A DNA stretch of 64,000 bases. It comes from Candidatus Bathyarchaeota archaeon. Its GTDB lineage: Archaea; Thermoproteota; Bathyarchaeia; Bathyarchaeales; Bathycorpusculaceae. Below are positions 1 through 64,000 of this stretch, piece after piece. The position numbers and the translations under genes were made by a program. How positions within the stretch are numbered: the stretch's first letter is position 1; the number at the start of each line of letters is the position of its first letter. The DNA is taken from assembly GCA_963826715.1 (NCBI GenBank), contig CAWGYA010000008.1:256001-320000 (forward strand), given 5' to 3'. The notes under the pieces are model-generated. The model was not told the origin of the DNA. It saw nothing but the letters and a program-made list of their open reading frames with translations, and searched no databases.

Positions 1-621
1 AGTGAAGAGCATGCGGTAAGTTGTGCCTGCAAGTCGTTTCGATTCGGGGAAGAAAGGCTGATCTATGAGGGTCTCGCATGCTGCTAACCCTAGAAAATGA
101 GGAAACCCCAAGACAATTGACATAAGGTCATCGTGTTTTTGCGGCGACATTATGAAGACGTGAGCGTTTTCCTTCTCCAACCATTTTTTAAACTCCTCTG
201 CATATGCCTCTTCTTGAGGGTTTGTAGGAGTCAGCACATACGCTTTGTGGGCAACACCTCTGCTTCCCGGACCAAAAACGGGGTGTGTTCCCAAAACCAG
301 TGCTTTCTTGAGGTATCTATGCATTATGTTAACTGGATATTCTTTAATTGAGCAGACATCCATTATTGGTTGCCCTTGATGAATTGAAGTTGCAATTTTT
401 TTAATAACTTCCTCAAAAGAGGAAATAGATACACAGATCATGACGCGGTCAGCACCTGATACTGCGGTTGGGAAATCTGCTGTTTCGACGCCCAACTCGT
501 CTTTTAATTTCGCAAGCTTATCTGGATTTCGATCGGCGAGTACCACGACGTCGCCTTTCTCTTTGCACCATTTTGCGAACCAAACGCCCATTTTTCCCGC
601 GCCTAAAACCGCGGTTTTCAT
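1..621 (-). CDS. tyrA: Prephenate dehydrogenase (3' end runs off the window)
   Basis: Not in the ORF track. Hand translation from ATG 621 gives MKTAVLGAGKMGVWFAKWCKEKG (Rossmann GxGxxG). ATGA overlap with the upstream aminotransferase stop; aromatic operon context. Confidence 0.85.
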   Translation of the reverse strand, partial: MKTAVLGAGKMGVWFAKWCKEKGDVVVLADRNPDKLAKLKDELGVETADFPTAVSGADRVMICVSISSFEEVIKKIATSIHQGQPIMDVCSIKEYPVNIMHRYLKKALVLGTHPVFGPGSRGVAHKAYVLTPTNPQEEAYAEEFKKWLEKENAHVFIMSPQKHDDLMSIVLGFPHFLGLAACETLIDQPFFPESKRLAGTTYRMLFT

Positions 622-1715
622 TTAGCTGCCTCACTGATTTTATCGAGCGCTACCCTGATTTGGTCGTCAGGCGCGGTTAGACTTATGCGAAAGTGTTCAC
701 GGTAGTCACCAAAAGATGTTCCTGGTGCAACAGCTACTCCTTTGTCGAGAAGGTCTAAAGTAAATTTTTCGCTGTCTAAACCTTTACGTTTGGGGAAGAC
801 ATAGAAGGGAGCATCTGGTGCAGTAAATTGGAAGCCTCCCGCCGAAAGTTTGGCAGATGCAAGATCGGCGCGTTGCTTGTATTTTGCTTTTATGTTAGCC
901 GCGATTTGTTCGCGCAACTCAAGACCTTTAAGTGCGGCGTCTTGGATAAAGACCGGAACATTGTTGAAGGTGATTTGGTTGAGTTTAGTGACTTTATCAA
1001 CTAAGGGTTTGTTAGCAACAAGGTAACCGATTCGCCAACCTGTCATCGTGAAGGTTTTGGAAAAGCCGTTTGAAAGAATATGTTTGCACTCATTATCATA
1101 ATCAAGGATACTCTTCGTTTCAACAAAGCTAATTGCACCATAAACTTCGTCAGAGAGCACGGTGACGCCTTTTCTATTAGCTATTTCCACTATCCCTTCA
1201 AGAGTTTGCGTGTCCATGACCTTGCTAGTAGGATTGTTAGGGTTATTTAGAATAATCATTTTGGTATCGCTGTCAATAATCCCTTCAAGCTTGTCTAGAT
1301 CTACTTTCCAACCTGTTTCCATCTCGGTTCGAAGCAGCTTAACATTAGCTCCAAAGCTTTTAGCAATTAAGTCATAAGCGGTCCAATAAGGCGTTGGGAT
1401 GATCACATTGCCGCCGTTTTTCAGCAACAGAAACATGGTGGAGAAAATTGCCCATTTTGAGCCGGGAGTTATGACAACGTTTTCTGTTTTGACGCCGTGA
1501 ACTTCAGCGATGGCTTTACGAAGCGATAGTTCGCCGTAAGAAGATGAGTATTTGGTTTTTCCAGCCTGCATGGATGCGTAGGCAGCTTGCACGATTTCAG
1601 GAGGCGTATTCATGTCTGGATCACCGAGGTTTAAACGAATTATCTTTTTTCCTTCACTTTCAAGCTTTAGGGCTTTCTCGTTTATTTCATACAACATTAG
1701 ATGACTACTCTCCAT
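618..1715 (-). CDS. Class I/II PLP aminotransferase (aspartate/aromatic)
   Basis: NNPNNPT, SDEVY and GFSKTFTMTGWRIG motifs; lies between chorismate mutase and tyrA. Confidence 0.9.
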   Translation of the reverse strand: MESSHLMLYEINEKALKLESEGKKIIRLNLGDPDMNTPPEIVQAAYASMQAGKTKYSSSYGELSLRKAIAEVHGVKTENVVITPGSKWAIFSTMFLLLKNGGNVIIPTPYWTAYDLIAKSFGANVKLLRTEMETGWKVDLDKLEGIIDSDTKMIILNNPNNPTSKVMDTQTLEGIVEIANRKGVTVLSDEVYGAISFVETKSILDYDNECKHILSNGFSKTFTMTGWRIGYLVANKPLVDKVTKLNQITFNNVPVFIQDAALKGLELREQIAANIKAKYKQRADLASAKLSAGGFQFTAPDAPFYVFPKRKGLDSEKFTLDLLDKGVAVAPGTSFGDYREHFRISLTAPDDQIRVALDKISEAAK

Positions 1716-1724
1716 TTAGAATTC

Positions 1725-1985
1725 TTAGTGTTGAACTGTGCTGCACATATTAACTATTTCTCGGTAGATCTGCTCAATTCTGTCAGGGTCTAACTTGAGT
1801 AGTTCAGCTCTTTCTCGGACGCGGCTGAAAACTTCATTTTCCCGAGAGATGTCGTGGACAGCTTTACCCTGCTGCTTCTTAACTTCTCCGATGGCGCGGC
1901 AGATTTTTACTCGTAAAACAATATCATGTAGGATTTGATCGTCGACTGCATCGACTTTTTCACGCAGATTTTCTAAGTCACCCAT
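1725..1985 (-). CDS. Chorismate mutase (AroQ type II)
   Basis: LENLREKVDAVD...R...IGEVK...D.SRE pattern; 86 aa. Confidence 0.88.
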   Translation of the reverse strand: MGDLENLREKVDAVDDQILHDIVLRVKICRAIGEVKKQQGKAVHDISRENEVFSRVRERAELLKLDPDRIEQIYREIVNMCSTVQH

Positions 1986-1989
1986 TTTT

Positions 1990-3102
1990 TCAACGCTCCT
2001 TTAGTACCTTTGGGATTTCACCTGAACGTATGAGATGATCCGCTAAGGTTAATGCTACTACAGCTTCTATAGCAGGCACCGCCTTGGGCACCACACAAGG
2101 GTCATGTCTGCCCTTAACACTTATACAGGTATTCTCCATAGAAGCCAAGTTAACCGTTTTCTGTTCCTTGGTAATCGAAGGTGTAGGCTTGATTGCCACA
2201 CGTATCACAATAGGCATACCGGTGGATAATCCACCCAAGATGCCACCTGCATTCTCAGTTGCGGTAACAATTTTATTTCCTTTAATGAGGAAAGAATCGT
2301 TATTTTCTGAGCCCCTCATCTCTGCAACTTTGAAACCAGATCCGAATTCAACACCCTTCACTGCGGGAACACAAAAAAGTGCCTTCGCCAAATCCGCATC
2401 TAAAGCATCAAACAATGGCTCGCCGACGCCAGCAGGCATGTTGAGTGCAACGCATTCGATTACTCCTCCTAAGCTATCCCCTGCCTCTTTGGCTGCAACT
2501 ATGGCTTCCTCCATCTTTTCTGCGCATTCCAAGTCAGGACATCTTGTTGATGCTGAGTTACGGTTTTTACGAATTTCTGAAACATGAAAGTCCTTGTGGC
2601 TCTTGATGGGCCCTATGGCTTGAGTGTAAGCCAGAACGTCTATGTTGTATCTGCCTAGCAGTTTCTTGGCGATGACGCCTGCCATGATAATTGCCACGGT
2701 TACGCGACCGCTAAAGCGTCCGCCTCCACGGTAATCGTTATAGCCACCGTAGCGGATTTTTGCAGGGTAATCGGAGTGAGCGGGTCTTGGAAGGTCTTTG
2801 ATAGCTTCGTAATCACTGGATTTTGTTTCCTTATTCTCTACGATAATTGTAATTGGTGCGCCTGTTGTGTAGCCTTTAAAGACTCCAGTGAGAATTTTGG
2901 GGATGTCTTTCTCAACCCTTGCCGAGACTATTTTGGGGTCCTCTGGTATACGTCTATCGAGTTCATTTTGGAAATCCGTTTGAGCAAGCGGTAGCCCCGC
3001 GGGGCAGCCATCCACGACGACACCAACAACTTCACCATGGCTTTCTCCGATACTAACTACCGTAAATTCTTTACCTAACGAGTTTCCCGCCAACAACTTC
3101 AA
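1990..3102 (-). CDS. aroC: Chorismate synthase (true start may be TTG near 3093)
   Basis: GESHG, RPAHSD, GGGRFSGR, KPTPSI and GRHDPC motifs. Confidence 0.95.
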   Translation of the reverse strand: MKLLAGNSLGKEFTVVSIGESHGEVVGVVVDGCPAGLPLAQTDFQNELDRRIPEDPKIVSARVEKDIPKILTGVFKGYTTGAPITIIVENKETKSSDYEAIKDLPRPAHSDYPAKIRYGGYNDYRGGGRFSGRVTVAIIMAGVIAKKLLGRYNIDVLAYTQAIGPIKSHKDFHVSEIRKNRNSASTRCPDLECAEKMEEAIVAAKEAGDSLGGVIECVALNMPAGVGEPLFDALDADLAKALFCVPAVKGVEFGSGFKVAEMRGSENNDSFLIKGNKIVTATENAGGILGGLSTGMPIVIRVAIKPTPSITKEQKTVNLASMENTCISVKGRHDPCVVPKAVPAIEAVVALTLADHLIRSGEIPKVLKER

Positions 3103-4366
3103 CTCCTAACTGCTTTAGATGATGGAAGAACTGCGGATAAGACTTTCTGATGCACTCCGAGTGGGCAATTACGGTTTCGAATCTTGCCCCCAGTGCAGCC
3201 ACGGCGGCTGCCATTGCTATGCGATGGTCGTTATGTGGGTTGATAATTGCTCCATGTAGCGGTGCACCTTTAATGATCAAACCGTCCTCGGTTATGACTA
3301 CTTGTGCACCCATCCGCGTAAGTGCCTCATAAATTGAGGCAAGTCTGTCGGATTCTTTGATTCGAAGCCGCTTTGCGCCCGAGATATGCGAAGTTCCTTC
3401 CGCATAACAAGCCAAAACTGCTATTACCGGTACTAGATCCGGGATGTTTTTAGCGTCTACATCTATGGGTTTTAGGGATTTACCTGTTCCTTCGATTTCG
3501 ACGCTGCCATGGCATACTTTACCCTCAATGCCCATGCGTTTGAGAATTGTGAGAATAGCTTTGTCACCCTGCACTGTCGAAACGTCGAGATTATCAATGG
3601 TGACCTTTGATGCTGTTATAGCTGAGGCGGATAGAATAAAAGCTGCTGAGGAGAAATCGCCTGGAACTTTGTCGTCGGCTGCCTTGTATGATTGGTTAGA
3701 AGGTATGGTTATGAAGTTTTCTTCCACGCCCACAGTGATAGCATGTTTAGAAAGAACTGCTTCAGTCATTTTTACATAATCTGCTGATTCAAGAGGTGAA
3801 GAAAGCGAGATTTCGGTTTCTGTCTGAGCGAGAGGACAAGCAAACATCAAACCTGAGATGAATTGTGAGCTGATGTTTCCGGGAATCTGGGTTCTACCAC
3901 CAACAATTCCACCGCCGGCCAAAAACACCGCGTCAACATCTCCGACTTTCCCCACGTGTGCTTTAGCGCCAAGATCTTTGAGGCTCTGAAGCAACGGTTC
4001 CACGGGGCGGCGTTCAAGTGAACCCCGAAACAATAACGTTGAAGGTCCATCTGCCAACGCCGCAATGGGAATCATGAATCGCAAGGTGGCGCCTGATTCG
4101 CCGCAGTCGATTGCCTGGCTTGCGGCTTTAAGAGGTTTTGCTCCAGAGATTGCCCAGCAACCGTCTTCCGTCTTAACCTCTGCGTTCAATGCCATGACCG
4201 CCCGTAGCGCCGCTTCGGAATCCTCGGATAATAGGGGGTTTGAAATTTTGGATGTACCCTCTGAGAGGGCAGAGGCAATAACCATGCGCTGTGTATAGGA
4301 CTTAGATGAAGGTGCACAGATCTCTCCGCTGATAAACGGTGTTTTATTGATAGTTACGCTTACCAT
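3071..4366 (-). CDS. aroA: EPSP synthase
   Basis: PSSKS, CGESGATLRF, SSQFISG, LRIKESDR, DHRIAM and KSYPQF motifs. Confidence 0.95.
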   Translation of the reverse strand: MVSVTINKTPFISGEICAPSSKSYTQRMVIASALSEGTSKISNPLLSEDSEAALRAVMALNAEVKTEDGCWAISGAKPLKAASQAIDCGESGATLRFMIPIAALADGPSTLLFRGSLERRPVEPLLQSLKDLGAKAHVGKVGDVDAVFLAGGGIVGGRTQIPGNISSQFISGLMFACPLAQTETEISLSSPLESADYVKMTEAVLSKHAITVGVEENFITIPSNQSYKAADDKVPGDFSSAAFILSASAITASKVTIDNLDVSTVQGDKAILTILKRMGIEGKVCHGSVEIEGTGKSLKPIDVDAKNIPDLVPVIAVLACYAEGTSHISGAKRLRIKESDRLASIYEALTRMGAQVVITEDGLIIKGAPLHGAIINPHNDHRIAMAAAVAALGARFETVIAHSECIRKSYPQFFHHLKQLGVEVVGGKLVR

Positions 4367-4368
4367 TG

Positions 4369-5238
4369 TTAGAGCACCTTAGCTTTTTCGTCGTTAAAAT
4401 ACGCGGTTAAAATTTCACCTTCGTACTTCGATAGTGCAGCTTTGACTTGATCCACTTTGTCTTTAGGAGATATTGCGGTTATGGCGGGTCCTTTGCCGCA
4501 AAGTCCAGCTGCTACTGCGCCTGCAGCCAAGGCGTCAACTGCGATAGTTGTGTTTAGGTTAGAAGCCGCTGAGTAAACAAGTCCGTTAAGTGTGAGCGCC
4601 TCCCAGAACTTATCCGCCATAGCCTGCTCAAAAGCCATTTCTACCAGCGGCTTCACAGTTGCCAACCTCTTCACGTTCGAGTTTGCTGTGTAGGCTTTCT
4701 GAGGTGGAATGTGAAATAGTACCAAAAAGCCCTGAGGCAACTCAATCTGTTTAATGATTGTGCAGTTTTGGTTATTTGTTACTACCGCACCGCCAAAGTA
4801 GGAAGCGCAAGCATCGTCAAACGCACCTGTTATTGTAACTTTGGCTTCGAATGAGGCTTTTATTCCGAGTTTAATTATTTCTATGTCGCCGAGTTGTTTA
4901 TCAAGCGCAGCCATAGTGGCGAGTACTGTTGCGTTTGCAGCAGCACTGCTACTTTTAAGTCCTCGCGCGATAGGAATGTTTGATTTGGTTTTAATTTTAG
5001 CCCCGAAACATTTCTCCAACCCGAAGTGTTTGATGACGTTTGCAGCTGTTTTTTCGACAAGTACCGTGTTTTCTTTAGGATCAGATATTATTTCAACTTC
5101 AATAAAACCTGGTTCGTTAGTCAGCTTCACATCTGCTCTTGTCCATAGATCTACGCCGAATGCGGCACCCTTGCCCAGGGCAATTGCGTTCACGATTGTC
5201 GCTGCACCATGAGCCACTGCAGATGCTTTTCCTACCAC
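4369..5238 (-). CDS. aroK: Archaeal GHMP-family shikimate kinase
   Basis: TIVNAIA, IPIARGLKSSSAAA and TGAFDDA motifs. Confidence 0.93.
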   Translation of the reverse strand: MVGKASAVAHGAATIVNAIALGKGAAFGVDLWTRADVKLTNEPGFIEVEIISDPKENTVLVEKTAANVIKHFGLEKCFGAKIKTKSNIPIARGLKSSSAAANATVLATMAALDKQLGDIEIIKLGIKASFEAKVTITGAFDDACASYFGGAVVTNNQNCTIIKQIELPQGFLVLFHIPPQKAYTANSNVKRLATVKPLVEMAFEQAMADKFWEALTLNGLVYSAASNLNTTIAVDALAAGAVAAGLCGKGPAITAISPKDKVDQVKAALSKYEGEILTAYFNDEKAKVL

Positions 5239-5241
5239 TGG

Positions 5242-6102
5242 TTACACCTTCTGCTGTAAGTGATTAAGCGCAGCCTTCCTCATAACTTCAACAGGCGCTG
5301 ATCTTCCTGTCCAGATTTCAAAAGAGGCTACACCCTGATAAATCAACATCTCCACTCCGCTCACCACTTTGGCGCCTGCAGCTCGTGCGTCTTTTGTTAA
5401 CTTGGTTTCTAATGGATTGTAAACTATGTCCATGACGGCGAGGTTAGAACGAATCAGTTTAGGAGCCACCGGACTTACGTCAGATTTCGGTTTCATGCCT
5501 ATGGATGTGGCGTTGATCAGAATGTCGGAGTCTTGAAGTTGATTTTGGACATCTCGTTGCTCAAGCGAGCCGTAAGCAATTTTTTTGTTAAATGTGTTCT
5601 CTAGCAGTTTAGCTAACTCTTGAGCTTGCTTGACCGTACGATTTAGCACGGCAAGTTCATCAGCTTCCTTTGCCACGCTGTAAGCTATTGCTCGTGCAGC
5701 ACCTCCAGCGCCCAAAAGCAGAACTTTTCTTCCTTTTAGTTCAACACCATTTTCCTTAAGTGCTTTCATTGCACCAACCCCGTCGGTGTTAAAGCCAAAC
5801 AACATGTTTTCCTTGTTGAGGATTGTGTTAACGGATTTTATTATTTGCGCGGACAAGTCGATACGGTCCAGGTGCGCTATTACTTTGCTTTTGTGGGGCA
5901 TTGTGACGTTTAAGCCGCGAATGTTTAGTGCCTTTGCGCCGTTAATTGCATCAGCTACACCTTTTGCTTTGACTTTGAAAGCTAAAAACACGTAATCGAG
6001 TCCCAACTCAACGAAGGCTGCATTATGAATCACCGGACTTAGTGTATGCTCGATAGGGTCACCAATAACACCGCAAACTCGAGTTTTCCCCGACACCTTC
6101 AC
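5242..6102 (-). CDS. aroE: Shikimate dehydrogenase
   Basis: HTLSP, NVTMPHK, NTD, GAGGAA and DIVYNP motifs. Confidence 0.95.
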   Translation of the reverse strand: MKVSGKTRVCGVIGDPIEHTLSPVIHNAAFVELGLDYVFLAFKVKAKGVADAINGAKALNIRGLNVTMPHKSKVIAHLDRIDLSAQIIKSVNTILNKENMLFGFNTDGVGAMKALKENGVELKGRKVLLLGAGGAARAIAYSVAKEADELAVLNRTVKQAQELAKLLENTFNKKIAYGSLEQRDVQNQLQDSDILINATSIGMKPKSDVSPVAPKLIRSNLAVMDIVYNPLETKLTKDARAAGAKVVSGVEMLIYQGVASFEIWTGRSAPVEVMRKAALNHLQQKV

Positions 6103-6785
6103 GGCAACAACCCCAGCATTTTATATGCCAACTTCATTTCTACGATACGAATTTGTCCAACTGCAGTTTCGTTGCCGCCCTCCAGAGAGGCAAAGGTAAA
6201 GAAGGCACCAAACGCAGGGGAGAGCAAACGTGAAGTTTTTCCATGTTCTCCCATGCAAAAACATACAAGTTTAGCCTTGGCGGAGGCAAACGAAACAAAG
6301 CTTAGGATAGGGAGATTGTCTTCAATACGTTTGGCTGTTAGGACTATTTTGCAGACTGAGGCACCCCTGGCGATTTGCTCATCAAGAATGTGTTCCAAAG
6401 CAGAGACTGATAGGATACCATCGAATTTATGATAGGAAATAATGGGTTTAGCTCCTAAAGCTTTTATTTTGTTGACAGTTTCATCGCACATTTGGCTTGT
6501 AAAGTCCACATCAATGTATTGAAAACCGTTTTGGGCAGCGTTAAGAAGAGTATTCTGACGTTCAACATCAGAACCAGAGAAATAGCCTTTTTCGCTAAGG
6601 AGTTTACAAGTAGCGATAAGAGGGATTTTTGTTGTCGCTGTGAGTTCGGAGAGATCCTGCGCTTCCTCGAGAAGATCCAAGCGCACTTCGATTATATCAG
6701 CTTGGGCGCATTCCGCCTGTTCGATTAGAGTCTTTCCTTCTTTTTCAGTTTTGGGGAGAATCGAAACACAGATTCTCATGCTCAC
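6099..6785 (-). CDS. aroD: Type I 3-dehydroquinate dehydratase
   Basis: EVRLD, ISYH, VCKIV and MGEHGKTSR motifs. Confidence 0.9.
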   Translation of the reverse strand: MSMRICVSILPKTEKEGKTLIEQAECAQADIIEVRLDLLEEAQDLSELTATTKIPLIATCKLLSEKGYFSGSDVERQNTLLNAAQNGFQYIDVDFTSQMCDETVNKIKALGAKPIISYHKFDGILSVSALEHILDEQIARGASVCKIVLTAKRIEDNLPILSFVSFASAKAKLVCFCMGEHGKTSRLLSPAFGAFFTFASLEGGNETAVGQIRIVEMKLAYKMLGLLP

Positions 6786-7813
6786 TTTTCAATCACCGTT
6801 TCATCAGGCACCGATATTCCGAAGTGTCTGCCACCCTTCGCTGCCAAATGCACCACTACTTCATCGCCTGGTTTAAGTTCTGTAACTGGCTTGGAGGCAT
6901 CAGGGGTCACGACACGAATGGTTTCTGCATTTTGCAGAATCACCTTTATGGTTTTCTCGGCTACTTGCGCCTCGACAAGTATTAGGGGGCGGATTTCTAT
7001 TTTTATTCGACCCACATTAGCTTTGCGGGTTCTGCCCTCCCTGTTAACAATTATGACTTCGTCTCCTGCTTTGAATTCTTGGAGGTAACGTGTAGTCTGG
7101 AGATTACCCAATGTATACATTGACAAAGAACCAGCGTTCACTCGGAAGGGTCGCGATGCCACGTAAGGGTTCTCGTTAACTTCAGCTTCAACGAGAAACA
7201 AACCTGCACTTTGGCTGCCAACAAGCATGCCTTCGCCACTGATCATCATATCGCAAGTGTCTACGCAAACCCGTGCACCTGTACTTATTGGTTTAATTGA
7301 AATGATCTTTGCGACTGCCATTTCGAGTTTTAATGCCTCAGGTTTGACAATAGCAATAGTCTTGAAAATTTCTTCAGGGTCAGATGTCTTTAATAATACC
7401 CCATCAGTCCCAAGCTCGAGGGTTTCAATTGCCACTTTTGCCTCTTCTGCATTGGCTACTTCAGCTATTAATTTACTTGTTTTTTTAATTCTGGCAATTA
7501 AATTTTCCAAAGGGATAACACGCCAATTTGCACAACCAATAATCAAGTAACGAACACCTAATTCAGCAACTTTAACAGCTAAATTTTCAGTTTGTTTGTC
7601 AACAATGCAGAGCCTAAAAACAGCGTTGTTAATCTCTTTGCCCTCAAGATTTTCTGGTTGTAGACGTTTAATAGTAGTTGATTCATTGGTTTGGAAAAAA
7701 GTGATTTTATCACCTTCGACAACGGCGTCACAATAGGGAGCCACGATTGATAGAGTAGAAGCCCTTTCTTGCTCCGAGACTGTAGAAGGTATTTCTATCC
7801 AAAGGGTCTTCAT
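6782..7813 (-). CDS. aroB': 3-dehydroquinate synthase II (archaeal AroB')
   Basis: RVCVDTC, GEGMLVGS, RPFRVNAG, LQNAETIR and GRHFG motifs. Confidence 0.93.
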   Translation of the reverse strand: MKTLWIEIPSTVSEQERASTLSIVAPYCDAVVEGDKITFFQTNESTTIKRLQPENLEGKEINNAVFRLCIVDKQTENLAVKVAELGVRYLIIGCANWRVIPLENLIARIKKTSKLIAEVANAEEAKVAIETLELGTDGVLLKTSDPEEIFKTIAIVKPEALKLEMAVAKIISIKPISTGARVCVDTCDMMISGEGMLVGSQSAGLFLVEAEVNENPYVASRPFRVNAGSLSMYTLGNLQTTRYLQEFKAGDEVIIVNREGRTRKANVGRIKIEIRPLILVEAQVAEKTIKVILQNAETIRVVTPDASKPVTELKPGDEVVVHLAAKGGRHFGISVPDETVIEK

Positions 7814-8601
7814 CGTTTATCTCCGAGAATTTTTTGCGCCTGCTCAACCGAGGCGTTTTCGTGAACTATGGAGGAGAGGGCCTTTACCATGAGGGTGGGG
7901 TTATCACATTGGAAAACGTTTCGACCAATAGAAAGCCCTGCTGCACCTGCCTTGATTGCATCTAATGTAGTTTCAAGAACTTCCACGGGGGATTTGCATT
8001 TGGGTCCACCTGCAATAACAATGGGCACAGGGCAGCTTTCGATTACAACTTTGAAGCTCTCTATGTTACCGGTGTAGTTTGTTTTTATAATGTCTGCGCC
8101 AAGTTCTGCTCCTATTCGAGCGGCATGAGCAACAACAGTGGGGTCGTGTTCACTTTGAATTCGAGGACCTCGCGGATACATCATCGCTAATAGAGGTAGC
8201 CCGTAGTGTTCACATTCTTCGCTAACTTTACCTAGGTTCGCAAGCATCTTATCTTCGTCCTGCGCGCCTATGTTCACATGGACGCTGACAGCGTCAGCTC
8301 CGAGGCGGAGAGCTTCTCCTACGCTGCAAACCTGTACTTTAGAATTGAGATTTGGTGCGAGATTTGACATACCTGATAGCATAACGATTAATCCAGCGCC
8401 ATCCACATCGATGAGTTTTGCAATGCCCTTATGGACTAGAATAGCATCGGCTTTGCCTTTAATGAGCTGGTTAGTAATATTTTGCATATTAGTTATGCCT
8501 TGGACGGGCCCTATTGTTACGCCATGATCCATGGGTACAATGACTGTGCGGTTATCTTTTTGCATAAGTTTTTTTAGTCTACGGGTTTTGCCTACGTTCA
8601 T
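7810..8601 (-). CDS. aroA': 2-amino-3,7-dideoxy-D-threo-hept-6-ulosonate synthase (DhnA-type aldolase)
   Basis: PMDHG, AMMYPRG, GADIIKT and GRNVFQ motifs; adjacent to DHQ synthase II. Confidence 0.9.
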   Translation of the reverse strand: MNVGKTRRLKKLMQKDNRTVIVPMDHGVTIGPVQGITNMQNITNQLIKGKADAILVHKGIAKLIDVDGAGLIVMLSGMSNLAPNLNSKVQVCSVGEALRLGADAVSVHVNIGAQDEDKMLANLGKVSEECEHYGLPLLAMMYPRGPRIQSEHDPTVVAHAARIGAELGADIIKTNYTGNIESFKVVIESCPVPIVIAGGPKCKSPVEVLETTLDAIKAGAAGLSIGRNVFQCDNPTLMVKALSSIVHENASVEQAQKILGDKR

Positions 8602-8614
8602 GTGTCTTCCTCGT

Positions 8615-9859
8615 TTAGTTTGTCTTTAGCGCATTTTTTATTAATTTTAAAGCTTTCTCTTTTTCGTTCCAATCTATAAATAACAATATACTTGAAGTAA
8701 TAGTCAAGATGCCTGAAATGTTTATGCCGTTAACGTTCAAGTCCTCGCTTATTCGACCGATTATACCATGAGTTTTCTCCAAACCAACACCGCTTGTTTT
8801 GATAAACACCAAGTCCTTCTTAACGGCCATAGCGATTGTTTCTTTGTTGTTTATTGTTATTTCGTGTATTTGGTTAAAGAGATTATTGATTGTTTTCTCT
8901 TGTGGCACATAGAGGATTATCGAGTTAGTGTTCATCGACATACCCAAAAGCATGGAGTTTTCTTTGACTTTCTCTACCAGCTGTGTGATAACCTGAGGAT
9001 TAGCTGATAATCCATCCCCAACAACAGTGATTTCAGCAACTGGCATAGGATGGGCAATTTCAGCGTCAAGTTCCGAGGCTAATCCACCTTTAATTAGGGT
9101 TCCTTCTTTGCCAAGATCACCATAGGCTGAATTCATAACTTTCACATCAATGTTTTCGGGTTTGTATTTGAGAGCCTTGCTATGGATGAACTTTGCGCCT
9201 GAATCCGCTAAACCCACAAGTGTGTTAACGTTGATTTCTGATAGTCTTTGGGGTGTACCGACGATTTTTGGGTCACCAGACATTATGCCATCTGCATCGG
9301 TTACAAGGACTACTTGGTCGGCATTTAGTCCCTTGGCCAAGAGGAAGGCTGTGGTGTCGCTTCCACCTCTGCCAAGGGTGGTAATTTTGCCACTTTTTGT
9401 TTTGCCCACGAACCCTGGGATGACAGGTATTAATCCTTTTTCTACTAGGGGGAGGATGCATTCATTGATGTTTTCTGCGCATTCTTGTAACAGCGGGTTG
9501 GCGTTTTGGAAGGCTTCGTCAGTTATGATGGGCCATTTGCAGTCCATTGGATCGAAGTAGCATGCGGCCACTCCGTTATTGCGCAATGCGGTTGCAAAGA
9601 TACGCACGCTAGTGCGTTCACCCATAGAAAGAATGTCATCTAAATCATGTTTTTCCAGTTTACCATTCGAAGTATTTTTTGCTGTAGTCATAAGGACATC
9701 AGTGGTTTTGCCCATAGCTGAGACCACGACAGTTACTTTGGTGCCTTTTTTGGCTTCATTCACTACTGCCATTACAGCACGTAAAAGACGTTCATGATCG
9801 GATAGACTGGATCCCCCGAATTTAACAACAATTTTACGTTCAGAGAGTTGTTTTGCCAT
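8615..9859 (-). CDS. lysC: Aspartate kinase (copy heading the aromatic operon)
   Basis: KFGGSS, VVSAMG and TTLGRGGSDTTA motifs; C-terminal ACT-like regions. Confidence 0.9.
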   Translation of the reverse strand: MAKQLSERKIVVKFGGSSLSDHERLLRAVMAVVNEAKKGTKVTVVVSAMGKTTDVLMTTAKNTSNGKLEKHDLDDILSMGERTSVRIFATALRNNGVAACYFDPMDCKWPIITDEAFQNANPLLQECAENINECILPLVEKGLIPVIPGFVGKTKSGKITTLGRGGSDTTAFLLAKGLNADQVVLVTDADGIMSGDPKIVGTPQRLSEINVNTLVGLADSGAKFIHSKALKYKPENIDVKVMNSAYGDLGKEGTLIKGGLASELDAEIAHPMPVAEITVVGDGLSANPQVITQLVEKVKENSMLLGMSMNTNSIILYVPQEKTINNLFNQIHEITINNKETIAMAVKKDLVFIKTSGVGLEKTHGIIGRISEDLNVNGINISGILTITSSILLFIDWNEKEKALKLIKNALKTN

Positions 9860-9880
9860 TTTGTGTTACACCCTTGTTTT

Positions 9881-9918
9881 GCCCAGAACCGCTCTTGAAA
9901 AAATTTTCAGTTCTGGGC
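9881..9918 (-). promoter_or_regulatory. Stem-loop in the leader of the aromatic operon
   Basis: Perfect 9-bp inverted repeat GCCCAGAAC/GTTCTGGGC (9910-9918 and 9881-9889). On the mRNA strand it encloses TGAAAATTTTTTCA. Confidence 0.65.
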
Positions 9919-10008
9919 TTATGGAAAATATTCGTTATAATAAAAGACGTAGTCGAAGCTACGGAACAAAATTGCAGTACCAGCATCTTTTCCATTTGCA
10001 ATTAGCAT
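9919..10008 (-). CDS. Putative Phe/Tyr-rich leader peptide MLIANGKDAGTAILFRSFDYVFYYNEYFP
   Basis: Hand translation from ATG 10008 to TAA 9919. The last 15 codons include 4 Phe and 4 Tyr. It lies between a TATA box and the first gene of the Phe/Tyr operon. Confidence 0.7.
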   Translation of the reverse strand: MLIANGKDAGTAILFRSFDYVFYYNEYFP

Positions 10009-10040
10009 TGCTTCGAACCTTTGGAATCACTCATATACCA

Positions 10041-10060
10041 AAAAATATAAGCGTTTCGGA
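10041..10060 (-). promoter_or_regulatory. BRE-TATA promoter of the aromatic operon
   Basis: Minus strand reads TCCGAAACGC-TTATATTTTT, about 40 nt upstream of the leader ATG. Confidence 0.55.
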
Positions 10061-10209
10061 TTTAAGCTAAACAATAAGAAGTTAACTCTGGTTCTTAAGA
10101 AAATATGATCCCCTTATTTCTGCGGGGGACGACGTAGTGGAGTTGAGGTAATGGGTTACCAATATTATCACTCGATGAGGTTTAATTTACAAACAATAAT
10201 TGGTGCAAA

Positions 10210-10911
10210 TTACCTTTCGATTTTTATTATCTGAGGTAGCTTCCCGGCTGTTCCAACTTGTCCCTTGTAAATAATCAAGACACCTTCAACTCCATCAATT
10301 GCTAATGCTCTTCTGATCCCCGCTTCAATCCCCACCTCAACATCTCCTGTGACAACATTACCTACTGCAGTCGCCGCTGCATCAGCTAAACTGGCGTTTT
10401 TGCAGAAAACCGTAGCTGCCTCCGCTTGACCAAAGCTAAAAGCGTGACTAAAACATCCTGAGCTGGTAGCGACGGCAATTGGGAACTCTGTTAAGCGGAA
10501 ACCGAAGCGTCTTGAGAGTGGTTCTTCGCCCATGGCTACAGCAATGTCGATAGATTGTTTTGATTGTGCCATGATTTCACCGCCATCCTCCACAACCGCA
10601 ACTTTGCAATTTGTTTTTAGCATATCCGCAACTGCTAAGTCGGCTATAGCTCCAGCAACTGCCGCCATCGGGCCCACGTCTGCTTGCTCTGCTGCTTGAG
10701 CCATAAGTTTTGCAACTAGTGGCGATTCAGGAGGCGTTACAGGTTTAAAAGTATGCAGAAATTTTTTGTTCCCTTGAGCATAAAGTTCTAGTTCTGCATA
10801 ATTATGGGTGATAGATGCCTTAGCGACTTCTATGGCTTGATGGCTGTCAGAAATTATGGTGCATTGAGATTCTTTTAAAATAAAACTTTTCTTAAGCAGA
10901 TTCAATGTCAA
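10210..10911 (-). CDS. UPF0280/ApbE-like protein (MA1715-type sulfur assimilation)
   Basis: VGPMAAVAGAIAD, EDGGEI, ATSSG and ADAAATAVGN motifs. Start moved to TTG 10911, which overlaps the upstream stop. Confidence 0.85.
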   Translation of the reverse strand: MTLNLLKKSFILKESQCTIISDSHQAIEVAKASITHNYAELELYAQGNKKFLHTFKPVTPPESPLVAKLMAQAAEQADVGPMAAVAGAIADLAVADMLKTNCKVAVVEDGGEIMAQSKQSIDIAVAMGEEPLSRRFGFRLTEFPIAVATSSGCFSHAFSFGQAEAATVFCKNASLADAAATAVGNVVTGDVEVGIEAGIRRALAIDGVEGVLIIYKGQVGTAGKLPQIIKIER

Positions 10912-11345
10912 CTTTTCTTTACCTTGCTGTTTACAGAGGTGTCGAACCCATTGGTTTTGATTGACTTTATGGCGCGGGCAGGGCAAGCGTCCACGCAGAT
11001 ACTACATGAACTACCGAGACATTTTTCCTTATCAAAGTTGATTGAAGCATCTTTATCTGTTCTTATGGCTTCCACAGGACAAAGGGCCACACAACTACCG
11101 CAGCTAAAACAACTCTCATAATCTACCTCTATCAGTTTGGGCACGGCTACAGTAACGCCGCGTTTTCGGAAAGCTTCAACTATTTTATCGAGGAATTCAT
11201 CAGGGACTTCGGCTAGAATCTCCCCACCTTTTGAATTAATCTGAGCAGACAGAATTGCGATTGGCACCTTGTATTCGATAATTATTTGTGATGCAATGGG
11301 CTCTGCTACTTGTTCTTCGTTAAATCGGATAAGAATTCTCCCCAT
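10908..11345 (-). CDS. NIL domain + 4Fe-4S ferredoxin (aspartate semialdehyde sulfurtransferase Fe-S subunit)
   Basis: N-terminal NIL-like region; CFSCGSCVALCP and CSICVDACP motifs; follows the DUF39-CBS gene. Confidence 0.85.
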   Translation of the reverse strand: MGRILIRFNEEQVAEPIASQIIIEYKVPIAILSAQINSKGGEILAEVPDEFLDKIVEAFRKRGVTVAVPKLIEVDYESCFSCGSCVALCPVEAIRTDKDASINFDKEKCLGSSCSICVDACPARAIKSIKTNGFDTSVNSKVKKS

Positions 11346-11349
11346 ATCA

Positions 11350-12852
11350 TTACCTTCCTAAAAGTTTAGCTACGTCTTCAGCAGTAACAATTCCTAACAC
11401 TTTCTTTTCGATGTCCACCACGGGTAACGCAGAAATGCAATGTTGCCCCATCCGCTTTGAAGCAATTTCAAGAGGCTCATCGGGTTTGGCTGTAAAGACT
11501 TTGTGGGTTTCGATATCTGCTAAGGCTTTTTTGCCTTCTGCCATGGCGCGAGTTATATCCCATGAGGTTACAATGCCCCGAAGTTTGCAATCACCATCCA
11601 CTACGACAATATGGTTAACAGATTTTGTTACTATACGCCGTGCAATGACGTGGATTTCTTCATCTTCAGTACAAGTGACTGCAGGATGCATTACATTAAC
11701 GACGAAGGGGATTTCTTCAGTTTGCCGCATGGGCTTAAAAACTGTGCTATTTGGCAGTCGCTCAATGGGGGGGGTTAATGTGAAGGTGCCTTCTTCAATC
11801 CATGATTTGAGTGTAGCGGAAACCTTCTTCGCCATCTTTATGCTTGATAACGAGCTAACGCGAACTTTTTTGCCATTCACGTTGATGCTGCCTGATTTGA
11901 GTTCTTTGTAACTAACTTGCCCAAACTTGGGGCGATCACGCCTCGGCACGCTGTAATCAACTACGTCGGTTAAAATTTCGCTATCGCGAATAGCGGTTTT
12001 TTTGGCTAGTCCTAAATTGAGAATTGGAATGGGAATACCCAACCCTACATAGAGGGAGGTACCATACCCTTTGAAAGAAGCCCCCCGCAAAAACTCACTT
12101 GACATCTGCTTTGCGTCTCCCTTCACCATTAAAGTACCGTTTAGGTTTTTGGGGCTATGCTGCGTACCTTCCCCGATGACATAACCCTGTCCACCACCAA
12201 GAAAGATTCGGGTACCCATTCCTATGGTTTCATAATCAGGGTCGTTCATGAGCGGGTTTAATTCGCCTGCACCTGAGAAAGTGGCATTGCGGAATCTGGG
12301 AAGAAGTTTGCTCATATATGTATAGATGATTTCGTCGCTGCTATTTACTGCGCAATTATATCGTTGGTAGCAGTTGCGGAAATTGATAAGGTAAAACTGG
12401 TTTAAGTCATCTGAGGTTAAGGTTGTTTTGATAGAGGTGCGTGGATAGCAATCGGTACCATAGGCATTGGCTCTTAGTTCGACTTCTCTTCCTGCGACTA
12501 AGTCCTCGATAATGTGTCCGCCACCGTATTCATAGGGTTGTTTCTCTGACATGTTGGTTGCGCCAATGAACAAATCCACTGCCGCACCGGGATGGCAGAC
12601 TTCGACGTCGTTTAACCAAGCATGATCAATCTTGATTGGAGGATCGGAGTGCCCAATGTTAATCACTGCACCTGAACTGCACATTGCGCCAAAAGTTCCA
12701 GTGGTAACCACATCTACTTCTTTGAAGGCAACTTCAATACCGCTGCTCTCAACGAGTTTTTTCATTTCTTCAGCGGTTAGAACTTGAGCGTCGCCTTTGC
12801 GAATTTTCTCATTAATCTCTTCGATGCTGCGGGTTTTCGCTTCCTTAGACAA
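11350..12852 (-). CDS. L-aspartate semialdehyde sulfurtransferase (DUF39 + CBS pair, homocysteine biosynthesis)
   Basis: DVVTTGTFGAMCSSG, YGGGHIIEDL and GTDCYPR motifs; two C-terminal CBS domains. Confidence 0.9.
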   Translation of the reverse strand: MSKEAKTRSIEEINEKIRKGDAQVLTAEEMKKLVESSGIEVAFKEVDVVTTGTFGAMCSSGAVINIGHSDPPIKIDHAWLNDVEVCHPGAAVDLFIGATNMSEKQPYEYGGGHIIEDLVAGREVELRANAYGTDCYPRTSIKTTLTSDDLNQFYLINFRNCYQRYNCAVNSSDEIIYTYMSKLLPRFRNATFSGAGELNPLMNDPDYETIGMGTRIFLGGGQGYVIGEGTQHSPKNLNGTLMVKGDAKQMSSEFLRGASFKGYGTSLYVGLGIPIPILNLGLAKKTAIRDSEILTDVVDYSVPRRDRPKFGQVSYKELKSGSINVNGKKVRVSSLSSIKMAKKVSATLKSWIEEGTFTLTPPIERLPNSTVFKPMRQTEEIPFVVNVMHPAVTCTEDEEIHVIARRIVTKSVNHIVVVDGDCKLRGIVTSWDITRAMAEGKKALADIETHKVFTAKPDEPLEIASKRMGQHCISALPVVDIEKKVLGIVTAEDVAKLLGR

Positions 12853-13032
12853 AGTAGCCTTACCTTAACGCCAAACGATTAGGCGGCTGGACAATATAAT
12901 ATTTACTCAAAGATCAAGATCCAATCTGTCCGAGGTCAAAATATTCAACTCTGTGCAAAAATTTTTCTGCAATATTCTATGCAAAAAAGTCAACATAATA
13001 AAGAATGTTGGTTTACATAATAAGAAACGAAA

Positions 13033-13500
13033 TCAGGTTTTTAGTTGATCTGCAATTTTAGCACCGAATTCAACAGATCTAGAAAGTTCCCCTTCTGCGA
13101 GTGGACCTGTTACACCTTTCACTTTCACAGACAATCCTGGCAGAACCTGTCTTAGTTGCGGCATTTTTTCTGCTATTAGGCTTTCTAATTTTTTCTCAGC
13201 TCTGTCTTGTGAACGAAATCTACCTGAGTAAGTTCCGAAAACAGCCACCCTATCAGCTTTCAAATCGCTGGAGGCTAAACGCTCAATGAAGTTCTTCATT
13301 GCCCTTGATGGACTAGCCATGTGATTAGGGGCACCCAAGATTATGAGATCAGAACAAATTGCATTTTGGAGGTTAACTTCTTTAATGTATCCCATATCGA
13401 CGTCTATGCCCTCAAACTTTTTTAAACCGTCTACAATTTTTTCGGCTACAACCTTAGTGTTGCCATACTTGGAATCATAAAAGACAAAGACTTTCACCAT
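13033..13500 (-). CDS. Flavodoxin-like protein
   Basis: YDSKYGNT FMN-binding motif; start moved to ATG 13500. Confidence 0.8.
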   Translation of the reverse strand: MVKVFVFYDSKYGNTKVVAEKIVDGLKKFEGIDVDMGYIKEVNLQNAICSDLIILGAPNHMASPSRAMKNFIERLASSDLKADRVAVFGTYSGRFRSQDRAEKKLESLIAEKMPQLRQVLPGLSVKVKGVTGPLAEGELSRSVEFGAKIADQLKT

Positions 13501-13721
13501 AAATTTTCTCTCAAAATATAATGTGAATGGCAACGTAAAAAGTTCCCCCCTAACATATCAGGGTAACGAAACTACCACGCTAACAATAATTGGAGAAAGA
13601 TTTCGTAATGCACCATGATACAGAGTAATGCGTTTTCTTTAGATTTATGCGAAACTTGTAAACAAGATGCGTTTGAGGACACAATGGTCTATTCAGTTAC
13701 ACCTTTTGAAGTGAAGAATAG

Positions 13722-16700
13722 TTACCATTGCTTCCAGGGCAACTCGTCCATGTATTCATTGAGGCTTCGAATGCTGTTGCTGTTTTGGTCTTTATGTTTG
13801 AGCACATCCACTAGGGCCGCTGCTAACTGCAAATTGGTGATAACTGGAACGTTGAATTCCACCGCTTGACGTCGTATGACGTAACCATCGGTTAAAATAT
13901 CATTAAAGCTTGAACGGCGATTTGCCATGGGTACGTTGATGACGAGGTCAATTTTGCGTTCTTGAAGGTAGTCAAGGATGTTGGGAGTGACTTCAGGATC
14001 TTTGACTTTGTGGAGAACAACTGTGTTTATGTCATTGTTGTTGAGCACTCTAGCTGTATTTGCTGTCGCATAGATTTTGAAGCCCATATCTGCGAAGGAC
14101 TTGGCGATTGGAACCACTCGTTTCTTGCGTTCCTCGTCGCCGCCGACACTGATGAGCACTGACCCGCCTTTTGGAGGAATTGTGAACTCTGCAGCCTGTA
14201 AGGCTTTGAAGAATGCATCTGAGAAGTTCTCGCCCAAACAGGCCACCTCACCAGTGCTAAGCATTTCAACGCCAAGAACTGGATCGGCGCCACTAAGGCG
14301 CATGAAGCTGAACTGGGGTACCTTAACTCCTACGTGAGGGGCTACCTGCATCGGTGAGAGTTTGGCGTTGATTTTTTTGCCCAACATCGCGAGAGTAGCA
14401 AGTTCAATCAGATTTATCCCGCGGGTTTTGCTGACAAACGGCATGGAGCGTGATGCTCGTAGGTTACATTCAATTACGTTGACTATGTCGTCTTTTACTA
14501 GGTATTGGATGTTATAGGGACCGTGTATTTTGAGGGCTTTTACGATGCTTATTGTTGCTTCCTCAATATCTTTTTGAACCTCGGGTTTGAGGGCTTGAGG
14601 GGGAATGGTCATGGTTGCGTCGCCGCTATGGACACCTGCGTTTTCGACATGTTCCATGATGGCGCCGATAAAGACATTTTCGCCATCGGAGACACCGTCA
14701 ACTTCGACTTCTTTGGCGCGGGTAATGAATTTGCTAATAACCACAGGATGGTCGCGGGAAACCTTCGCTGCTAGGTTGAGGAAATTAATCAGCGAGACCT
14801 CGTTGTATGCGACTCTCATAGCGGAACCGGAAAGCACATAGCTTGGGCGTACCAGGACGGGGTAGCCGATTTTCTGTGCAAACCGCTTCGCATCTTCAAT
14901 TGATTGAAGTTTACTCCAGCCTGGCTGATGAATACCTAATTGGTCGAGGAGTGCGCTGAATTTGCTACGGTCTTCGGCTAGGTCTACATCCTGTGCTGAT
15001 GTGCCCAAGATGTTGGCGCCTGCTTCGCAGAGCGGTAAAGAGAGGTTGTTAGGAATTTGTCCGCCGACGCTGGTTATAATACCGAGTGGCTTTTCCTTTT
15101 CGTATATGTCTAGGATGCGTTCGGCAGTTAATTCTTCAAAGTAGAGTTTGTCGGAGACATCATAATCTGTGCTGACAGTTTCAGGGTTGTAATTGACCAT
15201 GATGGCTTCTTTTATGCCGTTTTTCTTGAGCGCCCAAATTGTGTTAACCCCACACCAGTCAAACTCCACACTACTACCAATGCGGAAAACACCTGCACCT
15301 AAAACTATGACTTTGCTCGGATCTGTGCTCAGTTCAATGTCGTCTTCGTCTCCGCCGTATGTAAGGTAGAGGTAGTTGGTTTTTGCTGGCCATTCTGCAG
15401 CCAAAGTATCGATCTGCTTTACTACGGGGATAATGCCTGCTTTTTTGCGGTAGCTACGGATGGAGTTTTCTGTGGTTTTTTGGCAAACTGCGATTTGTTC
15501 GTCTGAGAAGCCCAAGCGTTTGGCTTCGCGAATAATTTTAACTGCATCAGTTTCTGCGAGGTTGAGGCAGCAGAGTTGGGATTCCATGTCTATTATGTTT
15601 TGGATTTTGTGTAGGAAAAATGGATCAACTCCGCTTAAACGGTAAATCTCCATTATGGGGATTCCGATTTTGAGGGCTTTTGCAACCTTGTACAGGCGTT
15701 CGTCTGTGGGATGCGCCATCTCATCGCGTAGGCTCTCCTCAGATTCTAATTCTGTGTCCTCCGGGTTACAGACCAATCCTATTTTTCCAGTGTCGAGCAT
15801 GCGTACCGCTTTCTGCAGGGCTTCTTCAAAGCAGCGACCAATTGCCATGACTTCTCCGACGCTGCGCATTTGAGGACCGACATGGCGATCTGCGTTTTTG
15901 AATTTCTGCAGGTCCCAGCGGGGAATTTTGACGGTGATATAGTCTAGGGCGGGTTCGAAGCATGCGGTGGTGACTTCAGTGACTTTGTTGATGAGTTCAG
16001 GCAGTGTGTAGCCTAATGTTAGTTTAGTTGCGATGTAAGCTAGTGGGTAGCCTGTTACTTTGCTGGCTAGAGCTGAGCTTCGGGACATGCGTGAGTTGAC
16101 TTCGATAACGCGGCACTCTTCAGATTTTGGATGTAGCGCCCATTGGATGTTACATTCGCCTACGATTCCGAGACTGCGTATTGCATTTATGGAAATCGTG
16201 CGAATTTGGTGGTATTCACGGTTTGTCATAGTCTGTGAAGGCGCGACAACTATGGAGTCGCCTGTGTGGATGCCCATTGGGTCAAAGTTCTCCATATTGC
16301 ACACGGTTAGGCAGTTGTCAGCGTAATCGCGCATTACTTCGTACTCGACTTCCTTCCAGTGCCCCACGTATTCTTCTACAAGAACTTGGTTGATGCGGCT
16401 CTGAGCAATGCCAATAGTTACGATTTCTTTGAGTTCATGTTGGTTGTGGGCGACGCCTGCACCTTTTCCGCCAAGTGTGTAGGCCACTCGGACCATTACA
16501 GGGTAGCCAATTTCTTCGGCAATTGTCTCTGCCTGTTTGAAGCTGGTTGCTGCTCTACTTTTTAGGTATGGTACACCAGCTTTTTGCATAGCTTGGCGGA
16601 AGCGTTCGCGGTCTCCAGTGTCTTCGATAGCTTGGACAGGTGTTCCTAAAACTTTGACGTTGTATTTTTGGAGAATACCCGTTTTTTCGAGTTCTAAACC

Positions 16701-16994
16701 GCAATTAAGAGCAGTTTGTCCACCGAAACCTAAGAGGATACCGTCTGGGCGTTCTTTGGCGATAACTTTTTCGACGTATTCAGGAGTAACTGGTAAAAGG
16801 TATACTTTGCCTGAGAGACGCGGGTCAGTTTGAATGGTTGCGATGTTTGGGTTAATCAAAACCGTTTCAATACCTTCTTCACGAAGTGCTTTTAGGCATT
16901 GGCTACCGCTGTAATCGAATTCGGCAGCTTCCCCGATTTTTATTGCACCGCTTCCTAGCACCATAACTTTCTTTATCCAGTCAAACTTTGGCAT
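13722..16994 (-). CDS. carB: Carbamoyl-phosphate synthase large subunit
   Basis: AAEFDYSGSQ; duplicated ATP-grasp (HTGDS and HSGDA); C-terminal MGS domain. Confidence 0.97.
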   Translation of the reverse strand: MPKFDWIKKVMVLGSGAIKIGEAAEFDYSGSQCLKALREEGIETVLINPNIATIQTDPRLSGKVYLLPVTPEYVEKVIAKERPDGILLGFGGQTALNCGLELEKTGILQKYNVKVLGTPVQAIEDTGDRERFRQAMQKAGVPYLKSRAATSFKQAETIAEEIGYPVMVRVAYTLGGKGAGVAHNQHELKEIVTIGIAQSRINQVLVEEYVGHWKEVEYEVMRDYADNCLTVCNMENFDPMGIHTGDSIVVAPSQTMTNREYHQIRTISINAIRSLGIVGECNIQWALHPKSEECRVIEVNSRMSRSSALASKVTGYPLAYIATKLTLGYTLPELINKVTEVTTACFEPALDYITVKIPRWDLQKFKNADRHVGPQMRSVGEVMAIGRCFEEALQKAVRMLDTGKIGLVCNPEDTELESEESLRDEMAHPTDERLYKVAKALKIGIPIMEIYRLSGVDPFFLHKIQNIIDMESQLCCLNLAETDAVKIIREAKRLGFSDEQIAVCQKTTENSIRSYRKKAGIIPVVKQIDTLAAEWPAKTNYLYLTYGGDEDDIELSTDPSKVIVLGAGVFRIGSSVEFDWCGVNTIWALKKNGIKEAIMVNYNPETVSTDYDVSDKLYFEELTAERILDIYEKEKPLGIITSVGGQIPNNLSLPLCEAGANILGTSAQDVDLAEDRSKFSALLDQLGIHQPGWSKLQSIEDAKRFAQKIGYPVLVRPSYVLSGSAMRVAYNEVSLINFLNLAAKVSRDHPVVISKFITRAKEVEVDGVSDGENVFIGAIMEHVENAGVHSGDATMTIPPQALKPEVQKDIEEATISIVKALKIHGPYNIQYLVKDDIVNVIECNLRASRSMPFVSKTRGINLIELATLAMLGKKINAKLSPMQVAPHVGVKVPQFSFMRLSGADPVLGVEMLSTGEVACLGENFSDAFFKALQAAEFTIPPKGGSVLISVGGDEERKKRVVPIAKSFADMGFKIYATANTARVLNNNDINTVVLHKVKDPEVTPNILDYLQERKIDLVINVPMANRRSSFNDILTDGYVIRRQAVEFNVPVITNLQLAAALVDVLKHKDQNSNSIRSLNEYMDELPWKQW

Positions 16995-18152
16995 TTATGG
17001 CGCCTCCAAAGATTTTGCGAATTTATCAAACAGCATCTCCGTGTCATATGGACCTGGTGAGGCTTCTGGGTGCCATTGAACCGCGAAAACAGGTTTATTT
17101 TTGTGGCATACGCCTTCGGTTGTTTTGTCGTTTGGATTCAAAAACCAAGGCTGTAGAGGTGTTTTTTTCAGGGATTCCATGTTTATAGCGTAACCATGGT
17201 TCTGCGTGGTGATGTAGCAGCGGCGACTCGCCAAGTCTAGGGCAGGTTGGTTCTGTGCGCGGTGGCCAAATTTGAGTTTATATGTGTCACCGCCTAGTGC
17301 CAGCGCAAGAATTTGTGCGCCAAGGCAGATACCCATAATTGGGGTTTTTTCGCTGAGTTCGCGGATAGATTCGATAGTTTTAATGCATTTTTTGGGATCG
17401 CCTGGTCCATTGCTTATGAATACACCATTGGGATTATAGTTGAGGATTTCATTTGCGGGTGTATCATAGGGGACGCGGACTACATTTATGCCTCTTTTGA
17501 GCAAGTTTCGTATGATGCTGTATTTAACCCCACAGTCAATGAGTACCACGGTTTTTTTTCCTTCTATGCTGTATGATACGGGTTTTTTGACTGAGACTTC
17601 TTTAACTAGGTCGGTTTTATTGGGGTCAGCGATGTTTTTGCCGTTCTTTAGCAATGATTCTATGTCGGGTTCTTGGCCCTCTTCAAAAGCTTGCAGTATA
17701 CCCAGCATGACTCCGTGGGTGCGGAGTTTCTTGGTTAAGTGACGTGTATCTACGCCGTAGATGCCGGGAACGCCTTCGTCTGTGAGCCATTGATCAAGGG
17801 TACGGGTGGATGCCCAGTGAAAGGGTTGATGACAGAGTTCATGGATGATTAAGCCTTGAACTTGGATGTGGGCAGATTCAAAATAGAGTGGCAAGCCAAG
17901 GTTGAGTTGGTTTGATGGAACGCCATAGTTGCCCACCATAGGGTACGTGAAAGTTAAAATCTGTCCCTTATAGGACGGGTCCGTCAATGCTTCGGGGTAA
18001 CCAACCATCTGAGTGGAAAAAACAACTTCTCCAGAAATTTTGCCTGTTGCACCAAAACCTTTACCGATAAATGACGTTCCGTCTTCAAGTAGCAGAACAG
18101 CTTTTTTACTATTTTTGGACGTGCTATCTTGTGGAGCCAAAGCCCTATTCAA
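16995..18152 (-). CDS. carA: Carbamoyl-phosphate synthase small subunit
   Basis: LTDPSYKGQ, SNGPGDP, GICLG and HPEASPGP motifs. Confidence 0.97.
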   Translation of the reverse strand: MNRALAPQDSTSKNSKKAVLLLEDGTSFIGKGFGATGKISGEVVFSTQMVGYPEALTDPSYKGQILTFTYPMVGNYGVPSNQLNLGLPLYFESAHIQVQGLIIHELCHQPFHWASTRTLDQWLTDEGVPGIYGVDTRHLTKKLRTHGVMLGILQAFEEGQEPDIESLLKNGKNIADPNKTDLVKEVSVKKPVSYSIEGKKTVVLIDCGVKYSIIRNLLKRGINVVRVPYDTPANEILNYNPNGVFISNGPGDPKKCIKTIESIRELSEKTPIMGICLGAQILALALGGDTYKLKFGHRAQNQPALDLASRRCYITTQNHGYAINMESLKKTPLQPWFLNPNDKTTEGVCHKNKPVFAVQWHPEASPGPYDTEMLFDKFAKSLEAP

Positions 18153-18156
18153 CCTA

Positions 18157-19665
18157 TCAGTCTAAATTTTTAAGTTTTGCGCTTTCACGCGTGTTTGAAA
18201 GAGAATAAGCCGAGACTAGTTGGTCTAGTTTGCCTGCGGCGACATCTTGTTTTTTCTTGAGTGCTGTGATGACCTGTTTTGTATCGGCGAGAGTTTTATT
18301 GCTGCCTTTAATGGCTCTTTCAACTTCTGCGGGTGATGGACCACCTTGTACTTTATATGTTTCTATTAGTTTGCGGAGATTTGTGCATGAAACTATGTCT
18401 CGGTTTTTAATTGTTAATTTGATGTTTGCTGTTTCCAGAGCAATTTTTTCCAGCAACGGTGGCGTTGCATCGGTTAATGTTTTCTTTTCGTCAAGCAGTG
18501 CCTTTACGAGTGTACCAATGATTTTGTGGGAAGTTCGGAAAGCCACATTGTGCTTGCTAACCAGCATGTTGGCAAGCTCAGTAGCGCCGACAAAGCCCGC
18601 TGCTGCCTTTGATTCAACATCAGCAGATAGTTTTAGCTTTGGGATAATCGCGGTGAAAATCGCCAGCGATGTTGCCAGGTTGTCAACTGAAGCCCAGAGC
18701 TTAGGAGTTATTTCTTGGAAGTCAAGGTTGTAAGTAGTTGGCAGGCTCTTGAGTATGGCTGCAGTCGCAACAAAATCTGCCAAGCCATAACTGGCACGTG
18801 CACGGATTACTTCTAGCACCTCCGGATTTTTTTTCTGAGGCATGATGCTGCTTGTGGAGGTGAATTCATCGGGCAATTCGACTGTGCTGAATTCGGCTGA
18901 ACTCCAAATTATGAGGTCTTCAGCGAAGCGGCTGAGGTTCACGGCGAGAAGTGAAAGAACAGCTTGGGTCTCCATTATAAAATCTCGGCTACCTACTGCA
19001 TCCAGGGAATTTTCTAGTACTCTGTCGAAACCCAAAAGCTGGGCAGTTGTTTTTCTGTTTATGGGAAAACTTGTTGTCGCCAACGCGCATGCCCCAAGTG
19101 GGCATAAGTTAACACGTTGATATGCGCTTTGTAGTCGTTCAAGATCCCGTCCTAAAGCATCAACATGCGAGAGAAGATAGTGCCCAAAAGTTACTGGCTG
19201 GGCAGCTTGCAGATGAGTATATTCGAGTATTACTGTTTCTGTGTGCTTTGCTGCTGTCTCCAGAAGAACCTGTTGCATGTAAACTATTTGTTCCATGAGG
19301 GTTAGCAGTTTGGTTCGCAGCGTCATGCGTATGGCGGTTGCGACTTGGTCGTTTCGGCTCTTGGCTATATGCAAGTTGCCGCCGACTTCAGGACCATTTT
19401 CTGCTAAAACTGCCTCTTCCAACGCCATATGTACATCTTCGGCGTTGGAGTCAAGGTTTTGGCTATTTTGTTTTTGGAGGGCTAAGAGAATTTTTGCTCC
19501 GTTCTGCCATGTTATTATCTTCTGGTCCATAAGCATAACGATGTGGGCTTTGTTAATGGCTATGACGGCGTCGACTAAGAGCGAATCGTCTTTGCGTGAA
19601 GAGCAGAATTTGGCTACGTCAGCGCGTACATCGCTTAGGCGTCCGCCATGCAGCATTTTCGACAA
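18157..19665 (-). CDS. argH: Argininosuccinate lyase
   Basis: SRNDQVAT, YTHLQAAQP and SSIMPQKKNP motifs. Confidence 0.96.
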   Translation of the reverse strand: MSKMLHGGRLSDVRADVAKFCSSRKDDSLLVDAVIAINKAHIVMLMDQKIITWQNGAKILLALQKQNSQNLDSNAEDVHMALEEAVLAENGPEVGGNLHIAKSRNDQVATAIRMTLRTKLLTLMEQIVYMQQVLLETAAKHTETVILEYTHLQAAQPVTFGHYLLSHVDALGRDLERLQSAYQRVNLCPLGACALATTSFPINRKTTAQLLGFDRVLENSLDAVGSRDFIMETQAVLSLLAVNLSRFAEDLIIWSSAEFSTVELPDEFTSTSSIMPQKKNPEVLEVIRARASYGLADFVATAAILKSLPTTYNLDFQEITPKLWASVDNLATSLAIFTAIIPKLKLSADVESKAAAGFVGATELANMLVSKHNVAFRTSHKIIGTLVKALLDEKKTLTDATPPLLEKIALETANIKLTIKNRDIVSCTNLRKLIETYKVQGGPSPAEVERAIKGSNKTLADTKQVITALKKKQDVAAGKLDQLVSAYSLSNTRESAKLKNLD

Positions 19666-19690
19666 TTCTCAGCCTCCATTCGTTCTAAAT

Positions 19691-20923
19691 TCAGGTTTTC
19701 TCTGACTCGGATTTTTTGTTTGCCGCTTTCAGAGAATTATACATCCGTGTTTGCAGTCCCCAGAGTTCAATGAAGCCTTTGCTGTAGGATTGGTTGAAGC
19801 TGGTTTTGATGTTATAGTTGGCGAGGTTCTTGTCGTAGAGTGAGTTGGGGGAACTGCGTCCGATAACTATCATGCCGCCCTTGTAGAGTTTAAGTTTGAC
19901 TTCGCCTGTCACGTTTTCCTGTGAGTGGTTGATATAGGCGTCTAAGTCATCCTTAAGCGGATCAACCCACAGTCCAGCATAGGCGAGAAATACCCACTCT
20001 GCGTCAATTTGTTGCTTAAAAAGCACCTGATGCCGGGTCATCACCATCTTTTCAAGGTCTTTGTGAGCTTCAAGAATAACTAGCGCTGCCGGGCATTCAT
20101 AAACTTCGCGGGATTTTAAGCCTACAACCCGGTCTTCGATATGGTCAATTCTGCCGACTCCATTTCGACCGGCAATTTTGTTAACTTCCTCAATTAGTGC
20201 AAGGGGTGTCATCTCTTTACCGTTAACCGCGACTGGGACTCCTGCTTGAAAGGTGATTGTAACGATTTCGGGTTTATCTGGTGCTTTCTCTGGTGCAACA
20301 GTCCATTCGTAGGCGTCGTCTGGGGGTGTTTGACTTGCATCTTCCAGTAAACCGCATTCGATGGCTCGGCCCCAAACACTTGAGTCTATACTGTATTTTT
20401 TGGCTGATTCAGAGACGTGAATACCTTTGGTTTTAGCATATTCGATTTCTTCGTCTCGCGTTAACCCCCATTCTCGGATGGGTGCAAGAATTTGTTTGCC
20501 AGGGGCCAATGCACCCAAGGTTATGTCAAAGCGTACTTGGTCGTTGCCTCTGCCTGTGCAGCCATGCGCCAGACCTGTGGCGCCTTCTTTTTCTGCAATT
20601 TCCACCATCTTTTTGGCAATTAGGGGGCGTGAGAGAGTTGTGCTTATGGGGTATTTTCCTTCGTAGAGGGCGTTTGCTTTGATGGCTGGGAAAATGTAGT
20701 TTTTGGCGAATTCTTCTTTGGCGTCTATAGAGTAGTGTTTGATGGCGCCGAGTTTTTTGGCTTTGTCTTCTGCTGCTTTAAGGTCTTCGCCTTGACCTAC
20801 GTCTACTGTTACTGTTATTACTTGAGCGTTACATTTTTCTTGCAAGTATTTGATTAACACGGATGTGTCTAATCCGCCAGAATACGCTAGCACAAATTTA
20901 TCTGTTATTGGTTGGTCCCCCAT
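19691..20923 (-). CDS. argG: Argininosuccinate synthase
   Basis: LAYSGGLDTS, HGCTGRGNDQVRF and KSREVYE motifs. Confidence 0.97.
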   Translation of the reverse strand: MGDQPITDKFVLAYSGGLDTSVLIKYLQEKCNAQVITVTVDVGQGEDLKAAEDKAKKLGAIKHYSIDAKEEFAKNYIFPAIKANALYEGKYPISTTLSRPLIAKKMVEIAEKEGATGLAHGCTGRGNDQVRFDITLGALAPGKQILAPIREWGLTRDEEIEYAKTKGIHVSESAKKYSIDSSVWGRAIECGLLEDASQTPPDDAYEWTVAPEKAPDKPEIVTITFQAGVPVAVNGKEMTPLALIEEVNKIAGRNGVGRIDHIEDRVVGLKSREVYECPAALVILEAHKDLEKMVMTRHQVLFKQQIDAEWVFLAYAGLWVDPLKDDLDAYINHSQENVTGEVKLKLYKGGMIVIGRSSPNSLYDKNLANYNIKTSFNQSYSKGFIELWGLQTRMYNSLKAANKKSESEKT

Positions 20924-20963
20924 TTTTTGTTTTGAATTATTCTCAGTACCTTAAGGGCTGTAT

Positions 20964-21022
20964 TTTTAAACCTTGTGACTTTTTTGTTACTTAACAAGCT
21001 TTAAATGTCCCATTTGATACAC
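20964..21022 (-). promoter_or_regulatory. argG promoter/operator cassette (TATA plus two palindromic boxes), also present at 51381-51439
   Basis: Ungapped match to 51381-51439: 25/27 identical, then a 13-nt variable spacer, then 16/19 identical. Confidence 0.75.
20993..21021 (+). repeat. attL-like direct repeat
   Basis: AACAAGCTTTAAATGTCCCATTTGATACA, 28/29 identical to 31057-31085. Both copies are followed shortly by AAGAAAAC. Confidence 0.85.
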
Positions 21023-21130
21023 TTAAGAAAACTGTTTTGGGCTTTATCTTTTGGGTTTTTTGGTTGTGTATCATACTTTCACTTTCTCTTTTACTCTCTA
21101 AGCTTCTTACTTTCAAATAAACTTTTGAAT

Positions 21131-22201
21131 TTACCATAATTGGTCTTCCTCTGCTAGTAGTCCTTGGTCTTCGGGTAAGTCAAAATTGTCTTGTGTATCT
21201 TTTGGGTCATCACTATACACTGATTGGTCTAAGTTTTCGTTGGTATCGGTGGCGGTTTTAGGAGTTAGCCAACAAATGAACCTTTCAAGTAATGTCTTAG
21301 GTTTAGGCTCTTCTTTGGGTTGTTTTTGTATAGGTTGTTTTAGCTGTATGGGTGCACCGTTTCTTTTGAATTCGGCAATCTCTATTTCAGGATTAGTTTT
21401 GCCATCTAAGTATATCCAATGCCTTTTTGGTAGTTGCTGTACTCTATCTTTAAGGTGCTCTGGTAATTGACTCTTAATTTTTCTTAAGCTATTTTCTCCA
21501 AGCGTTAAACCAACAAAAGGTCGTAGCCGTTCTATGACTTTAGTGCTTATATCATTAAGGCGTTGACCTATCCCAATATAATGAATGTTCGCATCTGACC
21601 TTGATTGTGTGAATATAGTCATTAAATCCAAGCTATCATCTGAATTCATCGAGTAAGTGCCAAAACTGTTCTGTATTTCCTCTAAAATAATTATATAATG
21701 ATGGTTATAGTTCGGGTTTCTATCTATCTCCGATTCCTGCATCTCATATAATCGTTGGAGAACCAAACTTTCAAACGCTTTTATTCGTCTACCGTTGCGG
21801 TATTTAATCTCGAAAAGCAAAGATTCCTTAGACCGCAAAAGTTCCTCAAACCATTCATTTTGAACATATTCCCATTTCTTATCCAAGTTTACATGTATCG
21901 TATCTCTAAGATATGGAACAGCTTCAAGTTTTAGGTCTTCTTTAGGAATTATTGGATTGCATTCACATGTACCAATTTTTATATATTCACCCGACCAGAG
22001 TTTCCGCCGCCAAATAGTAGATGGACTAAGAACTATAACGGTCAAGTTTTCATCTGTTAATGCTTGTTTGCCTATACTTGCCGCACAATAGCTTTTTCCA
22101 TGTCCAGCTTCAGCCGCCAATACAATGCCGAGATGTTGCTTTATATCATCAAGTACTGCCGATAATGTGAAACTGCTATGTACCCGTTCATCGTTTGCCA
22201 T
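21131..22201 (-). CDS. HerA/FtsK-superfamily P-loop ATPase
   Basis: Walker A AEAGHGKS, Walker B IIILEE, and a QSRS...IGIGQRL arginine-finger/glutamine motif. Confidence 0.65.
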   Translation of the reverse strand: MANDERVHSSFTLSAVLDDIKQHLGIVLAAEAGHGKSYCAASIGKQALTDENLTVIVLSPSTIWRRKLWSGEYIKIGTCECNPIIPKEDLKLEAVPYLRDTIHVNLDKKWEYVQNEWFEELLRSKESLLFEIKYRNGRRIKAFESLVLQRLYEMQESEIDRNPNYNHHYIIILEEIQNSFGTYSMNSDDSLDLMTIFTQSRSDANIHYIGIGQRLNDISTKVIERLRPFVGLTLGENSLRKIKSQLPEHLKDRVQQLPKRHWIYLDGKTNPEIEIAEFKRNGAPIQLKQPIQKQPKEEPKPKTLLERFICWLTPKTATDTNENLDQSVYSDDPKDTQDNFDLPEDQGLLAEEDQLW

Positions 22202-22557
22202 TTTTCTTTTTCTCCATGTATTTTAATAGATATATTTGCAGATTGTGGTTATAATACATATTTTTCGATAAATTTCGGTAAACTTTGCGAAAAAAGCCCG
22301 CAAAATCAATATTTTTACAGATTAAATGCACATAAGGATTTTATGAGCAAAAAACATGTTCTAAATTTATTTTGTGACTCTAACTAGATTTTGTTATTGA
22401 GCGTTAATTTATGTTAATCTAACGTTTGATTTTATTCTTCATTTATTCATCACAATATAGCATGCTATACTTTCCAGAAATAGCAAAATTATCTTAATTT
22501 ATATCTAAAGCAAGCAACCACGAAAAAATTTGGGGCTAAAAAATAAAGTCAAAATTT

Positions 22558-23259
22558 TCAAATGGGTACGGGTGTTTTTCGATGTCTTCTAAGAAGCAAT
22601 ATACAGGCAATAACAACCGCTATAATAATCAAAGCAATAACTAGAACTGGGAAAGTTTGTGGTGTATTCGGACTAGGATTGACGGTTGGCGTTGGCGAAC
22701 TTGAACTTGCTGGTATAGTTATTGCTTGTGTGTTGCTCCAATCACTTGTTACTCCATCAAATCCATAAACTCTTCCACCTTGATGGTCGGTTGGAAATTC
22801 TATTCCAATAAGTGCAATAACTTGCATATCTATAGGTCCACTCTTAGAGATTCCTGTGTGATGATTTTCGCCTTCGAACGGATAGTCATCTATTGGAAAT
22901 GATATAATGGTGTAGTCTGAAGCAGATGCTTCATAATAGGTTCCGTAAGATGAAATGCCTACAAAGAATATTGGAGCGTAATTCCAGCCACCAAGCGTAC
23001 TGTTAGGGTCTTTAAATCGGAATCCATAGTAGAGATGGGGATTACTAACATTAATGTCACCAAATCCCGTTAGTGGCTGATTCTTAATAGTTACTTCCAA
23101 TGAAGACGTTGTTAATCTTGCGGTGAATTCTGGTACTGCTGGTCTAGGTATTGTCTGGTCAGTCTGAGCAGATACAGATTTAGCCGTCAATACACTCATG
23201 CACGAAATAGCCATTATTCCAATGAGGATTAAAGCGAAACTTTTGGTTATGCTATTCAT
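22558..23259 (-). CDS. Secreted, C-terminally membrane-anchored surface protein
   Basis: Signal peptide, IPRPAVPEFT motif, Ser/Pro/Thr linker, TM helix and basic tail. Confidence 0.75.
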   Translation of the reverse strand: MNSITKSFALILIGIMAISCMSVLTAKSVSAQTDQTIPRPAVPEFTARLTTSSLEVTIKNQPLTGFGDINVSNPHLYYGFRFKDPNSTLGGWNYAPIFFVGISSYGTYYEASASDYTIISFPIDDYPFEGENHHTGISKSGPIDMQVIALIGIEFPTDHQGGRVYGFDGVTSDWSNTQAITIPASSSSPTPTVNPSPNTPQTFPVLVIALIIIAVVIACILLLRRHRKTPVPI

Positions 23260-23306
23260 AGTTAATGAACGAAAACTAAGTCAATAAAAGGTTATTCGTT
23301 AAACTT

Positions 23307-23340
23307 TCTTGACTAAGCCCAGTCAAGAGTTCTTGACTAA
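23307..23340. repeat. Three TCTTGACT units (direct, inverted, direct)
   Basis: TCTTGACTAA at 23307, AGTCAAGA at 23321 and TCTTGACTAA at 23331. Confidence 0.6.
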
Positions 23341-23453
23341 AAGAAACCTGCCTTAGACCTTACAGCACCGCAACAGGAACAAACAATAATCCACGTATCA
23401 ATATCATAAACAGCATTCGACTCTATGCAACCGCATTTAGGGCAATTAACCAC
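23337..23453 (-). CDS. 38-aa TFIIB-type zinc-ribbon microprotein
   Basis: Not in the ORF track. GTG start behind GAGGT; translates MVNCPKCGCIESNAVYDIDTWIIVCSCCGAVRSKAGFF. Confidence 0.6.
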   Translation of the reverse strand: MVNCPKCGCIESNAVYDIDTWIIVCSCCGAVRSKAGFF

Positions 23454-23465
23454 CGCTCAAAACCT

Positions 23466-23966
23466 CTAAACGGTTGTTATATATTCGCTAACATTTCCGA
23501 AATTGTCGGTTGAAACCTTACCAAACTTATAACCAGTATTTTGCATTAGGCGTTTAGCTTCCTCTATATCTTGAATTAAGTATGGAATCGATTTTTCTAC
23601 AATCAAAGTATCCGTGCTCTCCTCAAAAGGAGCAAGAAAAGTGTTGCCCAAAGGATGTAAATCTGAAAGATAATAACGCATATCCGCATCATTATACCGA
23701 AGAACTATATGGGGGGCAACATCAGAACGAATTTTTATAGTGCAGTCTTGGGCAAAAAATTTCATTTTTTTGCCGCTAAGTGAATCCTCATCTTTAAACT
23801 CCTTTAAGAAAATAATTTTGAATTTTGCTTCTCTACTTATGCCTTCAACTTGAATCGGCTCGTATTCTTTATATGAATTCCAATCCAACTTTTCACGCCA
23901 TACAGTTCTGCCGTGTTCAGTGTGCCATTTCCCAGATTTTGGGCGATGCTTAACTTCCAAAGACAA
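23466..23966 (-). CDS. Hypothetical protein (element)
   Basis: 166-aa ORF tightly packed in the element operon. Confidence 0.65.
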   Translation of the reverse strand: MSLEVKHRPKSGKWHTEHGRTVWREKLDWNSYKEYEPIQVEGISREAKFKIIFLKEFKDEDSLSGKKMKFFAQDCTIKIRSDVAPHIVLRYNDADMRYYLSDLHPLGNTFLAPFEESTDTLIVEKSIPYLIQDIEEAKRLMQNTGYKFGKVSTDNFGNVSEYITTV

Positions 23967-23967
23967 A

Positions 23968-24546
23968 CTAATTCACTCTCCATTTGAATCGATTTTGGCG
24001 TAACCGCTCATTCAGCTTTTTACGTCTTTCTTGTTCTTCAACTGCCATATTTTCATTGATTTGTTTGGGACTACGCATAAAATCTATATTTGAGCCGATG
24101 AAGGTCATATCGATGGGTTTATCGTGAATTATTTTTCTGGTTAGTTTACTCATTATATTTTTGCAATCTTTATTTCCCATTTTGGCTAATCCTTCAACTT
24201 TTTCTATAACTTCAGCTTCATTTTTGCCACGAATCCAGTCAAGCGGTATGTCTGAATTTTCATAGTCTATGTTTCTAAGAACATGTTCGTCTTGATATGA
24301 GGGTTCATTTGTTAATATGGCTGTATTTTCAGGATTTTCAGGGGGTTTCTTGGGGTCTGAAGGTGTAAATTCGGCTCTATCACGAACTAACATGGCTTTT
24401 ATTAAATTTTCTTGTTCTCCGATTTTTTTGTTTAATTGGGCTATTTTTTCATCTTTAGCTATCACTTGAGGGGAAGTATCAAGCATAACCTTTACTTTGC
24501 GTGTATCTTTGTCAAGGTTAACTGTTCTCTCTGTTTCTTCTGTCAT
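23968..24546 (-). CDS. Hypothetical protein (element)
   Basis: 192-aa ORF with short coiled-coil stretches; ATGA overlap with the upstream gene. Confidence 0.7.
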   Translation of the reverse strand: MTEETERTVNLDKDTRKVKVMLDTSPQVIAKDEKIAQLNKKIGEQENLIKAMLVRDRAEFTPSDPKKPPENPENTAILTNEPSYQDEHVLRNIDYENSDIPLDWIRGKNEAEVIEKVEGLAKMGNKDCKNIMSKLTRKIIHDKPIDMTFIGSNIDFMRSPKQINENMAVEEQERRKKLNERLRQNRFKWRVN

Positions 24547-24869
24547 TGTCCGTTCTTCCTAATCTTCTTCTCATCTATATCATGCACTTTTGAGAATCGG
24601 TCATCATAATATCTCTTCATCTCAGGGTCGGCGTGAATGGGGTTCTCTCTTGGGTCAACAGCTTTTTTCATAAGAAAATCAGTTTTGGATTCCAACTCTA
24701 TTTTTATATCAGCATGTGGAACATGCGGTTTTAGCTGGTCTTGGTTTATCGTAGCGATAATTTTTTGGCGGTTTCGTCTTATAGCTTCAGTCATCATGTC
24801 CCACCTCAACAGGTTGATTTTTTGAGAAATTGAACTTGTTTGATTGCCCATAAAACTGGTATATGACAT
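24543..24869 (-). CDS. Hypothetical protein (element); start uncertain
   Basis: ORF within the operon. The start may be the ATGATG near 24797. Confidence 0.55.
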   Translation of the reverse strand: MSYTSFMGNQTSSISQKINLLRWDMMTEAIRRNRQKIIATINQDQLKPHVPHADIKIELESKTDFLMKKAVDPRENPIHADPEMKRYYDDRFSKVHDIDEKKIRKNGQ

Positions 24870-25056
24870 TAGAGCGTGTAACTAATGGAAAAGTTTCTAG
24901 GTCGGCTTTATCGTAAAGTGTACCAACTTCAAATAAGGGTTCAATTATTTTATTTAGTATACCTGATTTTGAGCAGTTACAAATTTTTGCGAGAGTATCT
25001 ATTTTACGCCATGTTTCTAGGGAAATACACATTGTTGTATAGGATTTTTTATTCAT
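24787..25056 (-). CDS. Ribbon-helix-helix (CopG-like) DNA-binding protein
   Basis: TTMCISLETWRKIDTLAKICNCSKSGILNKII fits a beta-alpha-alpha RHH pattern. Confidence 0.6.
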   Translation of the reverse strand: MNKKSYTTMCISLETWRKIDTLAKICNCSKSGILNKIIEPLFEVGTLYDKADLETFPLVTRSNVIYQFYGQSNKFNFSKNQPVEVGHDD

Positions 25057-25434
25057 ATCTTGTCACTCAATATATTATATATCTATTGAGTTTTTGTTTT
25101 TCACCCATTTAAATATTTTTATTATTACTAACACTTTATTGTAAAATACTCTGTTTATAGCAATTATTTGATAATAAATACAACAATATTTAAATTATTG
25201 ATTGTTTATATATTTAGATAGCTTTAGTTCGGCTTTGGCTAAAGCAAACCCCACATAGTCAACCATAAACAAAGCCTATCCACCCTAAAATATGTCTAAA
25301 AAAGACTGATTTATAAAGCCATAATATTTAAATATATAGTATATAAAGTTTACTATATTAAACCAATTAATTAGCGGCGGGTGCAACCGCATAATTTTTA
25401 GGGTCAAATAAAATTCGGGTGGATATTAGATAAG

Positions 25435-26613
25435 ATGGATAAGTTAAATTATGGTATTATGGATAGCACTCAAACAACTATCCCGAAAATAAGCAAACAA
25501 TTAAGTTACTATCATAGGAACTCTGTTAGAATAAATAAGAATAAAAGAAAAAAATATAAACAAAATATAGCAAAAGAAAATAGAGTATATAAATACAATA
25601 AGTCCAGAGTTTCTAAAAAAAGCTTTTACTACTCAAATATCAGAAAAGAAATAGAACAATATAACGATAATAAACCCATTTTGAGCCTCAATTCACTAGT
25701 ATCTCTTTCATATAATAAACTACTCCCCGAATACAAGTACACTCATGACAACTGCACGGTGACCAGTAGATTTTCCGCTTTACCTTCAATAGTTGCCGAA
25801 GCACTACTACAGGATGGTTTATTTTATTCTGACTTTGAGAAAGCATTTTCCAACATAAGCACTAGACAGCTACAAAGAAATCTTCAATTATTAGTCAAGT
25901 TAAAATGGCTTGTAAGATGGGGTAACTTTGATTATACACAATATTACGCCAATCCCTTCTTGTTAGCATTATACCGTAAACGTGAAACATATGCTTCCTT
26001 ATGTTGGTTCACAAAATTTAGAATCGACTTTTTTGACTTGATAAATATTCCTTTACTTAATGCTTTAGACCAAAAAGTGACTTTAGCTGAAACAAATTTT
26101 AGTTCATATTTTGGAAAAGCCCAATGGATAAAAGCATTTTTTGAAGGACAAGTAAGAATAAAATTACATACGGCTAACGGAATCTTTGAAACTATAATGC
26201 CCGTTAACCTACATGGAGCTAACAAACGTGAAGGTAAAACAAATAATCCATATGGCTTCCCACATCATACAATCCCATTAAATTGGCGATTGTTTGATAT
26301 CTTATCAAGTTCTGAGTACCAAAACGGGAACACCTACATCCATTTTGACAACAGCTTTAAAATCATAAAATATGAAGCCTCAAAGAACAGTTGGGGATAT
26401 CATAATTATATAACTTTTAAGAAACCTTTTGAGAAGCTATTAGAGGATAAAAAGAATGGGTGGAATACTAAGACCTGTCAATATGTAGAAGTATCAGATT
26501 TTGAAATTTTACAAAGATTATTCAATGAGAGATTCGTCAATGGCAAAAGAAGAAACGACTTGTTTGATGCTTTAGGTATTCAATACAAGTCAAGGAAAAT
26601 TAATGAAAATTAA
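25435..26613 (+). CDS. Putative replication/DNA-binding protein with a winged-helix segment
   Basis: Basic N-terminus; FSNISTRQLQRNLQLLVKLKWLVR looks like a wHTH; divergent from the RHH gene across an AT-rich spacer. Function inferred only. Confidence 0.45.
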   Translation: MDKLNYGIMDSTQTTIPKISKQLSYYHRNSVRINKNKRKKYKQNIAKENRVYKYNKSRVSKKSFYYSNIRKEIEQYNDNKPILSLNSLVSLSYNKLLPEYKYTHDNCTVTSRFSALPSIVAEALLQDGLFYSDFEKAFSNISTRQLQRNLQLLVKLKWLVRWGNFDYTQYYANPFLLALYRKRETYASLCWFTKFRIDFFDLINIPLLNALDQKVTLAETNFSSYFGKAQWIKAFFEGQVRIKLHTANGIFETIMPVNLHGANKREGKTNNPYGFPHHTIPLNWRLFDILSSSEYQNGNTYIHFDNSFKIIKYEASKNSWGYHNYITFKKPFEKLLEDKKNGWNTKTCQYVEVSDFEILQRLFNERFVNGKRRNDLFDALGIQYKSRKINEN

Positions 26614-26930
26614 AAAAGTGGATTTCGTCTAGAGGGTTTACCGAATAGAAGAGTTCCAACATTATCCTTAGTTTTTTTCTTTATGGGCTTATCATGAGCA
26701 GTAGAATGACAATTTGGACATAGAATTTTTAGATTTGAAATTTTATTATTTTTTGGGTCTCCATCTTTGTGATGAACATGAGGTTTTATTCCGTCCAATG
26801 ACCGATGGCACTTTTCGCATTTACCCTTTGAACGAACCAATAGCTTAGTTCTCAAGGATTGCCCAACAGCTTTACGTTTTGGTTCATCATTAAACCCAAA
26901 CAAATCTGATTTAGTCAATGCAGAATTCAA
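26610..26930 (-). CDS. HNH endonuclease
   Basis: CEKC...HVHHKDGDPKNNKISNLKILCPNCH. Confidence 0.88.
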   Translation of the reverse strand: MNSALTKSDLFGFNDEPKRKAVGQSLRTKLLVRSKGKCEKCHRSLDGIKPHVHHKDGDPKNNKISNLKILCPNCHSTAHDKPIKKKTKDNVGTLLFGKPSRRNPLF

Positions 26931-26936
26931 CTCCTA

Positions 26937-27287
26937 CTACTTTCCGCTCATGACTCTGTTTATTAAATTTACATATCTATTTGCCATGTTTTGAGCGTTT
27001 GAATCAGCGAAATTCATACCGCCAAAAAGCAAATCGGAATCACCCGTCTTAAATATTATTGTCTCTTCATTTCCAGTTTTATGCTTTATAACTAATTGAG
27101 TAAGTCCTGTAAACGATTGACTTTTAGGATAAACTTCTAAGAGGTTATCCAGCAATATCTCTCGTTCAATTTTGTCCTTGTTTAAGAAAAGTAACCGTTT
27201 GTTTGTTACACCTAAAGTTTTATGCCAACCTATTTTTCCCTCATTTAGAAGCAGATTTTCATCGTTTTCTAGATTCATTCTAACCAC
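26937..27287 (-). CDS. Bacterial PH-domain-like protein
   Basis: LGVTNKRLLFL motif and beta-rich pattern. Confidence 0.55.
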   Translation of the reverse strand: MVRMNLENDENLLLNEGKIGWHKTLGVTNKRLLFLNKDKIEREILLDNLLEVYPKSQSFTGLTQLVIKHKTGNEETIIFKTGDSDLLFGGMNFADSNAQNMANRYVNLINRVMSGK

Positions 27288-27380
27288 CGTTTTCGATTAT
27301 GTCTGTTTTGGGTATTTAGCTTTTGTCAAATGATGAAAGTTCAACTTGGCGATGCAAAAAAAAGAGCAAGAGAGCAAAAA

Positions 27381-28163
27381 CTAAAGGTAGTACTCTAAGA
27401 TAGTTGCTTTCAAGTAATCATACACACTACCATCGATATGAAGGGATGACAAATCAATCTCAGCCTTGTTTGGGTAAATGTGGATGTCTATGTTTTCTTT
27501 TGATTTTAAAGTAACGCTGACTGACATTTCCTTCTCTTTTACCCAATCCGCAATGGTAAAATCAGCCTTTGTGGGTTCAATTGTGAATAATCCATTAGAC
27601 GTTTTTTTCCATAGCCCATTTTGCTTCAGTTGTTCATCTAACAGGTCTATAATTGAAGTCACATCAAACAAAGTTCTCTCAAAGGAATTAAAAGGAAAAC
27701 TAGCTTCCAAAGTAACGGCAACACTATCGCAAACTTGTGCTATTTCAACTGCTTCAGTTTCACTTTCAACGTCTCTATGTTCAGTAGCCAAATTAAATTC
27801 AAGTGAATACTCTTTGCCATTATACGAGATATCGGATGAAGTCTGCTCTCTTTCCTCAGACCATAGTAAAGGTGAAAAAACAATTTGCCCTTTGTTTCGT
27901 CCAGAGATAGTAGTGGTAATACTGGATATCATCTCTCTAACTTGTTCTGGTTTTGTTGGTATTAGCATTACTCTAAAGTGAAAATTAATCTTGATAGGAT
28001 GCCATTTTGTTCTGAAAATCTTTGTTTTTCGAACCATTTTTTTCCATATCGTAGCAAAGGGAGTTTTATCATAAAAATAACCCAATAATGCATCGGTTAT
28101 CCTGCCAACGACATAAGCCACGATAGGAAATAAAGCACCATATAGTGCTGTTAACCAATCCAA
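27381..28163 (-). CDS. Hypothetical protein with N-terminal TM helix
   Basis: 260-aa ORF with a hydrophobic N-terminus, 4 nt downstream of the preceding gene. Confidence 0.7.
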   Translation of the reverse strand: MDWLTALYGALFPIVAYVVGRITDALLGYFYDKTPFATIWKKMVRKTKIFRTKWHPIKINFHFRVMLIPTKPEQVREMISSITTTISGRNKGQIVFSPLLWSEEREQTSSDISYNGKEYSLEFNLATEHRDVESETEAVEIAQVCDSVAVTLEASFPFNSFERTLFDVTSIIDLLDEQLKQNGLWKKTSNGLFTIEPTKADFTIADWVKEKEMSVSVTLKSKENIDIHIYPNKAEIDLSSLHIDGSVYDYLKATILEYYL

Positions 28164-28167
28164 TTAA

Positions 28168-29091
28168 TCATTCCTCTTCTTCTTCACTAACGTCTTCAAA
28201 TATGTCTACCGATGCCGAAAAACCAGTTAACGGAACGGCAGGTGGCTTTTCCAATTGCTTTAATGTGGGGAAGATATGTCTACGTAGGAACCATTCATAT
28301 TCGCTGTAAGTCGCACTTGTGTAAAACCTAAGAAGTGCATCCTCAGAAAGAGTAATGACTTTTCTATGGTTTTTCCCGTCAGGAGCGGTAACACTATAAG
28401 CAAACATATGTTGGTGGATTGAACTTCTCTTCTTATCATTTAAGTATGATTCTTCATTTTCAAAACCCTTGCCTACTATTCTGACTGATTTTATTTTTGG
28501 TGTGGCAAAGCCATCTAATGTAGTGTCCAGAAGTTCACCATTAAGTGACTCTCTGACAGCTTCTACATCGCTGGGGGCAATACCTGCTGGAACGGCATAC
28601 AATCCCACCGTTATCAGAAAGTTGTTAATTCTATCGAAAGTGCTTTTGCTATTAGCCCTTGACCCTAAGATTACAAGATAGACCCTTTTTAACCGCTCAT
28701 CTTGACAAACAAGAAAATGTATCTCAGTTGTTGCTATAATGAATATCCTGTAACCTCTATATGTCCATTCCAAGGGTTTGTCAAAAGTAATTTTGCCAAA
28801 CAAAGAAGAACCCGTTAGGGTAATTTTATCAATACTTGTCCTAAGCACAAGCTTACCTGTAGCTTTGTCCTTGAAAACCTCTGGGATGACTAGTTTTTCA
28901 TTTTTTTGACTATTTTGTAGCTCTTCCACATCTATGTAAGAAGTATCGGATTTGTCTTTCAGCGTTTCCATTAACTTTGTCCAGACTATCTGACCTTTTT
29001 TATATTGTATGAGAAAGAAAGAAACTCCAGTGATAACCTTACTTTGTTCTCTGTACACATCAACAAAGTCTGATGTTGGGGTTTCGGTCAT
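28168..29091 (-). CDS. Hypothetical protein (element cargo)
   Basis: 307-aa ORF with an acidic tail; TTTATATA box upstream near 29117-29124. Confidence 0.7.
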   Translation of the reverse strand: MTETPTSDFVDVYREQSKVITGVSFFLIQYKKGQIVWTKLMETLKDKSDTSYIDVEELQNSQKNEKLVIPEVFKDKATGKLVLRTSIDKITLTGSSLFGKITFDKPLEWTYRGYRIFIIATTEIHFLVCQDERLKRVYLVILGSRANSKSTFDRINNFLITVGLYAVPAGIAPSDVEAVRESLNGELLDTTLDGFATPKIKSVRIVGKGFENEESYLNDKKRSSIHQHMFAYSVTAPDGKNHRKVITLSEDALLRFYTSATYSEYEWFLRRHIFPTLKQLEKPPAVPLTGFSASVDIFEDVSEEEEE

Positions 29092-29459
29092 AGGTTAAGC
29101 ATTACAGAACAAAGTGTATATAAATTATTATAACAGCAACAAAGCATTTACAGCCTTGCGATGTCAAGTTTATTTTTAAAAAATGGGTTTCAGCGGATGG
29201 ATTCCCCTTGTTTTATAGCGAACAAAATCGAACTACGTAGGGGCGAGTTTTCGGCTATTTTGGGCTTGTTTTAGATGGAAAAAATGCGGCGGGCATCACT
29301 TATCATCCAATAAGTAACTCAAAAGAGATGTTTATCAGGACAAAAACTTAGCTGTATTAGCCGATAAAACTTTTAACTTCCCTACCGAAAACAAGGCTAT
29401 AAAGGCAAAGATTAGTACTTTTAGAACTAAAAAAGGATTAAAAAGGGATAGGATTAAAA

Positions 29460-30947
29460 TTACATTAAATGCCTTCGCCAATGGTCTTTAAGTTTCATAT
29501 TTTTGCGTTTATCTGGATGTAATAAGTATTCTTTCCATTGGCTAAGTGTATCTGGGTTGAATAGTATCTTATGTTCTTCAATTGTCTCCCAGATTGCTCT
29601 ACAAGTTTGAGGGTCATCTTCTATTTCTTTATCTGATGCTTGTTTGTCAGTATCGGAATCATAACCATAATCAAAATAGACCTCATTCATGTCTTCTTCA
29701 TATTGCCATTTTTCTGCCTGATAACTCATGAAGTCATCAATTTTCTTATTGGTTTCTTCGAGTTGCTTTTGTTGTTCAGCTATGATTTTGATATTTTCAA
29801 GTTTTCCTTTTTCGGTCTCTGCTTTCTGTTCGTTTAGTTCTGCTTTTAAGTCTGCTACTGTTTCAGGGACTAGGTAAGGAATGCATGACCTGAAAACCTC
29901 TAATTGGTCAGTGTTTGGTCTATCTTCATCATCGTCTAAACCTTCATAAACTGCCTCAATTCCATCAGGCGTATGAGACGTTAATGGTTTAGTTAGGTTG
30001 GAAGTAATTTTGATTTTGTCTCTAAGAACTGTGCTGATAACATCTCTAAAGTCTTGTGGGCTATAGCGTTTTTCGCCTTTGAATGCTTTTTCTGATGCAT
30101 CAACAAAAATGGAAAAAATGTTAGTTAGTGTACCGCCTTTCTTACTGCCTACTTTTGTTGATTTATAACTCATGAATAATGGTGAATTGTTGTTATATGC
30201 TATGCCTTTTTCGTTTAGTTCTGCTTTGTACGCTTCGAATTTCTGGTTTGCATAGTAGTGCAAGAATCCGACATGTTTAGCTTTTCTATATTTGCCTTTG
30301 CCGCTACCTTTTAACCGTTTAGCTTCTACTCTTAACCAGAAAGAAACGTCTTTATCGTCAAGCGGTTTCAAATCTCCAATCTTTAATTGTCTAAGTGTGC
30401 CTTTGCGTACAGGACAAGATTCTAAGAACCAAACCAAAAACTTGTCTCGATTGGTAGTCATAGCCTCTTCAAGCTTAAGGCAATCTTCAACTTTTGGCGT
30501 TCTCTTTTTAGGGTCTGGTTTATCGAGAAAATCCCCTACATCGGAATCTAGGCTTCTCTTTCTATTAGATTTATAAAAGCTTTTGACAGCCGCAAGCACT
30601 CCAATCTTTGAGTCAATTGTAAATTCCCTCTCTTCTTTTTCGCCATTTTCATCTATGCCAAAATATGTGTCTTGCCTAAGATATTTCTCTAAAAGTTCTT
30701 CTGCGGCATCTTCATTAATTGAATCTGCATTTACGCCTTTTTGGAGCATAACCGCAAATTCCAATTGAGTTGGCTTTAGCTTAATTAGCTCATCTGGAGT
30801 CATGCATACATTATCGCAATAGGTTTTGATTCTGCTAATGTAAATTGTTTCTGTATCCTTGCTGTCTTTGCATTTCTTATCATAGAAATTTTGTCCAGAA
30901 ACGAAAGATAATAGCCATGCCTTGTTAGAGTCAGTCATACGGCTCAA
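29460..30947 (-). CDS. Tyrosine recombinase/integrase
   Basis: CPVRKGTLRQLKIGDL (R), KGSGKGK (K), YSPQDFRD (HxxR position), TSHT (H) and AVY (Y). Start at TTG 30947 behind GAGGTGA, or at ATG 30938. Confidence 0.85.
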   Translation of the reverse strand: MSRMTDSNKAWLLSFVSGQNFYDKKCKDSKDTETIYISRIKTYCDNVCMTPDELIKLKPTQLEFAVMLQKGVNADSINEDAAEELLEKYLRQDTYFGIDENGEKEEREFTIDSKIGVLAAVKSFYKSNRKRSLDSDVGDFLDKPDPKKRTPKVEDCLKLEEAMTTNRDKFLVWFLESCPVRKGTLRQLKIGDLKPLDDKDVSFWLRVEAKRLKGSGKGKYRKAKHVGFLHYYANQKFEAYKAELNEKGIAYNNNSPLFMSYKSTKVGSKKGGTLTNIFSIFVDASEKAFKGEKRYSPQDFRDVISTVLRDKIKITSNLTKPLTSHTPDGIEAVYEGLDDDEDRPNTDQLEVFRSCIPYLVPETVADLKAELNEQKAETEKGKLENIKIIAEQQKQLEETNKKIDDFMSYQAEKWQYEEDMNEVYFDYGYDSDTDKQASDKEIEDDPQTCRAIWETIEEHKILFNPDTLSQWKEYLLHPDKRKNMKLKDHWRRHLM

Positions 30948-31056
30948 GAAAATGTCACCTCTGAAAAAGTTAAAGGTTGCTGAATATCGGTTGTTTTTAA
31001 GTGTCTGAAATGGGACACAAGACATGCAGTTCTTAAGTGACTCAATTCGGTAGCTA

Positions 31057-31085
31057 AACAAGCTTTAAATGTACCATTTGATACA
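31057..31085 (+). repeat. attR-like direct repeat, containing the TATA box of the downstream gene
   Basis: AACAAGCTTTAAATGTACCATTTGATACA, 28/29 identical to 20993-21021. Confidence 0.85.
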
Positions 31086-31098
31086 TCAAGAAAACATT

Positions 31099-31677
31099 AT
31101 GACAGTCGCTCAAAACGTCCGCAGTCATCTACGAAACAAACCCTATTTACTCGAAGCCTTAGAGAAAGGCATAGTTAACTTGAGTGAGCTTTCACGGCAA
31201 ATTCAAATAGAACTCAAATCCAGCGATACCAGCGCCATAAAAGCTGCCCTGCGCCGTTACAGCGAAGAACTTCAAAAACACAAACAGAAACGCGAAGAAA
31301 AAGTGTTGGCTCTCCTAAAACGTAGTGGCGTGGCTGTCTATGACCGCAAATCCGTCATGATAACCGCCAAAGAGCTCAGTTCAAAGGCAGGCATGAAGGT
31401 AGATTTGCTTGACAAATTCGTATACCTCACTGATCGAAACGATTTGCCCGAACGTACGCCCTCGTTGGTGAAACATGAGAACTGCACTATGATTGTAATT
31501 CATTCACCTGAGGAACTTGAAGCTACCCCAGGTGTCGTTGCCTTCCTAGCCACTTTATTGGCCGAGCAAAATATCAACATCGTCGAGTTCATTTCATGTT
31601 GGACAGAAACTATCATGGTGGTAGAAAAAAAAGACAGCTTAAAGGCCTACGAGGTTCTCTCAAACTTAGTGGGTTAA
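31099..31677 (+). CDS. ACT-domain putative amino-acid-responsive regulator
   Basis: N-terminal HTH-like VNLSELSRQI...AIKAALRRY; C-terminal ACT TPGVVAFLATLLAEQNINIVEFIS. Start moved to ATG 31099. Confidence 0.75.
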   Translation: MTVAQNVRSHLRNKPYLLEALEKGIVNLSELSRQIQIELKSSDTSAIKAALRRYSEELQKHKQKREEKVLALLKRSGVAVYDRKSVMITAKELSSKAGMKVDLLDKFVYLTDRNDLPERTPSLVKHENCTMIVIHSPEELEATPGVVAFLATLLAEQNINIVEFISCWTETIMVVEKKDSLKAYEVLSNLVG

Positions 31678-31761
31678 CGGATGCTTGTTAAAGGCAAAAT
31701 TAAATAATGTTCAATCCGAATTAAGCCAATTAACCATTTCACATTAGCGGAGACATACAAG

Positions 31762-33012
31762 ATGGTACACCAAGAATGCATAAACTGCAAGACAATTTAT
31801 GGTATTGACGAGATTGTGTACTTCTGCAGAAAATGCGGAGAAATCCTGGAGATAAAGTTCGATGGCGACGAATTATCCGCTGCAGTCCAAGACAGCAATT
31901 GGAAAAGTAAGCCGCTTTCGGTTTGGCGTTATCGCCCTTTTATGCCAATTCATGAAGCCTCTAAGCCTATAACGCTCAGTGAAGGTGGAACTGGGCTGCA
32001 CCGTTCTCAGCGCCTTGGCGACGAGTTGGGGGTAGAAACACTTTATGTGAAGAATGAGGGCGAAAACCCCACTGGCAGTTTTAAAGATCGTGGCATGACC
32101 GTTGGGGTTACCAAAGCTGTCGAGCTTGGCGCTCGTCATGTCATCTGCGCTTCAACCGGTAACACTTCGGCTAGCCTCGCAGCATACGCTGCACGCGCTG
32201 GAATCCGCTGCACAGTCCTGATTCCGTCAGGCAAAATCGCGTATGGCAAACTTAGTCAAGCCATGATACATGGCGCTAAAGTTTTGCAAGTTAGAGGAAA
32301 CTTTGATGAAGCGTTAGATTTTGTTCTGAAACTCGCTGATAAACACAAAGACATTTACTTACTTAACTCGATTAACCCTTTCCGTATTGAAGGTCAAAAG
32401 TCGCTGGGATACGAAATCTGCGAACAATTAAACTATGTGGTTCCGGATCGCATTATTATCCCCGTTGGAAACGCTGGCAACATCAGCGCTGTCTGGAAGG
32501 GCTTGAATGAATTCTATAAATTAGGTTTAATCAAGATGCTACCTAAAATGACGGGTATCCAAGCTGAAGGTTCAGCGCCTATAGTGCAGGCGATTAAAAC
32601 AGGTAGTGACAAAATTGTTCCTGTTGAGCACCCCGAAACTCTTGCGACCGCCATCCGGATTGGTGCGCCTGTAAGCTGGAAGAAAGCGATAAATGCTATC
32701 CGTGAATCCCGTGGTACAGCTGAAACCGTCACGGATCAAGAAATTCTTGATGCACAAAAAACTTTAGCGCGGGTGGAAGGCATTTTTGTGGAACCCGCTT
32801 CGGCTTCATCTATTGCTGGACTTAAGAAGCTCATTAAGAGAGGTGTGATACTTGAGAATGAACGTGTGGTCTGCATCACGACGGGTCATGGTCTCAAAGA
32901 TCCAGATACTGCAATTAAACAGAGTGAGAAGCCTCTTGAGGTAGATGCTGATATCTCAGCGATTGAGGATGCTTTGGGTTTAAAGAAGGAAACGGCAATT
33001 TTAGCACGGTGA
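31762..33012 (+). CDS. thrC: Threonine synthase
   Basis: NPTGSFKDRG, CASTGNTS, PVGNAGN and TGHGLKD motifs. Confidence 0.95.
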   Translation: MVHQECINCKTIYGIDEIVYFCRKCGEILEIKFDGDELSAAVQDSNWKSKPLSVWRYRPFMPIHEASKPITLSEGGTGLHRSQRLGDELGVETLYVKNEGENPTGSFKDRGMTVGVTKAVELGARHVICASTGNTSASLAAYAARAGIRCTVLIPSGKIAYGKLSQAMIHGAKVLQVRGNFDEALDFVLKLADKHKDIYLLNSINPFRIEGQKSLGYEICEQLNYVVPDRIIIPVGNAGNISAVWKGLNEFYKLGLIKMLPKMTGIQAEGSAPIVQAIKTGSDKIVPVEHPETLATAIRIGAPVSWKKAINAIRESRGTAETVTDQEILDAQKTLARVEGIFVEPASASSIAGLKKLIKRGVILENERVVCITTGHGLKDPDTAIKQSEKPLEVDADISAIEDALGLKKETAILAR

Positions 33013-33019
33013 ACATGAA

Positions 33020-34060
33020 ATGAGAATCATCTTAGTTGGATATGGTGTTGTTGGCAAAGGGGTTACGACTATTCTTGCTCGCCGGTACATCGAGGAAGTT
33101 AGGAACTATGGGTTTAATCCCAAAATCGTTGCTATCGCGGATATAGATGGGGCAGTAATCAGCCCCCGTGGTCTCAGCCCTAAGAAGTTGGAGAATCTTA
33201 AAACTACTCGTCCCATTTCCTCTGACCCCGAATTTGGGCACCCGGATATGAAGGCGTTAGATGTCATTGAATCGGTGGAAGCCGAAGTGGTTGTTGAAGT
33301 TACTCCAGTTAACATTCAGAATGCGGAACCTGCGCTCTCGCACATTACCAAGGCATTTAAAACTGGCAAACATGTTGTCACAACTAACAAAGGACCATTG
33401 GCCCTTGCTATGCCAGCCTTAACTGAACTTGCTGAGTATAACAATGTGTATTTGCGTTTCAGTGGTACTGTTGGCGGTGGTACTCCTATGCTTGAATTTG
33501 CTAAACGCTGCTTAGCAGGTGACAGAATTCTTGGGATAAAAGGTATTCTCAATGGTACGACTAATTATGTCCTAACTGAGATGGCTCAGAATCGTGTGTC
33601 TTTCCAAGATGCTTTGTCAAATGCGCAGAAGCTTGGATATGCAGAGAGGGAACCTTCGATGGATATTGATGGTTTTGACACTGCCTGCAAAGTCGTTATC
33701 TTGTCGAATTGGATACTTAACAAGAAAATCACTTTAAAAGATGTGGATCGGACAGGAATTCGCGACGTTACGGTGAAGATGCAGGATGACGCCTCAAAAC
33801 GCGGCAATACTCTCAAACTCATAGGGGCCATAGACGGTGAAAATACCACTGTTAAGCCCACTGAGATTCCTAAAACTGATCCTTTATGTGTCAGTGGAGT
33901 TCTCAATGCCATTACTTTCCAAACTGAGTATGCGGGTGAGCAGACTCTTGTCGGCAGAGGTGCAGGCGGAGTTGAGACTGCAAGTGCAGTTTTAAGGGAC
34001 CTCTTAGACATAAGACATAAGTTAGCAAATAGACTGCTAAATAATAACTCGGAGCTTTAA
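33020..34060 (+). CDS. hom: Homoserine dehydrogenase
   Basis: GYGVVG, HVVTTNKGP, GILNGTTNY and GRGAG motifs. Confidence 0.95.
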   Translation: MRIILVGYGVVGKGVTTILARRYIEEVRNYGFNPKIVAIADIDGAVISPRGLSPKKLENLKTTRPISSDPEFGHPDMKALDVIESVEAEVVVEVTPVNIQNAEPALSHITKAFKTGKHVVTTNKGPLALAMPALTELAEYNNVYLRFSGTVGGGTPMLEFAKRCLAGDRILGIKGILNGTTNYVLTEMAQNRVSFQDALSNAQKLGYAEREPSMDIDGFDTACKVVILSNWILNKKITLKDVDRTGIRDVTVKMQDDASKRGNTLKLIGAIDGENTTVKPTEIPKTDPLCVSGVLNAITFQTEYAGEQTLVGRGAGGVETASAVLRDLLDIRHKLANRLLNNNSEL

Positions 34061-34062
34061 AA

Positions 34063-35472
34063 ATGAAAATCATTATGAAGTTCGGCGGCACTAGCGTCGG
34101 GACAGGCGAAAATATACGCCACGTAGCAGAAGTTGTCATGCAGTATTCAAAACAAGATTACAAGGTAGCGGTGGCGGTTTCTGCATTAGCAGGCGTTACA
34201 AACAGTTTAATTGAAGTAGGCTGCCAAGCTAAGAAAAGCAACGAAAATCAAATCCAAACTTTTACCGCTGATCTGTTAAAGAAGCATATAGAAGCTATAG
34301 AGAGAGCTATTAGCAGCAAAAGTATTCAAAAAGAAGTTACTGACATTACCGAGAAAACCATAATTGAACTTGAAAAAGTCTTAACAGGCATCTGTTATGT
34401 TGGCGAATTAACACCTAAATCTAAAGATTATGTCATGTCGTTTGGTGAGCGGTTGTCTGCACCTATTGTTTGGGGAGCCATAAAAGACCTTAAGGGCAAA
34501 ACTCAATGGTTCACAGGTAAAGACGCTGGGATTGTTACTAATTCAAACTTTGGTGAAGCCGATCCTCTCATGAACTACACCACTCATCTGATCCGTGAAC
34601 GTTTAAGCCCTCTGCTTGAGCAGGGCGTTATCCCTGTTGTCACAGGGTTTATCGCGGCAAATCAAGATGGAATTATTACCACTGTTGGGCGAGGCGGTTC
34701 CGATTATACTGCGACTATCCTTGGTGTGGCTTTGCAGGCGGATGAAGTTTGGATATGGACAGATGTGGACGGCATAATGACCACCGATCCTAAAATCGTT
34801 CCCACTGCCCGCATGCTCTCTCAGTTAAGTTATCAGGAAGCCGCGGAAATGGCGATTTTTGGTGCCAAAGCCATGCATCCTCGAGCTCTTGGACCGGTCA
34901 TAAAGGAAAATATACCTGTACGCATCCGAAACACTGCGCATCCCGAAAATCAAGGTACTCTTATCACTAAAGAACCCAACCCCAATGCTAAAGAAGCTGT
35001 GAAGGCAGTCGCCATGATAAAAGATGTGGCGATGCTTAATGTCTACGGTGCGGCAATGGTTGGAGCACCGGGAAGTTATGCAAAAATATTAGATGTTTTG
35101 GGGAAAAACAACATCAACGTCATGATGGTATCTGCAGCAGTCTCTGAAGCTAACATTTCAATGATAATCAAGCGAGGCCTATTGGGTAGAGCCATTAGCA
35201 ATCTAGAAATTGCTTTGTTGGAACGCGGAGGCATAGTCAATGAAGTCACTGCAGAAGATGATGTCGCTGTAATCGCTGTGATGGGCGCCTATATGAAAGG
35301 TACCTTGGGTGTAGCATCGAAAATCTTTAGCATCGTTGCAAAGAAGGGCATTAACGTCCGGATGATTGCTCAAGGCAGCTCTGAACTTAACATTTCCTTT
35401 GTTGTTAAGGAGAATGATGGGTTCTCAGTTGTGCAGGAGATACACAGAGAATTCAATTTAGACAAAAAATAG
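34063..35472 (+). CDS. lysC: Aspartate kinase (Thr/Met branch)
   Basis: MKFGGTSV and GRGGSDYTA motifs; two ACT domains (AQGSSELNISF). Confidence 0.95.
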   Translation: MKIIMKFGGTSVGTGENIRHVAEVVMQYSKQDYKVAVAVSALAGVTNSLIEVGCQAKKSNENQIQTFTADLLKKHIEAIERAISSKSIQKEVTDITEKTIIELEKVLTGICYVGELTPKSKDYVMSFGERLSAPIVWGAIKDLKGKTQWFTGKDAGIVTNSNFGEADPLMNYTTHLIRERLSPLLEQGVIPVVTGFIAANQDGIITTVGRGGSDYTATILGVALQADEVWIWTDVDGIMTTDPKIVPTARMLSQLSYQEAAEMAIFGAKAMHPRALGPVIKENIPVRIRNTAHPENQGTLITKEPNPNAKEAVKAVAMIKDVAMLNVYGAAMVGAPGSYAKILDVLGKNNINVMMVSAAVSEANISMIIKRGLLGRAISNLEIALLERGGIVNEVTAEDDVAVIAVMGAYMKGTLGVASKIFSIVAKKGINVRMIAQGSSELNISFVVKENDGFSVVQEIHREFNLDKK

Positions 35473-35863
35473 ATTGATCGAGGAGATTACCTCTTCTTCG
35501 CTTTTTACGGTTATTTAGTTTTGGTCCACTTTCCATTTAAGGTGCCAATTTATTCTTTGTTTTGGTCAAAAGTTATTTTTGGACAAACAATAATTTAGCT
35601 AGTAAGAGATTTATTCTTGATTATACAAAGTTTCTATATTATGATTCTATTGTTTAACTTAATGTTCCTCTTGTTATCGCAGGTGCGGCGACTACTCTAA
35701 TTAGGTTGTTGACTTTCTGGATTCAAATTATGGTAGTTTATCCTATATTTCAGTTGACTGGACTTAAGAATGTATTAAGAGGCGGTCTTTCAATGGATGC
35801 CCTTGTTGGTACTCAAGAACCCTAACCGTCAATATCGTTAATATGAAAACACGAGAGAATTAA

Positions 35864-36241
35864 TTGATGATATTTGCCAAAATAGGAGCTGGCTTATACG
35901 TTATTTGGGGACTGCTTCATATTCAAGCAGCGTACGAAGCATTCATTCTCGGAACCACCATTAATCAAGGTATTATTCAAGGAAAAATTTTTCAAGATGC
36001 TTGGAACTTGCTCTTTTTTGCATTGTTTAGTATAGTAATTGCATCCAGATTCAACTGGAAAAACAGTGTTTTGGGGTACTGGCTTAACTTGGCGGTGGTC
36101 AGTATGGCGGATATAGGTTTCGTGGTTTTTGTCCTTATTCCAGGAAATGTGACGTTTTTTCCAGGTGTTTTAGGACCGGTCTTTTGGATCGCTGCAGCGA
36201 TTTTTTCAAGCATTGGTGCTAAAAAAGAGCCGACCAGTTAG
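35864..36241 (+). CDS. Small multi-pass membrane protein
   Basis: About four hydrophobic helices. Confidence 0.7.
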   Translation: MMIFAKIGAGLYVIWGLLHIQAAYEAFILGTTINQGIIQGKIFQDAWNLLFFALFSIVIASRFNWKNSVLGYWLNLAVVSMADIGFVVFVLIPGNVTFFPGVLGPVFWIAAAIFSSIGAKKEPTS

Positions 36242-36416
36242 ATGCTGTTTACGTGGCGGTATTTGGGGTGTGTTAAGTTAGCTGCGATAACCCGAATGTA
36301 AATTGTTTGTGTTTGTAACTATTCGGCTGTTTTTGGTTCTCTTCATATCATCTAATTTTGACTTGGAGATTTAGATTTTTAGGGGGATTTAAGACAAAAG
36401 GTAATTGTGGAATTGA

Positions 36417-36677
36417 TCAGTTCCACGGGAATAATTGAGGATAGAAAATCGTTGAAACAATAAGGACAAGCACAACTATCAAAGCAGCAGTAATAATGAC
36501 TTTTTTTGCGTTAGTTGAAAGCTTAGGGCGGGGCTTTGAGGCGGGAATCTCTACAGTTTGGGAGGGCGCTTGTTGAAATTTAACAGTGGGCGAATTTTGT
36601 CTTGGAATTGCTTTTTGGCAGTATGGACAGAATACTTCTGTGTCTTTGATCTGGCGTTTGCAATAAGGGCAAAACAT
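36417..36677 (-). CDS. Double zinc-ribbon protein with C-terminal TM anchor
   Basis: FCPYC twice; hydrophobic C-terminus. Confidence 0.75.
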   Translation of the reverse strand: MFCPYCKRQIKDTEVFCPYCQKAIPRQNSPTVKFQQAPSQTVEIPASKPRPKLSTNAKKVIITAALIVVLVLIVSTIFYPQLFPWN

Positions 36678-37196
36678 TGTTTTTAGCTCATTCTTTGGCG
36701 TTGGAAGAAGGCAATAAAGCTTGCCTTCTCAAGCTAAAAAGGAGAACAAATCATTAAAAAGTAAAAACTGAGCAAATTTTGATTCTCGCGGGCTTTTCAA
36801 ATTTAAAATTGTATTTTTAGGTAACATATTTCATTTTGTGGAAAGTCAGTTGGCTTGTTAAAACATCAGTTACAAATGGTTTTTGTTGTTTCTTTGATTA
36901 ATAGAAGAAATTTGTCGGTGGGGGGTTGCTTCTTCTTCTTTTGAAATGCTTAAAATTCTGTTGGTTAGTGGAGCATATTGATTTGGCTGTTTGTATATAA
37001 GAAAAGTGATGGCAATTACGATTCGTCGACTTAATATGTGATTTTTTCGCAGGTTTAAATTCTATTGAAGTTTATGAACTGTATCTGCGTTAGAGTGAAT
37101 TGAGTACTTGACTGCTTCAAAAAAAGAAGTAATGTTAATTTTATTGCTTTAGACTAATTCGTGTTAGTGATTAAAAGAAAGGTAGAAAATAGAAGG

Positions 37197-38168
37197 TTAA
37201 AAGCTAGCTCTTTCAGGTATTTCGAGGTTTAGCTGTCGTTTTAGTGCTTTGTATCTGTTTCTAACTGTAACTTCTGTGACTCCAGCAGCTTCCGCGATGT
37301 CTTTTTGCGTAATCTTTTCGTTATTCTGAAGACAAGCAATATAAAGAGACGCAGCTGCCATACCCATCGGGTCCTTGCCAGCTGAAACACGTCTTCTTCT
37401 TGCTTCCTTTAGTATGGCTATGGCTGTCCCCTGTGTTTTGCCTGAAACTCCGTTGTTTCCTGCAATTTTTGATATATATGATAGGGGGTCGGAAACCGGC
37501 ATGTGGAAATCAAGCTCTTGCAGCAGTAGACGATAGCAACGTGCCACATCTTTTTTGTCTACGAGGCTGGCTTCGGTGATTTCTCGGAGCGATCTGGGTA
37601 ATCCGCTTTTGCGGCAAGCAGCATATAAAGAGGCAGCAGCGATGGCAGATATAGATCTCCCGCGGACTAATCCTTTTTCGAGTGCTTTTCTGTAGATGAG
37701 GGCGGCTTTTTCTTTTATTGGGGGTGCAATGTTTATTTTGCCTGATAAACGGTCAAGTTCGCTCATGGCTTGAGCGAGATTTCGGTCTATGGATGAGTGG
37801 ACTCGGCTGCGTATTTGCCATTTCCTAAGACGCCACATCTGAAGGCGTGTAGATAGGGGTAGTTTTCTTCCAAAGGCATCTCTGTCTACTTGGCTGATGG
37901 TTGTGGATAATCCTTTATCATGAACCGAATAAGAAGTAGGCATACCAACACGACTACGAGAAGCCTTCTCCTGCGGAGTAAACGCACGCCACTCCGGAGC
38001 CTTATCCAACATCTGCTCATACAAAACAAGACCACAATCACCACAAATAGTTTCACCAGTATCATAATCATGAACAAGATTGTCACTTGTGCATTCGGGG
38101 CACTTATCGGCTAAGCGAGGATTCGCTTTTGGAGCTTCCTGGGATATTGTCATTTCTTCTTCTTCCAT
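37197..38168 (-). CDS. tfb: Transcription initiation factor IIB
   Basis: CPEC...CGDCG zinc ribbon, PEWRAF, two cyclin repeats and GVTEVTVRNRYK. Confidence 0.96.
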   Translation of the reverse strand: MEEEEMTISQEAPKANPRLADKCPECTSDNLVHDYDTGETICGDCGLVLYEQMLDKAPEWRAFTPQEKASRSRVGMPTSYSVHDKGLSTTISQVDRDAFGRKLPLSTRLQMWRLRKWQIRSRVHSSIDRNLAQAMSELDRLSGKINIAPPIKEKAALIYRKALEKGLVRGRSISAIAAASLYAACRKSGLPRSLREITEASLVDKKDVARCYRLLLQELDFHMPVSDPLSYISKIAGNNGVSGKTQGTAIAILKEARRRRVSAGKDPMGMAAASLYIACLQNNEKITQKDIAEAAGVTEVTVRNRYKALKRQLNLEIPERASF

Positions 38169-38335
38169 TTATTTGCTCAGATCTTCACCAAATATAAAAA
38201 ACCCTGTTGGGTTAATTGATAACATGATCTACGCAGTAGAAATAAAATAAGCCGTAGTTATTATACATGATATATTTTTTTAACAATTATTAGGTTATTC
38301 TGTTGAAGTTATGGCTATTGGATGATTTCTAATTT

Positions 38336-41300
38336 TTATAAACGGTTTTTTTCAGCTTTAACATAGACTTCGACTTTTATGTTAGAACTTGCATGTTGAA
38401 GGAACTCTGACAAATTCCCAGCCCAGTGTGGTTTTGAGTCAGCGGTAAAACCTACAGTCTCAGCGATTCCTCGCCATAATAGCGCTTTATCATAATCTTG
38501 TGCATCTTGCGGCATAAATTCGAAAATCGAGCGGCTTGCTACGATAACTAACTTCTTTTTCATACGGGATATGGCGACATTGATGCGGTTTAGGTTAAGT
38601 AGGAATTCGCTTTCGCTTCGGACGTAATCGGGGTCGCTTACACATGTGCTTATGATTATAAAGTCGGCTTCGCCACCTTGATATCTTTCAACAGTGTCAA
38701 CACGGGTGTTTGCGCAACCGTCTTGAAGCATGTTTTTGAGAAGCCCCTTCTGAGCGTTGTGAGGCGTGATTACACCTATGCTTTCGCATTGAGCATTTCT
38801 GACTATAGCTTGAACAATCGAAGCCTCAATAAGGTTTGATTGGAAACTTTCCGCTTCGTCATGCACGATAAGAACAAATACGTTTTCAGGAGCCAAAACG
38901 ACTCCTAACCCAGCTGTTGCAGCTTTCACAGGAGCCAGCATTTGTCGTTGCTCCGAGTGGAAGTCAATCTGATCTTTCTCGTATACCCATTCTCGTAGAA
39001 ACTCCGCTATAACCGAGTGGCAACGATGGCTCTCGCATAACCTCTCTGCAGGAATATCCGCTGGATTTCTGCATTTTATCCGTTCCAGTCCAAGGTCTTC
39101 GTTGCGCAATAGGCGCAGAAAATCCATTGCTGAGAGGAAAGAAGCCATCTCTTCAAGAGTGCGTCGGTCTTCTCTTTCCCAGTTATGAGCGACAATCGGT
39201 GGTAGTTGTCGGTGGTCGCCTGCAACAAGGATTTGGCTGTTCTTTGATAGAAAGCTGCCTGAGAGTATAAGTTCGGGGAGTCTCATCATGCTTGCTTCGT
39301 CCACGACAAGCAAATCAAAGAAACCCTCACCCCATGGTGGCTCTGAATCCCCGATTTTCTTCATCAACCCATAAAGTCCTGGAGGAGTAAGACATAGAAC
39401 CAGTGGTTCAGAGGTAGAAGCGGCAGAGGTTAAGGTGGATTGGTTCAACAGACAATTTGTGAGTTCCAAGACCGTTTCTTGATCTTGGTTGTAGTTAACG
39501 TATTTGACGCCATTAATTGGTTTGACTAGAGAGATGTCGCTACTTAGTACGCGGAAGATTCTCAGGTCTTTGAGGTCATTGCCGCCGGCGTTGGTGTATT
39601 CTTGCCAGCATCTGGCAAGCTTTTCGACGAATTCTTGGATGGCTTTGTGGGTTGGTGCAACCATTAATACTCGGCATCTTGATTTTGCCCTATGAGCAGC
39701 GATATGCGCTAGAACTGCTAACTGCAAAGTTTCAGTTTTTCCTGTGCCTGGTGGACCCTGAAGCATAACAATCGGTTCGTGCCCAAATATCCTGTCAACA
39801 AAACGTTTCTGTTCAGCATTGGGTGGAAAACTTCTGCTTTCCATCCAACGCAGAAACCCAGATGCTGTTTCCATTGACAATGCAATCCTTGAGGTGCCCC
39901 CTGTTTTGCCCGCTAAATAATCAGCCAAAAGACGATATAGAACATTGTTGCCTGCGTAATCTAGACACTTAGCGGCTCTATCTGAAATTATGTCGTCAGC
40001 TAAATCATCTAGTATGTAGTAACGTCCTGCCTCAAAGAGTTGCATATATTTATTTTGGGCTTTCTCAGAGTCGGTTGTTGGCAGATTATGCCACGCGCTA
40101 TATTTGCTGCCTCTGCCGCGAGGCCAGCTGAGGACCTTAATCACGATTTCCAGCTTTGATACATCGACTCTATCAACTATGGCTCGAGCAGACTTCTCCA
40201 CTTCTCCAGGCGAGCGCTTATCGGTTTCTTCAAACTGCCCCTGTCCGTTAAGGCGTAGCTCGGTCACAACCATCCAGTCGCCTGAGCTAGAGCCATCTGA
40301 GCCCTTCACACGGCAGGCGTTGGCAACGCAGTCAGTTTTAGGCAGTCCTGTGCCCTCATAAACTAATTTTCCTCTTACAATGAATTCCTTCTCGAATTCA
40401 TCCACACGCGTGCATTGGAAGATCACTGATCGTCCTGAAGCAACTCTTTGGTATGGCAGCATAGCGTAATGTTGGTACATTTCTTGACGCTTTGAGAAGT
40501 ACTCCAAATCTAAAAATTCCCTGCAACTCCGTTCCAGTGTTGATGTACCGAGTGAGAATTCTTGGATTTTGGGGATAGCAATTGGTTTTTTGCCCAGTCT
40601 CCTGTTGCGGATTGATAATGACCGCTCGATTTGTTCTAGTGCCATGCAAATTTTGGTGCCCATAAGATTAAGTTCTTCATCGGTTATGCGGCGTGTTTTG
40701 GTTGTATAATCGCACCATTTACGTTTCTCAAGCAGTATTTTGGCTGGTCCTTTGACTTGGTCAAAGTTATCTAAGCGTTTTTTTGCGCCCCAGAGGTATT
40801 CGATTGGTAATTGGTCACCGAATCGAGCGCGGGCAGGGTAATATCCGTCGCTGTGTCCTTCCTTAAGAAAGGCGATTGAGCCATCGAGGTTTCTTTTGTA
40901 AGGTAAAGAGTAATTGAATAATCCATCGCGGAACACCAACGCTAGATCAACTATACTGCCGTCCCTGCGTTTGACGCGCCATTGATTGCGGTCAAAGAAA
41001 CATGCTTGCTCCAAAATTGGCAGCAGCCCAGAACTGTGATAGCGCAGGGCTTTTCGGTGAACGACTTCGTCTTGTAGGATTGAGAACATTGGTTGGTCGA
41101 TAGCTTGCCTCAAACCAAGAAGGTCACGCACCGCTTGTGCACTTATCAATGATGGTTGGCGGCAAACAGCTTTCATGAGTATATCGCGTTCTTGGCGACT
41201 GAAAAAGTACAAGTGAATAGGCGCTTCATCGGGGCTACCTGCGGCGTTGGCAGCTTTGTTTATGGCTTGAGATAGGTCTTGAAAGAAGCCTTCGAGCAAC

Positions 41301-42688
41301 TTTTGCTCTTCATCAATGCATTCATTCCGATCATCAGGGAGGCTGCGAATTACTCGCGAAATGCATAATGGCTCACCTCGGTAGCGAGTGCAACTGACTT
41401 TGGCGCTAAGCATTGAAACTACATCTAGCATGTAATCCCATTCGACGAAGAGATAGATGCGGATTAAGCTGTCAGGGTTATAGAGCAGTGAATAGTCAGC
41501 ACCTGCAGAAGGGCTGTCTTCGGGGAGGTTTCCATAGCCTGTTCCCGTTAACCAGGGCATCCATCGACTTTTGCTTGCGTTTTGACTGCTTGGGCGGATA
41601 CCACCGAGCATATATTGAGCACGTTCCACTAACCAATCCAGTTTAGCGCCCACGATGGGGTCTGTCGATAGCTCCTGTACTTTTTGGTGGTCTTTGGCAG
41701 GTATAATTTTGAAGTCGTTAGGTCTAAGGTTAGCGGAGTCTAGGACAACTTTTAGTCTTGCCAAATCCTCCAGCTTAGCGATGCCGTGGTGTGATAGCGC
41801 TTTCTGTTCGCCTCGGCTTAAATTCAGCAGTGCAATACTTTCGTTTTCGACAGCGCATACTATGCAGCATTCGTTAAAACCACAGTTGTCGCATCGCCAG
41901 CAAAGCTGATACTCGACTTCATCTATTGGTTTTTTGTGGATGCAATTGAATTCTCCATCTTTTGCTAAAAGGCGTTCAACATCTTGAATAAGGGGGCTCA
42001 GTTTGAATTTTGGAAGGTTCTCTGAGTCGAGACTTTCAAGACTTGTTTCGCGGTTGATGACTCCCCCCTCGAGTTCAACTTTGGCGGATAAACCGCCAAG
42101 TTCACGGGAGAGCAGTAGCGCATAAATAGCTACTTGGATTCGATGAGCAGTGTGCTCTTTCCAAGAGGATTTCAGCTCGAATATACGCACTTTGACTTTA
42201 CCGTTCTTAAGCGGCCAAATAGAAATCAAGTCAGCTATGCCTTTGACTTCCCAAATGCCAATAGTTCCCTTCATGGGCACTTGATAGAGTAGAAAAGGGC
42301 GTGAGTCAGCTTTTTCGCCCTCTATGATCTGGGTTTCAATGACATAACGGAGGTTGTTCATGGAGTCTTCGGCTTTGGTCCATCCGTATTGGTGTGGATC
42401 GTAAACTGTGAAGTCAATATAATTAGCGGCTTTTTCTTTGAGCTCATCTATCTTCTTTTCCTCAAGCGCTTTGCCTGTACCGTAAAGCAAGGGACTGATA
42501 GGTTTGAAGGCTTCAGGCCAGGTGCGTTTACGGACTTCTTTGCCTTCGAATTTAAGTTTGAAAAAGCGGGGGCAACAATTAAAGCGGATGTATTCTGCAA
42601 TACCTGATGCGGTCAGGGAGTTGCTGTTCTGCACCTCTTCTCCTAAAAGGTCGTCCATGTCTATGTCATCGTAACTCAACGCCCACAC
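38336..42688 (-). CDS. RecB/Cas4-like nuclease fused to Dna2/Nam7 SF1 helicase
   Basis: GIADL...FELK nuclease motif with flanking Cys residues; GPPGTGKT, DEAS, GDHRQLPP, TVERYQG and NVAISR helicase motifs. Confidence 0.85.
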   Translation of the reverse strand: MWALSYDDIDMDDLLGEEVQNSNSLTASGIAEYIRFNCCPRFFKLKFEGKEVRKRTWPEAFKPISPLLYGTGKALEEKKIDELKEKAANYIDFTVYDPHQYGWTKAEDSMNNLRYVIETQIIEGEKADSRPFLLYQVPMKGTIGIWEVKGIADLISIWPLKNGKVKVRIFELKSSWKEHTAHRIQVAIYALLLSRELGGLSAKVELEGGVINRETSLESLDSENLPKFKLSPLIQDVERLLAKDGEFNCIHKKPIDEVEYQLCWRCDNCGFNECCIVCAVENESIALLNLSRGEQKALSHHGIAKLEDLARLKVVLDSANLRPNDFKIIPAKDHQKVQELSTDPIVGAKLDWLVERAQYMLGGIRPSSQNASKSRWMPWLTGTGYGNLPEDSPSAGADYSLLYNPDSLIRIYLFVEWDYMLDVVSMLSAKVSCTRYRGEPLCISRVIRSLPDDRNECIDEEQKLLEGFFQDLSQAINKAANAAGSPDEAPIHLYFFSRQERDILMKAVCRQPSLISAQAVRDLLGLRQAIDQPMFSILQDEVVHRKALRYHSSGLLPILEQACFFDRNQWRVKRRDGSIVDLALVFRDGLFNYSLPYKRNLDGSIAFLKEGHSDGYYPARARFGDQLPIEYLWGAKKRLDNFDQVKGPAKILLEKRKWCDYTTKTRRITDEELNLMGTKICMALEQIERSLSIRNRRLGKKPIAIPKIQEFSLGTSTLERSCREFLDLEYFSKRQEMYQHYAMLPYQRVASGRSVIFQCTRVDEFEKEFIVRGKLVYEGTGLPKTDCVANACRVKGSDGSSSGDWMVVTELRLNGQGQFEETDKRSPGEVEKSARAIVDRVDVSKLEIVIKVLSWPRGRGSKYSAWHNLPTTDSEKAQNKYMQLFEAGRYYILDDLADDIISDRAAKCLDYAGNNVLYRLLADYLAGKTGGTSRIALSMETASGFLRWMESRSFPPNAEQKRFVDRIFGHEPIVMLQGPPGTGKTETLQLAVLAHIAAHRAKSRCRVLMVAPTHKAIQEFVEKLARCWQEYTNAGGNDLKDLRIFRVLSSDISLVKPINGVKYVNYNQDQETVLELTNCLLNQSTLTSAASTSEPLVLCLTPPGLYGLMKKIGDSEPPWGEGFFDLLVVDEASMMRLPELILSGSFLSKNSQILVAGDHRQLPPIVAHNWEREDRRTLEEMASFLSAMDFLRLLRNEDLGLERIKCRNPADIPAERLCESHRCHSVIAEFLREWVYEKDQIDFHSEQRQMLAPVKAATAGLGVVLAPENVFVLIVHDEAESFQSNLIEASIVQAIVRNAQCESIGVITPHNAQKGLLKNMLQDGCANTRVDTVERYQGGEADFIIISTCVSDPDYVRSESEFLLNLNRINVAISRMKKKLVIVASRSIFEFMPQDAQDYDKALLWRGIAETVGFTADSKPHWAGNLSEFLQHASSNIKVEVYVKAEKNRL

Positions 42689-42828
42689 ACCTCCTGTATT
42701 AATTTCTAATGTTCTTGACTGTAAGATCTCTGGATATTATTGTATTTACCGTTAAGTTCGCAGTAAAGCCACCACCTAAAGTAAAAGAGCTTTAATGATC
42801 CGAAATATTATTGTGATTTGCGTGTATT

Positions 42829-43407
42829 ATGGTAGCATCTGGCATGAGCAGAATCAAAAAGCCCTATAGACAATTAACTCTTGACAAAATACCCAGTCTC
42901 CAGACAAATCAAACTCAACCTAATCCAGAAAAAAAGATAATTATCAAAAAAATTGCCGCCGACGAGGGAATAGATGAATTAATCCTTAAAGTGATCTTCA
43001 AACTCCAACCCTCCAAAAAATCATTCTCTAAGATAAAAGCGAATTTATGGTTTGACAACCAACTTCTTCCACCTACATTAATTCAAATTCCCCAGGGACC
43101 GGTGGCAACGGATGAGTTTGAGTATGAGTGGGTTCTGGAAATGTCCGGGGTAGCTGCTGGCAAGTATGCTATTAAAGTTGAAATGTTTGAACCTTGGGGT
43201 ATGAATGAGAAATTGAGCTATGCTATTGGGGAGTTGCTTGTTAACTATTTACCAAAAACGCGCCAAAGCCGACTTGTGAGAATACCGAGCATTAAATCTG
43301 TGGCAGGTGCGGATTTTTCGGTTGTCTCAAGCGAGGATCGTACCATTTATGCTGATTTTGATCAGTCACGTAAAGAAGAGAACCGCAGTAGACGTGACGA
43401 ATGGTAA
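42829..43407 (+). CDS. Hypothetical protein (beta-rich)
   Basis: 192-aa ORF with CTTTAAT promoter-like box upstream. Confidence 0.65.
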   Translation: MVASGMSRIKKPYRQLTLDKIPSLQTNQTQPNPEKKIIIKKIAADEGIDELILKVIFKLQPSKKSFSKIKANLWFDNQLLPPTLIQIPQGPVATDEFEYEWVLEMSGVAAGKYAIKVEMFEPWGMNEKLSYAIGELLVNYLPKTRQSRLVRIPSIKSVAGADFSVVSSEDRTIYADFDQSRKEENRSRRDEW

Positions 43408-44979
43408 CTATTCGATAGGAACATTGGTTTTTTTAGGTTTTTCTTGGGACTTCTGTTTTTGAGCAGCTTTCTTGGGTTTGCGTTTGCGCCTCACCGATGA
43501 GTAGAGCATGTTCGCTCGCTCCTGAATGATCTGTTTGGTCTCAAGCATTGCTGACGATTCATGGATTACATCATCAATCATATCTTTGCATACCTCTAGC
43601 TTCTCAACAAACTCGCGGTCGGAAATTCTGCGTTCATTCCGCATATCATATGTTTCCTCGATTTCAGCACCTATCTCGACCAGTTCTTTTCGTGATTTTT
43701 CAGTTTGTTCGGATTCCTGATCTTTGAATTTACTTTTTACATATCGGAATAGAATTGGCACTTGGAAGGTGATGGAGAGAAAAGCTACTCCCAATGCCAG
43801 GGTACGTATTATAGTTATGTCGGTTAAGCTTATGACCGCAGAGGCTGTTATAGTGGCTGCGAGAACAATTGAAAGAGCGCCTCGGACGCCGCCTAGCAAA
43901 GCCACGTAGCCCCAAATGCGCGGTAACTTTTCGCCTCTTTTACTAAAGAATGCAAATATCGGGAAAACTGCAGCTGCCCGAGCTAGCGTAACTGCAATGA
44001 ACGCTGCTATTATTAGAAACACGGATTGAGAGAGTGTAAGTAGGTCCGTTTGGAAACCGATGAATAGGAATGCTATGGAGTTTGCAAGAAAAGCTATCAC
44101 CTCCCAGAACAATTTGATTGTGTTACGAGTGGCGGATTCCATGGCGGTACGCATGGTAAAGTTACCGAAGTAGAGACCTGTTATTGCAACGGCTATAATG
44201 CCAGAAGCTCCAATGCCTGTAGCAAGCGCGAAGGATCCGTAAACAGCTGAAACTGTAAGGATGCATTCAGCTATCCGGTCTTCGATTAAGCTTGAGAGCA
44301 ACTCGGATATGAAGCCAATACCTAAGCCGACCAATAAGCCACCCAGAAGAGTATAGCTAAAGCTTCCTACTGCCTCTATGTAGCTTGCCTGATGCAGCGC
44401 AACAAAGGAGAGGATAATAGTGAATACCACTATGGCTGTCGCGTCGTTGAAGGCAGCTTCTGTGTTTAGTAGAATCGTGAGTTTTGATGGGACCTTGACC
44501 CTGCGGAATACCTCTAAAATAGTAACTACGTCCGTGGGGGCTATGAGGGCGGCAAATAAGAAGGCTACATAGAAGGGCAAACCGATAAGCCACATCACCA
44601 ATCCGCCAACTAAGGTTGCTATGATTACGCCAACTGTTGCCAGCACTAACGAGGGACGAATCACCGCTCGCAAGTCACCTGCACGGATATGCATCATTGC
44701 CTCAAAAACGAGTGGAGGAACTACTATTCCAACAAAAAACCCGTTCCCGCCACCTTCAAGCAGCAAGTTATCAAATGAGCGTATCTGATCGATAATTGCT
44801 TGGGCAAATCCGTGGATTGGTCCACCTACCAGTGACAGCAGGGTGGCGGCTGCAGTTATTCCTACACCCATTAGAACCAAAACAAGTGTGTAAGGGGTTT
44901 TAAATTTTAGCGATATAATAGCGGCTATGAACGTGATTAGTAAAAAGACGGCCATTATGAGTTCAATGTTGGTTGCCAT
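43408..44979 (-). CDS. CPA1-family Na+/H+ antiporter
   Basis: PPLVFEA, APTDVV, EAAFNDA and GGVRGA motifs; many TM helices. Confidence 0.9.
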   Translation of the reverse strand: MATNIELIMAVFLLITFIAAIISLKFKTPYTLVLVLMGVGITAAATLLSLVGGPIHGFAQAIIDQIRSFDNLLLEGGGNGFFVGIVVPPLVFEAMMHIRAGDLRAVIRPSLVLATVGVIIATLVGGLVMWLIGLPFYVAFLFAALIAPTDVVTILEVFRRVKVPSKLTILLNTEAAFNDATAIVVFTIILSFVALHQASYIEAVGSFSYTLLGGLLVGLGIGFISELLSSLIEDRIAECILTVSAVYGSFALATGIGASGIIAVAITGLYFGNFTMRTAMESATRNTIKLFWEVIAFLANSIAFLFIGFQTDLLTLSQSVFLIIAAFIAVTLARAAAVFPIFAFFSKRGEKLPRIWGYVALLGGVRGALSIVLAATITASAVISLTDITIIRTLALGVAFLSITFQVPILFRYVKSKFKDQESEQTEKSRKELVEIGAEIEETYDMRNERRISDREFVEKLEVCKDMIDDVIHESSAMLETKQIIQERANMLYSSVRRKRKPKKAAQKQKSQEKPKKTNVPIE

Positions 44980-45302
44980 TTAGTTAGTTCCCCGCTACTT
45001 TTTTCATCTAAAGGTTATTGTTTAAGCGGTTAGATTGTACAAAAAAGCTTTTTCATCCAAAAACTGTAAAATTGTCAGAGTATGGTGATTAACTTAGATA
45101 TTAGCGAAAATAATTTTTGTGATTGTTTTTTTTCCTTGGCCACTACATACTAACTTTAAGAAGCTAAAATAAGAATTTTAAGACCTTTTTAGTCACCAGA
45201 GAACAACTATGAAAAATGGTGAGAAAAATAAAAAAGACATAGTACTAAACACACTTAGCAGAAACAAAGAATACCTAAATTTAAGGTCGAAAAGCGACTG
45301 AA

Positions 45303-45632
45303 TTATTTTTTTGGGATTTCAACAAATATTTTGCCATTCCTAACCTCAATACGGTAGCAATCCAGCTTCACCGTATCGATCACTTGATATTGACCGGTGC
45401 GGACATCAAATTTCCAGCCATGACAAGGACACATCAAAACATAACCAGTCAGAATACCGTTGTCAAAGCTGCAGCCCATATGGGGGCAACGGTTGGTTAC
45501 ACCATAAATTTGCCCTCCGATTTTTGCGAGAATAATTGGATTATCTCTTATTCTTACAGTAGCCATACCGCCTTCTTTGAGCGCAGCTTCTTTTATGGTT
45601 GAATGAAAATTATCTTTTGGCAAAATCTCCAC
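45303..45632 (-). CDS. Rieske [2Fe-2S] ferredoxin
   Basis: CPHMG...CPCHGWKFD. Confidence 0.88.
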   Translation of the reverse strand: MEILPKDNFHSTIKEAALKEGGMATVRIRDNPIILAKIGGQIYGVTNRCPHMGCSFDNGILTGYVLMCPCHGWKFDVRTGQYQVIDTVKLDCYRIEVRNGKIFVEIPKK

Positions 45633-45675
45633 AATAGATCAAAAGGCATATGAGTTCAAAAAGTTGCCGATTTAT

Positions 45676-46797
45676 CTATGTACCATTTTTATTATGCACT
45701 TCAGAGAGTTTCAGCAGGGTTTCCTTGTAAACCTGAATCGCTTGCAGATACTCACTTATCTCGATATGCTCATCAACAGTATGATCAAGGTGGGAGTCTC
45801 CAGGTCCATAGGTCACAATAGGCAACTTCATGGCTTTACCAAGGATATTCATGTCCCCTGTTCCGGTCTTCCGGAGCAACGTTGCTGGTTTATTCAAGAC
45901 TTTACGAACTGAGGCGGATAGGACATGGACCAACGGAGACGCTTTATTGGCTTCGAAGGGCTCAACAGTATCCAAAACGCTTGATTTTATCCCCACTTGT
46001 GGATTGGCGTTTTGATAATTGGCAATTATTTTCAACATTTTCTCATGGACTTGTGCAGTTGTGTACTGAATAGGAACACGAACGTCGAGAAGTATTTCAG
46101 CTTCAAAAGGGATAACTGAATTGCCTCTTCCACCAACCATTCGAATTAAACAAACTGTAATGGAGGTGAAGGGTGTCTCGGTGGGTTCGATAGAAGGAAA
46201 AGTGCATGCTGCTCTGATTTTCTTCCAAAGCTCATAAGCTTTCTCCAAGGCATTATCATATAGCCAAGGGGTTGAGGAGTGCCCTGTCTCAGTGGTCACG
46301 TCAATTTTGAGCTGGATTTGTCCTTTGTAGCCAATGGTAATGTTTTCTACGCCACTGGGTTCACCAAAGATTGCATAATCAGCTTTTATACCCTGGTTGA
46401 TAAGATGCCGCACACCTTTGCTTGTGGCTTCTTCTTCAACAACACTGGCAACGAGAATTGTTCCTTTAAAGCAGGGGTCTTTACCAGCAGTAACTGCTGC
46501 CATAACCATAGCGGCGAGGGGACCTTTTGCATCAACTGCACCACGTGCATATATTTTTCCTTCCTCAACACGCAGGGGCATGTGCCCAGCCACTGTGTCC
46601 ATGTGCCCGCAAAGCATAATCACAGGTTCACCGTCCCCAACAACACCGATGACGTTACCAATGTTATCTATACCTACTTCAAAACCCATGCGCTTCATTT
46701 CTAAGGCTAAAAAGTTAGCTATATCCTGTTCTTTGCCTGAAGGACTGTAGATACCAAGTAGATTAGTTAGAAACCGTATTGCCATTTGCTCGTTCAT
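45676..46797 (-). CDS. lysK: [LysW]-lysine/ornithine hydrolase (M20 family)
   Basis: GHMDTV, GAVDAKGP, VEEE and YGPGDSHLDHT motifs. Confidence 0.9.
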   Translation of the reverse strand: MNEQMAIRFLTNLLGIYSPSGKEQDIANFLALEMKRMGFEVGIDNIGNVIGVVGDGEPVIMLCGHMDTVAGHMPLRVEEGKIYARGAVDAKGPLAAMVMAAVTAGKDPCFKGTILVASVVEEEATSKGVRHLINQGIKADYAIFGEPSGVENITIGYKGQIQLKIDVTTETGHSSTPWLYDNALEKAYELWKKIRAACTFPSIEPTETPFTSITVCLIRMVGGRGNSVIPFEAEILLDVRVPIQYTTAQVHEKMLKIIANYQNANPQVGIKSSVLDTVEPFEANKASPLVHVLSASVRKVLNKPATLLRKTGTGDMNILGKAMKLPIVTYGPGDSHLDHTVDEHIEISEYLQAIQVYKETLLKLSEVHNKNGT

Positions 46798-47977
46798 TTT
46801 CTTCTTCCTCCAACACAGAATCTAAAGCAGTGATAACGCGATCAATTTGAGGTTTAGTAATTATCAGCGGCGGTAACAGTCGAACCACCGTTCTGCCAGC
46901 ATCTATAACCAATAAACCTTTGTCAAGTGCTTTAGTAATAACCCCATAAACGTCATAACGGAGTTCCACACCCAACATTAACCCTAATCCTCGGACCTCC
47001 TTAACTATGCGATACTTCGCAGCTAAGCTTTCCAACTGAGTCTTGAAATATTTGCCGTTTATGGCCGCTTTTTCCGCAAGTTTCTCCTCCAGCAGAGCAT
47101 CTACAGCCGCACATCCTGCAGCGCAAACAAGTGGACTTCCACTAAAAGTAGTGGAGTGCTCGCCCACTTTGAATGTCGACATAATGTTTTCTTTAGCCAC
47201 CGTAATACCAATTGGCAAACCACCTGCAAAAGGCTTCGCTAAACACATAATATCGGGGATAACATTCCAGTTTTCGCAGCCGAAAAGCTTACCAGTGCGC
47301 CCAAAACTGGTCTGCACCTCATCAAAAATTAGCAAAATACCTCTACGGTTGCAGATTTCCCGCACTTCCTGCAAGTAACCCTCGGGGGGCACACGAACTC
47401 CTCCTTCCCCACGGATTGGTTCCATAAGCACAGCAGCAGTTTTTTCAGTTATAGCCTCCCCGATTTTCCCAGAGTTATCAGGGGGAACATGTTTAATATC
47501 TGGAATCAAAGGCATGAAGGGTTCACGATATTTCTTATCCCAAGTCGCCGATAACGCACCCATAGTTTTTCCGTGATAAGATCCCATCAACGCAATAATT
47601 TCGGTTTTACCTGTGGCTTTGCGAGCGAGTTTTATAGCGCACTCCACGCTTTCGGCTCCGCTGTTAGAAAGAAATGCTTTGTCAAGCCCTTGTGGCATTA
47701 TATTAACCAGTTTTTGTATAAATTCTGCACGCTTGTCGTTATAGTAGCAACTGTGGCAAGTTATAAGCTCTTGAAGCTGCGAGTTAACGGCTTCAATAAT
47801 TTTTGGGTGACAGTGCCCCAGTGCCGCTACGCCATAGCTACTAGCGCAATCAACGTACTCTTTACCATTGATATCCCAGAGCAATGCACCTTTTCCACGG
47901 GTTAGTACAACGGGTTTTTTTGAAAACACGTTGGCTAAATAGCGGTTTTCAGTTTCCATGATTTCCGTATCATTCAC
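46763..47977 (-). CDS. lysJ: [LysW]-semialdehyde aminotransferase (class III)
   Basis: NSGAESVE, DEVQTSFGRTG and CLAK motifs. Confidence 0.9.
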   Translation of the reverse strand: MNDTEIMETENRYLANVFSKKPVVLTRGKGALLWDINGKEYVDCASSYGVAALGHCHPKIIEAVNSQLQELITCHSCYYNDKRAEFIQKLVNIMPQGLDKAFLSNSGAESVECAIKLARKATGKTEIIALMGSYHGKTMGALSATWDKKYREPFMPLIPDIKHVPPDNSGKIGEAITEKTAAVLMEPIRGEGGVRVPPEGYLQEVREICNRRGILLIFDEVQTSFGRTGKLFGCENWNVIPDIMCLAKPFAGGLPIGITVAKENIMSTFKVGEHSTTFSGSPLVCAAGCAAVDALLEEKLAEKAAINGKYFKTQLESLAAKYRIVKEVRGLGLMLGVELRYDVYGVITKALDKGLLVIDAGRTVVRLLPPLIITKPQIDRVITALDSVLEEEENERANGNTVSN

Positions 47978-48788
47978 TTGTTATCACGGTTCCTACCTTA
48001 TGATTCAGAGCTGAAGTGATGGGCTGACTGGCAGCCCCGGATGTAACCAGCACCTCCCCCACGCCTTGATTAAGTGCTTCCAGACCAGCGTGTACTTTGG
48101 TACTCATTCCTCCTCCGATCTTAGAGAGAACTTCTTTAACCTCAGTAGCCGCGATTTTCGGCACTCGCTCGCCTTTGAGCATCAAGCCCTCCACGTCCGT
48201 AAGCAAAATAAGCTTGTCTGCTTTGAGGGCACCTGCAAGGATTGCTGCAGTGCGGTCACCATCTACATTGAGGGGCTCATTGTCCTGACTGAGCGCAATC
48301 GGCGTAACAATAGGTACATAACCCTTCTCAAGTAACAGACATAGCAGTTTGGTATTGACTTCGGTGATTTTACCTGTGTAGCCACCGTCTATAACTTTTT
48401 TCCGTCCCCGCTCATCAACCACAATTAAACGAGTTTTACGTTCCGCCTTGAGGATGGCAGCATCAAGTCCACTTAAGCCCACTGCGGATATCCCCTGAGC
48501 CTGAAGCGCCAAAACGATTTGTTTATTCATCTTACCAGCCATCACCATCGTATAAATTTCAATAGTTTCCTTGTCAGTATAACGACTGCGGAACCCCTCG
48601 GGGGACATAATAAATTTCTGCTCCTTGCCGAGTTTACTCGCTATTTCAGTAACTTCCACGCCCCCACCGTGCACAAGCACAACTTGGTGTTGCTTGACAA
48701 TTTCCTTTAGGTCCTCAACTATGTCGGTTGAGGCACCTTCCTTTAGGATACTTCCGCCCATCTTGATAACAAGCAACATAGTGGTCAC
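47970..48788 (-). CDS. lysZ: [LysW]-aminoadipate/glutamate kinase
   Basis: KMGGS, VHGGG, SRYTD, NVDGDR and GGGMSTK motifs. Confidence 0.92.
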   Translation of the reverse strand: MTTMLLVIKMGGSILKEGASTDIVEDLKEIVKQHQVVLVHGGGVEVTEIASKLGKEQKFIMSPEGFRSRYTDKETIEIYTMVMAGKMNKQIVLALQAQGISAVGLSGLDAAILKAERKTRLIVVDERGRKKVIDGGYTGKITEVNTKLLCLLLEKGYVPIVTPIALSQDNEPLNVDGDRTAAILAGALKADKLILLTDVEGLMLKGERVPKIAATEVKEVLSKIGGGMSTKVHAGLEALNQGVGEVLVTSGAASQPITSALNHKVGTVITSE

Positions 48789-49834
48789 ATCGGATGGAAC
48801 CCAGTGCTCTTAAGGCCTGTGGTTTCGTCAAGTCCCATGATTATGTTTAGGCATTGTACACCTTGCCCTGCAGCACCCTTGGTCATGTTATCAAGTGCCG
48901 AGAACATTATAAGGCGGTTAGCGTGTTCGTCGATTTCAAAGCCGACATCACAAAAGTTGGTACCCATAGTGATTTTTGGATCAGGCAATTGGTAGGGACC
49001 CTTGAGGTACTTTACAAAACGAACAAATGGTTCAGTACTATACATACCGCGTAGTGCCTTCCAAATGTCTTTGCTGGCAATAGGCTGCTTGGGGAAGCAA
49101 TGAATTGTAGCAAGAATGCCACGCACCATGTTAACAGCATGAGGTGTAAACGAAATTTTAACTTGTTCACCTAATGGTGATAACTCTTGCTCAACTTCAG
49201 CGATATGACGATGCCCTACGACTTTATAGGGGCGCACACCACTAAAGCGCTCAGGATGATGGCTAGCTAGATTAGGTTTACTGCCTCCACCCGAAGAGCC
49301 TACTTTCAAGTCCACAACTATTTTATCTTTATCAATAAAACCGGCCTTGACAATGGGAGCTAACCCAAGAATGGCGGCAGTGGCTTCACAACCCGCACAA
49401 GCTACGAGGTTAGCACTTTTGATTTCTTCCCGATGTAGCTCAGGTAGACCGTAGGCAGCTTCTTTAAGCAATTCAGGGTGAGCGTGTTCCCAGCCATAGT
49501 ACGTTGGATAATCAGCTGGATTTTTTAATCGGAAGTCTGCACTCATGTCGATTACTTTGAGCCCTGCCTCTAGTAGTTTAGGCACTAAGTTAACTGAGCC
49601 GCCGTGGGGGGTTGCTGTGAAAATTAAGTCACAGTTTTTCTGAAGAACCTCCATGTCCTGGGGAACAAATTTTAGCTGGGTCATTCCACGCAGGTTCGGG
49701 TGAACGTTGAAAACATATTCTCCTGCCATCTGCCGCGAAGTGACCGTTGTTACTTCAACCTCGGGATGCATAAGGAGCAGTCTTAGCAGTTCGCTTCCAA
49801 CATATCCTGAACCACCGATTATACCAATTCTCAT
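48785..49834 (-). CDS. lysY: [LysW]-gamma-phosphate reductase (ArgC type)
   Basis: GGSGYVG, DMSADFRL, YGLPE and DNMTKGAAGQ motifs. Confidence 0.93.
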   Translation of the reverse strand: MRIGIIGGSGYVGSELLRLLLMHPEVEVTTVTSRQMAGEYVFNVHPNLRGMTQLKFVPQDMEVLQKNCDLIFTATPHGGSVNLVPKLLEAGLKVIDMSADFRLKNPADYPTYYGWEHAHPELLKEAAYGLPELHREEIKSANLVACAGCEATAAILGLAPIVKAGFIDKDKIVVDLKVGSSGGGSKPNLASHHPERFSGVRPYKVVGHRHIAEVEQELSPLGEQVKISFTPHAVNMVRGILATIHCFPKQPIASKDIWKALRGMYSTEPFVRFVKYLKGPYQLPDPKITMGTNFCDVGFEIDEHANRLIMFSALDNMTKGAAGQGVQCLNIIMGLDETTGLKSTGFHPM

Positions 49835-49861
49835 TTCATGTTTCCTCTCAATATTTAGTTC

Positions 49862-51046
49862 TTAATGATCAATTAGACTAATAGCACCCCGTAACAATGT
49901 CTCAGCCATGTTATGCCCTGTTGCCAATCTCGTGTTTTCCCAGAACTCAGGGCAAGAATTCGACTCATGAAACACAAGGGCGCGCAGATTTTTCTCTACG
50001 TTTTCTTCAATAATAGTTTTTATTCGCTCATAAGCCAAATTTTGTTTGTAGATTTTGAAGGCTGCTTCAAGCTCGCTATTCCACGCTTCAAAATCGGTTA
50101 ACCGGGAATCGTTCAATTTCACCTTCTGCACAGGCAAAAACGCCTTTGCAGCCAAATCTAACTGCTCCTTAAGATATGCCTCATCCGCATTCTTATGATC
50201 CTTAACATCCACCATAGCATCAAGCGCAAAAATCCATGCGTCACTACCATTACTTAGGGCTTTGCCGCATTTCACCGCCAATTCCTGAACATATTGAGGC
50301 AATTTTGCATCAAAAACAAGGTTTCCAAGGAAAGTGTTAGTTCGAAAATCTTTGAAGCCTGCGCGAACCATCGATATGGGAAAACAAACAGGTTCTTTAC
50401 CCCACTCTTGGGAAACGATTATGCGTAGATCATAGAACCACTTCGACACAAGCTGTTGTGCAACGACACCTATGGGGTTGATAATTCCGGGTTTAGTTTC
50501 TTTGATGTTTGCTTCAAGCTCTTCGCGGGTTTTAGAAAGCATAATCATTTTGCCATGGGTACCCGCATCTGCCTTTATGACGATGCCCTCGGCTAGAGGA
50601 ATTTCTGCTTCGAAGAGGTCAGCTATGTCTTTTTCGTTATGAATTTCGCGACCGTTCTTCATTATGTCGGTTGCGTCGCAGGGTACAAATATGGTTTTGG
50701 GAATCGGCAAGCCTTGCTTATGGAGGTTTAGGAGGGTGCGAAGTTTGCTGTAGCATACAAACTCTATCTGCGAGCTGTTTAGAGTTTTTTTCCCTATCGA
50801 TTCCATAATATAGGATGCTTGAAGACGGCGATTCTTGCTCTGGGCACGGTTAAGCACCACTTTGGTGTCCTGGAAGGTTTTTGTGTAGTCCTTGCCCTTG
50901 GTTTTAGCGCTAAAACCGTCTTTTCCTATGCTTAGCGCTATCTTTCGAAAGGGGATATAAGTTAAATCTATACCAAGTTGCTTAGCGGTAAGTTTTATGC
51001 CGTTTTCATCGTTCTCCGAACGCTCATAAAGAAGTGCAATGCTCAT
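49862..51046 (-). CDS. Divergent LysX/ArgX-type ATP-grasp ligase
   Basis: Directly after lysW; IPKT, DLRI, FRTNT and ESNSCPEF motifs; longer than usual. Confidence 0.75.
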   Translation of the reverse strand: MSIALLYERSENDENGIKLTAKQLGIDLTYIPFRKIALSIGKDGFSAKTKGKDYTKTFQDTKVVLNRAQSKNRRLQASYIMESIGKKTLNSSQIEFVCYSKLRTLLNLHKQGLPIPKTIFVPCDATDIMKNGREIHNEKDIADLFEAEIPLAEGIVIKADAGTHGKMIMLSKTREELEANIKETKPGIINPIGVVAQQLVSKWFYDLRIIVSQEWGKEPVCFPISMVRAGFKDFRTNTFLGNLVFDAKLPQYVQELAVKCGKALSNGSDAWIFALDAMVDVKDHKNADEAYLKEQLDLAAKAFLPVQKVKLNDSRLTDFEAWNSELEAAFKIYKQNLAYERIKTIIEENVEKNLRALVFHESNSCPEFWENTRLATGHNMAETLLRGAISLIDH

Positions 51047-51117
51047 TGCGTTCAGCGTCCAGGAAAACTTTTGCCTTAAAAGGGTGGTTTAACAAAATAG
51101 AAATTGGTGAATACTGT

Positions 51118-51321
51118 TTATTCGCCCCAGTCTTCGCCTTCAATTGTTAACTCTTGAAGGTCTACGCATCCACCTTTGATTTGTTTAACTTCAAGCTCAA
51201 GTCCGCATCCGGGGCAACTCAAAATTTCGCCTTTTTCGGTGTCACAAGGAACATCAAGGTCTGCCTCGCAGTCAGGGCATTTTGCTTGTACATTTTCATG
51301 CTGATTTGCTTGTTTTATCAT
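51118..51321 (-). CDS. lysW: Amino-group carrier protein LysW
   Basis: CPDC...CPGC and the C-terminal EDWGE. Confidence 0.95.
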   Translation of the reverse strand: MIKQANQHENVQAKCPDCEADLDVPCDTEKGEILSCPGCGLELEVKQIKGGCVDLQELTIEGEDWGE

Positions 51322-51380
51322 TTTTGTTCGTCATCACTTTATTTTTTATTGGAAATGTCATTTTGAGTATTTCGGGTAAC

Positions 51381-51439
51381 TTTTAAACATTGTGACTTAT
51401 TTGTTACAACTTAGACTGCTAATGTTCCATTTGGTGCAC
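51381..51439 (-). promoter_or_regulatory. lysW promoter/operator cassette matching the one at argG
   Basis: TTTTAAACAT-TGTGACTTATTTGTTAC-N13-AATGTTCCATTTGGTGCAC. Confidence 0.75.
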
Positions 51440-51561
51440 CCAGCCCAACGCCACATCATCACACAAAACGTATCCTACTTAACGAAAAACGCATTATACA
51501 CACAATATCAGTATGGAAAACGTTAAATTTTTCAAGGATAATAAATTCAGGTGAAAAACCC

Positions 51562-51972
51562 ATGGACGAGAAAGACAAGCAAATCATAAAAATCCTCAAA
51601 GACGACGCTCGATCAGGTTACGGCGACATAGGCAGCAAAATCGGTCTTTCTGAAGGAGCCGTCCGCAAACGCATCAAAACCTTAACTGATGACAATATCA
51701 TACGAAAGTTCACCGTAAAAGTCAACGTCGCAGAAGGCACCCAAGCTATCACCCTACTAGCCACAGACCCCGCTTTCCCCACTGTGGAAGTCTCAAAAAA
51801 AATTCAAGAACTCTCAAACGTCGAAACCATCTATGAAGTTACAGGTGAATACGATATAGTCGCGGTAATCGGCGGAATGAGCGTCACCGAAGTTAACGAA
51901 TGTATAGAAAAAATCCGAAGAGTTGAGGGCATTATGAAAACTAACACCATGATAGTGCTCCGAAATTGGTAA
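51562..51972 (+). CDS. Lrp/AsnC regulator (LysM-like)
   Basis: MDEKDKQIIKIL..DAR, LSEGAVRKRIK and VTGEYD motifs; divergent from lysW. Confidence 0.9.
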   Translation: MDEKDKQIIKILKDDARSGYGDIGSKIGLSEGAVRKRIKTLTDDNIIRKFTVKVNVAEGTQAITLLATDPAFPTVEVSKKIQELSNVETIYEVTGEYDIVAVIGGMSVTEVNECIEKIRRVEGIMKTNTMIVLRNW

Positions 51973-51996
51973 GAGCGTGAATCCTTCAGAGCTTAA

Positions 51997-52710
51997 TTAA
52001 CTTCTTACCTGCTCTATCTTTTCGACACCACAATTGTCACCAATATAGGCGATATCAGTTAACCCGATAAAAAAACCAGTTTCTACAACGCCTGGAATCA
52101 TCTTCAATTTAACAGCCAAAATAGTTGGGTCTACAATTTCGCCTAAATAGACATCTAATATGGCGTTTCCGTTATCAGTTATAGTTGGCCCCAATTTACC
52201 TCTGCTCTCACGCACCACCGCTTTCCCACCAAGCGATGCAATTTTCTGTTTAACTAACGCAATAGCGAATGGTAAAACCTCGACAGGGACAAACTGATTT
52301 TTTTCCCCAAGTAACTTTACCTTTTTTTGTTGATCAGCAATTATTACATTAAATTTGGAAGCCGATGCAACAATTTTTTCTCGTGCCAGTGCCGCACCAC
52401 CCCCTTTGATTAGGAATAATTCAGAGGTCAATTGATCTGCACCGTCAATGGTAACGTCAACAGTTGGGTGTTCATCAAGAGTTGTCACTTGAATGCCGCA
52501 TTCAACCGCAAGCAGAAAAGCCTGATATGATGTAGGAACGCCCAGCAAATGGAGATTTTCAACTTTAATACGTTCACCGAGTGCTTCAATCGCATAAGCA
52601 GCAGTACTTCCACTGCCTAAACCGACAACAAAGCCATCATAAACATGCTTGACTGCTTCTAATGCCGCGTTTTTCTTCTGCATTACAAGTAGGTCTTGGT
52701 TATCCTTCAA
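51997..52710 (-). CDS. rpiA: Ribose-5-phosphate isomerase A
   Basis: GLGSGST, DGAD, KGGGAALAREK and GVVETG motifs. Confidence 0.95.
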   Translation of the reverse strand: MKDNQDLLVMQKKNAALEAVKHVYDGFVVGLGSGSTAAYAIEALGERIKVENLHLLGVPTSYQAFLLAVECGIQVTTLDEHPTVDVTIDGADQLTSELFLIKGGGAALAREKIVASASKFNVIIADQQKKVKLLGEKNQFVPVEVLPFAIALVKQKIASLGGKAVVRESRGKLGPTITDNGNAILDVYLGEIVDPTILAVKLKMIPGVVETGFFIGLTDIAYIGDNCGVEKIEQVRS

Positions 52711-53482
52711 TTTCCATCTGCCCTAATTTATCTAAAACTTTTTCGACTTCACTGCGTATGGATTCTATGCGTCGTTCAGCTTCTGTTTTGGCGGTGGGTT
52801 TCTCTTCAGGCGATTTGCGTTTTCGTTTGGGTTTTTCTTGTCGACTCTTGGTTTCTTCGGTATCCTCTTCTTCCTCGTTTTCTTCGTCTTCTTCTGCCTC
52901 ATCTATTTGCACGGACTGCGTTGGCATTTTAATTGGGATTTCACGGATTGGTTTAACGTCAATTCTGCCACGGAGTTCCTCTACTTTGTTTGTGAGTTCG
53001 CCGAATCGCTCACTGAAGAGTTTCATGAGGTCTTCCTGCATCCCTTCAAGTTCATGCAGAGCAATAATGGATTCGTCTTTTGAAATGGATTCTTTGATGG
53101 TGTTCATACGATGCTTGTAGCTAGCAGCGAGTTTTTCACGTTCACCTTCAGTAATTTTCCCTTCCGCTTGCGCCTCGTAGAGCCTCCGAATTGCGTCTCC
53201 GAGAATTTCGCGTTCCAAATCCAACATGCGTAATTCATCTTTGGCACTTGTTGCCATGGGGCCTTGGACACTTTTAGAAATTTTAAAAGGTATACTACTG
53301 AATTCGAGGTCAACTGTGTCAGGTTGAGTTTGCGATTTCAACTGTGGATTGGACTTTTGTTGCTTTGGTGAGTTAGGTTTCTTGGTGTTGTATCTACGCA
53401 TGGCAAAAATGACCGTACCGCAGGCGATGATAATCACTAGAGCGATTGCTACAACCATTATTGGGTCATCATACCAAACCAC
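52700..53482 (-). CDS. Membrane-anchored coiled-coil protein
   Basis: N-terminal TM helix, heptad-rich core and acidic linker. Confidence 0.7.
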   Translation of the reverse strand: MVWYDDPIMVVAIALVIIIACGTVIFAMRRYNTKKPNSPKQQKSNPQLKSQTQPDTVDLEFSSIPFKISKSVQGPMATSAKDELRMLDLEREILGDAIRRLYEAQAEGKITEGEREKLAASYKHRMNTIKESISKDESIIALHELEGMQEDLMKLFSERFGELTNKVEELRGRIDVKPIREIPIKMPTQSVQIDEAEEDEENEEEEDTEETKSRQEKPKRKRKSPEEKPTAKTEAERRIESIRSEVEKVLDKLGQMEIEG

Positions 53483-53560
53483 GCCATGCCAACCTCAGTA
53501 CCTGATTGTTCACCATACATATATTAGTTAATATATTGGCTATGTTTGGCGGTTCAAGTT

Positions 53561-55146
53561 TAAATATTATTGGTTTTTGACAAAAAATAAGTCAATATTG
53601 TCCGTAAAAATTTGCCATTATTATATCAAAACTATCGAAAAAAGCTACAAAAAAAGGCGTCCTAACGAAGCGAATACGCATCAGTTATATGGCTTTTAAT
53701 AATGAGTATGTTTTACTATAAAATCCAATTCAGAAAACTGAGAGTTAAGGATCTTATAGCAATTCATAGTTCAAAGTAAAAAGAAAATCAAGAAAACGAA
53801 ATCGTGAGAGGGAGGGGCTTAATTTGAAACATGAAATTACTGAAAACCCGACCGAGGAAACGCTAGATCCCAACGATTGGGAATCTACGCGAAAACTTGG
53901 TCACAAAATGGTTGATGACATAGTAAATTATCTGAAAACTGTTCGAGAGCGCCCCGTTTGGCAAAAAATTCCCGACGAAGTCAAATCGCAGTTTACCACA
54001 CCGTTACCGATTGATCCCGAACAACCTGAAGAAGTATACAAGGAATTTGTGGAAAAAGTACTACCATACCCGATGGGAAATATCCATCCTCGCTTCTGGG
54101 GTTGGATACTTGGAACAGGAACCATCACGGGGGCTTACGCCGAGTTGTTAGCGGCTGCTATGAACACAAACAACGGTGGGGGTAATCATATTGCAAACTA
54201 CGTTGAAAAACAGGTAATTGATTGGATTAAGGAAATGCTTCAATTCACACCCTCAGCGAGCGGTGTATTAACTAGCGGCTGTTCAGCCTCAAATCTAATC
54301 GGGTTAACAGTTGCTCGAAATTCAAAAGCAGGTTTTAATATTCGCCAAAAAGGTAAATATTATTGGTTTTTGACAAAAAATAAGTCAATATTGTCCGTAA
54401 AAATTTGCCATTATTATATCAAAACTATCGAAAAAAGCTACAAAAAAAGGCGTCCTAACGAAGCGAATACGCATCAGTTATATGGCTTTTAATAATGAGT
54501 ATGTTTTACTATAAAATCCAATTCAGAAAACTGAGAGTTAAGGATCTTATAGCAATTCATAGTTCAAAGTAAAAAGAAAATCAAGAAAACGAAATCGTGA
54601 GAGGGAGGGGCTTAATTTGAAACATGAAATTACTGAAAACCCGACCGAGGAAACGCTAGATCCCAACGATTGGGAATCTACGCGAAAACTTGGTCACAAA
54701 ATGGTTGATGACATAGTAAATTATCTGAAAACTGTTCGAGAGCGCCCCGTTTGGCAAAAAATTCCCGACGAAGTCAAATCGCAGTTTACCACACCGTTAC
54801 CGATTGATCCCGAACAACCTGAAGAAGTATACAAGGAATTTGTGGAAAAAGTACTACCATACCCGATGGGAAATATCCATCCTCGCTTCTGGGGTTGGAT
54901 ACTTGGAACAGGAACCATCACGGGGGCTTACGCCGAGTTGTTAGCGGCTGCTATGAACACAAACAACGGTGGGGGTAATCATATTGCAAACTACGTTGAA
55001 AAACAGGTAATTGATTGGATTAAGGAAATGCTTCAATTCACACCCTCAGCGAGCGGTGTATTAACTAGCGGCTGTTCAGCCTCAAATCTAATCGGGTTAA
55101 CAGTTGCTCGAAATTCAAAAGCAGGTTTTAATATTCGCCAAAAAGG
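53561..55146 (+). repeat. 793-bp tandem duplication (53561-54353 and 54354-55146)
   Basis: Same promoter and 5' coding sequence offset by 793 nt; junction reads ...CCAAAAAGG|TAAATATTAT. Confidence 0.93.
53824..54492 (+). pseudogene. Truncated 5' copy of the PLP decarboxylase
   Basis: Identical to the N-terminus of 54617-56110 up to RQKG, then reads into duplicated promoter DNA. Confidence 0.8.
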
Positions 55147-56110
55147 GCTGCAAGATTCACAAAAAAAGATGGTGCTCTATGCTAGTGAAGAAGCCCATAG
55201 TTCAATCCAAAAAGCAATCGAGCTTATGGGACTTGGAAGCGAATCATTACGATTGTTACCAGTTAACGACCAATTCCAAATTGACATTTCAAAACTGAAA
55301 GAGTCTATTGCCAACGACCAGTCGAATGGTTTTTCACCTTTCTGTGTTGTTGGAGCAGCAGGCACAACAAATACAGGAAGTGTAGATGATCTTAACGCTT
55401 TAGCGATTGTTTGTAAAAAGGAAAAACTTTGGTTCCATGTTGATGGTGCGTTTGGTGCGTGGGCTCGCCTGTCGCAGAAGGCAAAAACTGCTGTTTCAGG
55501 AATTGAGCTAGCTGACTCGTTAGCTTTGGATTTACATAAGTGGATGTATATGCCATATGAAATTGGCTGCATTCTCGTACGAAATGAAAACCAGCATCGT
55601 AATGCCTTCTCTTTGACTCCAAATTACCTTTCGCACGGTAAAGGAGAACACGGTGTAGCTGGGGGTGATTTACCCTGGTTTAGCGATTACAGTTATGAAC
55701 TTTCTCGAGGATTTCGAGCTCTTAAAGCGTGGATGTCTATCAAGGAGAATGGGTCACGAAAGTACGCCCGAATAATTCAACAGAATATAGATCAAACTCT
55801 TTACTTGGGTGAACTCGTCAAAGCATCAACTGAATTATCACTTTCCGCGCCAATTACGCTAAATATTGTTTGCTTTCGGTTTGTCTCGCCAGATTTGGAT
55901 GAGGCGACCCTAGATAAAATTAACAAAATGATAGCGATTGATTTACAGGAACGTGGTGTTGCGGTTTTAACAGGCACTAATATCGGCGGCAAGTACGTTC
56001 TAAGGGTAGCTAATACTAATCATCGCAGCCGACGGAAAGACTTCGAAGTCTTAGTGAAAGAAGTATTGATTGTTGGAAAAAGATTAAAATTTTTTCATGA
56101 AATAACATGA
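54617..56110 (+). CDS. Group II PLP-dependent decarboxylase (aromatic-L-amino-acid/DAB-like)
   Basis: HPRFWG, AHSSIQKA, GTTNTGSVD, HVDGAFG and DLHKW motifs. Confidence 0.92.
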   Translation: MKHEITENPTEETLDPNDWESTRKLGHKMVDDIVNYLKTVRERPVWQKIPDEVKSQFTTPLPIDPEQPEEVYKEFVEKVLPYPMGNIHPRFWGWILGTGTITGAYAELLAAAMNTNNGGGNHIANYVEKQVIDWIKEMLQFTPSASGVLTSGCSASNLIGLTVARNSKAGFNIRQKGLQDSQKKMVLYASEEAHSSIQKAIELMGLGSESLRLLPVNDQFQIDISKLKESIANDQSNGFSPFCVVGAAGTTNTGSVDDLNALAIVCKKEKLWFHVDGAFGAWARLSQKAKTAVSGIELADSLALDLHKWMYMPYEIGCILVRNENQHRNAFSLTPNYLSHGKGEHGVAGGDLPWFSDYSYELSRGFRALKAWMSIKENGSRKYARIIQQNIDQTLYLGELVKASTELSLSAPITLNIVCFRFVSPDLDEATLDKINKMIAIDLQERGVAVLTGTNIGGKYVLRVANTNHRSRRKDFEVLVKEVLIVGKRLKFFHEIT

Positions 56111-56506
56111 TGCGATCAATAAGTGCAGGTTCGCTAATATCTTCTTGGAAAAGCACCAGCGAAACACGAGAATTTCACAAACAATTTTCTGTTATCATTC
56201 ATACAAAAAGATAATAGTGAAGCAAAGAAGGCGTTAATAGAGCCAGCTAAACTTAGAAAATGTTTAGGATAAAATCTTGGGCTTAACAGACCTTTTATTT
56301 GTTTAACAGGTTTCGTTTTTTGAGTTAAGAGGATATCGTCTTTCTTAGCAGACCTCATCATATAGGCATAACAGCCTAATATAATTGCTAAAAATAAAGT
56401 GGCAAATTTTCTAAACCACACTTCTCATGTATCAATAAAGGCAAACAAAAGTAGAAAAAATAGTGGGATTAGCTTTAAATCTTAAAACCTTACACAGGAA
56501 TTAGTT

Positions 56507-56875
56507 ATGAGAGTCTTACCTATTCTGGGCGGTATTGCAGCTACAGTGTTATTCTTTTTTGCAGTTATCTTTGTGCTTTCTTCTTCCTATGCGGGACTTA
56601 CTGTCCAAGCTGCACAAACAAGATTGCTTACAAGTGGTATCTTATTTATCATTGGCTTAGCAGTCGTAGTAGGCATCTACGCTGTGACACGCAAACCCAA
56701 AACGGTAATTCAACATCTTGAAGTTTCAGGGCAGATGCATGCAGCCCAAATCAAGTGTCCAAACTGCGGCGCATCCATCGATGCCAACCAAATTAAAATT
56801 GTTCAAGGTGTTCCCTTTGTTAAATGTCCTTATTGTGGGACTACATTTGAAGTTACTGAGGAGCCGAAATGGTAA
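56507..56875 (+). CDS. Two-TM protein with C-terminal zinc ribbon
   Basis: Two hydrophobic helices, then CPNC...CPYC; overlaps the start of the next gene. Confidence 0.8.
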   Translation: MRVLPILGGIAATVLFFFAVIFVLSSSYAGLTVQAAQTRLLTSGILFIIGLAVVVGIYAVTRKPKTVIQHLEVSGQMHAAQIKCPNCGASIDANQIKIVQGVPFVKCPYCGTTFEVTEEPKW

Positions 56876-58497
56876 AACGAACATTTTTGCTTGTTGCTTT
56901 TCTTGCCTTTGTGTTCGCTTTGTCAACTGTGAGCTTTGCTAGTGCCCAAATTGACTATTCAGTCGACCATGAGTGGGCTCAAATCTTCATTAACCAAGAT
57001 GGCACAATCGACTTAACGTATAATATCACTCTCAGTGTCAACTCAGGAATTATCCATGGTTTCTATGTTGGGCAGCCCAATGGTGATTTCACCATCGGTC
57101 AAGCTATGGACGAATTTGGCAATCAACTACAAATCTCAGATGCGAGCAGCGGCAGCGACTCTCGCATTGACGTAACCTTAAACCAACCCTTAACCCAAGG
57201 ACAATCAGTCTGGTTCCAAGTCACCACCAATGTGGGAAGCATGATAAGCAACGACACCAGCAACCCTGGTAATTATGGAATGCAATTCATCCCTCAGTGG
57301 ATTTCGGATGTACCCATCAGCGATGTGAGAGTACAAATTATACTCCCTGAAGGCGTAGGCATAGACAATGTGAAAACTACAACGAACTTCTACAATGCCT
57401 CCTCTGTAGTCGAAGGACACTTAGCGGTTTACTGGGAGAAGCCCCAGATTGGCGCTGGAGAACAATTCATGGTGGGCGTTTCTTTCCCAGCAAGTTTTCT
57501 GCCAAACTACACACCACCCAGCCCAGGAGTGTTCGACGCAGCAGGCGAAATCATCGCCACCGTGGGTGTAATCGCTGCTGTTCTTATATTCTTCGCCATC
57601 ATCATTTGGGCAATTCGCAAAAACAAAAGCAGCTATACCACACCGAAGATCAGCATGGAAACACTAGGAATCAAGCGGGGCCTAACAGCGGTTGAAGCCT
57701 CATACCTACTGGATCTCAAGCCACAGCAAATTGTTACCGAAATCCTCTACAGTCTACTACAGAAACGCGCGGTCTGGACCGTTGAAACTAAGCCCTCACT
57801 TAAACTAAAAGTGCTCCAACCGTATGAGAACAAAACTGGCACAGCCGAAAATCCACTTTATTACTACGAAATCGATTTCCTCCACTCACTCAACTCTGAC
57901 GGTAGTCTAAACGAAGAAAAACTAGCTCACACCATCATGTTTCTCCGTGATACTGTCGAGCAGAAGCTACAAGGTTATAATCGAAAAGAAACAGTAGATT
58001 ACTATCGAAAAATCATCGCGACCGCATGGGGGCAAGTAGAAAAGGCAGGCACCCCAGAACTAGCATCGAATGCCTATGACGAACAATTACTTTGGCTGAT
58101 GCTTGATCCCGCCCAGAAAAGTCACACTGAAACAGCGTTCAAGAATCGACCTTTCCAACCGAATCCACTTTGGTTCTGGTGGTGGTACGGCTACACAGTC
58201 TATCATCCCCACCCTATAGTTACACCAAACGTTAATTCACCATTACAATCTGGTAAACCACCGGCAATTCCAGGCGCCGATTTCGCAAATAACATTGCCA
58301 CCGCCGTTGAAAAAACATCGAACAACATTGTTGTCAATATCGAAAAATTCGCCAATGCCATTGTTCCACCACCACCAAAAGCTAGCCACACTCCCGCCCA
58401 CAAAGGAGCCGATTGTGTATGCGCCTGCGCAGCATGCGCGTGTGCCTGCGCCTGCGTGAGTTGTGCTTGTGCATGTGCAGGAGGAGGAGGGCACTAA
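56869..58497 (+). CDS. Single-pass membrane protein (DUF2207-like) with Cys-Ala repeat tail
   Basis: Signal peptide, beta-rich ectodomain, one TM helix, cytoplasmic domain ending CVCACAACACACACVSCACACAGGGGH. Confidence 0.8.
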   Translation: MVKRTFLLVAFLAFVFALSTVSFASAQIDYSVDHEWAQIFINQDGTIDLTYNITLSVNSGIIHGFYVGQPNGDFTIGQAMDEFGNQLQISDASSGSDSRIDVTLNQPLTQGQSVWFQVTTNVGSMISNDTSNPGNYGMQFIPQWISDVPISDVRVQIILPEGVGIDNVKTTTNFYNASSVVEGHLAVYWEKPQIGAGEQFMVGVSFPASFLPNYTPPSPGVFDAAGEIIATVGVIAAVLIFFAIIIWAIRKNKSSYTTPKISMETLGIKRGLTAVEASYLLDLKPQQIVTEILYSLLQKRAVWTVETKPSLKLKVLQPYENKTGTAENPLYYYEIDFLHSLNSDGSLNEEKLAHTIMFLRDTVEQKLQGYNRKETVDYYRKIIATAWGQVEKAGTPELASNAYDEQLLWLMLDPAQKSHTETAFKNRPFQPNPLWFWWWYGYTVYHPHPIVTPNVNSPLQSGKPPAIPGADFANNIATAVEKTSNNIVVNIEKFANAIVPPPPKASHTPAHKGADCVCACAACACACACVSCACACAGGGGH

Positions 58498-59808
58498 ATG
58501 AGTTTTCTGCGTAAACCCAAAATTCCTTCGGGGCGCTTCACCTACCGCGGAGAAGAAAAGTACGCAGGTATGTCGTTACAACTGCGCGTAGAACAAAACG
58601 GACAGGGTGTCATGGTCATAAACGCCAACACCGTCTTACACTTAAACCAAACCGCCACTGCCTACGCATACTACTTCATGTTAGGACTATCACAAATCGA
58701 GGTTTTAGGCAAAATCCACCGCATGTACCGGGTCAAAGTAGAGGATGCCAAAGCAGACTATGAGCGACTCGTTTACGCTATAAGCACTTTAGCACAAACA
58801 GAGAAAATCGACCCTGTCACTTTTCTTTCCATAGAGAAAGAGGAGCCCTTCTCATATCAATATTCAGCACCATTACGAATGGATATGGCATTAACGTTCC
58901 GCTGCCAAAACGACTGTGTACACTGTTACGCAGGAGGACCACATGAAAGCCCCGAGCTTAATACAACACAGTGGAAAACCGTCATTGATAAACTCAGCGA
59001 TATAGGCGTCTTTATTTTAACTTTTACAGGTGGCGAACCTACTCTTCGCACAGACCTCCCCGAACTCTTGCTTTATGCTCAAAACAAAGGCATGGTAACA
59101 GGACTTATCAGTAATGGTCGAAAACTCAAAGACAAAGCCTACGTAGAAGAGTTGGAAAAAGCAGGATTGGATTTTGTTCAAATCACCATAGAATCTCAAA
59201 AACCCGATGTTCATGATGCAATGACTGGAGCCGTGGGCAGTTGGATGGAAACTTTAGCAGGAATAAGGAACGCCGTGCAATCGCAGATTTTCGTTTCAAC
59301 TAACACTACTCTTAGCAAACACAACGCTGCCGACTTTCTAATCACCGTGGACTTCATCAAGAGCTTAGGTGTGGACGCCTTCGGCTGCAATAGCCTGATA
59401 TATAGCGGCAAAGCACTCATGGCAGGAGAAGAATTTGCACTATCAATTGATGAACTCAAAGCGTTACTGCCTTTGGTTCGCAACAAAGCACAACTGGTGG
59501 GGCTCAAGTTCCTTTGGTATACACCCACCCAATACTGCCAGCTCGATCCCGTTTCAATGGGGGTCGGAGTGAAAACCTGCACTGCGGCTATGATAAATGC
59601 CTGTGTCGGTCCCAACGGCGACATATACCCATGCCAAAGCTACTTTGAAAGCCTCGGCAATATTCTCACTGATTCCTGGGGCAAAATCTGGCATAGCCCC
59701 TTAGCTGAAAAGTTAAGGAATAGAGAATTCATAGAGGAAAAATGCAAAAACTGCGGGGAACTGTCGGTTTGCGGTGGAGGATGCCCCTTGGAGCTGCAGA
59801 ACAAATAA
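58498..59808 (+). CDS. Radical SAM/SPASM protein with N-terminal PqqD/RRE-like domain
   Basis: LHLNQTA RRE-like motif; CQNDCVHCY; TGGEP; SPASM C...GDIYPC...CKNC....CGGGC. Confidence 0.9.
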   Translation: MSFLRKPKIPSGRFTYRGEEKYAGMSLQLRVEQNGQGVMVINANTVLHLNQTATAYAYYFMLGLSQIEVLGKIHRMYRVKVEDAKADYERLVYAISTLAQTEKIDPVTFLSIEKEEPFSYQYSAPLRMDMALTFRCQNDCVHCYAGGPHESPELNTTQWKTVIDKLSDIGVFILTFTGGEPTLRTDLPELLLYAQNKGMVTGLISNGRKLKDKAYVEELEKAGLDFVQITIESQKPDVHDAMTGAVGSWMETLAGIRNAVQSQIFVSTNTTLSKHNAADFLITVDFIKSLGVDAFGCNSLIYSGKALMAGEEFALSIDELKALLPLVRNKAQLVGLKFLWYTPTQYCQLDPVSMGVGVKTCTAAMINACVGPNGDIYPCQSYFESLGNILTDSWGKIWHSPLAEKLRNREFIEEKCKNCGELSVCGGGCPLELQNK

Positions 59809-59902
59809 AGTGACATCCCGTATTTTTAGGGCATTATTTATCTTTAACCAATCCAACATTCTGTGATGAAACACACGATTCCATTTTTGCAGGTTTAGAG
59901 AT

Positions 59903-61138
59903 ATGGCTCAAACAGAAAAGCCAAGGTTGGTTGTATTCGATGTAGAGGGAGTGCTGATTCCCAAAAATCGCTTTCTCTTCGAAGTCGGCAAAACTTTGGG
60001 GCTTCTCCAACTGATTAAGCTTTTTTTCTTTGGTTTTCTCTACGAAGCAGGTATTCTTAAACTGGAGCCGGCGCTCAAACATATCTTTGCAGGGTTACAA
60101 TGCTTAGAACTTAATGTGATGTTGGAAATTTTCGACAAAATACCCGCCACACCTTACTTGCAAAGTCTTTGTGCTCAACTTAAAGCCCGAAACTGCAAAG
60201 TCGCTATTATTAGCTCAGGTATCCCAACAATCGCCATTGAGAAGCTATCTCTAACACTTTGCGCCGATTACGCATACGGAATAGATGTCGGCGTTAAAGA
60301 TGGTCGGTTAACCGGCGAGATCGGAGGTGACGCCATCACAGGGAACGGGAAACTAAAAATTCTGCGTGAAATTCTCAGAAAAGAAGATCTCACACCAAAA
60401 GATTGTATAATAGTGGCGGATGATCGAAACAACCGATGCATCTTTCTACCTCAGATGCTCAAAATCGGATTCAACCCCGATTTTATCATCCGGGTTAAAG
60501 CAGACAGGGTTGTAAATGGAAAATTGTCATCGATTCTACCAATCATTGATGGCAAAAAACATCAGTACAGCTTCCCGACGGTAAACGATTTCATACGCGA
60601 AGACATCCATGCCGCGGGCTTTTTTATGCCTGTCATAGCTGGGTTAGTAGGAGTTCCGTTGGTTGCATCGCTAATCATTTTCATTGCCATTCTCTACACA
60701 GCCTCTGAACTTTCCCGCTTAGAAGGACGTCACTTGCCAGTCATTTCTTCCATAACGCGTCATGCCGCCTCACAATCAGAACTATATGGATTCGCCGCTG
60801 CACCACTGTATTTCGCCATCGGAATAGCAGCAACTTTACTACTATTCCCCGGCAATGTGGGCGGCGCAGCAATAGCCATGTTCTGCTTGGGCGACAGCGC
60901 AGCTTCGCTCTTCGGTGGTTTATTCACTACTTCATTGCCCTTTAACAAGGGAAAAACTATAGAGGGCACGTTTGCAGGATTCTTCTTTGCTTTTCTAGCA
61001 GGAACCTTCTTTGTTTCACCTATTTACGCCTTGGTTGGCGCCGCAATTGCCATGACCATTGAGGTTCTGCCGCTTCCTATCAATGACAACGTGTTAATTC
61101 CAATTTTCACAGCTTTAGCGTTAACACTAATCATTTAA
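59903..61138 (+). CDS. HAD (SerB-like) domain fused to dolichol/phytol kinase-like membrane domain
   Basis: VVFDVEGVL, ISSG, LTGEI and VADDRNN in the N-terminal half; GDSAASLFG, KGKTIEG and NDNVLIP in the C-terminal half. Confidence 0.8.
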   Translation: MAQTEKPRLVVFDVEGVLIPKNRFLFEVGKTLGLLQLIKLFFFGFLYEAGILKLEPALKHIFAGLQCLELNVMLEIFDKIPATPYLQSLCAQLKARNCKVAIISSGIPTIAIEKLSLTLCADYAYGIDVGVKDGRLTGEIGGDAITGNGKLKILREILRKEDLTPKDCIIVADDRNNRCIFLPQMLKIGFNPDFIIRVKADRVVNGKLSSILPIIDGKKHQYSFPTVNDFIREDIHAAGFFMPVIAGLVGVPLVASLIIFIAILYTASELSRLEGRHLPVISSITRHAASQSELYGFAAAPLYFAIGIAATLLLFPGNVGGAAIAMFCLGDSAASLFGGLFTTSLPFNKGKTIEGTFAGFFFAFLAGTFFVSPIYALVGAAIAMTIEVLPLPINDNVLIPIFTALALTLII

Positions 61139-61227
61139 GGTTTAAAACCATTGTAAAACTATCAACGCCTTGCGTTTTCTAAGTTTCAAAATGTTTTTAG
61201 GATCAAAATCCAATTTGAAATTCAATT

Positions 61228-61482
61228 CTATTTTTTGGTCTGCGACACAATCAAAGCGAGTTTCTGCTGGTGACCAAGTTTTTTTATTGCGCGTTCCCGC
61301 TTCATAGCTGCACTCCGAGTGCCAAAAAGTTCTACATAGGCGATTTTTTGAGGTTTATGGGATTTAGTGTATTTAGCTCCTTTGCCATTATGGTGCTGCC
61401 GCGTACGCTCTTCGAGGTTATTGGTGTATCCAGTATAGAAGCTTCCATCTGTGCACTGTAGAATGTAAACATAAAAAGACAT
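61228..61482 (-). CDS. GIY-YIG nuclease (UPF0213)
   Basis: YVYILQCTDGSFYTGYT, GKGAKYT and ERAIK motifs. Confidence 0.92.
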   Translation of the reverse strand: MSFYVYILQCTDGSFYTGYTNNLEERTRQHHNGKGAKYTKSHKPQKIAYVELFGTRSAAMKRERAIKKLGHQQKLALIVSQTKK

Positions 61483-62169
61483 CTATACTGGTGGCTCCTG
61501 AAAATCAGCTGTTAAGCAATCATAAACAACACCTTTCTGTAATGCTCGCTTAAGGTAAACTTCAGGTTCAATTTCCTGCGTGGAGCCGTGGTCTACGTCG
61601 ATTATGTAAATCGTTTGTATATGGGCACTTCGAATTTCTTCAAGAGTAACTGGAGGTTTTCGGTAGAATGCGTCACAGAGAGCTTTTACTTGCTCAAGTT
61701 CAAGGGCGCTTCTGCAGTTGGGGTCTTTGGCGAAGAGACGGGGAAAAGGCAGAATATAATGCGATGGCACACCCAACGCGAATTTGGTGGCGAAGCTGCT
61801 GTAGCGGACAATTTTGCTTGCTAACCGCGCAGAAGTGTAGGTTAGAGGAGATAATGCATTTTCGGGGGGAATGAATCCTGTTTCGATTTCTACAACAAGA
61901 TTACCTGAGGAGTTGATACCATATAAATCACAGTTTAAAATTTCGTTGAGGGAATACTCCAGCTGGATATCATACCCTTTTTCTATGAGATGCTTTGCGC
62001 ATACAAGTTCCATCACTGAATGGTTAATTTTCACGATGTTTTCCCGTTGCAGTTTGATGAGCCGATCTTTCAGAATATTAAGTTTGTTTTCAACGACGGG
62101 TTCAACCCCACTGGCTAACCTATCTAAAAGAAAAGTAAGATCCCGTTCAAATTTCTGCCGATTACTCAT
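61483..62169 (-). CDS. Hypothetical protein, PD-(D/E)xK-like
   Basis: CDLY...VVEIETG pattern. Confidence 0.65.
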   Translation of the reverse strand: MSNRQKFERDLTFLLDRLASGVEPVVENKLNILKDRLIKLQRENIVKINHSVMELVCAKHLIEKGYDIQLEYSLNEILNCDLYGINSSGNLVVEIETGFIPPENALSPLTYTSARLASKIVRYSSFATKFALGVPSHYILPFPRLFAKDPNCRSALELEQVKALCDAFYRKPPVTLEEIRSAHIQTIYIIDVDHGSTQEIEPEVYLKRALQKGVVYDCLTADFQEPPV

Positions 62170-62317
62170 CTGGATGATTCCTTACACAAACTTTAACGAA
62201 TAAAGTATTTCTACTTTTTCAACTCTGCATTTATAATCCCAAAACATACCGATTTTACTTAATTTAGCTAAATCAGCTTGTTGCCACGTGTAACTTCAAG
62301 GTAGCAAATTTAGCAAG

Positions 62318-62497
62318 TTACACTTGAACAAGAACGAGTCGCGAGTTGGGTACGTCAACTTCAGCAATACTGCAAGAAGAGAATTCTTTAGCTTGCCCCA
62401 AAATATTTTTGACAATAACTTTGCCACCCTCAACTTTGGCGTAAATTACATCTCTAATTTCGGTTTTGCCATTTAGAATTACGTTAAATTCACACAT
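62318..62497 (-). CDS. CooT-family nickel-binding small protein
   Basis: Not in the ORF track. 59 aa, MCEFNVILNGKTEIRDVIYAKVEGGKVIVKNILGQAKEFSSCSIAEVDVPNSRLVLVQV; the N-terminal MCE is typical of CooT. Confidence 0.75.
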   Translation of the reverse strand: MCEFNVILNGKTEIRDVIYAKVEGGKVIVKNILGQAKEFSSCSIAEVDVPNSRLVLVQV

Positions 62498-62673
62498 ATA
62501 AGATCATCAATAGCAAAAACCCAGACTCAGTAATAAGATTTACACAATCAACAAAGAAAAAACCAACCTGGCAACAAGTATTAGTCAGCCACTTAGCAGT
62601 AACCCCACAACCTTATAGAACCACTCAAGAGTGATAGGCTTAAACCAAATTATTTAGGAACACAATTGTTAAT

Positions 62674-63081
62674 CTAAAAAGGTTTCACTTGTAAAACAAG
62701 TAGGTCCATAGTCACCGAAGAAATCTTGATTTCCAATCCCAGATCTCTGTATACAGCACCTGGAACCGCTGGGTATGAACGTGATTGCTCGACATTTTTT
62801 GATAAGTAAAACAGACCTGTTTCGTCCGAAGGATTTAGCCTATAACTAAAAACAAAAGAATCGTTACCACTCTCATACTTAACCGCAATACCATGCACCA
62901 AATTGAGCTGAGAATAACCTGAGTCACTACCGTTATTTTTAAAAATCCCGGTCAACGCTGAACCCTGCCAGACAAGTAAACCCACAATTAAAACTATCAA
63001 AACGACAACTGCAATCCATCCTATTGGTGAGCTTTTACTTTCCCTTAAGGGGGCGGATTCATTAGCTTGAATTCTTTGCAT
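62674..63081 (-). CDS. Membrane-anchored hypothetical protein
   Basis: One N-terminal TM helix, 135 aa. Confidence 0.65.
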   Translation of the reverse strand: MQRIQANESAPLRESKSSPIGWIAVVVLIVLIVGLLVWQGSALTGIFKNNGSDSGYSQLNLVHGIAVKYESGNDSFVFSYRLNPSDETGLFYLSKNVEQSRSYPAVPGAVYRDLGLEIKISSVTMDLLVLQVKPF

Positions 63082-63198
63082 CCCTCATAAAATAGGGTTT
63101 AGAGTTAAAAAAGATGTGTATAAACCAACATATATTATCTGCAAACGACGAGTGAATCTTTTTTAGGTCGGAAATTCACTCAATTAAGTGTTGATTTT

Positions 63199-64000
63199 AT
63201 GAGCTTCGCCAATTTTACAGTTAAATCCCAAGAAGCCATTCAAAAAACCTTGGAGATTGCCTCTTCAAAACAAAACCAAGCTATTGAACCAGTCCATCTT
63301 CTAAAGGCCATGCTTCTAGTAGATGACAATGTAATTCCTTATTTGCTAGGAAAGCTAAACGTAAACTTAGATACACTATCGAGTTCACTTGAGAAATTAA
63401 TTGACTCGTTACCTAAAGTCAGCGGTGGAGAACCCTACTTATCTTCCAATTCTAACAAAGCTCTGAAAAAAGCTCAGGAAATAGCTTCTGAAAGTCAAGA
63501 CAAATTTGTCTCTATAGAACAGATGTTTTTAGCAATCTTAACCGTAAACGATTCAGCTTCTAGAATACTTCAAAGTAGTGGAGTTACAGAAAAGGCACTT
63601 AAGGAAGCAATTAAGCAATTAAGAAAGGGATCAACTGTGAATTCGCAGACTACAGATGAAACTTACAACGCTCTAAACAGGTTTGCAACAAACCTCAACG
63701 ATAGAGCAAGAACAGGAAAACTGGACCCGGTAATCGGCAGAGATGAAGAAATCCGCAGAGTCCTACAAATCCTATCTAGGCGAACAAAAAATAACCCAAT
63801 TCTTATCGGTGAACCTGGCGTCGGCAAAACCGCCATTGCCGAAGGCATAGCTCATCGCATAGTGAACGGCGATGTTCCTGAAAATCTCAAGGAAAAACAA
63901 ATTTATTCATTAGACATGGGTGCCTTGATTGCCGGAGCAAAATATAAAGGCGAATTTGAGGAGCGACTCAAAAGTGTAGTTAAGGAAGTAGCTTCCTCAG
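63199..64000 (+). CDS. clpB: ATP-dependent chaperone ClpB (5' part)
   Basis: Hand translation from ATG 63199: [13 protein letters not shown]...[15 protein letters not shown]...[15 protein letters not shown]...[13 protein letters not shown]; runs off the window. Confidence 0.92.

Follow-up and report, generated by a model that had tools for sequence, protein, structure and literature searches.

A 29-codon open reading frame (ORF) located in front of an aromatic amino acid operon in the window, i.e. the whole stretch of 64,000 nucleotides analysed here, is very likely a cis-acting regulatory Phe/Tyr leader peptide, which would sense the supply of Phe-tRNA and Tyr-tRNA via ribosome stalling. No RNA data are available for this locus. 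As far as a comparison of sequences allows, the relatives are shown to share the leader ORF at a fixed position, with an aromatic bias and a hairpin abutting its stop codon. The locus as a whole is best explained by leader-peptide control of the aspartate kinase/shikimate/Phe-Tyr operon, an explanation that we regard as likely; the hidden-U-tract read-out that we attach to it is held with less than even confidence.

Leader ORF, putative promoter and downstream operon

The leader ORF is found on the minus strand at positions 10008..9919, with its ATG at 10008-10006 and its TAA at 9921-9919, and its 29 codons are translated as MLIANGKDAGTAILFRSFDYVFYYNEYFP. Phe or Tyr is encoded by eight codons among the last 15 and by none among the first 14, as had been counted in the original prediction and was re-derived here from the translation. 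The aromatic codon tract (9925..9966, minus strand) includes F15, F18, Y20, F22, Y23, Y24, Y27, and F28. The position proposed for this upstream ORF (uORF), with a BRE/TATA box on one side and an 11-gene run on the other, was also confirmed, the gene run having been checked with Pfam.

The putative promoter consists of a BRE-like element CCGAAACGC followed by a TATA-like element TTATATTTT (10042..10059, minus strand). Its function is inferred, without transcription start site data, and we take the BRE/TATA assignment at 10042..10059 from the archaeal promoter consensus. The block is near-invariant among 24 aligned leaders of the same genus. The mRNA is predicted to begin at the conserved GGTTCGAAGC (10010..10019, minus strand), about 25-30 nt past the TATA box; this sequence is also the 5′ strand of a predicted helix, P1. 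The mRNA probably starts about 10-14 nt 5′ of the leader ATG, a distance inferred from the conserved BRE/TATA spacing and not measured. The leader ATG of the window lacks a Shine-Dalgarno (SD) sequence.

The operon (1..9859, minus strand) comprises 11 genes according to ORFs and Pfam, the last of which runs off the window edge. The first gene encodes an aspartate kinase (AK) of 414 aa (8615-9859, minus strand; Pfam AA_kinase and ACT). Genes 2 to 6 encode AroA′ (DeoC-type aldolase), AroB′ (DHQS II), AroD (DHquinase I), AroE (shikimate DH), and a GHMP shikimate kinase, and genes 7 to 10 encode AroA (EPSP synthase), AroC (chorismate synthase), a chorismate mutase (CM_2), and an aminotransferase. 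The last gene encodes TyrA, the prephenate DH (1-621, minus strand), and is partial at the window edge. Aspartate semialdehyde is the substrate of the AroA′/AroB′ route, and distant relatives possess an aspartate-semialdehyde dehydrogenase (ASD) gene between AK and AroA′; therefore, an AK suits an aromatic operon. The far lineages keep the order leader-AK-(ASD)-AroA′-AroB′-AroD. The leader supports the dedication of this AK paralogue to the aspartate-semialdehyde-dependent AroA′/AroB′ aromatic route.

By composition alone, the leader ORF is only moderately unusual for a genome with a GC content of 41.5% (size 2.64 Mb). At least eight F/Y per 15-residue window were detected in nine out of 4889 intergenic ATG-initiated small ORFs of 12-60 aa, and in 33 out of 24479 genome-wide. 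Shuffling of the last 45 nt (20000 nucleotide shuffles) yielded a mean of 2.7 F/Y/W, compared to the eight observed (P = 0.0004), therefore the F/Y bias in the window is not due to AT-richness. Judging from the sequences compared below, it is conservation, and not composition, that puts the leader ORF beyond chance. The scan of positions 9700-10400 against Rfam 15 returned four matches with E values of 1.4-8.3, all far under the gathering scores. A scan for sigma-70 promoters and terminators, which is of little relevance to an archaeon, detected only a 5-bp stem inside the uORF (9963..9948); this candidate was discarded, as that stem lacks conservation among the relatives.

Conservation in close and distant relatives

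According to the original prediction, orthologous operons in relatives should be preceded by an F/Y-rich uORF with synonymous variation. All close relatives examined possess such a uORF, as do many distant families, GC-richer ones included, with leaders that cannot be aligned, and both TAC/TAT changes and F<->Y swaps occur among the relatives. The search detected AK orthologues in 24/24 same-genus genomes and in three more distant genomes, and all of the resulting 27 orthologous AK loci harbour an F/Y-rich small ORF, which ends about 45-110 nt before the AK start. No F/Y-rich uORF was present at the three loci of the other AK paralogue (L028-L030). Forty aroA′-anchored loci were fetched from the order. 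Twenty-four of them have AK upstream, and the uORF was present in 24/24; in the 16 loci without AK upstream no aromatic small ORF passed the filter, bar one unrelated match. The leader thus travels with the AK gene. An in-frame F/Y-rich uORF was present in 80/80 oriented AK loci of close relatives within Bathyarchaeia (79 detected by script, and L104 by eye). The sets of 27, 24 and 80 loci overlap and the genomes are related, therefore these counts are not independent.

The consensus of the family is M-x(12-16)-S-F-(D/G/E)-Y-x-F-Y-Y-..-Y-F-(P/N/T/S). Among the relatives, 63% of the last 13 residues are F or Y (639/1014), with 45 F among the 1103 earlier residues; the genome-wide share of F and Y codons is 7.9%. 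Frame 0 is open in 78/78 unique sequences, and the other two frames in 45/78 and 8/78. In 78/78, the first ATG past the conserved 5′ anchor keeps this frame, at a distance of 42, 45 or 48 nt. The kept frame and ATG, together with the TAC/TAT and F<->Y changes and the SD sequences that some uORFs possess on their own (see below), are evidence of translation, which has not been measured.

The class-wide set consisted of 47 further AK loci, of which one was truncated and 46 were usable, and was searched with a threshold of at least six F/Y/W per 12 residues. Nineteen out of the 46 loci passed this threshold, in all cases 59-93 nt before the extrapolated AK start. None of the 24 loci of families f26 and f35 passed, which provides an internal negative control, and outside these two families the threshold was passed by 19/22 loci. 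The positive families of the class are f32, f14, f19, f30, f27, f34, f16, f37, and f11, along with three more genera of f1, and three class loci are borderline (f11 g41, f15, and f37). Outside the class, within the same phylum, 8/20 loci passed, belonging to f57 (3/3), f61 (2/2), f46 g125 (2/2), and f52 (1/1). Families f65 and f43 are borderline, and no such leader was found in f51, f46 g142, f17, and f70 among these 20 loci. By this comparison, the Phe/Tyr leader is kept in at least one and a half dozen lineages of family level.

Leader peptides of different lineages are unlike each other save for their composition, as exemplified by ..SFDYYFYYYHFP, NPYYYYYYYCFF, RFFDFFYYYFYFE, ..FGFFYGFYFYFYFGP, FHYPYFYFFYCYYFFEG, and RFFGYFYFYYFK. 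Some lineages include a Trp codon (g20, g22, g24, and g25), and several distant uORFs possess their own GGAG-type SD with an ATG, GTG or TTG start. The nucleotide-shuffle control gave P < 0.01 in all 21 lineage representatives. The representatives used in the hairpin, pairing and shuffle tests were hand-chosen, one per family or genus, and those of the shuffle control, other than the window, were picked by their F/Y/W score. Only the aromatic-rich C-terminus, the start and the stop, and a stable hairpin at the stop are kept across lineages. Peptides that differ in this way between lineages fit the sensing of codons, and not a peptide with a function of its own.

In 21/23 lineages there is a single hairpin, with a dG between -15 and -28 kcal/mol, that begins within -3 to +5 nt of the stop codon end. 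The hairpins of distant lineages are of unrelated sequence, occupy the same place, and end 1-13 nt before a G-rich SD. In 19/22 lineages the 3′ half of the hairpin is enriched over the 5′ half in T (0.40 vs 0.15) and in pyrimidines (0.65 vs 0.41). Within this 3′ half or the 8 nt that follow it, T runs of at least four are present in 8/22 lineages, and runs of at least five in 3/22. A run of T5-6 follows the hairpin in f14, g16, and f11g31, resembling a bacterial terminator. A 1:2/2:3 alternative was found in f57 and f61 only, where the post-stop GGGGACC pairs with GGT CCC, the last two codons. The stop codon of f52 lies in the loop of a hairpin made with the last three codons. Given the differing architectures of f57, f61 and f52, the output may differ between lineages.

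The trp and his operons of the genome under study have no analogous leader, as no W- or H-rich uORF was found upstream of trpE and hisG, so that leader peptides are not a general strategy in this genome. A scan of the same genome for small ORFs rich in a single amino acid upstream of the crude gene calls yielded no convincing case; these calls were the longest ORFs without overlap and with a length of 100 aa or more. The upstream region of trpE contains TGTACA-like repeats.

Predicted helices P1 and P2 and the proposed read-out

The 3′ strand of helix P1, which pairs with GGTTCGAAGC, is AGCTTCGAC (9952..9960, minus strand) and corresponds to the Ser-Phe-Asp codons of the leader. In the family alignment of 79 sequences, 92.8% of the P1 cells are paired, and where only one side has changed, the outcome is nearly always a G-U wobble. 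In non-coding DNA the GGTTCGAAGC motif occurs genome-wide at this site only. The AGC-TTC codons (Ser-Phe) are unchanged in 77/77 sequences, which suggests an RNA-level constraint added to the coding one.

The second predicted helix, hairpin P2 (9881..9918, minus strand), starts with the base directly after the leader stop codon. Its 9-bp stem is formed by the 5′ arm GCCCAGAAC (9918-9910) and the 3′ arm GTTCTGGGC (9889-9881), and its interior contains A4 (9907-9904) and T6 (9903-9898) on the minus strand. An SD-like GGGTG (9873-9869) and the ATG of AK (9859-9857) follow at 9857..9873 on the minus strand. In the 79 sequences 92.5% of the P2 cells are paired, with both-side changes at four P2 pairs. 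As a control for both helices, the partner was slid by 1-3 columns, which reduced the pairing to 23-47%. Kinship among the sequences can inflate such pairing measures, and both-side changes were observed at 5/20 pairs of P1 and P2, a count of pairs not above that of shuffles. True covariation of P1 and P2 within the family of the window thus appears limited. The P2 motif is unique within the genome. A repeated genomic element was considered for P1 and P2 and rejected, as neither recurs; the other non-coding match of AGCTTCGACTA (C8:1051097) lacks an ORF or operon context.

The leader of the window folds into P1 and P2 only, and T6 remains unpaired in the P2 loop. Folding revealed no terminator/antiterminator pair in the leader of the window, nor a conserved partner for the 3′ arm of P2. 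An intrinsic terminator, i.e. a stem followed by a U run, is likewise absent before AK in the window, where the P2 stem is followed by AAAAC and T6 sits in the loop. The original prediction stated that stalling on Phe/Tyr codons regulates read-through. The sensor part of this statement is supported by the comparison of relatives; the read-through remains unshown, and the window lacks a bacterial-type terminator/antiterminator pair.

In the absence of expression, transcription start, 3′-end or ribosome data, it is inferred that stalling provides the signal; the regulatory sign, the entire read-out step, and the translation of the leader with its response to tRNA charging are inferred as well. 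In the proposed mechanism, scarcity of Phe-tRNA or Tyr-tRNA would make the first ribosome stall among the eight F/Y codons, which lie 6-42 nt ahead of the stop, and with both in plentiful supply it would reach the stop codon. A ribosome on the last codons or the stop would keep the 5′ arm of P2 single-stranded, and a stall further upstream would let P2 fold. Since P2 starts at the base after the stop, its folding would report the position of the ribosome. A biosynthetic operon needs stalling to mean ON, hence the folded hairpin should be the ON state. With P2 unfolded, the nascent RNA would expose the U-rich 3′ half of P2 (T6 in the window), which would serve as an archaeal termination signal, acting intrinsically or via aCPSF1/FttA, and transcription would end before AK. 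With P2 folded, the U tract would be enclosed, allowing read-through into the operon. As T6 is unpaired in the P2 loop, hidden means enclosed in this case, not base-paired. This hidden-U-tract transcriptional read-out is the model that we prefer because constrained folding did not support translational read-outs, and we hold it tentatively, with less than even confidence.

The genome provides some support for a termination signal of this kind. T runs of at least six are present in 25.3% of the 80-nt stretches downstream of genes, in 3.6% of gene interiors, and in 4.8% of 45-nt 5′ leaders, and the 36 nt upstream of 283 such runs are mostly unstructured. These data agree with what the accessible part of PMC8716108 describes for archaeal gene ends, namely T runs that mostly lack an upstream hairpin. 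Such runs mark gene ends in this genome, therefore the conserved T5-6 inside P2 is a candidate termination signal enclosed by P2. The genome also encodes an aCPSF1/FttA orthologue (TIGR03675, 899 bits). The KH domains of aCPSF1 bind terminator U-tracts, according to the portion of PMC8716108 available to us. In the available text of PMC11616081, FttA is proposed as the archaeal counterpart of Rho that polices the coupling of transcription and translation, and a ribosome beside RNA polymerase is hypothesised to sterically exclude FttA. Such an exclusion by an adjoining ribosome would narrow the time window for the hidden-U-tract model.

Translational attenuation in the manner of ermC/cat, in which the position of the ribosome alters access to the ribosome binding site (RBS) of AK, is an unlikely read-out in our judgement. 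For example, covering of the 5′ arm would free the 3′ arm of P2 for pairing with the SD; alternatively, the aromatic tract would serve as an anti-SD. The hairpin ends just 1-13 nt before the G-rich SD in all lineages, as this explanation would have it, and the GC-richer g24, g25, f11g31, f5, f57, and f61 carry a CUCC-like anti-SD in the 3′ arm and a GGAG-like sequence in the 5′ arm. Nonetheless, the 3′ arm GTTCTGGGC of the window is not complementary to GGGTG. The mean probability of the SD being unpaired in 21 distant leaders decreases from 0.44 with a stalled ribosome to 0.30 with the ribosome at the stop, a weak and noisy effect in a set with some SDs misassigned, whereas RBS accessibility in the family of the window (78 leaders) is 0.43-0.50 and equal in all ribosome states, and seven leaders from outside the class display no consistent change. 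Constrained folding did not reveal a consistent gain of RBS accessibility, as would be required for an ermC/cat-type SD sequestration freed by stalling. P2 is thermodynamically dominant, and any occlusion of the SD would therefore be brief. The aromatic tract was also rejected as an anti-SD for the AK RBS, since native tracts pair with the RBS less than shuffled tracts in 20/25 lineages.

An effect on mRNA stability would have the correct sign of regulation, as a stalled ribosome near the 5′ end, together with P1 and P2, would block 5′-to-3′ exonucleases (aRNase J, aCPSF2), and the mRNA would accumulate in starvation. Stabilisation of the ermC mRNA in Bacillus by stalling is a precedent for this, the predicted RNA 5′ end is itself the 5′ strand of P1, and two further beta-CASP paralogues besides aCPSF1 were detected in the genome (253 and 184 bits). 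However, it leaves unexplained the stop-abutting hairpin in 21/23 lineages and the U/pyrimidine asymmetry, no decay data exist, and we deem it very unlikely. Still more improbable is a function outside ribosome sensing, in which the ORF encodes an aromatic-rich micro-protein (a modified-peptide precursor or a kinase partner), or is incidental, with the region acting solely at the RNA or DNA level, for instance as a TTCGAA-type operator or a repressor palindrome. The S-F-(D/G/E)-Y core does recur in several families, but apart from it the peptide sequence differs across families and aromatic richness alone is kept; two leader peptides gave no match to Pfam-A or NCBIfam at E values up to 1, and no modifying enzyme was found in the operon by Pfam. 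Although GGTTCGAAGC/AGCTTCGAC and GCCCAGAAC/GTTCTGGGC are inverted repeats at the DNA level too, the changes in the arms are compatible with G-U pairs on the sense strand and partly compensatory, and hairpins of unrelated sequence at the same place in distant lineages fit an RNA structure and not an operator. The kept frame and start, and the own SD in several distant lineages, argue against an incidental ORF.

The hidden-U-tract read-out, which remains the preferred one, cannot be universal as stated, since T runs of at least four are present in just 8/22 lineages. In f14, g16, and f11g31, where the stem is followed by T5-6, stalling would cause termination on a bacterial reading, a sign opposite to what a biosynthetic operon needs. 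It is proposed only as a doubtful possibility that the locus represents a ribosome-mediated transcription attenuator, the first from archaea, with an age sufficient for its presence in both Bathyarchaeia and other classes of the phylum. Unlike the bacterial kind, it would rely on a single stop-abutting hairpin that folds only when the ribosome lags on Phe/Tyr codons, and that then hides a U-rich signal from aCPSF1/FttA. If this is true, archaea regulate through the coupling of transcription and translation by a factor-dependent route, analogous to Rho and evolved on CPSF73-type machinery.

Relation to known systems

Leader-peptide attenuation, a textbook mechanism of bacteria, requires transcription and translation to be coupled, as they are in archaea. 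Neither an amino-acid-sensing leader peptide nor a ribosome-mediated attenuator from archaea came up in a full-text literature search without subscription journals, so that one may have been reported before. In the accessible parts of two archaeal Ribo-seq studies (PMC10117724, PMC11456600) uORFs are mentioned only generically, and the tool paper PMC10219788, as far as its text was available, includes a passing statement that uORFs regulate in archaea too, citing reviews. The presence in Archaea of a bacterial-type leader-peptide logic with a different, single-hairpin architecture is supported by our analysis, and its read-out is not resolved. The short, sharply defined and conserved element offers a concrete object with which to learn if, and in what way, RNA polymerase or FttA is steered by ribosomes in archaea, and a natural Phe/Tyr-responsive switch for archaeal genetics.

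Similar to pheL-pheA, trpL and hisL of E. coli, the locus has a short ORF in the 5′ leader, with codons of the end product crowded at the C-terminus and a variable N-terminal half. The pheL peptide likewise ends with F-P-stop. As in bacterial attenuators, the position of the stop codon is such that the RNA segment following it is covered by a ribosome terminating there. In contrast to their 1:2/2:3/3:4 set of pairings, the window has one post-stop hairpin, with the T run in the loop and not after the stem. Unlike pheL, trpL and hisL, the leader is found in Archaea, would sense Phe and Tyr together, with Trp added in some lineages, and precedes as first gene an AK that feeds AroA′/AroB′; termination would be archaeal, by oligo-U and possibly aCPSF1/FttA.

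Mycobacterial polycysteine leaderless uORFs are described, in the part of the source available to us (bioRxiv 10.1101/834739), as Cys-responsive attenuators of the downstream operon genes. From what is accessible of that work, they share with the leader an ORF located at or near the 5′ end of the mRNA and rich in the codons of one amino acid. That system is bacterial and responds to Cys, whereas for the leader in the window a 5′ UTR of about 10-14 nt is predicted, which pairs with the coding region (P1).

In attenuation of the tnaC/Rho type, as in the preferred hidden-U-tract model, the position of the ribosome decides the access of a termination factor to the nascent RNA. The sequence of the tnaC peptide is itself the sensor of free Trp, whereas the sequence of the leader peptide described here is not conserved between lineages, and the role of FttA is inferred. 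Repressors of the TrpY type are DNA-binding proteins that control archaeal aromatic operons at the promoter. The putative Phe/Tyr leader would serve the same goal, i.e. feedback on archaeal aromatic biosynthesis, and differs from TrpY-type control in that its element is a translated leader together with an RNA structure.

Predicted structures and possible leader variants

The leader, a 29-codon Phe/Tyr-rich ORF located 5' of the aro operon (window 10008..9919, minus strand), contains a 5-bp stem, CGTAG/CTACG, over its Ser-Phe-Asp-Tyr codons (9948-9963, minus strand). The terminator scan called this stem terminator-like, with T-rich Phe/Tyr codons directly 3' of it. In most relatives, the same stem is weaker or missing. 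A long-range helix of 14 bp was predicted in genus g125 of family f46 (aspartate kinase loci L208 and L210). One of its strands consists of codons near the start of the leader (CCCCAGCTTCGGAAAA), the other extends across the stop codon (TTTTGAAGCTGGGG), and the entire aromatic tract then lies in the predicted loop.

The aspartate kinase (AK) loci of family f26 (L153, L160, and L168) and of genus g109 of family f35 (L162 and L170) lack a Phe/Tyr-rich leader. Other small ORFs were found there, each repeated within its family, namely MG..(F/L)FGDGVY.. in f26, and ..FGGHIYGD(H/R)YW.., which includes Phe, Tyr and Trp, in f35 g109. These small ORFs may represent divergent leader types.

The operon upstream of the aro operon

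Directly 5' of the aro operon lies another minus-strand operon (window 10210-12852). According to Pfam, its products include a HcyBio (homocysteine biosynthesis, sulfur incorporation) protein with CBS domains, and a NIL and 4Fe-4S ferredoxin protein. The Pfam search gave no match for its 258-aa protein. Aspartate semialdehyde is also the starting point for the HcyBio-type homocysteine route; if this start is correct, the HcyBio and aro operons represent two adjacent pathways consuming aspartate semialdehyde.

Between the HcyBio operon and the predicted aro promoter lies an element (window ~10128-10093, minus strand) in which a short stem of G+C (CCCC...GGGG) precedes T-rich sequence. Judged by eye, this element looks like a terminator of the upstream operon, in which case the aro operon would have its own promoter.

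Other aromatic and kinase genes

The source genome encodes a second, distant amino-acid-kinase homologue (window 34402-35385, plus strand), with 32% identity to AK across AK residues 66-390, which presumably serves another pathway. A gene encoding prephenate dehydratase (PDT domain) is present just outside the window (C8:253340-254185, plus strand), in a plus-strand gene run that converges with the end of the aro operon, which is on the minus strand. Therefore, this enzyme of the Phe branch is not under the Phe/Tyr leader.

The search for a Trp-rich uORF in the trpE upstream region, also outside the window (C8:1244881-1245020), found none. Closely spaced TGTACA-like repeats (GGGTACAATGTACACTAATGTGCAG) are present in this region 5' of trpE, and, judged by sequence only, are reminiscent of TrpY-type operators.

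Follow-up and report, generated by a model that had tools for sequence, protein, structure and literature searches.

Most integrases use a tRNA gene as their target, and the locus analysed here raises the question of how some 10 kb of DNA came to lie in a control region between argG and the gene of an ACT-domain protein. The sequence-only reading of the window (the whole 64-kb stretch of DNA that was analysed) had described 29-bp direct repeats with one mismatch, 10,064 bp apart, holding a TATA box and an operator-like box and lying outside any tRNA gene. The repeat search reproduced these repeats: 20990-21021 and 31054-31085 are direct repeats of 32 nt with 94% identity (2 mismatches) and a start-to-start distance of 10064, and within them a 29-nt core differs by 1 mismatch, C at 21009 and A at 31073. 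The similarity, although weaker, runs on past both copies. At up to 3 mismatches, the 29-mer has exactly 2 sites in the whole window, with 0.00 expected from 100 dinucleotide-preserving shuffles. Each copy contains TTTAAAT and the imperfect palindrome TGT[C/A]CCA-TT-TGATACA, so that both claimed boxes were located. The non-tRNA target was borne out as well, as ARAGORN found 0 tRNA or tmRNA genes in the window and Rfam gave 0 matches at E <= 0.1 in 19500-32500; the att core is thus outside any tRNA or other RNA gene, which sets it apart from tRNA-targeting elements. The host genes and the sequences at the two junctions are the following:

19691..20923, minus strand: host argG, argininosuccinate synthase, in the left flank (family match and congener alignment)
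20975..20990, plus strand: host "box 1", GTGAC-TTTTTT-GTTAC, close to the core but not part of it, and remaining with argG once the element is integrated
20993..21021 (to 20990 with one more mismatch), plus strand: attL core, the left direct repeat (repeat search; single copy in the empty sites of 20 congeners), with a copy of the TATA-like box of the ACT gene (21000-21006) and the palindrome TGTCCCATTTGATACA (21006-21021)
21009..21029, plus strand: direct copy of the arm motif across the core/element junction at attL
30994..31050, no strand assigned: element-side arm of attR/attP, two inverted copies (30994-31017 and 31030-31050) of a motif of ~21 nt, CCCATTTGATACACTTAAGAA
31057..31085 (extended to 31054), plus strand: attR core, the right direct repeat (repeat search; congener alignment), with a TATA-like box (31064-31070) and the palindrome TGTACCATTTGATACA (31070-31085)
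31099..31677, plus strand: host gene of a DUF7523 and ACT-domain protein of 192 aa, read from ATG 31099, in the right flank

The start of the ACT gene was placed by alignment with congeners, and the TATA-like box of attR begins 35 nt upstream of it. The gene is followed by thrC, hom and then aspartokinase, and the insertion place is the short control region that separates two divergent clusters for amino-acid synthesis. The adjacency of argG and the ACT gene in relatives and the existence of an empty site had both been proposed as checks. Of 23 same-genus loci, 20 have the two genes side by side and divergently oriented, as do 5/5 loci from other families of the order. The core is present as a single copy in all of the 20 empty congener loci and is the most conserved part of the control region, its TATA-like box and its near-invariant palindrome being conserved in 20/20, whereas box 1 is a perfect palindrome (GTGAC-N6-GTCAC) in 5/20. 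Removal of the element had been expected to restore a compact argG/ACT region, and after removal in silico the window is indeed colinear over its full length with the 20 loci, at 76-85% identity. By its coordinates box 1 stays with argG, and the ACT gene is parted from it as had been claimed; the own TATA-like box of argG (20962-20970, minus strand) is undisturbed. A natural empty site was found in a public soil-metagenome run (X1), in which a 221-nt contig joins 20992 to 31057. Its right 108 nt match the window without a difference and its left 107 nt with 11 differences, and it therefore comes from a near relative. Another run (X2) contains pieces of the island at 100% identity.

From the conservation in 20/20 congeners and from their position, we infer that the TATA-like box is the ACT promoter and the palindrome an operator. 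Genome-wide, TATA-like words at -60 to -28 are weakly enriched (3.1 versus 1.8 per position, with crude gene starts). No convincing regulon of the 16-mer palindrome was found elsewhere in the genome, where 6 matches at up to 2 mismatches, 3 of them the element's own, compare with 2 for a control pattern. The proposal that occupancy by a regulator might gate recombination is a conjecture. Since the repeated sequence is a conserved, regulatory-looking motif, the repeats might be two operator copies with native genes between them and no mobile element at all. This reading is scarcely credible in view of the argG-ACT adjacency and the empty-site contig, and it would require the island genes to be syntenic in relatives, which they are not. 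The GC content also drops by ~10 points, from 45.3% and 43.2% in the flanks to 35.1% in the island, whose genes are ORFans and which has an integrase at its edge. The island contains 12 ORFs:

21131..22201, minus strand: P-loop NTPase of 356 aa with the Walker A motif GHGKS (weak family matches)
22558..23259, minus strand: protein of 233 aa with a signal-like segment at the N-terminus and a membrane anchor at the C-terminus (from its sequence; one relative, in L054)
23466..24546, minus strand: gene pair o166 (23466-23966) and o192 (23968-24546), shared with the related elements L044 and L047
24543..25056, minus strand: two small ORFs of 108 and 89 aa, with no recognised family
25435..26613, plus strand: ORF of 392 aa, the only long plus-strand gene, with no recognised family (Atlas scores <= 0.80)
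26610..26930, minus strand: HNH endonuclease of 106 aa (PHROG HNH down to E 1e-11; Pfam HNH)
26937..29091, minus strand: three cargo ORFs of 116 aa, 260 aa (phrog_24283, E 8e-15) and 307 aa (phrog_24098, E 5e-26)
29460..30947, minus strand: integrase, a divergent tyrosine recombinase (relatives, conserved residues, predicted fold)

The integrase ORF as listed covers 29460-31061 on the minus strand, and TTG 30947 is its most likely start: the relatives begin at an equivalent M/L/V-S-[RK]-[ML]-T-D, and GAGGTGA is found 7 nt upstream. The protein has 495 aa from this codon (492 aa from ATG 30938) and is intact, unsplit by integration. Its start lies 109 nt inside the right repeat (core at 31057), and with its ORF whole it is not an SSV-type ("suicidal") integrase. 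None of the family libraries recognised it, and PF00589 (Phage_integrase) gave no match to it at E <= 0.1. However, 58 relatives were found, and 21 of the 37 family members aligned do match PF00589 at this threshold, with a best value of 3.1e-9. In the 37-sequence alignment, R178 (CPVRKG) and K210 (RLKG) are conserved in at least 90%, and R298, H322 and Y331 are invariant. The catalytic order Arg-I, Lys-beta, His-x-x-Arg-II, His/Trp-III, Tyr can be followed through the family, the canonical roles of the columns being assigned by motif order and by a weak alignment with XerA. The His of HxxR is present in 34/37 and is replaced by Gln in the window integrase and 2 other members. A search of PDB sequences with the integrase profile retrieved XerA only, weakly (E 0.62). 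The AF2 model (mean pLDDT 81.3), by contrast, has 41 Foldseek matches in the PDB at E <= 0.001, headed by XerA 5hxy (1.9e-5) and including Cre, XerH, IntI and Tn1549 Int, and shows the two-domain fold of the Cre/XerA/lambda-Int type. By its relatives, its conserved residues and its predicted fold, the 495-aa protein is thus a divergent tyrosine recombinase, and the integrase that had been claimed beside the right repeat is confirmed.

The sequences flanking the cores could also recall a transposon, with the repeats as a target-site duplication and the 10-bp CACTTAAGAA (21020-21029) and TTCTTAAGTG (31030-31039), which are inverted partners of each other, as terminal inverted repeats. Inverted repeats (I2, I10) do adjoin both junctions, and a target-site duplication would likewise predict a single copy in the empty sites. 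But repeats of 29-32 nt far exceed known target duplications, which for DDE enzymes are given as 2-13 bp in the available text of PMC4701971; the thaumarchaeal direct repeats, att sites and target-site duplications pooled, have a median of 17 bp in that of PMC6563490. One base differs between the copies, weaker similarity reaches beyond them, and no transposase, DDE enzyme or Cas1 was found among the 12 ORFs in Pfam, PHROGs, NCBIfam and PADLOC, a tyrosine recombinase being encoded instead. The same sequence is moreover used by a diverged element (L036), and a relic (G014) occupies the same site. The island is therefore neither a transposon nor a casposon by these features, and this origin is very improbable. 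The inverted copies at attR, 88% (I2) and 81% (I10) complementary, are candidate integrase-binding sites.

For ten of the 12 ORFs, Pfam has no family at E <= 0.01, and the four libraries together returned only the HNH nuclease (in PADLOC, a ZorE-type HNH domain only), two PHROGs of unknown function and weak P-loop matches. Apart from those for the integrase and the ATPase, no gene recurs in more than 2 of 10 related elements; core genes, the possibility that could have undone the earlier proposal, are not what the island carries, as its low GC and ORFans also indicate. The 356-aa P-loop NTPase probably belongs to the FtsK/HerA superfamily, judging from weak matches to DUF87/HerA (E 0.005) and to a terminase-large PHROG (E 0.0013) and from Atlas neighbours at 0.95-0.98 that include DUF87/HerA/TrwB clusters; its profile had no match among PDB sequences. 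It is the second hallmark gene, found (in some cases as fragments) in 10 of 11 related elements and always at the end far from the integrase.

An FtsK/HerA-superfamily ATPase serves as packaging enzyme in membrane-containing viruses of archaea and bacteria, according to the part of PMC6563490 available. The island might thus be a provirus, with an ATPase that packages its genome and with o166, o192 and the 233-aa membrane-anchored protein as virion proteins. The Atlas neighbours of the ATPase are mostly from viral contigs, there are an HNH nuclease and two cargo proteins with PHROG matches, and the o192/o166 pair resembles a scaffold plus capsid, by composition only; o192 is charged and helical-looking, and o166 has a predicted all-beta fold (model pLDDT 80.6). 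On the other hand, no capsid protein was recognised, the o166 model having no fold match (best Foldseek E 0.13; best VIA Z 4.1 over 48,161 chains). The 233-aa protein had no match in the four libraries, the 307-aa protein had no tblastn match among 50,697 phage records, and IMG/VR yielded no relative of the integrase. Conservation among the 11 elements, some of just 1.5-4.7 kb, is confined to the integrase and the ATPase, and an integrative plasmid with a DNA-translocating ATPase would fit equally well. A provirus is therefore a serious but doubtful reading. With an integrase and flanking repeats and no recognisable capsid, terminase, conjugation or transposase hallmark, the island falls into the class of cryptic integrated elements of PMC6563490.

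We consider it very probable that 21022-31056 plus one core copy is a cryptic integrative element of ~10.06 kb, integrated by its tyrosine recombinase into the core of the argG/ACT control region. The boundaries, the empty site, the foreign composition, the family and fold of the recombinase and the re-use of the site support this directly. The recombinase would join the attP of a presumed circular element to a 29-nt attB, the conserved core with the TATA-like box of the ACT gene and the palindrome between this box and the start codon. Conservative site-specific recombination would duplicate the core, and argG would therefore retain everything upstream of it, and the ACT gene both its TATA-like box and the palindrome, with box 1, shifted 10 kb away, as its sole loss. 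The conserved promoter core may thus stand in for a tRNA gene, as a target that is short, highly conserved and restored when the element integrates. The pattern of the mismatch points to an exchange of strands within the left 16 nt of the core (AACAAGCTTTAAATGT), where the TATA-like box lies; this placement is uncertain because at the mismatch position the closest named congeners carry C instead of A.

Reads spanning both junctions had been suggested as a further check, and of these the attB-like junction was found, in the X1 contig of a near relative, but the attP junction was not: four metagenome runs contained no back-joint or circular form, and the ATPase lay directly upstream of the integrase in 0 of 37 metagenome loci. 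An element integrated in the same way but since fixed, domesticated or decaying beyond excision would agree with this absence (also in IMG/VR), with the Gln in HxxR and with the mismatch between the repeats. Decay is documented at this very site, in G014, which has lost its integrase, and in the genus many members of the family carry internal stops and are pseudogenes. Nevertheless, both the integrase (495 aa) and the ATPase (356 aa) have uninterrupted, full-length reading frames, the repeats are identical at 28/29 positions, and the Gln variant is kept in a relative only 60% identical. Four element proteins have copies at least 90% identical on other ENA contigs, one of 10,114 nt, near the unit size of the element, and the empty site comes from the same habitat. 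An immobile relic thus appears unlikely, and the element may still be mobile.

Non-tRNA targets are already documented in archaea, since 15 of the 68 elements of the thaumarchaeal survey of Krupovic et al. 2019 were intergenic and 14 in 3' ends of protein genes, as given in the available part of PMC6563490. As described there, those elements resemble the present one in being mostly <20 kb, in having an integrase as the only dependable gene, short direct repeats and ORFan cargo, and in the question of virus or plasmid. They differ in that the present host is a Bathyarchaeia member (a soil/peat archaeon), its integrase family is barely detected by Pfam, a far-end P-loop ATPase is a second hallmark, and the targets are, specifically, 5' control regions that belong to conserved genes, carry TATA-like boxes and are re-used across species; the word "promoter" has 0 occurrences in the available text. 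The sites of psiM100 (Methanothermobacter wolfeii) and phage lambda carry no description as promoter elements in that of PMC8371274. The present arm repeats are inverted and lie 0-17 nt from the core; an action like that of lambda's arm-type sites is conceivable. SSV-type and pTN3-type integrases are likewise archaeal tyrosine recombinases of integrative viruses and plasmids, and promoters are rewired by integration of the pTN3 type too: the tRNA gene, once rebuilt, is expressed from the integrase promoter. However, as far as PMC8371274 and PMC7253208 are available, these target tRNA genes and have attP inside the integrase ORF, which is split, whereas the present element has its attP 109 nt upstream of an integrase gene that is intact, with no tRNA involved. 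The ICEs TnGBS1 and TnGBS2 of Streptococcus are similar in systematic promoter insertion that leaves the downstream gene intact. According to the available text of PMC4701971, they are bacterial, use a DDE transposase and target by position, 15-16 bp upstream of the -35 boxes of many genes, in contrast to a sequence-specific recombination with one conserved core. No published description of a promoter-specialised integrase family was found in the literature searched.

Use of the argG/ACT site is not limited to the window. In another MAG (L036), a 63%-identical integrase is the neighbour of ACT-thrC-hom, and the core (1 mismatch) and a homologous arm are present there. In G014 an insert of 1.65 kb parts argG from the ACT gene; the 23-nt repeats on either side of it overlap the same palindrome, and it is an integrase-less relic. 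The att sites of homologous integrases had also been named as a check; in the closer relatives, where both ends are visible, they are TATA-like direct repeats by the 5' ends of other host genes. The closer relatives adjoin the 5' ends of at least 7 host genes, at 4 of which such repeats confirm the boundaries. The genes lying head-to-head with them include the ACT gene, a thermosome gene (L041 and L043 with exact 20-nt repeats; L040, L093 and L094 with the same core), leuA (L044, L045, L046 and L096; 11-nt core, host flanks conserved between loci) and an unnamed 426-aa gene (L039, L042, L091 and L092; 14-nt core). In 25/35 distinct loci the integrase start has, within 300 bp, a divergent ORF of at least 100 aa, and none of 20 related loci has a tRNA next to the integrase, the nearest being 650 bp off (L052). 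5' control regions of conserved host genes thus appear to be the habitual targets of the closer relatives, although the AT-rich cores might reflect a mere preference for easily melted intergenic DNA. Within the genus the family is patchily spread, with members in 28/81 genomes, and one relative (L047) is an exception in using the 3' end of a TFB gene. Where the integrase is more distant, at 30-37% identity, its divergent neighbour is a wHTH gene of ~140 aa that recurs and is probably element-borne.

A repeat search over positions 20000-32000 returned one long direct-repeat family, 20990-21021 and 31054-31085, whose 32-nt copies are 94% identical and spaced by 10,064 nt. In their 29-nt version (20993-21021 and 31057-31085) the copies differ at a single position, a C at 21009 and an A at 31073, and at up to 3 mismatches this 29-mer occurs at 2 sites only in the whole window, against a mean of 0.00 in 100 shuffles. 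The search and the shuffles thus confirm the 29-bp repeats with one mismatch, 10,064 bp apart, that the sequence-only reading had reported. The DNA between the repeats is compositionally foreign, with a GC content of 35.1% versus 45.3% and 43.2% in the 10 kb to its left and right, respectively. No tRNA or tmRNA gene was found in the 64-kb window, and Rfam gave no match at E <= 0.1 in 19500-32500. The locus is arranged as follows:

Left flank, minus strand: carA, argH and argG, the last at 19691-20923
20975-20990: box 1
20993-21021: attL core
21131-22201, minus strand: P-loop NTPase gene (the ATPase)
29460-30947, minus strand: integrase gene
31057-31085: attR core
Right flank, plus strand: gene for a DUF7523 and ACT-domain protein (the ACT gene, start 31099), then thrC, hom and the aspartokinase gene

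The ACT protein was used as a query against 40 relatives and was present in 23 of the 24 same-genus genomes among them. As the sequence-only reading had assumed, argG and the ACT gene are neighbours in these relatives: they lie head-to-head within a 1.5-kb flank at 20 of the 23 same-genus loci, and also at all five loci (5/5) from other families of the order. The empty site sought in related genomes was found as well, since each of the 20 congeneric intergenic regions contains a single copy of the core. When the island was removed in silico, the resulting sequence was colinear over its whole 436 nt with all 20 loci, at 76-85% identity, and by coordinates the argG and ACT start codons came to lie 111 nt apart. 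These empty sites, the foreign GC content and the recombinase support the main interpretation proposed earlier, an integrated element in the divergent argG/ACT control region. We regard site-specific integration into this conserved region as real, and the integration is probably recent.

Three congeners deviate at this locus. In the one-contig genome G014 (locus L034, G014:C1:1006500-1010500, about 985-2650), argG and the ACT gene are separated by 1.65 kb containing a frameshifted gene for a secreted, beta-helix-like protein (ORFs of 266 and 157 aa) and no integrase. This insert is bounded by 23-nt repeats (TTTTATG..CCATTTGATACATC) overlapping the same palindrome as the core of the window, and a short stretch beside the ACT-side repeat is similar to the element-side arm next to attR. 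This insert has the appearance of a decayed element occupying the argG/ACT site. In G015, two contigs break inside the att core and abut perfectly (L035 ending at G015:C3:179854 and L012 starting at G015:C7:1; ...CCATTTGA | TACAG...); a break exactly at the core suggests a repeat, or a mixed occupied and empty population, at the same site. In G006 (L027, G006:C34), the ACT gene retains the TATA-like box and the palindrome, beyond which the upstream DNA shows no relation to the argG side; the query used did not detect argG in this 210-contig assembly.

Four public soil metagenome runs (X1-X4) were compared with 19500-32500. In X1, a 221-nt contig joins 20992 to 31057 and represents an empty site; it agrees with the window at every position of the 108 nt on the right and departs from it at 11 of the 107 nt on the left, so that its source is a near relative and excision is not thereby proven. 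The island was almost without coverage in X1, X3 and X4, with the flanks covered; missing coverage was not counted and only the joining contig was used. Two island pieces at 100% identity were present in X2, together with a second joint (21021 to 31152, with a 40-nt side and the letters between them unread), which is probably the empty site of a more distant relative and was left out of the evidence.

The alignment of the 20 congeners contains four near-invariant segments, namely the argG-side TTTTTAAA, box 1 (GTGAC-N6-GT(T/C)AC), TTTAAAT and a palindrome, and the leaders adjoining both start codons are variable. Within the core, TTTAAAT (31064-31070) has its first base 35 nt upstream of 31099, where the ACT gene starts, and is followed by the palindrome, TGT(A/C)CCA-TT-TGATACA. 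The core starts 2 nt past box 1; consequently, box 1 and the argG side are untouched by the insertion, and the ACT gene is left without box 1 but with the TATA-like box and the palindrome. At the right end, inside the element, two inverted copies (30994-31017 and 31030-31050) of the motif spanning the attL junction (21009-21029) form arm repeats of the CACTTAAGAA type, which in a circular element would flank the core. Related elements have the same arm layout with sequences of their own (AATATGTGACT...AGTCACATATT in L042, CTCTCCCA...TGGGAGAG in L040 and L041). The C variant at attL is that of the internal inverted copy of the element and the A variant at attR is that of the X1 empty-site contig, which suggests that strands were exchanged within the leftmost 16 nt of the core, with a predicted cleavage inside AACAAGCTTTAAATGT; because the closest named congeners carry C at the mismatch position, we only infer this placement.

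TATA-like words upstream of 1,370 crude ATG starts genome-wide were weakly enriched, which is compatible with the promoter reading of TTTAAAT and does not prove it. A search for further sites of a palindrome regulon in the same genome gave none that was convincing, and a sigma-70 promoter and terminator scan, a model irrelevant to an archaeal host, gave nothing. The sole PDB match of the ACT protein was the ACT domain of aspartokinase (E 0.006); any DNA binding by the DUF7523 at its N-terminus would be putative.

The ORF beside the right repeat matched nothing in Pfam, PHROGs, NCBIfam, PADLOC or the PDB sequences. A database search returned 58 relatives, of which the named ones are from Bathyarchaeia and a few are annotated as integrase or XerC/D. 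An alignment of 36 of these relatives with the protein of the window (37 sequences) places the most likely start at TTG 30947, three codons ahead of an ATG (30938), yielding a 495-aa product; with this start the gene is not interrupted by the att site. The tyrosine-recombinase residues occur in the expected order (R178, K210, R298, H322 and Y331) and are invariant or at least 90% conserved in the 37 sequences. The His of the HxxR motif, present in 34 of the 37, is replaced by Gln in the integrase of the window (residue 295 in the 492-aa form) and in two others, one 96% and one 60% identical to it. PF00589 recognises 21 of the 37 at E <= 0.1 (best 3.1e-9), the protein of the window not being one of them. 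The PDB sequence search being unhelpful, its identity was resolved by fold search only: the AlphaFold model (pLDDT 81.3) gave 41 Foldseek matches at E <= 0.001, including XerA, Cre, XerH, IntI and Tn1549 Int. We class the integrase among the divergent tyrosine recombinases whose genes are not split upon integration. An exact 18-nt direct repeat (TTCGTTTAGTTCTGCTTT) occurs within its gene at 29829-29846 and 30210-30227, 381 nt apart, which may be due to chance. A second member of the integrase family lies at the beginning of a 16.9-kb contig of the same genome (L058, G000:C3:1-9000, 192-1564; 40-46% identity); it is degraded, its reading frame being broken by an internal TAA and a frame change. 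The ATPase gene has no second copy in this genome.

Among species-representative genomes, integrase-family members were found at 20 loci; within the genus, 28 of the 81 genomes scanned have such members, many of them decayed, and metagenomes added another 37 loci. All but one of the 20 are labelled Bathyarchaeia, Bathyarchaeota or uncultured archaeon; the lone bacterial label, a Limnocylindrales MAG (L051, DATHCJ010000057.1), is probably a binning artefact. A tRNA gene was not found at the integrase junction in any of these 20 loci. The integrase of L036 (63% identity) adjoins ACT-thrC-hom, where the core recurs and the arm is homologous to that of the window; L089 is probably the same sequence as L036. 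The att sites of homologous integrases, which had been proposed for comparison, include further repeat-confirmed 5' regions, at the genes for the thermosome, leuA and a 426-aa protein. The thermosome gene lies head-to-head with the integrase in L040, L041, L043, L093 and L094, and in L041 and L043 identical 20-nt repeats (ATATTTAAATATAAATTTTT) mark both ends of the element, at a site 50 nt upstream from where the thermosome gene starts. Elements L044, L045, L046 and L096 adjoin leuA. A further copy of the 11-nt core TTAAATATAAA is present at the far end of L044 and L046, with a host start codon about 22 nt downstream of it, and at that end the two genomes share both a conserved element terminus and a conserved host flank. 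The unnamed 426-aa gene adjoins L039, L042, L091 and L092, with the 14-nt core ATTAAAGTATTTGT. At this site the minimal element L039 (9903-11378; also L060 and L092) consists of the integrase gene alone: the 14-nt repeats, which lie in the promoter region of the 426-aa gene, enclose only ~1.5 kb, against 4.7 kb for the L042 element. Further integrase neighbours, a molybdopterin oxidoreductase (L037), a GyrI-like gene (L038) and a P-type ATPase (L054), mark candidate sites whose repeats are unconfirmed. In L047 (35% identity) the integrase targets a TFB gene at its 3' end, and the repeat measures 26 nt.

A divergent ORF of at least 100 aa starts within 300 bp of the integrase at 25 of the 35 distinct loci with enough upstream sequence. 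In the branch of 30-37% identity this ORF is a recurring wHTH gene of ~140 aa, which is probably part of the element, and the promoter habit is therefore supported for the closer integrase branch only.

The target choice of site-specific integrases is usually explained by the properties of tRNA genes, which are conserved, symmetric and rebuilt upon insertion. Here the same logic would be applied to a different conserved target, the archaeal promoter core, by a whole element family with at least four confirmed host sites. In an abundant, as yet uncultured class of archaea, these elements would point out conserved promoter cores, and they supply naturally occurring attB/attP pairs for integrases barely detected by domain libraries; island finders keyed to tRNA genes and Pfam integrase matches would miss them. 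They also raise the questions of whether transcription-factor occupancy affects recombination and whether integration alters arginine and threonine gene expression. Integration outside tRNA genes is already documented in archaea and hence not new in itself. Most archaeal att sites lie in tRNA genes and intergenic and intragenic sites also occur (PMC8371274, PMC6563490); 68 Thaumarchaeota elements are divided into 39 at tRNA genes, 15 intergenic and 14 at 3' ends (PMC6563490), and psiM100 uses an AT-rich intergenic site (PMC8371274). Among bacteria, insertion directed to promoters is documented for TnGBS1 and TnGBS2, ICEs with a DDE transposase (PMC4701971). In the literature searched, no report was found of this integrase family or of TATA-box or promoter att sites in Bathyarchaeia, nor, including the accessible text of PMC8371274, PMC6563490 and PMC4701971, of a tyrosine-integrase family with att cores formed by conserved TATA-type promoter cores of housekeeping genes. 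The word 'promoter' does not occur in the available text of PMC6563490, nor 'Bathyarchaeota' in that of PMC8371274, and the Bathyarchaeia viruses described in the part available of PMC10848311 are others.

A more far-reaching proposal, which we consider improbable, is that the integrase family is specialised on archaeal core promoters as recombination sites, with TBP/TFB or a palindrome regulator as architectural cofactor or gate, forming a switch wired to host regulation. The TATA-like box would lie within the segment of putative strand exchange, and TBP/TFB or a palindrome-binding regulator could bend or occlude the site and thereby assist or gate integration and excision. The host promoter copy at the far end would fire into the element, antisense to the ATPase gene, and at leuA-type sites the near promoter copy would point into the integrase gene. 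If true, the switch of the element would be coupled to host amino-acid or stress regulation.

Eleven elements of 1.5-11 kb could be delimited at least in part, and they have in common only the integrase (11/11) and a P-loop NTPase at the opposite end (10/11, some as fragments). The ATPase of the window matches DUF87/HerA weakly; in the Atlas, DUF87/HerA/TrwB clusters are among its neighbours at 0.95-0.98, many of which come from viral contigs. The ATPase profile matched nothing among the PDB sequences. The cargo is variable. That of the window consists of an HNH nuclease, members of two functionally uncharacterised PHROG families, a secreted protein with a membrane anchor, and the o192/o166 pair (proteins of 192 and 166 aa), which is shared with two other elements. 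The o166 model predicts a confident all-beta fold, with no known fold match. Searches of the 12 island ORFs against Pfam, PHROGs, NCBIfam and PADLOC gave only the HNH nuclease, the two PHROGs and weak P-loop matches, and no defence system, capsid, terminase, replicase, transposase or conjugation gene was recognised among them. The 307-aa protein (o307) had no tblastn match in 50,697 phage records, and the Atlas gave nothing for the 392-aa ORF (scores <= 0.80). In IMG/VR the integrase had no relative; the ATPase had a single distant one (26% identity), encoded on a viral contig of 28 kb, where a subtilase was all that could be recognised among the neighbouring genes, an uninformative result. 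That the island genes might be core genes, which would have left the repeats as mere operator copies, is thus not borne out, the genes being foreign in GC content, mostly unrecognised and variable as cargo. We assign the element to the cryptic integrated elements as defined in PMC6563490, and it may be either a provirus or a plasmid. In a circular form, the ATPase gene would read into attP and then into the integrase gene; this order, with the ATPase directly upstream of the integrase, was seen in none of 37 JGI metagenome loci, and no back-joint was found in the soil runs X1-X4. Three ENA contigs of 10,114, 9,316 and 8,737 nt encode proteins at least 90% identical to the integrase, the ATPase, o166 and o307, many as fragments. 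The length of the first is near the 10,064-bp unit length, and this contig could be a stand-alone copy.

What the first reader, a model, noticed from the sequence alone, without database searches (positions are those of the whole stretch)
56507..59808. RRE-radical SAM-SPASM enzyme coupled to a membrane protein with a (Cys-Ala)n tail
Seen: a three-gene unit with overlapping or abutting genes, namely a 2-TM zinc-ribbon protein, a 542-aa single-pass membrane protein, and the radical SAM gene starting right after its stop (TAAATG). The membrane protein ends in CVCACAACACACACVSCACACAGGGGH, with 10 Cys in 21 residues (58414-58476). The codons are varied, so the repeat is selected at protein level and is not DNA slippage. 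The tail is predicted cytoplasmic and follows a Pro-rich linker. Known: RRE-SPASM enzymes form thioether crosslinks on Cys-rich peptides (sacti-/ranthipeptides). I found no free precursor peptide nearby. Inference: a RiPP-like modification whose substrate is the tail of a receptor-like membrane protein, or a metal-binding tail serving the enzyme.
Basis: partly seen in the sequence, partly recalled or inferred. Interest (0 to 1): 0.85.

Follow-up and report, generated by a model that had tools for sequence, protein, structure and literature searches.

The report
Cys-Ala membrane tail with radical-SAM partner
A membrane protein of an uncultured archaeon ends in an almost unchanging run of alternating cysteines and alanines and is always encoded next to a peptide-modifying type of radical-SAM enzyme, which points to an untested chemical modification made directly on the tail of a whole membrane protein.

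Summary
In this Bathyarchaeia window three tightly packed genes encode a 2-TM zinc-ribbon protein (56507-56875), a 542-aa signal-peptide/single-TM protein ending in CVCACAACACACACVSCACACAGGGGH (56869-58497), and an RRE-radical SAM-SPASM enzyme (58498-59808).

The tail is under strong protein-level selection. All 120 close homologues keep it, and synonymous codons vary freely.

The trio stays together while both flanks change:
- rSAM follows the membrane-protein gene in 69 of 71 genome loci; the two misses are contig ends.
- In 151 sampled Bathyarchaeia genomes the two genes are patchy. They lie adjacent in 30 genomes; the 3 apparent exceptions are contig ends.
- The same trio recurs in bacterial metagenome contigs (named family members: Chloroflexota, Zixibacteria) with a (CA)4G(CA)3GGGR tail, at 27-31% membrane-protein identity.

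The enzyme models as RRE + rSAM + SPASM, closest to SkfB, SuiB and CteB. No free precursor gene exists.

The best reading (about 0.58) is that the enzyme modifies the tail, probably with thioether links. This is untested.

One counter-observation: three high-GC contigs keep the tail with a methyltransferase but have no rSAM or zinc-ribbon gene nearby.

I found no family model or paper for this system. The closest precedent is CrpC/CrpA (2026). Earlier notes of this scan describe the same system on other DNA.

The parts
56474..56480 (+). TTTAAAT, a TATA-box-like motif 27-33 nt before the ZnR start codon. It may be the archaeal promoter of a leaderless operon.
   Evidence: Read directly from the sequence. 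This is inference only and was not tested.
56507..56875 (+). ZnR: a 122-aa protein with two TM helices followed by a cytoplasmic C4 zinc ribbon (C84, C87, C107, C110). It ends in an invariant EEPKW (56858-56872).
   Evidence: ORF. Hydropathy. TIGR02098 at 28.7 bits against a cut-off of 20.9. The four Cys, G75 and EEPKW are invariant in 9 of 9 aligned archaeal and bacterial orthologues. ZnR was found upstream of MEM in 68 of 71 genome loci; two of the three misses have the MEM match at the contig start, and in the third the sequence just upstream of the tail reads as masked X. It was also found in 10 of 20 metagenome loci.
56869..58497 (+). MEM: a 542-aa receptor-like membrane protein. It has a signal-like N-terminus, an extracellular beta-sandwich, one TM helix, a cytoplasmic helical domain and a Cys-Ala tail.
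   Evidence: ORF. AF2 model mean pLDDT 81.7. Homologues. Only a sub-threshold DUF2207 N-domain hit, 20.9 bits against 24.4. No NCBIfam hit.
56947..57495 (+). MEM ectodomain, residues 27-209: a beta-sandwich like ribophorin I/OST1 and the N-domain of M1 aminopeptidases.
   Evidence: pLDDT is mostly above 90. VIA-align Z 16.9, rmsd 2.6, 177 aligned residues to 6s7o_E; Z 13-14 to LTA4H and ERAP1 N-domains. Foldseek E 5.5e-12 to 8pn9_E.
57535..57621 (+). MEM transmembrane helix, residues 223-251, followed by RKNK. By the positive-inside rule the C-terminal half is cytoplasmic.
   Evidence: The topology is inferred.
57676..58188 (+). MEM cytoplasmic domain, residues 270-440: a winged-helix-like start followed by a helical bundle. 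No confident structural relative was found.
   Evidence: pLDDT about 90 or above. The only match is weak: GOLPH3 3kn1_A, Z 6.6, rmsd 4.2, 155 aligned residues. The Atlas feature search points to a DUF2207_C cluster at 0.88, which is a lead only.
58273..58362 (+). Two conserved amphipathic helices, residues 469-498, directly before the Pro-rich linker. This is a candidate leader-like recognition segment.
   Evidence: pLDDT 72-80. A473 is nearly invariant, and the conserved pattern PGxDFA...F...P.P runs across archaea and bacteria. The recognition role is inferred.
58414..58494 (+). Cys-Ala tail, residues 516-542: CVCAC-AA-CACACAC-VS-CACACA-GGGGH, with 10 Cys in blocks of 3, 4 and 3.
   Evidence: The tail is kept in 120 of 120 close homologues, 112 with 10 Cys and 8 with 9. 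A terminal CACACA[GS]G is present in 110 of the 150 best 50%-identity representatives. Synonymous codons vary in 69 loci. It is disordered in the AF2 model, pLDDT about 33. It is the only CACACAGGG-coding site in the 2.64-Mb genome.
58498..59808 (+). RRE-radical SAM-SPASM enzyme, 436 aa.
   Evidence: Pfam Radical_SAM 3.7e-22 and SPASM 1.2e-10. Every NCBIfam hit shown is below its cut-off; the best is NirJ2 at 134.5 bits against 500. AF2 pLDDT 84.5, pTM 0.87. Foldseek top hits are SkfB 8.5e-18, SuiB 1.5e-16 and CteB 1.2e-15. The profile against PDB sequences gives SkfB 1.2e-28.
58531..58797 (+). RRE (PqqD-like winged helix), residues 12-100: four strands followed by three helices.
   Evidence: Secondary structure of the model, pLDDT 81-91. 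Pfam PqqD is above its gathering score in 5 of 6 distant orthologues scanned, at 23.6-28.5 bits against 23.4. 13 of 19 aligned orthologues match PqqD at E<=1, but the window's own sequence does not. Alignments to SuiB and CteB span 441-470 columns, about the whole chain.
58876..59520 (+). Radical SAM core, residues 127-341, with C136-x3-C140-x2-C143.
   Evidence: The three Cys are invariant in 19 of 19 orthologues. Pfam match.
59536..59784 (+). SPASM domain, residues 347-429. It has C347, then C361-x12-G374-x4-C379, then C416-x2-C419-x5-C425-x3-C429. The extra C-terminal Cys present in most archaeal homologues is missing here, because this protein ends 7 residues after C429.
   Evidence: Alignment, translation, Pfam SPASM.
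59823..59827 (+). A T5 run 15 nt after the rSAM stop codon. It may be an archaeal terminator marking the operon end.
   Evidence: Read from the sequence. This is inference only.

Best explanation
The three genes form one operon-like cassette that acts at the inner face of the membrane.

- The zinc-ribbon protein and the receptor-like membrane protein are made together, since their genes overlap. Both put their C-terminal parts in the cytoplasm.
- The radical SAM/SPASM enzyme docks through its N-terminal RRE on a conserved segment of the membrane protein. The candidate segment is the helices at residues 469-498 before the Pro-rich linker.
- The enzyme then processes the flexible (Cys-Ala)n tail repeatedly.
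- The most likely chemistry, by analogy with the closest solved relatives, is as follows. The 5'-deoxyadenosyl radical abstracts an H atom from a neighbouring residue (Ala C-alpha or C-beta). A Cys thiolate held at an auxiliary cluster then attacks, giving sactionine- or ranthionine-type thioether links and turning the floppy tail into a rigid, cross-linked element.
- That element could serve as a metal- or redox-active site or as a structural plug on a protein whose ectodomain looks like a ligand-binding beta-sandwich.

Shown here: gene arrangement, tail conservation, co-inheritance of the genes, enzyme architecture, absence of a free precursor.

Inferred: topology, docking site, that the tail is the substrate, the type of chemistry, the physiological role.
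For: 1. Protein-level selection on the tail. All 120 close homologues (about 70-78% identity overall) keep the tail, 112 with 10 Cys and 8 with 9. Both Cys codons and all four Ala codons are used at each position across 69 loci. The last block CACACAGGG is shared with 24-35%-identical bacterial proteins.

2. Linkage in genome loci. rSAM lies directly downstream of MEM in 69 of 71 loci, and the 2 misses are contig ends. ZnR lies upstream in 68 of 71. The window's upstream genes appear in 0 of 71 loci. The downstream HAD/GIY/p228 block is lost in L059, L061 and L062 while the trio stays.

3. Co-inheritance. In 151 sampled Bathyarchaeia genomes MEM is present in 32 and an rSAM match at E<=1e-40 in 32. 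The two lie adjacent on one contig in 30. The 3 one-sided cases (G136, G139, G003) end at contig ends. G001 has only a 32%-identical paralogue. Presence is mixed within at least 7 families, and only 1 of 4 other genomes of the same genus has the cassette, so the pair has been gained or lost together repeatedly.

4. Deep conservation. In 20 metagenome loci an rSAM orthologue (40-72% identity in 12 loci, plus 3 short partial matches) follows MEM in 15. Two more loci end at MEM. ZnR is upstream in 10. In L079 and L080 an inserted histidine kinase or IS200 gene separates the pair without breaking the neighbourhood.

5. Enzyme type. RRE + rSAM + SPASM, as set out under parts. The nearest solved structures are the peptide maturases SkfB, SuiB and CteB.

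6. No alternative precursor ORF exists, and there is only one such tail in the genome.

7. Precedent. CrpC, another RRE-rSAM-SPASM enzyme, installs ranthionine links on the 28.8-kDa Cys-rich protein CrpA (PMC13692751; abstract, results section 8 and discussion read).
Against: - No biochemical evidence exists. The chemistry is assigned by analogy only.
- Three high-GC metagenome contigs (L081, L083, L089) carry tail proteins, in tandem, with at least 2.3 kb of downstream sequence and no rSAM or ZnR. They have a specific Methyltransf_11 gene instead. The tail can therefore persist without a neighbouring rSAM; whether an rSAM lies elsewhere in those genomes is unknown.
- The tail looks like a metallothionein-type CxC ligand set and could function unmodified.
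- The window's own rSAM does not match Pfam PqqD. It also lacks the last C-terminal Cys seen in most archaeal homologues.
- Adjacent Cys/Ala pairs are not a known thioether donor/acceptor pattern.
- ZnR's invariant EEPKW end is an alternative target.
- Relatives are not independent, so the co-occurrence counts overstate the number of independent events.
Confidence: 0.58

Rival explanations
1. The tail is a metal or iron-sulfur binding site, like a metallothionein or cluster ligand, and works unmodified. The radical SAM enzyme is linked to it in some other way. For example, it may be tethered at the membrane by its RRE, it may receive or donate clusters or metal through the tail, or it may act on another substrate such as a lipid or small molecule.
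For: - The alternating Cys fall in blocks of 3-4 separated by a turn-like G, VS or AA. In extended strands this would place the thiols on one face.
- The tail persists in three contigs without a neighbouring rSAM.
- The known Cys-rich rSAM target CrpA is itself suspected to bind metals (PMC13692751 discussion).
Against: - The enzyme has a full RRE, which is a peptide-binding domain.
- Its nearest solved relatives all modify peptides.
- Strict adjacency and co-loss of the two genes is more than a loose functional link would need.
- This reading is not exclusive of the best explanation, because a modified tail could still bind metal.
Confidence: 0.2
2. The substrate of the radical SAM enzyme is the small zinc-ribbon protein. 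Its invariant C-terminal EEPKW could receive, for example, a Lys-Trp type cross-link. The Cys-Ala-tailed protein would then be a partner or scaffold.
For: - EEPKW is invariant in 9 of 9 archaeal and bacterial orthologues, including loci where the ZnR and MEM genes do not overlap.
- ZnR and rSAM are both absent from the three tail-only contigs.
- SuiB, a Lys-Trp cross-linking enzyme, is among the closest structures.
- The WgkB model scores 111.8 bits, below its cut-off.
Against: - A 122-aa membrane protein with a folded zinc ribbon is an unusual precursor.
- Adjacent K-W gives little room for a macrocycle.
- The similarity to SuiB is no stronger than to the thioether enzymes SkfB and CteB.
- This reading leaves the extreme conservation of the Cys-Ala tail unexplained.
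Confidence: 0.08
3. The tail is a hydrophobic membrane-embedded or lipid-modified anchor, such as a second membrane segment or an S-acylation site. The neighbouring enzyme would have an unrelated role.
For: Kyte-Doolittle hydropathy is 2.25 over residues 512-540. The tail follows an aromatic WFWWWYGY stretch that could lie at the membrane interface.
Against: - The bacterial form has only 16 hydrophobic residues, flanked by long Gly/Ser runs. That is too short for a helix spanning the bilayer.
- AF2 gives no helix there.
- This reading does not explain why Cys is invariant rather than any hydrophobic residue, nor the co-inheritance with the enzyme.
Confidence: 0.05

Closest known systems
CrpC/CrpA of Methanococcus voltae (NCBIfam TIGR04463 family; PMC13692751, 2026)
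   Same: CrpC is an archaeal RRE-radical SAM-SPASM enzyme encoded next to a Cys-rich protein with repeated Cys motifs at its C-terminal end. It modifies a whole protein rather than a short peptide, installing ranthionine thioethers. A metal-related function is suspected.
   Different: CrpA is a soluble 28.8-kDa protein with ten 17-residue C-x-x-Q/D repeats and an N-terminal leader-like region. Here the target would be a 27-residue (Cys-Ala)n tail at the end of a 542-aa membrane protein, with a third conserved partner, the 2-TM zinc-ribbon protein. TIGR04463 is not among the 25 best of the 63 NCBIfam hits of the window's enzyme. The paper's screen required at least 5% Cys for proteins over 250 aa; this protein has 10 Cys in 542 residues and would not pass.
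Sactipeptide and ranthipeptide maturases with a fused RRE (SkfB 6efn, CteB 5wgg/5why, AlbA, PapB) and SuiB (5v1q)
   Same: Same three-part architecture and the same Cys motifs. These are the best sequence-profile and fold matches: SkfB E 1.2e-28; Foldseek 8.5e-18 to 1.2e-15. AlbA and SkfB models match over the N-terminal domain as well.
   Different: Those enzymes act on free leader-core peptides of tens of residues that are exported as natural products. Here no free peptide gene exists, and the candidate core is tethered to a membrane protein. All curated NCBIfam scores shown are far below their cut-offs, so this is a separate clade.
QhpD/QhpC and the anaerobic sulfatase-maturating enzyme anSME (4k36-4k39)
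   Same: Both are SPASM radical SAM enzymes that modify Cys residues within proteins that stay functional afterwards. That QhpD makes thioether links in QhpC and that anSME converts Cys to formylglycine is recalled knowledge. anSME appears among the fold matches at E about 1.5e-11.
   Different: Those substrates are soluble periplasmic enzymes or subunits with one to a few target Cys. anSME has no RRE. There is no repeat tail and no membrane anchoring.
DUF2207 membrane proteins (Pfam PF09972 N-domain, PF20990 C-domain)
   Same: The layout is the same: signal sequence, extracellular beta-sandwich, TM helix, cytoplasmic part. There is a weak PF09972 hit at E 4.5e-4. Many close homologues carry a precomputed PF09972 hit. 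The Atlas search gives a DUF2207_C cluster at 0.88.
   Different: The window protein is below the Pfam threshold (20.9 bits against 24.4) and has no PF20990 hit. Of eight more distant family members scanned, seven have no Pfam hit and one (P0315) only a sub-threshold PF09972 hit at 23.9 bits. The function of DUF2207 is itself unknown.
Sister systems noted earlier in this scan: DUF2207-like proteins with (Ala-Cys-His-Ser)n tails plus an RRE-rSAM enzyme, linked there to NCBIfam TIGR04117 'CXXX repeat radical SAM target', and TIGR04222 proteins with Cys-containing Gly/Ser tails
   Same: The idea is the same: a membrane protein with a short periodic Cys repeat at its cytoplasmic end, next to a maturase-type radical SAM enzyme (AI notes, unchecked).
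   Different: The repeat unit differs. The window protein and two distant family members match no NCBIfam model of that kind, even at E<=10. I did not examine those systems myself.

Membership tests
RRE-fused radical SAM/SPASM peptide maturases (sacti-/ranthipeptide type) | CxxxCxxC radical SAM cluster motif in a partial TIM barrel | tested here: met
   C136, C140 and C143 are invariant in 19 of 19 orthologues. Pfam Radical_SAM E 3.7e-22. The model and fold matches agree.
RRE-fused radical SAM/SPASM peptide maturases (sacti-/ranthipeptide type) | C-terminal SPASM domain with Cx9-15Gx4C ... Cx2Cx5Cx3C ... C | tested here: met
   Pfam SPASM E 1.2e-10. C361-x12-G-x4-C379 and C416-x2-C419-x5-C425-x3-C429 are present and conserved. 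The final distal Cys is absent in the window protein and in the bacterial orthologues.
RRE-fused radical SAM/SPASM peptide maturases (sacti-/ranthipeptide type) | N-terminal RiPP recognition element (PqqD-like winged helix) | tested here: met
   The AF2 model has four strands followed by three helices at residues 12-100, pLDDT 81-91. PqqD is above the Pfam threshold in 5 of 6 distant orthologues. 13 of 19 orthologues match at E<=1, but the window's own sequence gives no PqqD hit.
RRE-fused radical SAM/SPASM peptide maturases (sacti-/ranthipeptide type) | A short free precursor peptide (leader plus Cys-containing core) encoded nearby | tested here: not met
   No free small ORF lies in the 85-nt and 94-nt gaps. 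All small Cys-containing ORFs lie inside the annotated genes. The only conserved Cys-rich candidate is the tail of the 542-aa protein.
RRE-fused radical SAM/SPASM peptide maturases (sacti-/ranthipeptide type) | Enzyme-dependent thioether (or other) modification of the substrate | not testable with these tools
   This needs co-expression or in-vitro assay with mass spectrometry.
Curated NCBIfam radical SAM equivalogs (PqqE, NirJ/Ahb, SkfB, AlbA, mycofactocin, ACGX, WgkB and others) | Score at or above the model's curated cut-off | tested here: not met
   The best hit is NirJ2 at 134.5 bits against 500. SkfB scores 88.7 against 300, AlbA 78.6 against 850 and ACGX 74.2 against 400. All 25 hits shown are below their cut-offs. 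The same holds for the bacterial orthologues.
CrpC family (TIGR04463) | Match to TIGR04463 above its cut-off | tested here: inconclusive
   TIGR04463 is not among the 25 best of 63 NCBIfam hits, so its score is at most that of the 25th row (58.5 bits). Its own score and cut-off were not displayed.
DUF2207 (Pfam PF09972 + PF20990) | PF09972 N-terminal domain above the gathering score | tested here: inconclusive
   The window protein scores 20.9 bits against 24.4. Many close homologues carry a precomputed PF09972 hit. Seven of eight more distant members have no hit, and P0315 scores 23.9 bits, also below 24.4. The ectodomain fold is a ribophorin I / M1 N-domain-like sandwich.
DUF2207 (Pfam PF09972 + PF20990) | PF20990 C-terminal domain | tested here: not met
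   There is no Pfam hit at E<=0.01. The only signal is an Atlas feature lead at 0.88.
CXXX-repeat radical SAM target (TIGR04117) and TIGR04222-domain membrane proteins | Match to the NCBIfam model | tested here: not met
   Neither model matches the whole protein, its cytoplasmic half, P0289 or the L081 protein, even at E<=10.
Metallothionein-like metal-thiolate ligand | Dense Cys-x-Cys motifs that bind metal | not testable with these tools
   The Cys-x-Cys density is evident, with 10 Cys in 21 residues. Metal binding needs ICP-MS or spectroscopy.

The most novel reading that the evidence does not exclude
The cassette builds a protein-derived cofactor on a membrane receptor. The radical SAM enzyme would work repeatedly along the (Cys-Ala)n tail of a full-length membrane protein, assisted by the zinc-ribbon partner and, in some lineages, a dedicated methyltransferase. 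The product would be a ladder of thioether (or otherwise modified) residues forming a rigid metal- or redox-active element at the inner membrane face. That element would couple what the ribophorin-like ectodomain senses outside to chemistry inside. This would be a new class of post-translational modification, shared by anaerobic archaea and bacteria.
Probability: 0.25. Interest if true: 0.85.

Novelty: new variant of a known kind. Interest (0 to 1): 0.72.

Why it matters
RiPP-type radical SAM chemistry has almost always been studied on small exported peptides. Only a few cases are known on real proteins: QhpC, sulfatases and, in 2026, CrpA.

This cassette would extend that chemistry to the cytoplasmic tail of a membrane protein.
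- The family is large: 592 clusters at 50% identity match the membrane protein.
- It spans Bathyarchaeia, Chloroflexota and Zixibacteria.
- None of its three proteins has a name, a family model or a paper that I could find.

It also offers a clean, directly testable substrate-enzyme pair. The core is 16-25 residues long and nearly invariant, and the candidate recognition segment lies on the same polypeptide.

If the tail is a modified metal or redox site, this bears on how abundant uncultured anaerobes of peat and sediment handle metals or signals.

Tried and rejected
- Complex prediction of the rSAM with MEM residues 455-542, three 4Fe-4S clusters and SAM gave no verdict: score 0.01 against a mark of 0.32, and the controls were not run. 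It says nothing either way.
- RNA evidence: no RNA holder was listed for 56507-59808.
The taxonomy of the distant clade was taken from source names instead.
- PADLOC gave only generic viperin-type radical SAM core hits for the enzyme and none for the other two proteins. I dropped a defence-system reading.
- MEM profile against PDB sequences gave nothing below E 0.2.
- MEM cytoplasmic domain: whole-model searches were filled by the ectodomain. The only cytoplasmic match was GOLPH3 at Z 6.6, too weak to use.
- The roughly 90-aa extension after the internal Cys-Ala block of P0278 shows no similarity to the rSAM (hhalign probability 0.6%). I rejected the idea of a MEM-RRE fusion.
- A methyltransferase orthologue in the window's genome was not found. 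The only match is a generic 101-residue one at E 7e-8.
- Literature searches gave no paper on this motif or cassette: 'radical SAM'+'DUF2207' (0 papers); 'radical SAM'+'Cys-Ala'+'repeat'+'C-terminal' (0 papers); motif strings (the listed hits were unrelated; none held CACACAGGGR); RRE/transmembrane/cysteine-rich/fused (13 papers, none on this system). The supplements of PMC13692751 were not read and could list related clusters.
- Chance synteny is rejected: the flanks change while the trio stays.
- DNA slippage is rejected by codon diversity.
- Caveat: its regular expression fixed the Cys positions, so invariance within those 69 loci is partly by selection. The unbiased counts are those. In one search, 7 further archaeal-type loci vary: the first Cys is Ser or Gly in 4, one CA unit is missing in L005, V is replaced by D in L068, and L048 has a frameshift.

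Full report
**What is in the window**

One search confirms three plus-strand ORFs at the stated places:
- ZnR, 56507-56875 (122 aa)
- MEM, 56869-58497 (542 aa)
- a radical SAM gene, 58498-59808 (436 aa)

ZnR and MEM overlap by 7 nt. The MEM stop and the rSAM start abut as TAAATG. The flanking gaps are only 85 and 94 nt and hold no free small ORF. A TTTAAAT motif lies 27-33 nt before the ZnR start. A T5 run follows the rSAM stop. Both fit a three-gene archaeal operon, but this is inference. Source names of close homologues and loci place the window in Bathyarchaeia.

**The three proteins**

*ZnR.*
- It has two hydrophobic segments and a C4 zinc ribbon; TIGR02098 scores 28.7 bits against a cut-off of 20.9.
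- In 9 aligned archaeal and bacterial orthologues the four Cys, one Gly and the last five residues, EEPKW, are invariant.

*MEM* (AF2 model, mean pLDDT 81.7).
- The model shows a signal-like helix, an extracellular beta-sandwich at residues 27-209, and one TM helix at residues 223-251 followed by RKNK.
- After that come a well-predicted cytoplasmic domain at residues 270-440, an aromatic low-confidence stretch (WFWWWYGY), two helices at residues 469-498, a Pro-rich linker and a disordered tail (pLDDT about 33).
- The ectodomain resembles ribophorin I/OST1 and the N-domain of M1 aminopeptidases: VIA Z 16.9, rmsd 2.6, 177 residues; Foldseek 5.5e-12.
- The cytoplasmic domain has no convincing relative; GOLPH3 at Z 6.6 is too weak.
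- Pfam gives only a sub-threshold DUF2207 N-domain hit. NCBIfam gives nothing, even at E<=10.

*The enzyme.*
- It has Radical_SAM and SPASM domains, and the CxxxCxxC and SPASM Cys motifs are conserved in 19 of 19 orthologues.
- Its model (pLDDT 84.5, pTM 0.87) shows four strands and three helices at residues 12-100, the RRE layout.
- Pfam PqqD is passed by 5 of 6 distant orthologues. 13 of 19 aligned orthologues match it at E<=1, but the window's own sequence does not.
- The nearest solved proteins are peptide maturases. By profile, SkfB scores 1.2e-28, followed by PqqE, SuiB and CteB. By fold, SkfB, SuiB and CteB score 8.5e-18 to 1.2e-15, with alignments spanning about the whole chain.
- Every curated NCBIfam model shown is far below its cut-off.

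**The tail**

The window reads CVCAC-AA-CACACAC-VS-CACACA-GGGGH, with 10 Cys in 21 residues (58414-58476).
- All 120 listed close homologues, which are about 70-78% identical overall, keep it: 112 have 10 Cys and 8 have 9.
- In 69 loci with the same 25-residue form, each Cys position uses both TGT and TGC and each Ala position uses all four GCN codons.
- That set was picked with a pattern that fixes the Cys positions. The looser look adds 7 archaeal-type variants: the first Cys replaced in 4, one CA unit missing in 1, one V-to-D change and one frameshift.
- An exhaustive HMMER search of 1.84 billion representatives finds 592 relatives. Of the 150 best, 110 end in CACACA[GS]G.
- Of the other 40, 34 are shorter than 500 aa and 3 match the ectodomain only. 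One has a single changed residue in the motif. Two (P0265, P0278) carry the block internally, followed by about 90 further residues.
- The distant form, at 24-35% identity, reads Gly/Ser-rich linker-(CA)4-G-(CA)3-GGGR. Where named, it belongs to Chloroflexota/Anaerolineae and Zixibacteria.
- The genome has only this one CACACAGGG-coding site.

**Is the tail tied to the enzyme?**

*In 71 genome loci:*
- The rSAM lies directly after MEM in 69; the two misses are contig ends.
- ZnR lies before MEM in 68.
- The window's upstream genes occur in none.
- The downstream HAD/GIY/p228 block is gone in L059, L061 and L062 while the trio stays.

*In an even sample of 151 Bathyarchaeia genomes:*
- MEM occurs in 32 and an rSAM match at E<=1e-40 in 32.
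- The two are adjacent on the same contig in 30.
- G136, G139 and G003 have one gene running into a contig end. G001 has only a 32%-identical paralogue.
- Presence is mixed within at least seven families, and only one of four other genomes of the same genus has the cassette. The pair therefore comes and goes as a unit.
- Relatives are not independent, so I give no statistic.

*In 20 metagenome loci found with the tail motif:*
- An rSAM orthologue follows MEM in 15, at 40-72% identity in 12 and as short partial matches in 3.
- Two loci end at MEM, and ZnR is upstream in 10.
- In L079 a histidine kinase gene, and in L080 an IS200 transposase gene, sit between MEM and the rSAM.
- L073, L075 and L080 add a second PqqD-rSAM paralogue. 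L073 and L075 also have a C_GCAxxG_C_C protein, and L073 an M28 peptidase.

**The counter-observation**

L081, L083 and L089 are high-GC contigs with the tail (CA)3-G-(CA)4-GGGR and tail genes in tandem. Each has at least 2.3 kb downstream without an rSAM, and no ZnR. Each has a Methyltransf_11 gene directly after the tail gene. These methyltransferases are 43-55% identical to each other and about 33% identical to the one that follows the rSAM in L072. They therefore look like a fourth, optional component. The window's genome has no orthologue. The tail can thus exist without a neighbouring rSAM. Whether one lies elsewhere in those genomes cannot be told from contigs.

**Reading**

All three products place conserved parts on the cytoplasmic side, by inference from positive-inside residues. 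The enzyme is of the peptide-maturase type with an RRE. The only conserved Cys-rich candidate substrate is the tail, which sits behind a conserved helical segment and a flexible linker, much like a leader and core.

I therefore hold that the enzyme modifies the tail (0.58). The most likely chemistry is thioether links, by analogy with SkfB, CteB and the recent CrpC/CrpA case. In that case an RRE-rSAM-SPASM enzyme puts ranthionine links on a 28.8-kDa Cys-rich protein (PMC13692751; abstract, section 8 and discussion read).

Rivals:
- An unmodified metal or Fe-S ligand tail, with the enzyme linked in some other way (0.20).
- ZnR's EEPKW end as the true target (0.08).
- A hydrophobic or lipidated anchor (0.05).

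The complex prediction gave no verdict, and no RNA runs were listed.

**Novelty**

None of the three proteins reaches a curated family threshold, apart from generic domains. Five literature searches found no description. The concept of RiPP-like chemistry on a protein is known, so I class this as a new variant of a known kind.

Earlier notes of this scan describe the same Cys-Ala tail/rSAM/zinc-ribbon system on other genomes (Asgard archaea, Chloroflexota, a low-GC bacterium), and a sister system with (Ala-Cys-His-Ser)n tails. They agree with my reading but are not independent evidence.

- the presence/absence test in 151 Bathyarchaeia genomes, with every exception traced to a contig end
- the invariant EEPKW of ZnR
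- the tail+methyltransferase loci without an rSAM
- the two proteins with an internal Cys-Ala block

Noticed in passing
window 53561-55146: There is an exact tandem duplication of 793 bp: 53561-54353 equals 54354-55146 at 100% identity. It repeats the 5' part of the PLP-dependent decarboxylase gene (54617-56110; Pyridoxal_deC E 6.9e-63) as a truncated ORF at 53824-54492. It could be a very recent duplication or an assembly artefact.
   Followed up: partly
window 59903-61138: This 411-aa protein has an N-terminal HAD/SerB-like phosphatase domain (TIGR00338 E 3.4e-24, below its cut-off) and a hydrophobic C-terminal half. It follows the cassette in most Bathyarchaeia loci but is lost in L059, L061 and L062, so I did not count it as part of the system.
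   Followed up: partly
L081:1-2319, L083:3-2003, L089:197-2371: These high-GC metagenome contigs carry Cys-Ala-tailed proteins with the tail (CA)3G(CA)4GGGR. An upstream ORF or frame ends in the same tail, so the genes look tandem. Each is followed by a specific Methyltransf_11 gene, with no rSAM or zinc-ribbon gene in the flank.
   Followed up: partly
L073:4808-6190, L075:9831-11258, L080:5110-6324: A second radical SAM paralogue lies a few kb downstream of the cassette in bacterial loci. It is about 31-33% identical to the window enzyme. L073's copy has a PqqD hit, and none of the three has a SPASM hit. In L073 and L075 a C_GCAxxG_C_C protein lies next to it.
   Followed up: no
P0265 and P0278 (protein representatives): In these two family members the Cys-Ala block is internal and is followed by about 90 further residues of unknown fold. 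That extension shows no similarity to the rSAM.
   Followed up: partly
window 61228-61482 and 61483-62169 (minus strand): A GIY-YIG-like small ORF (84 aa; the name is my guess from the sequence and was not scanned) and a 228-aa protein without any Pfam or NCBIfam hit are syntenic with the cassette in most Bathyarchaeia loci.
   Followed up: no
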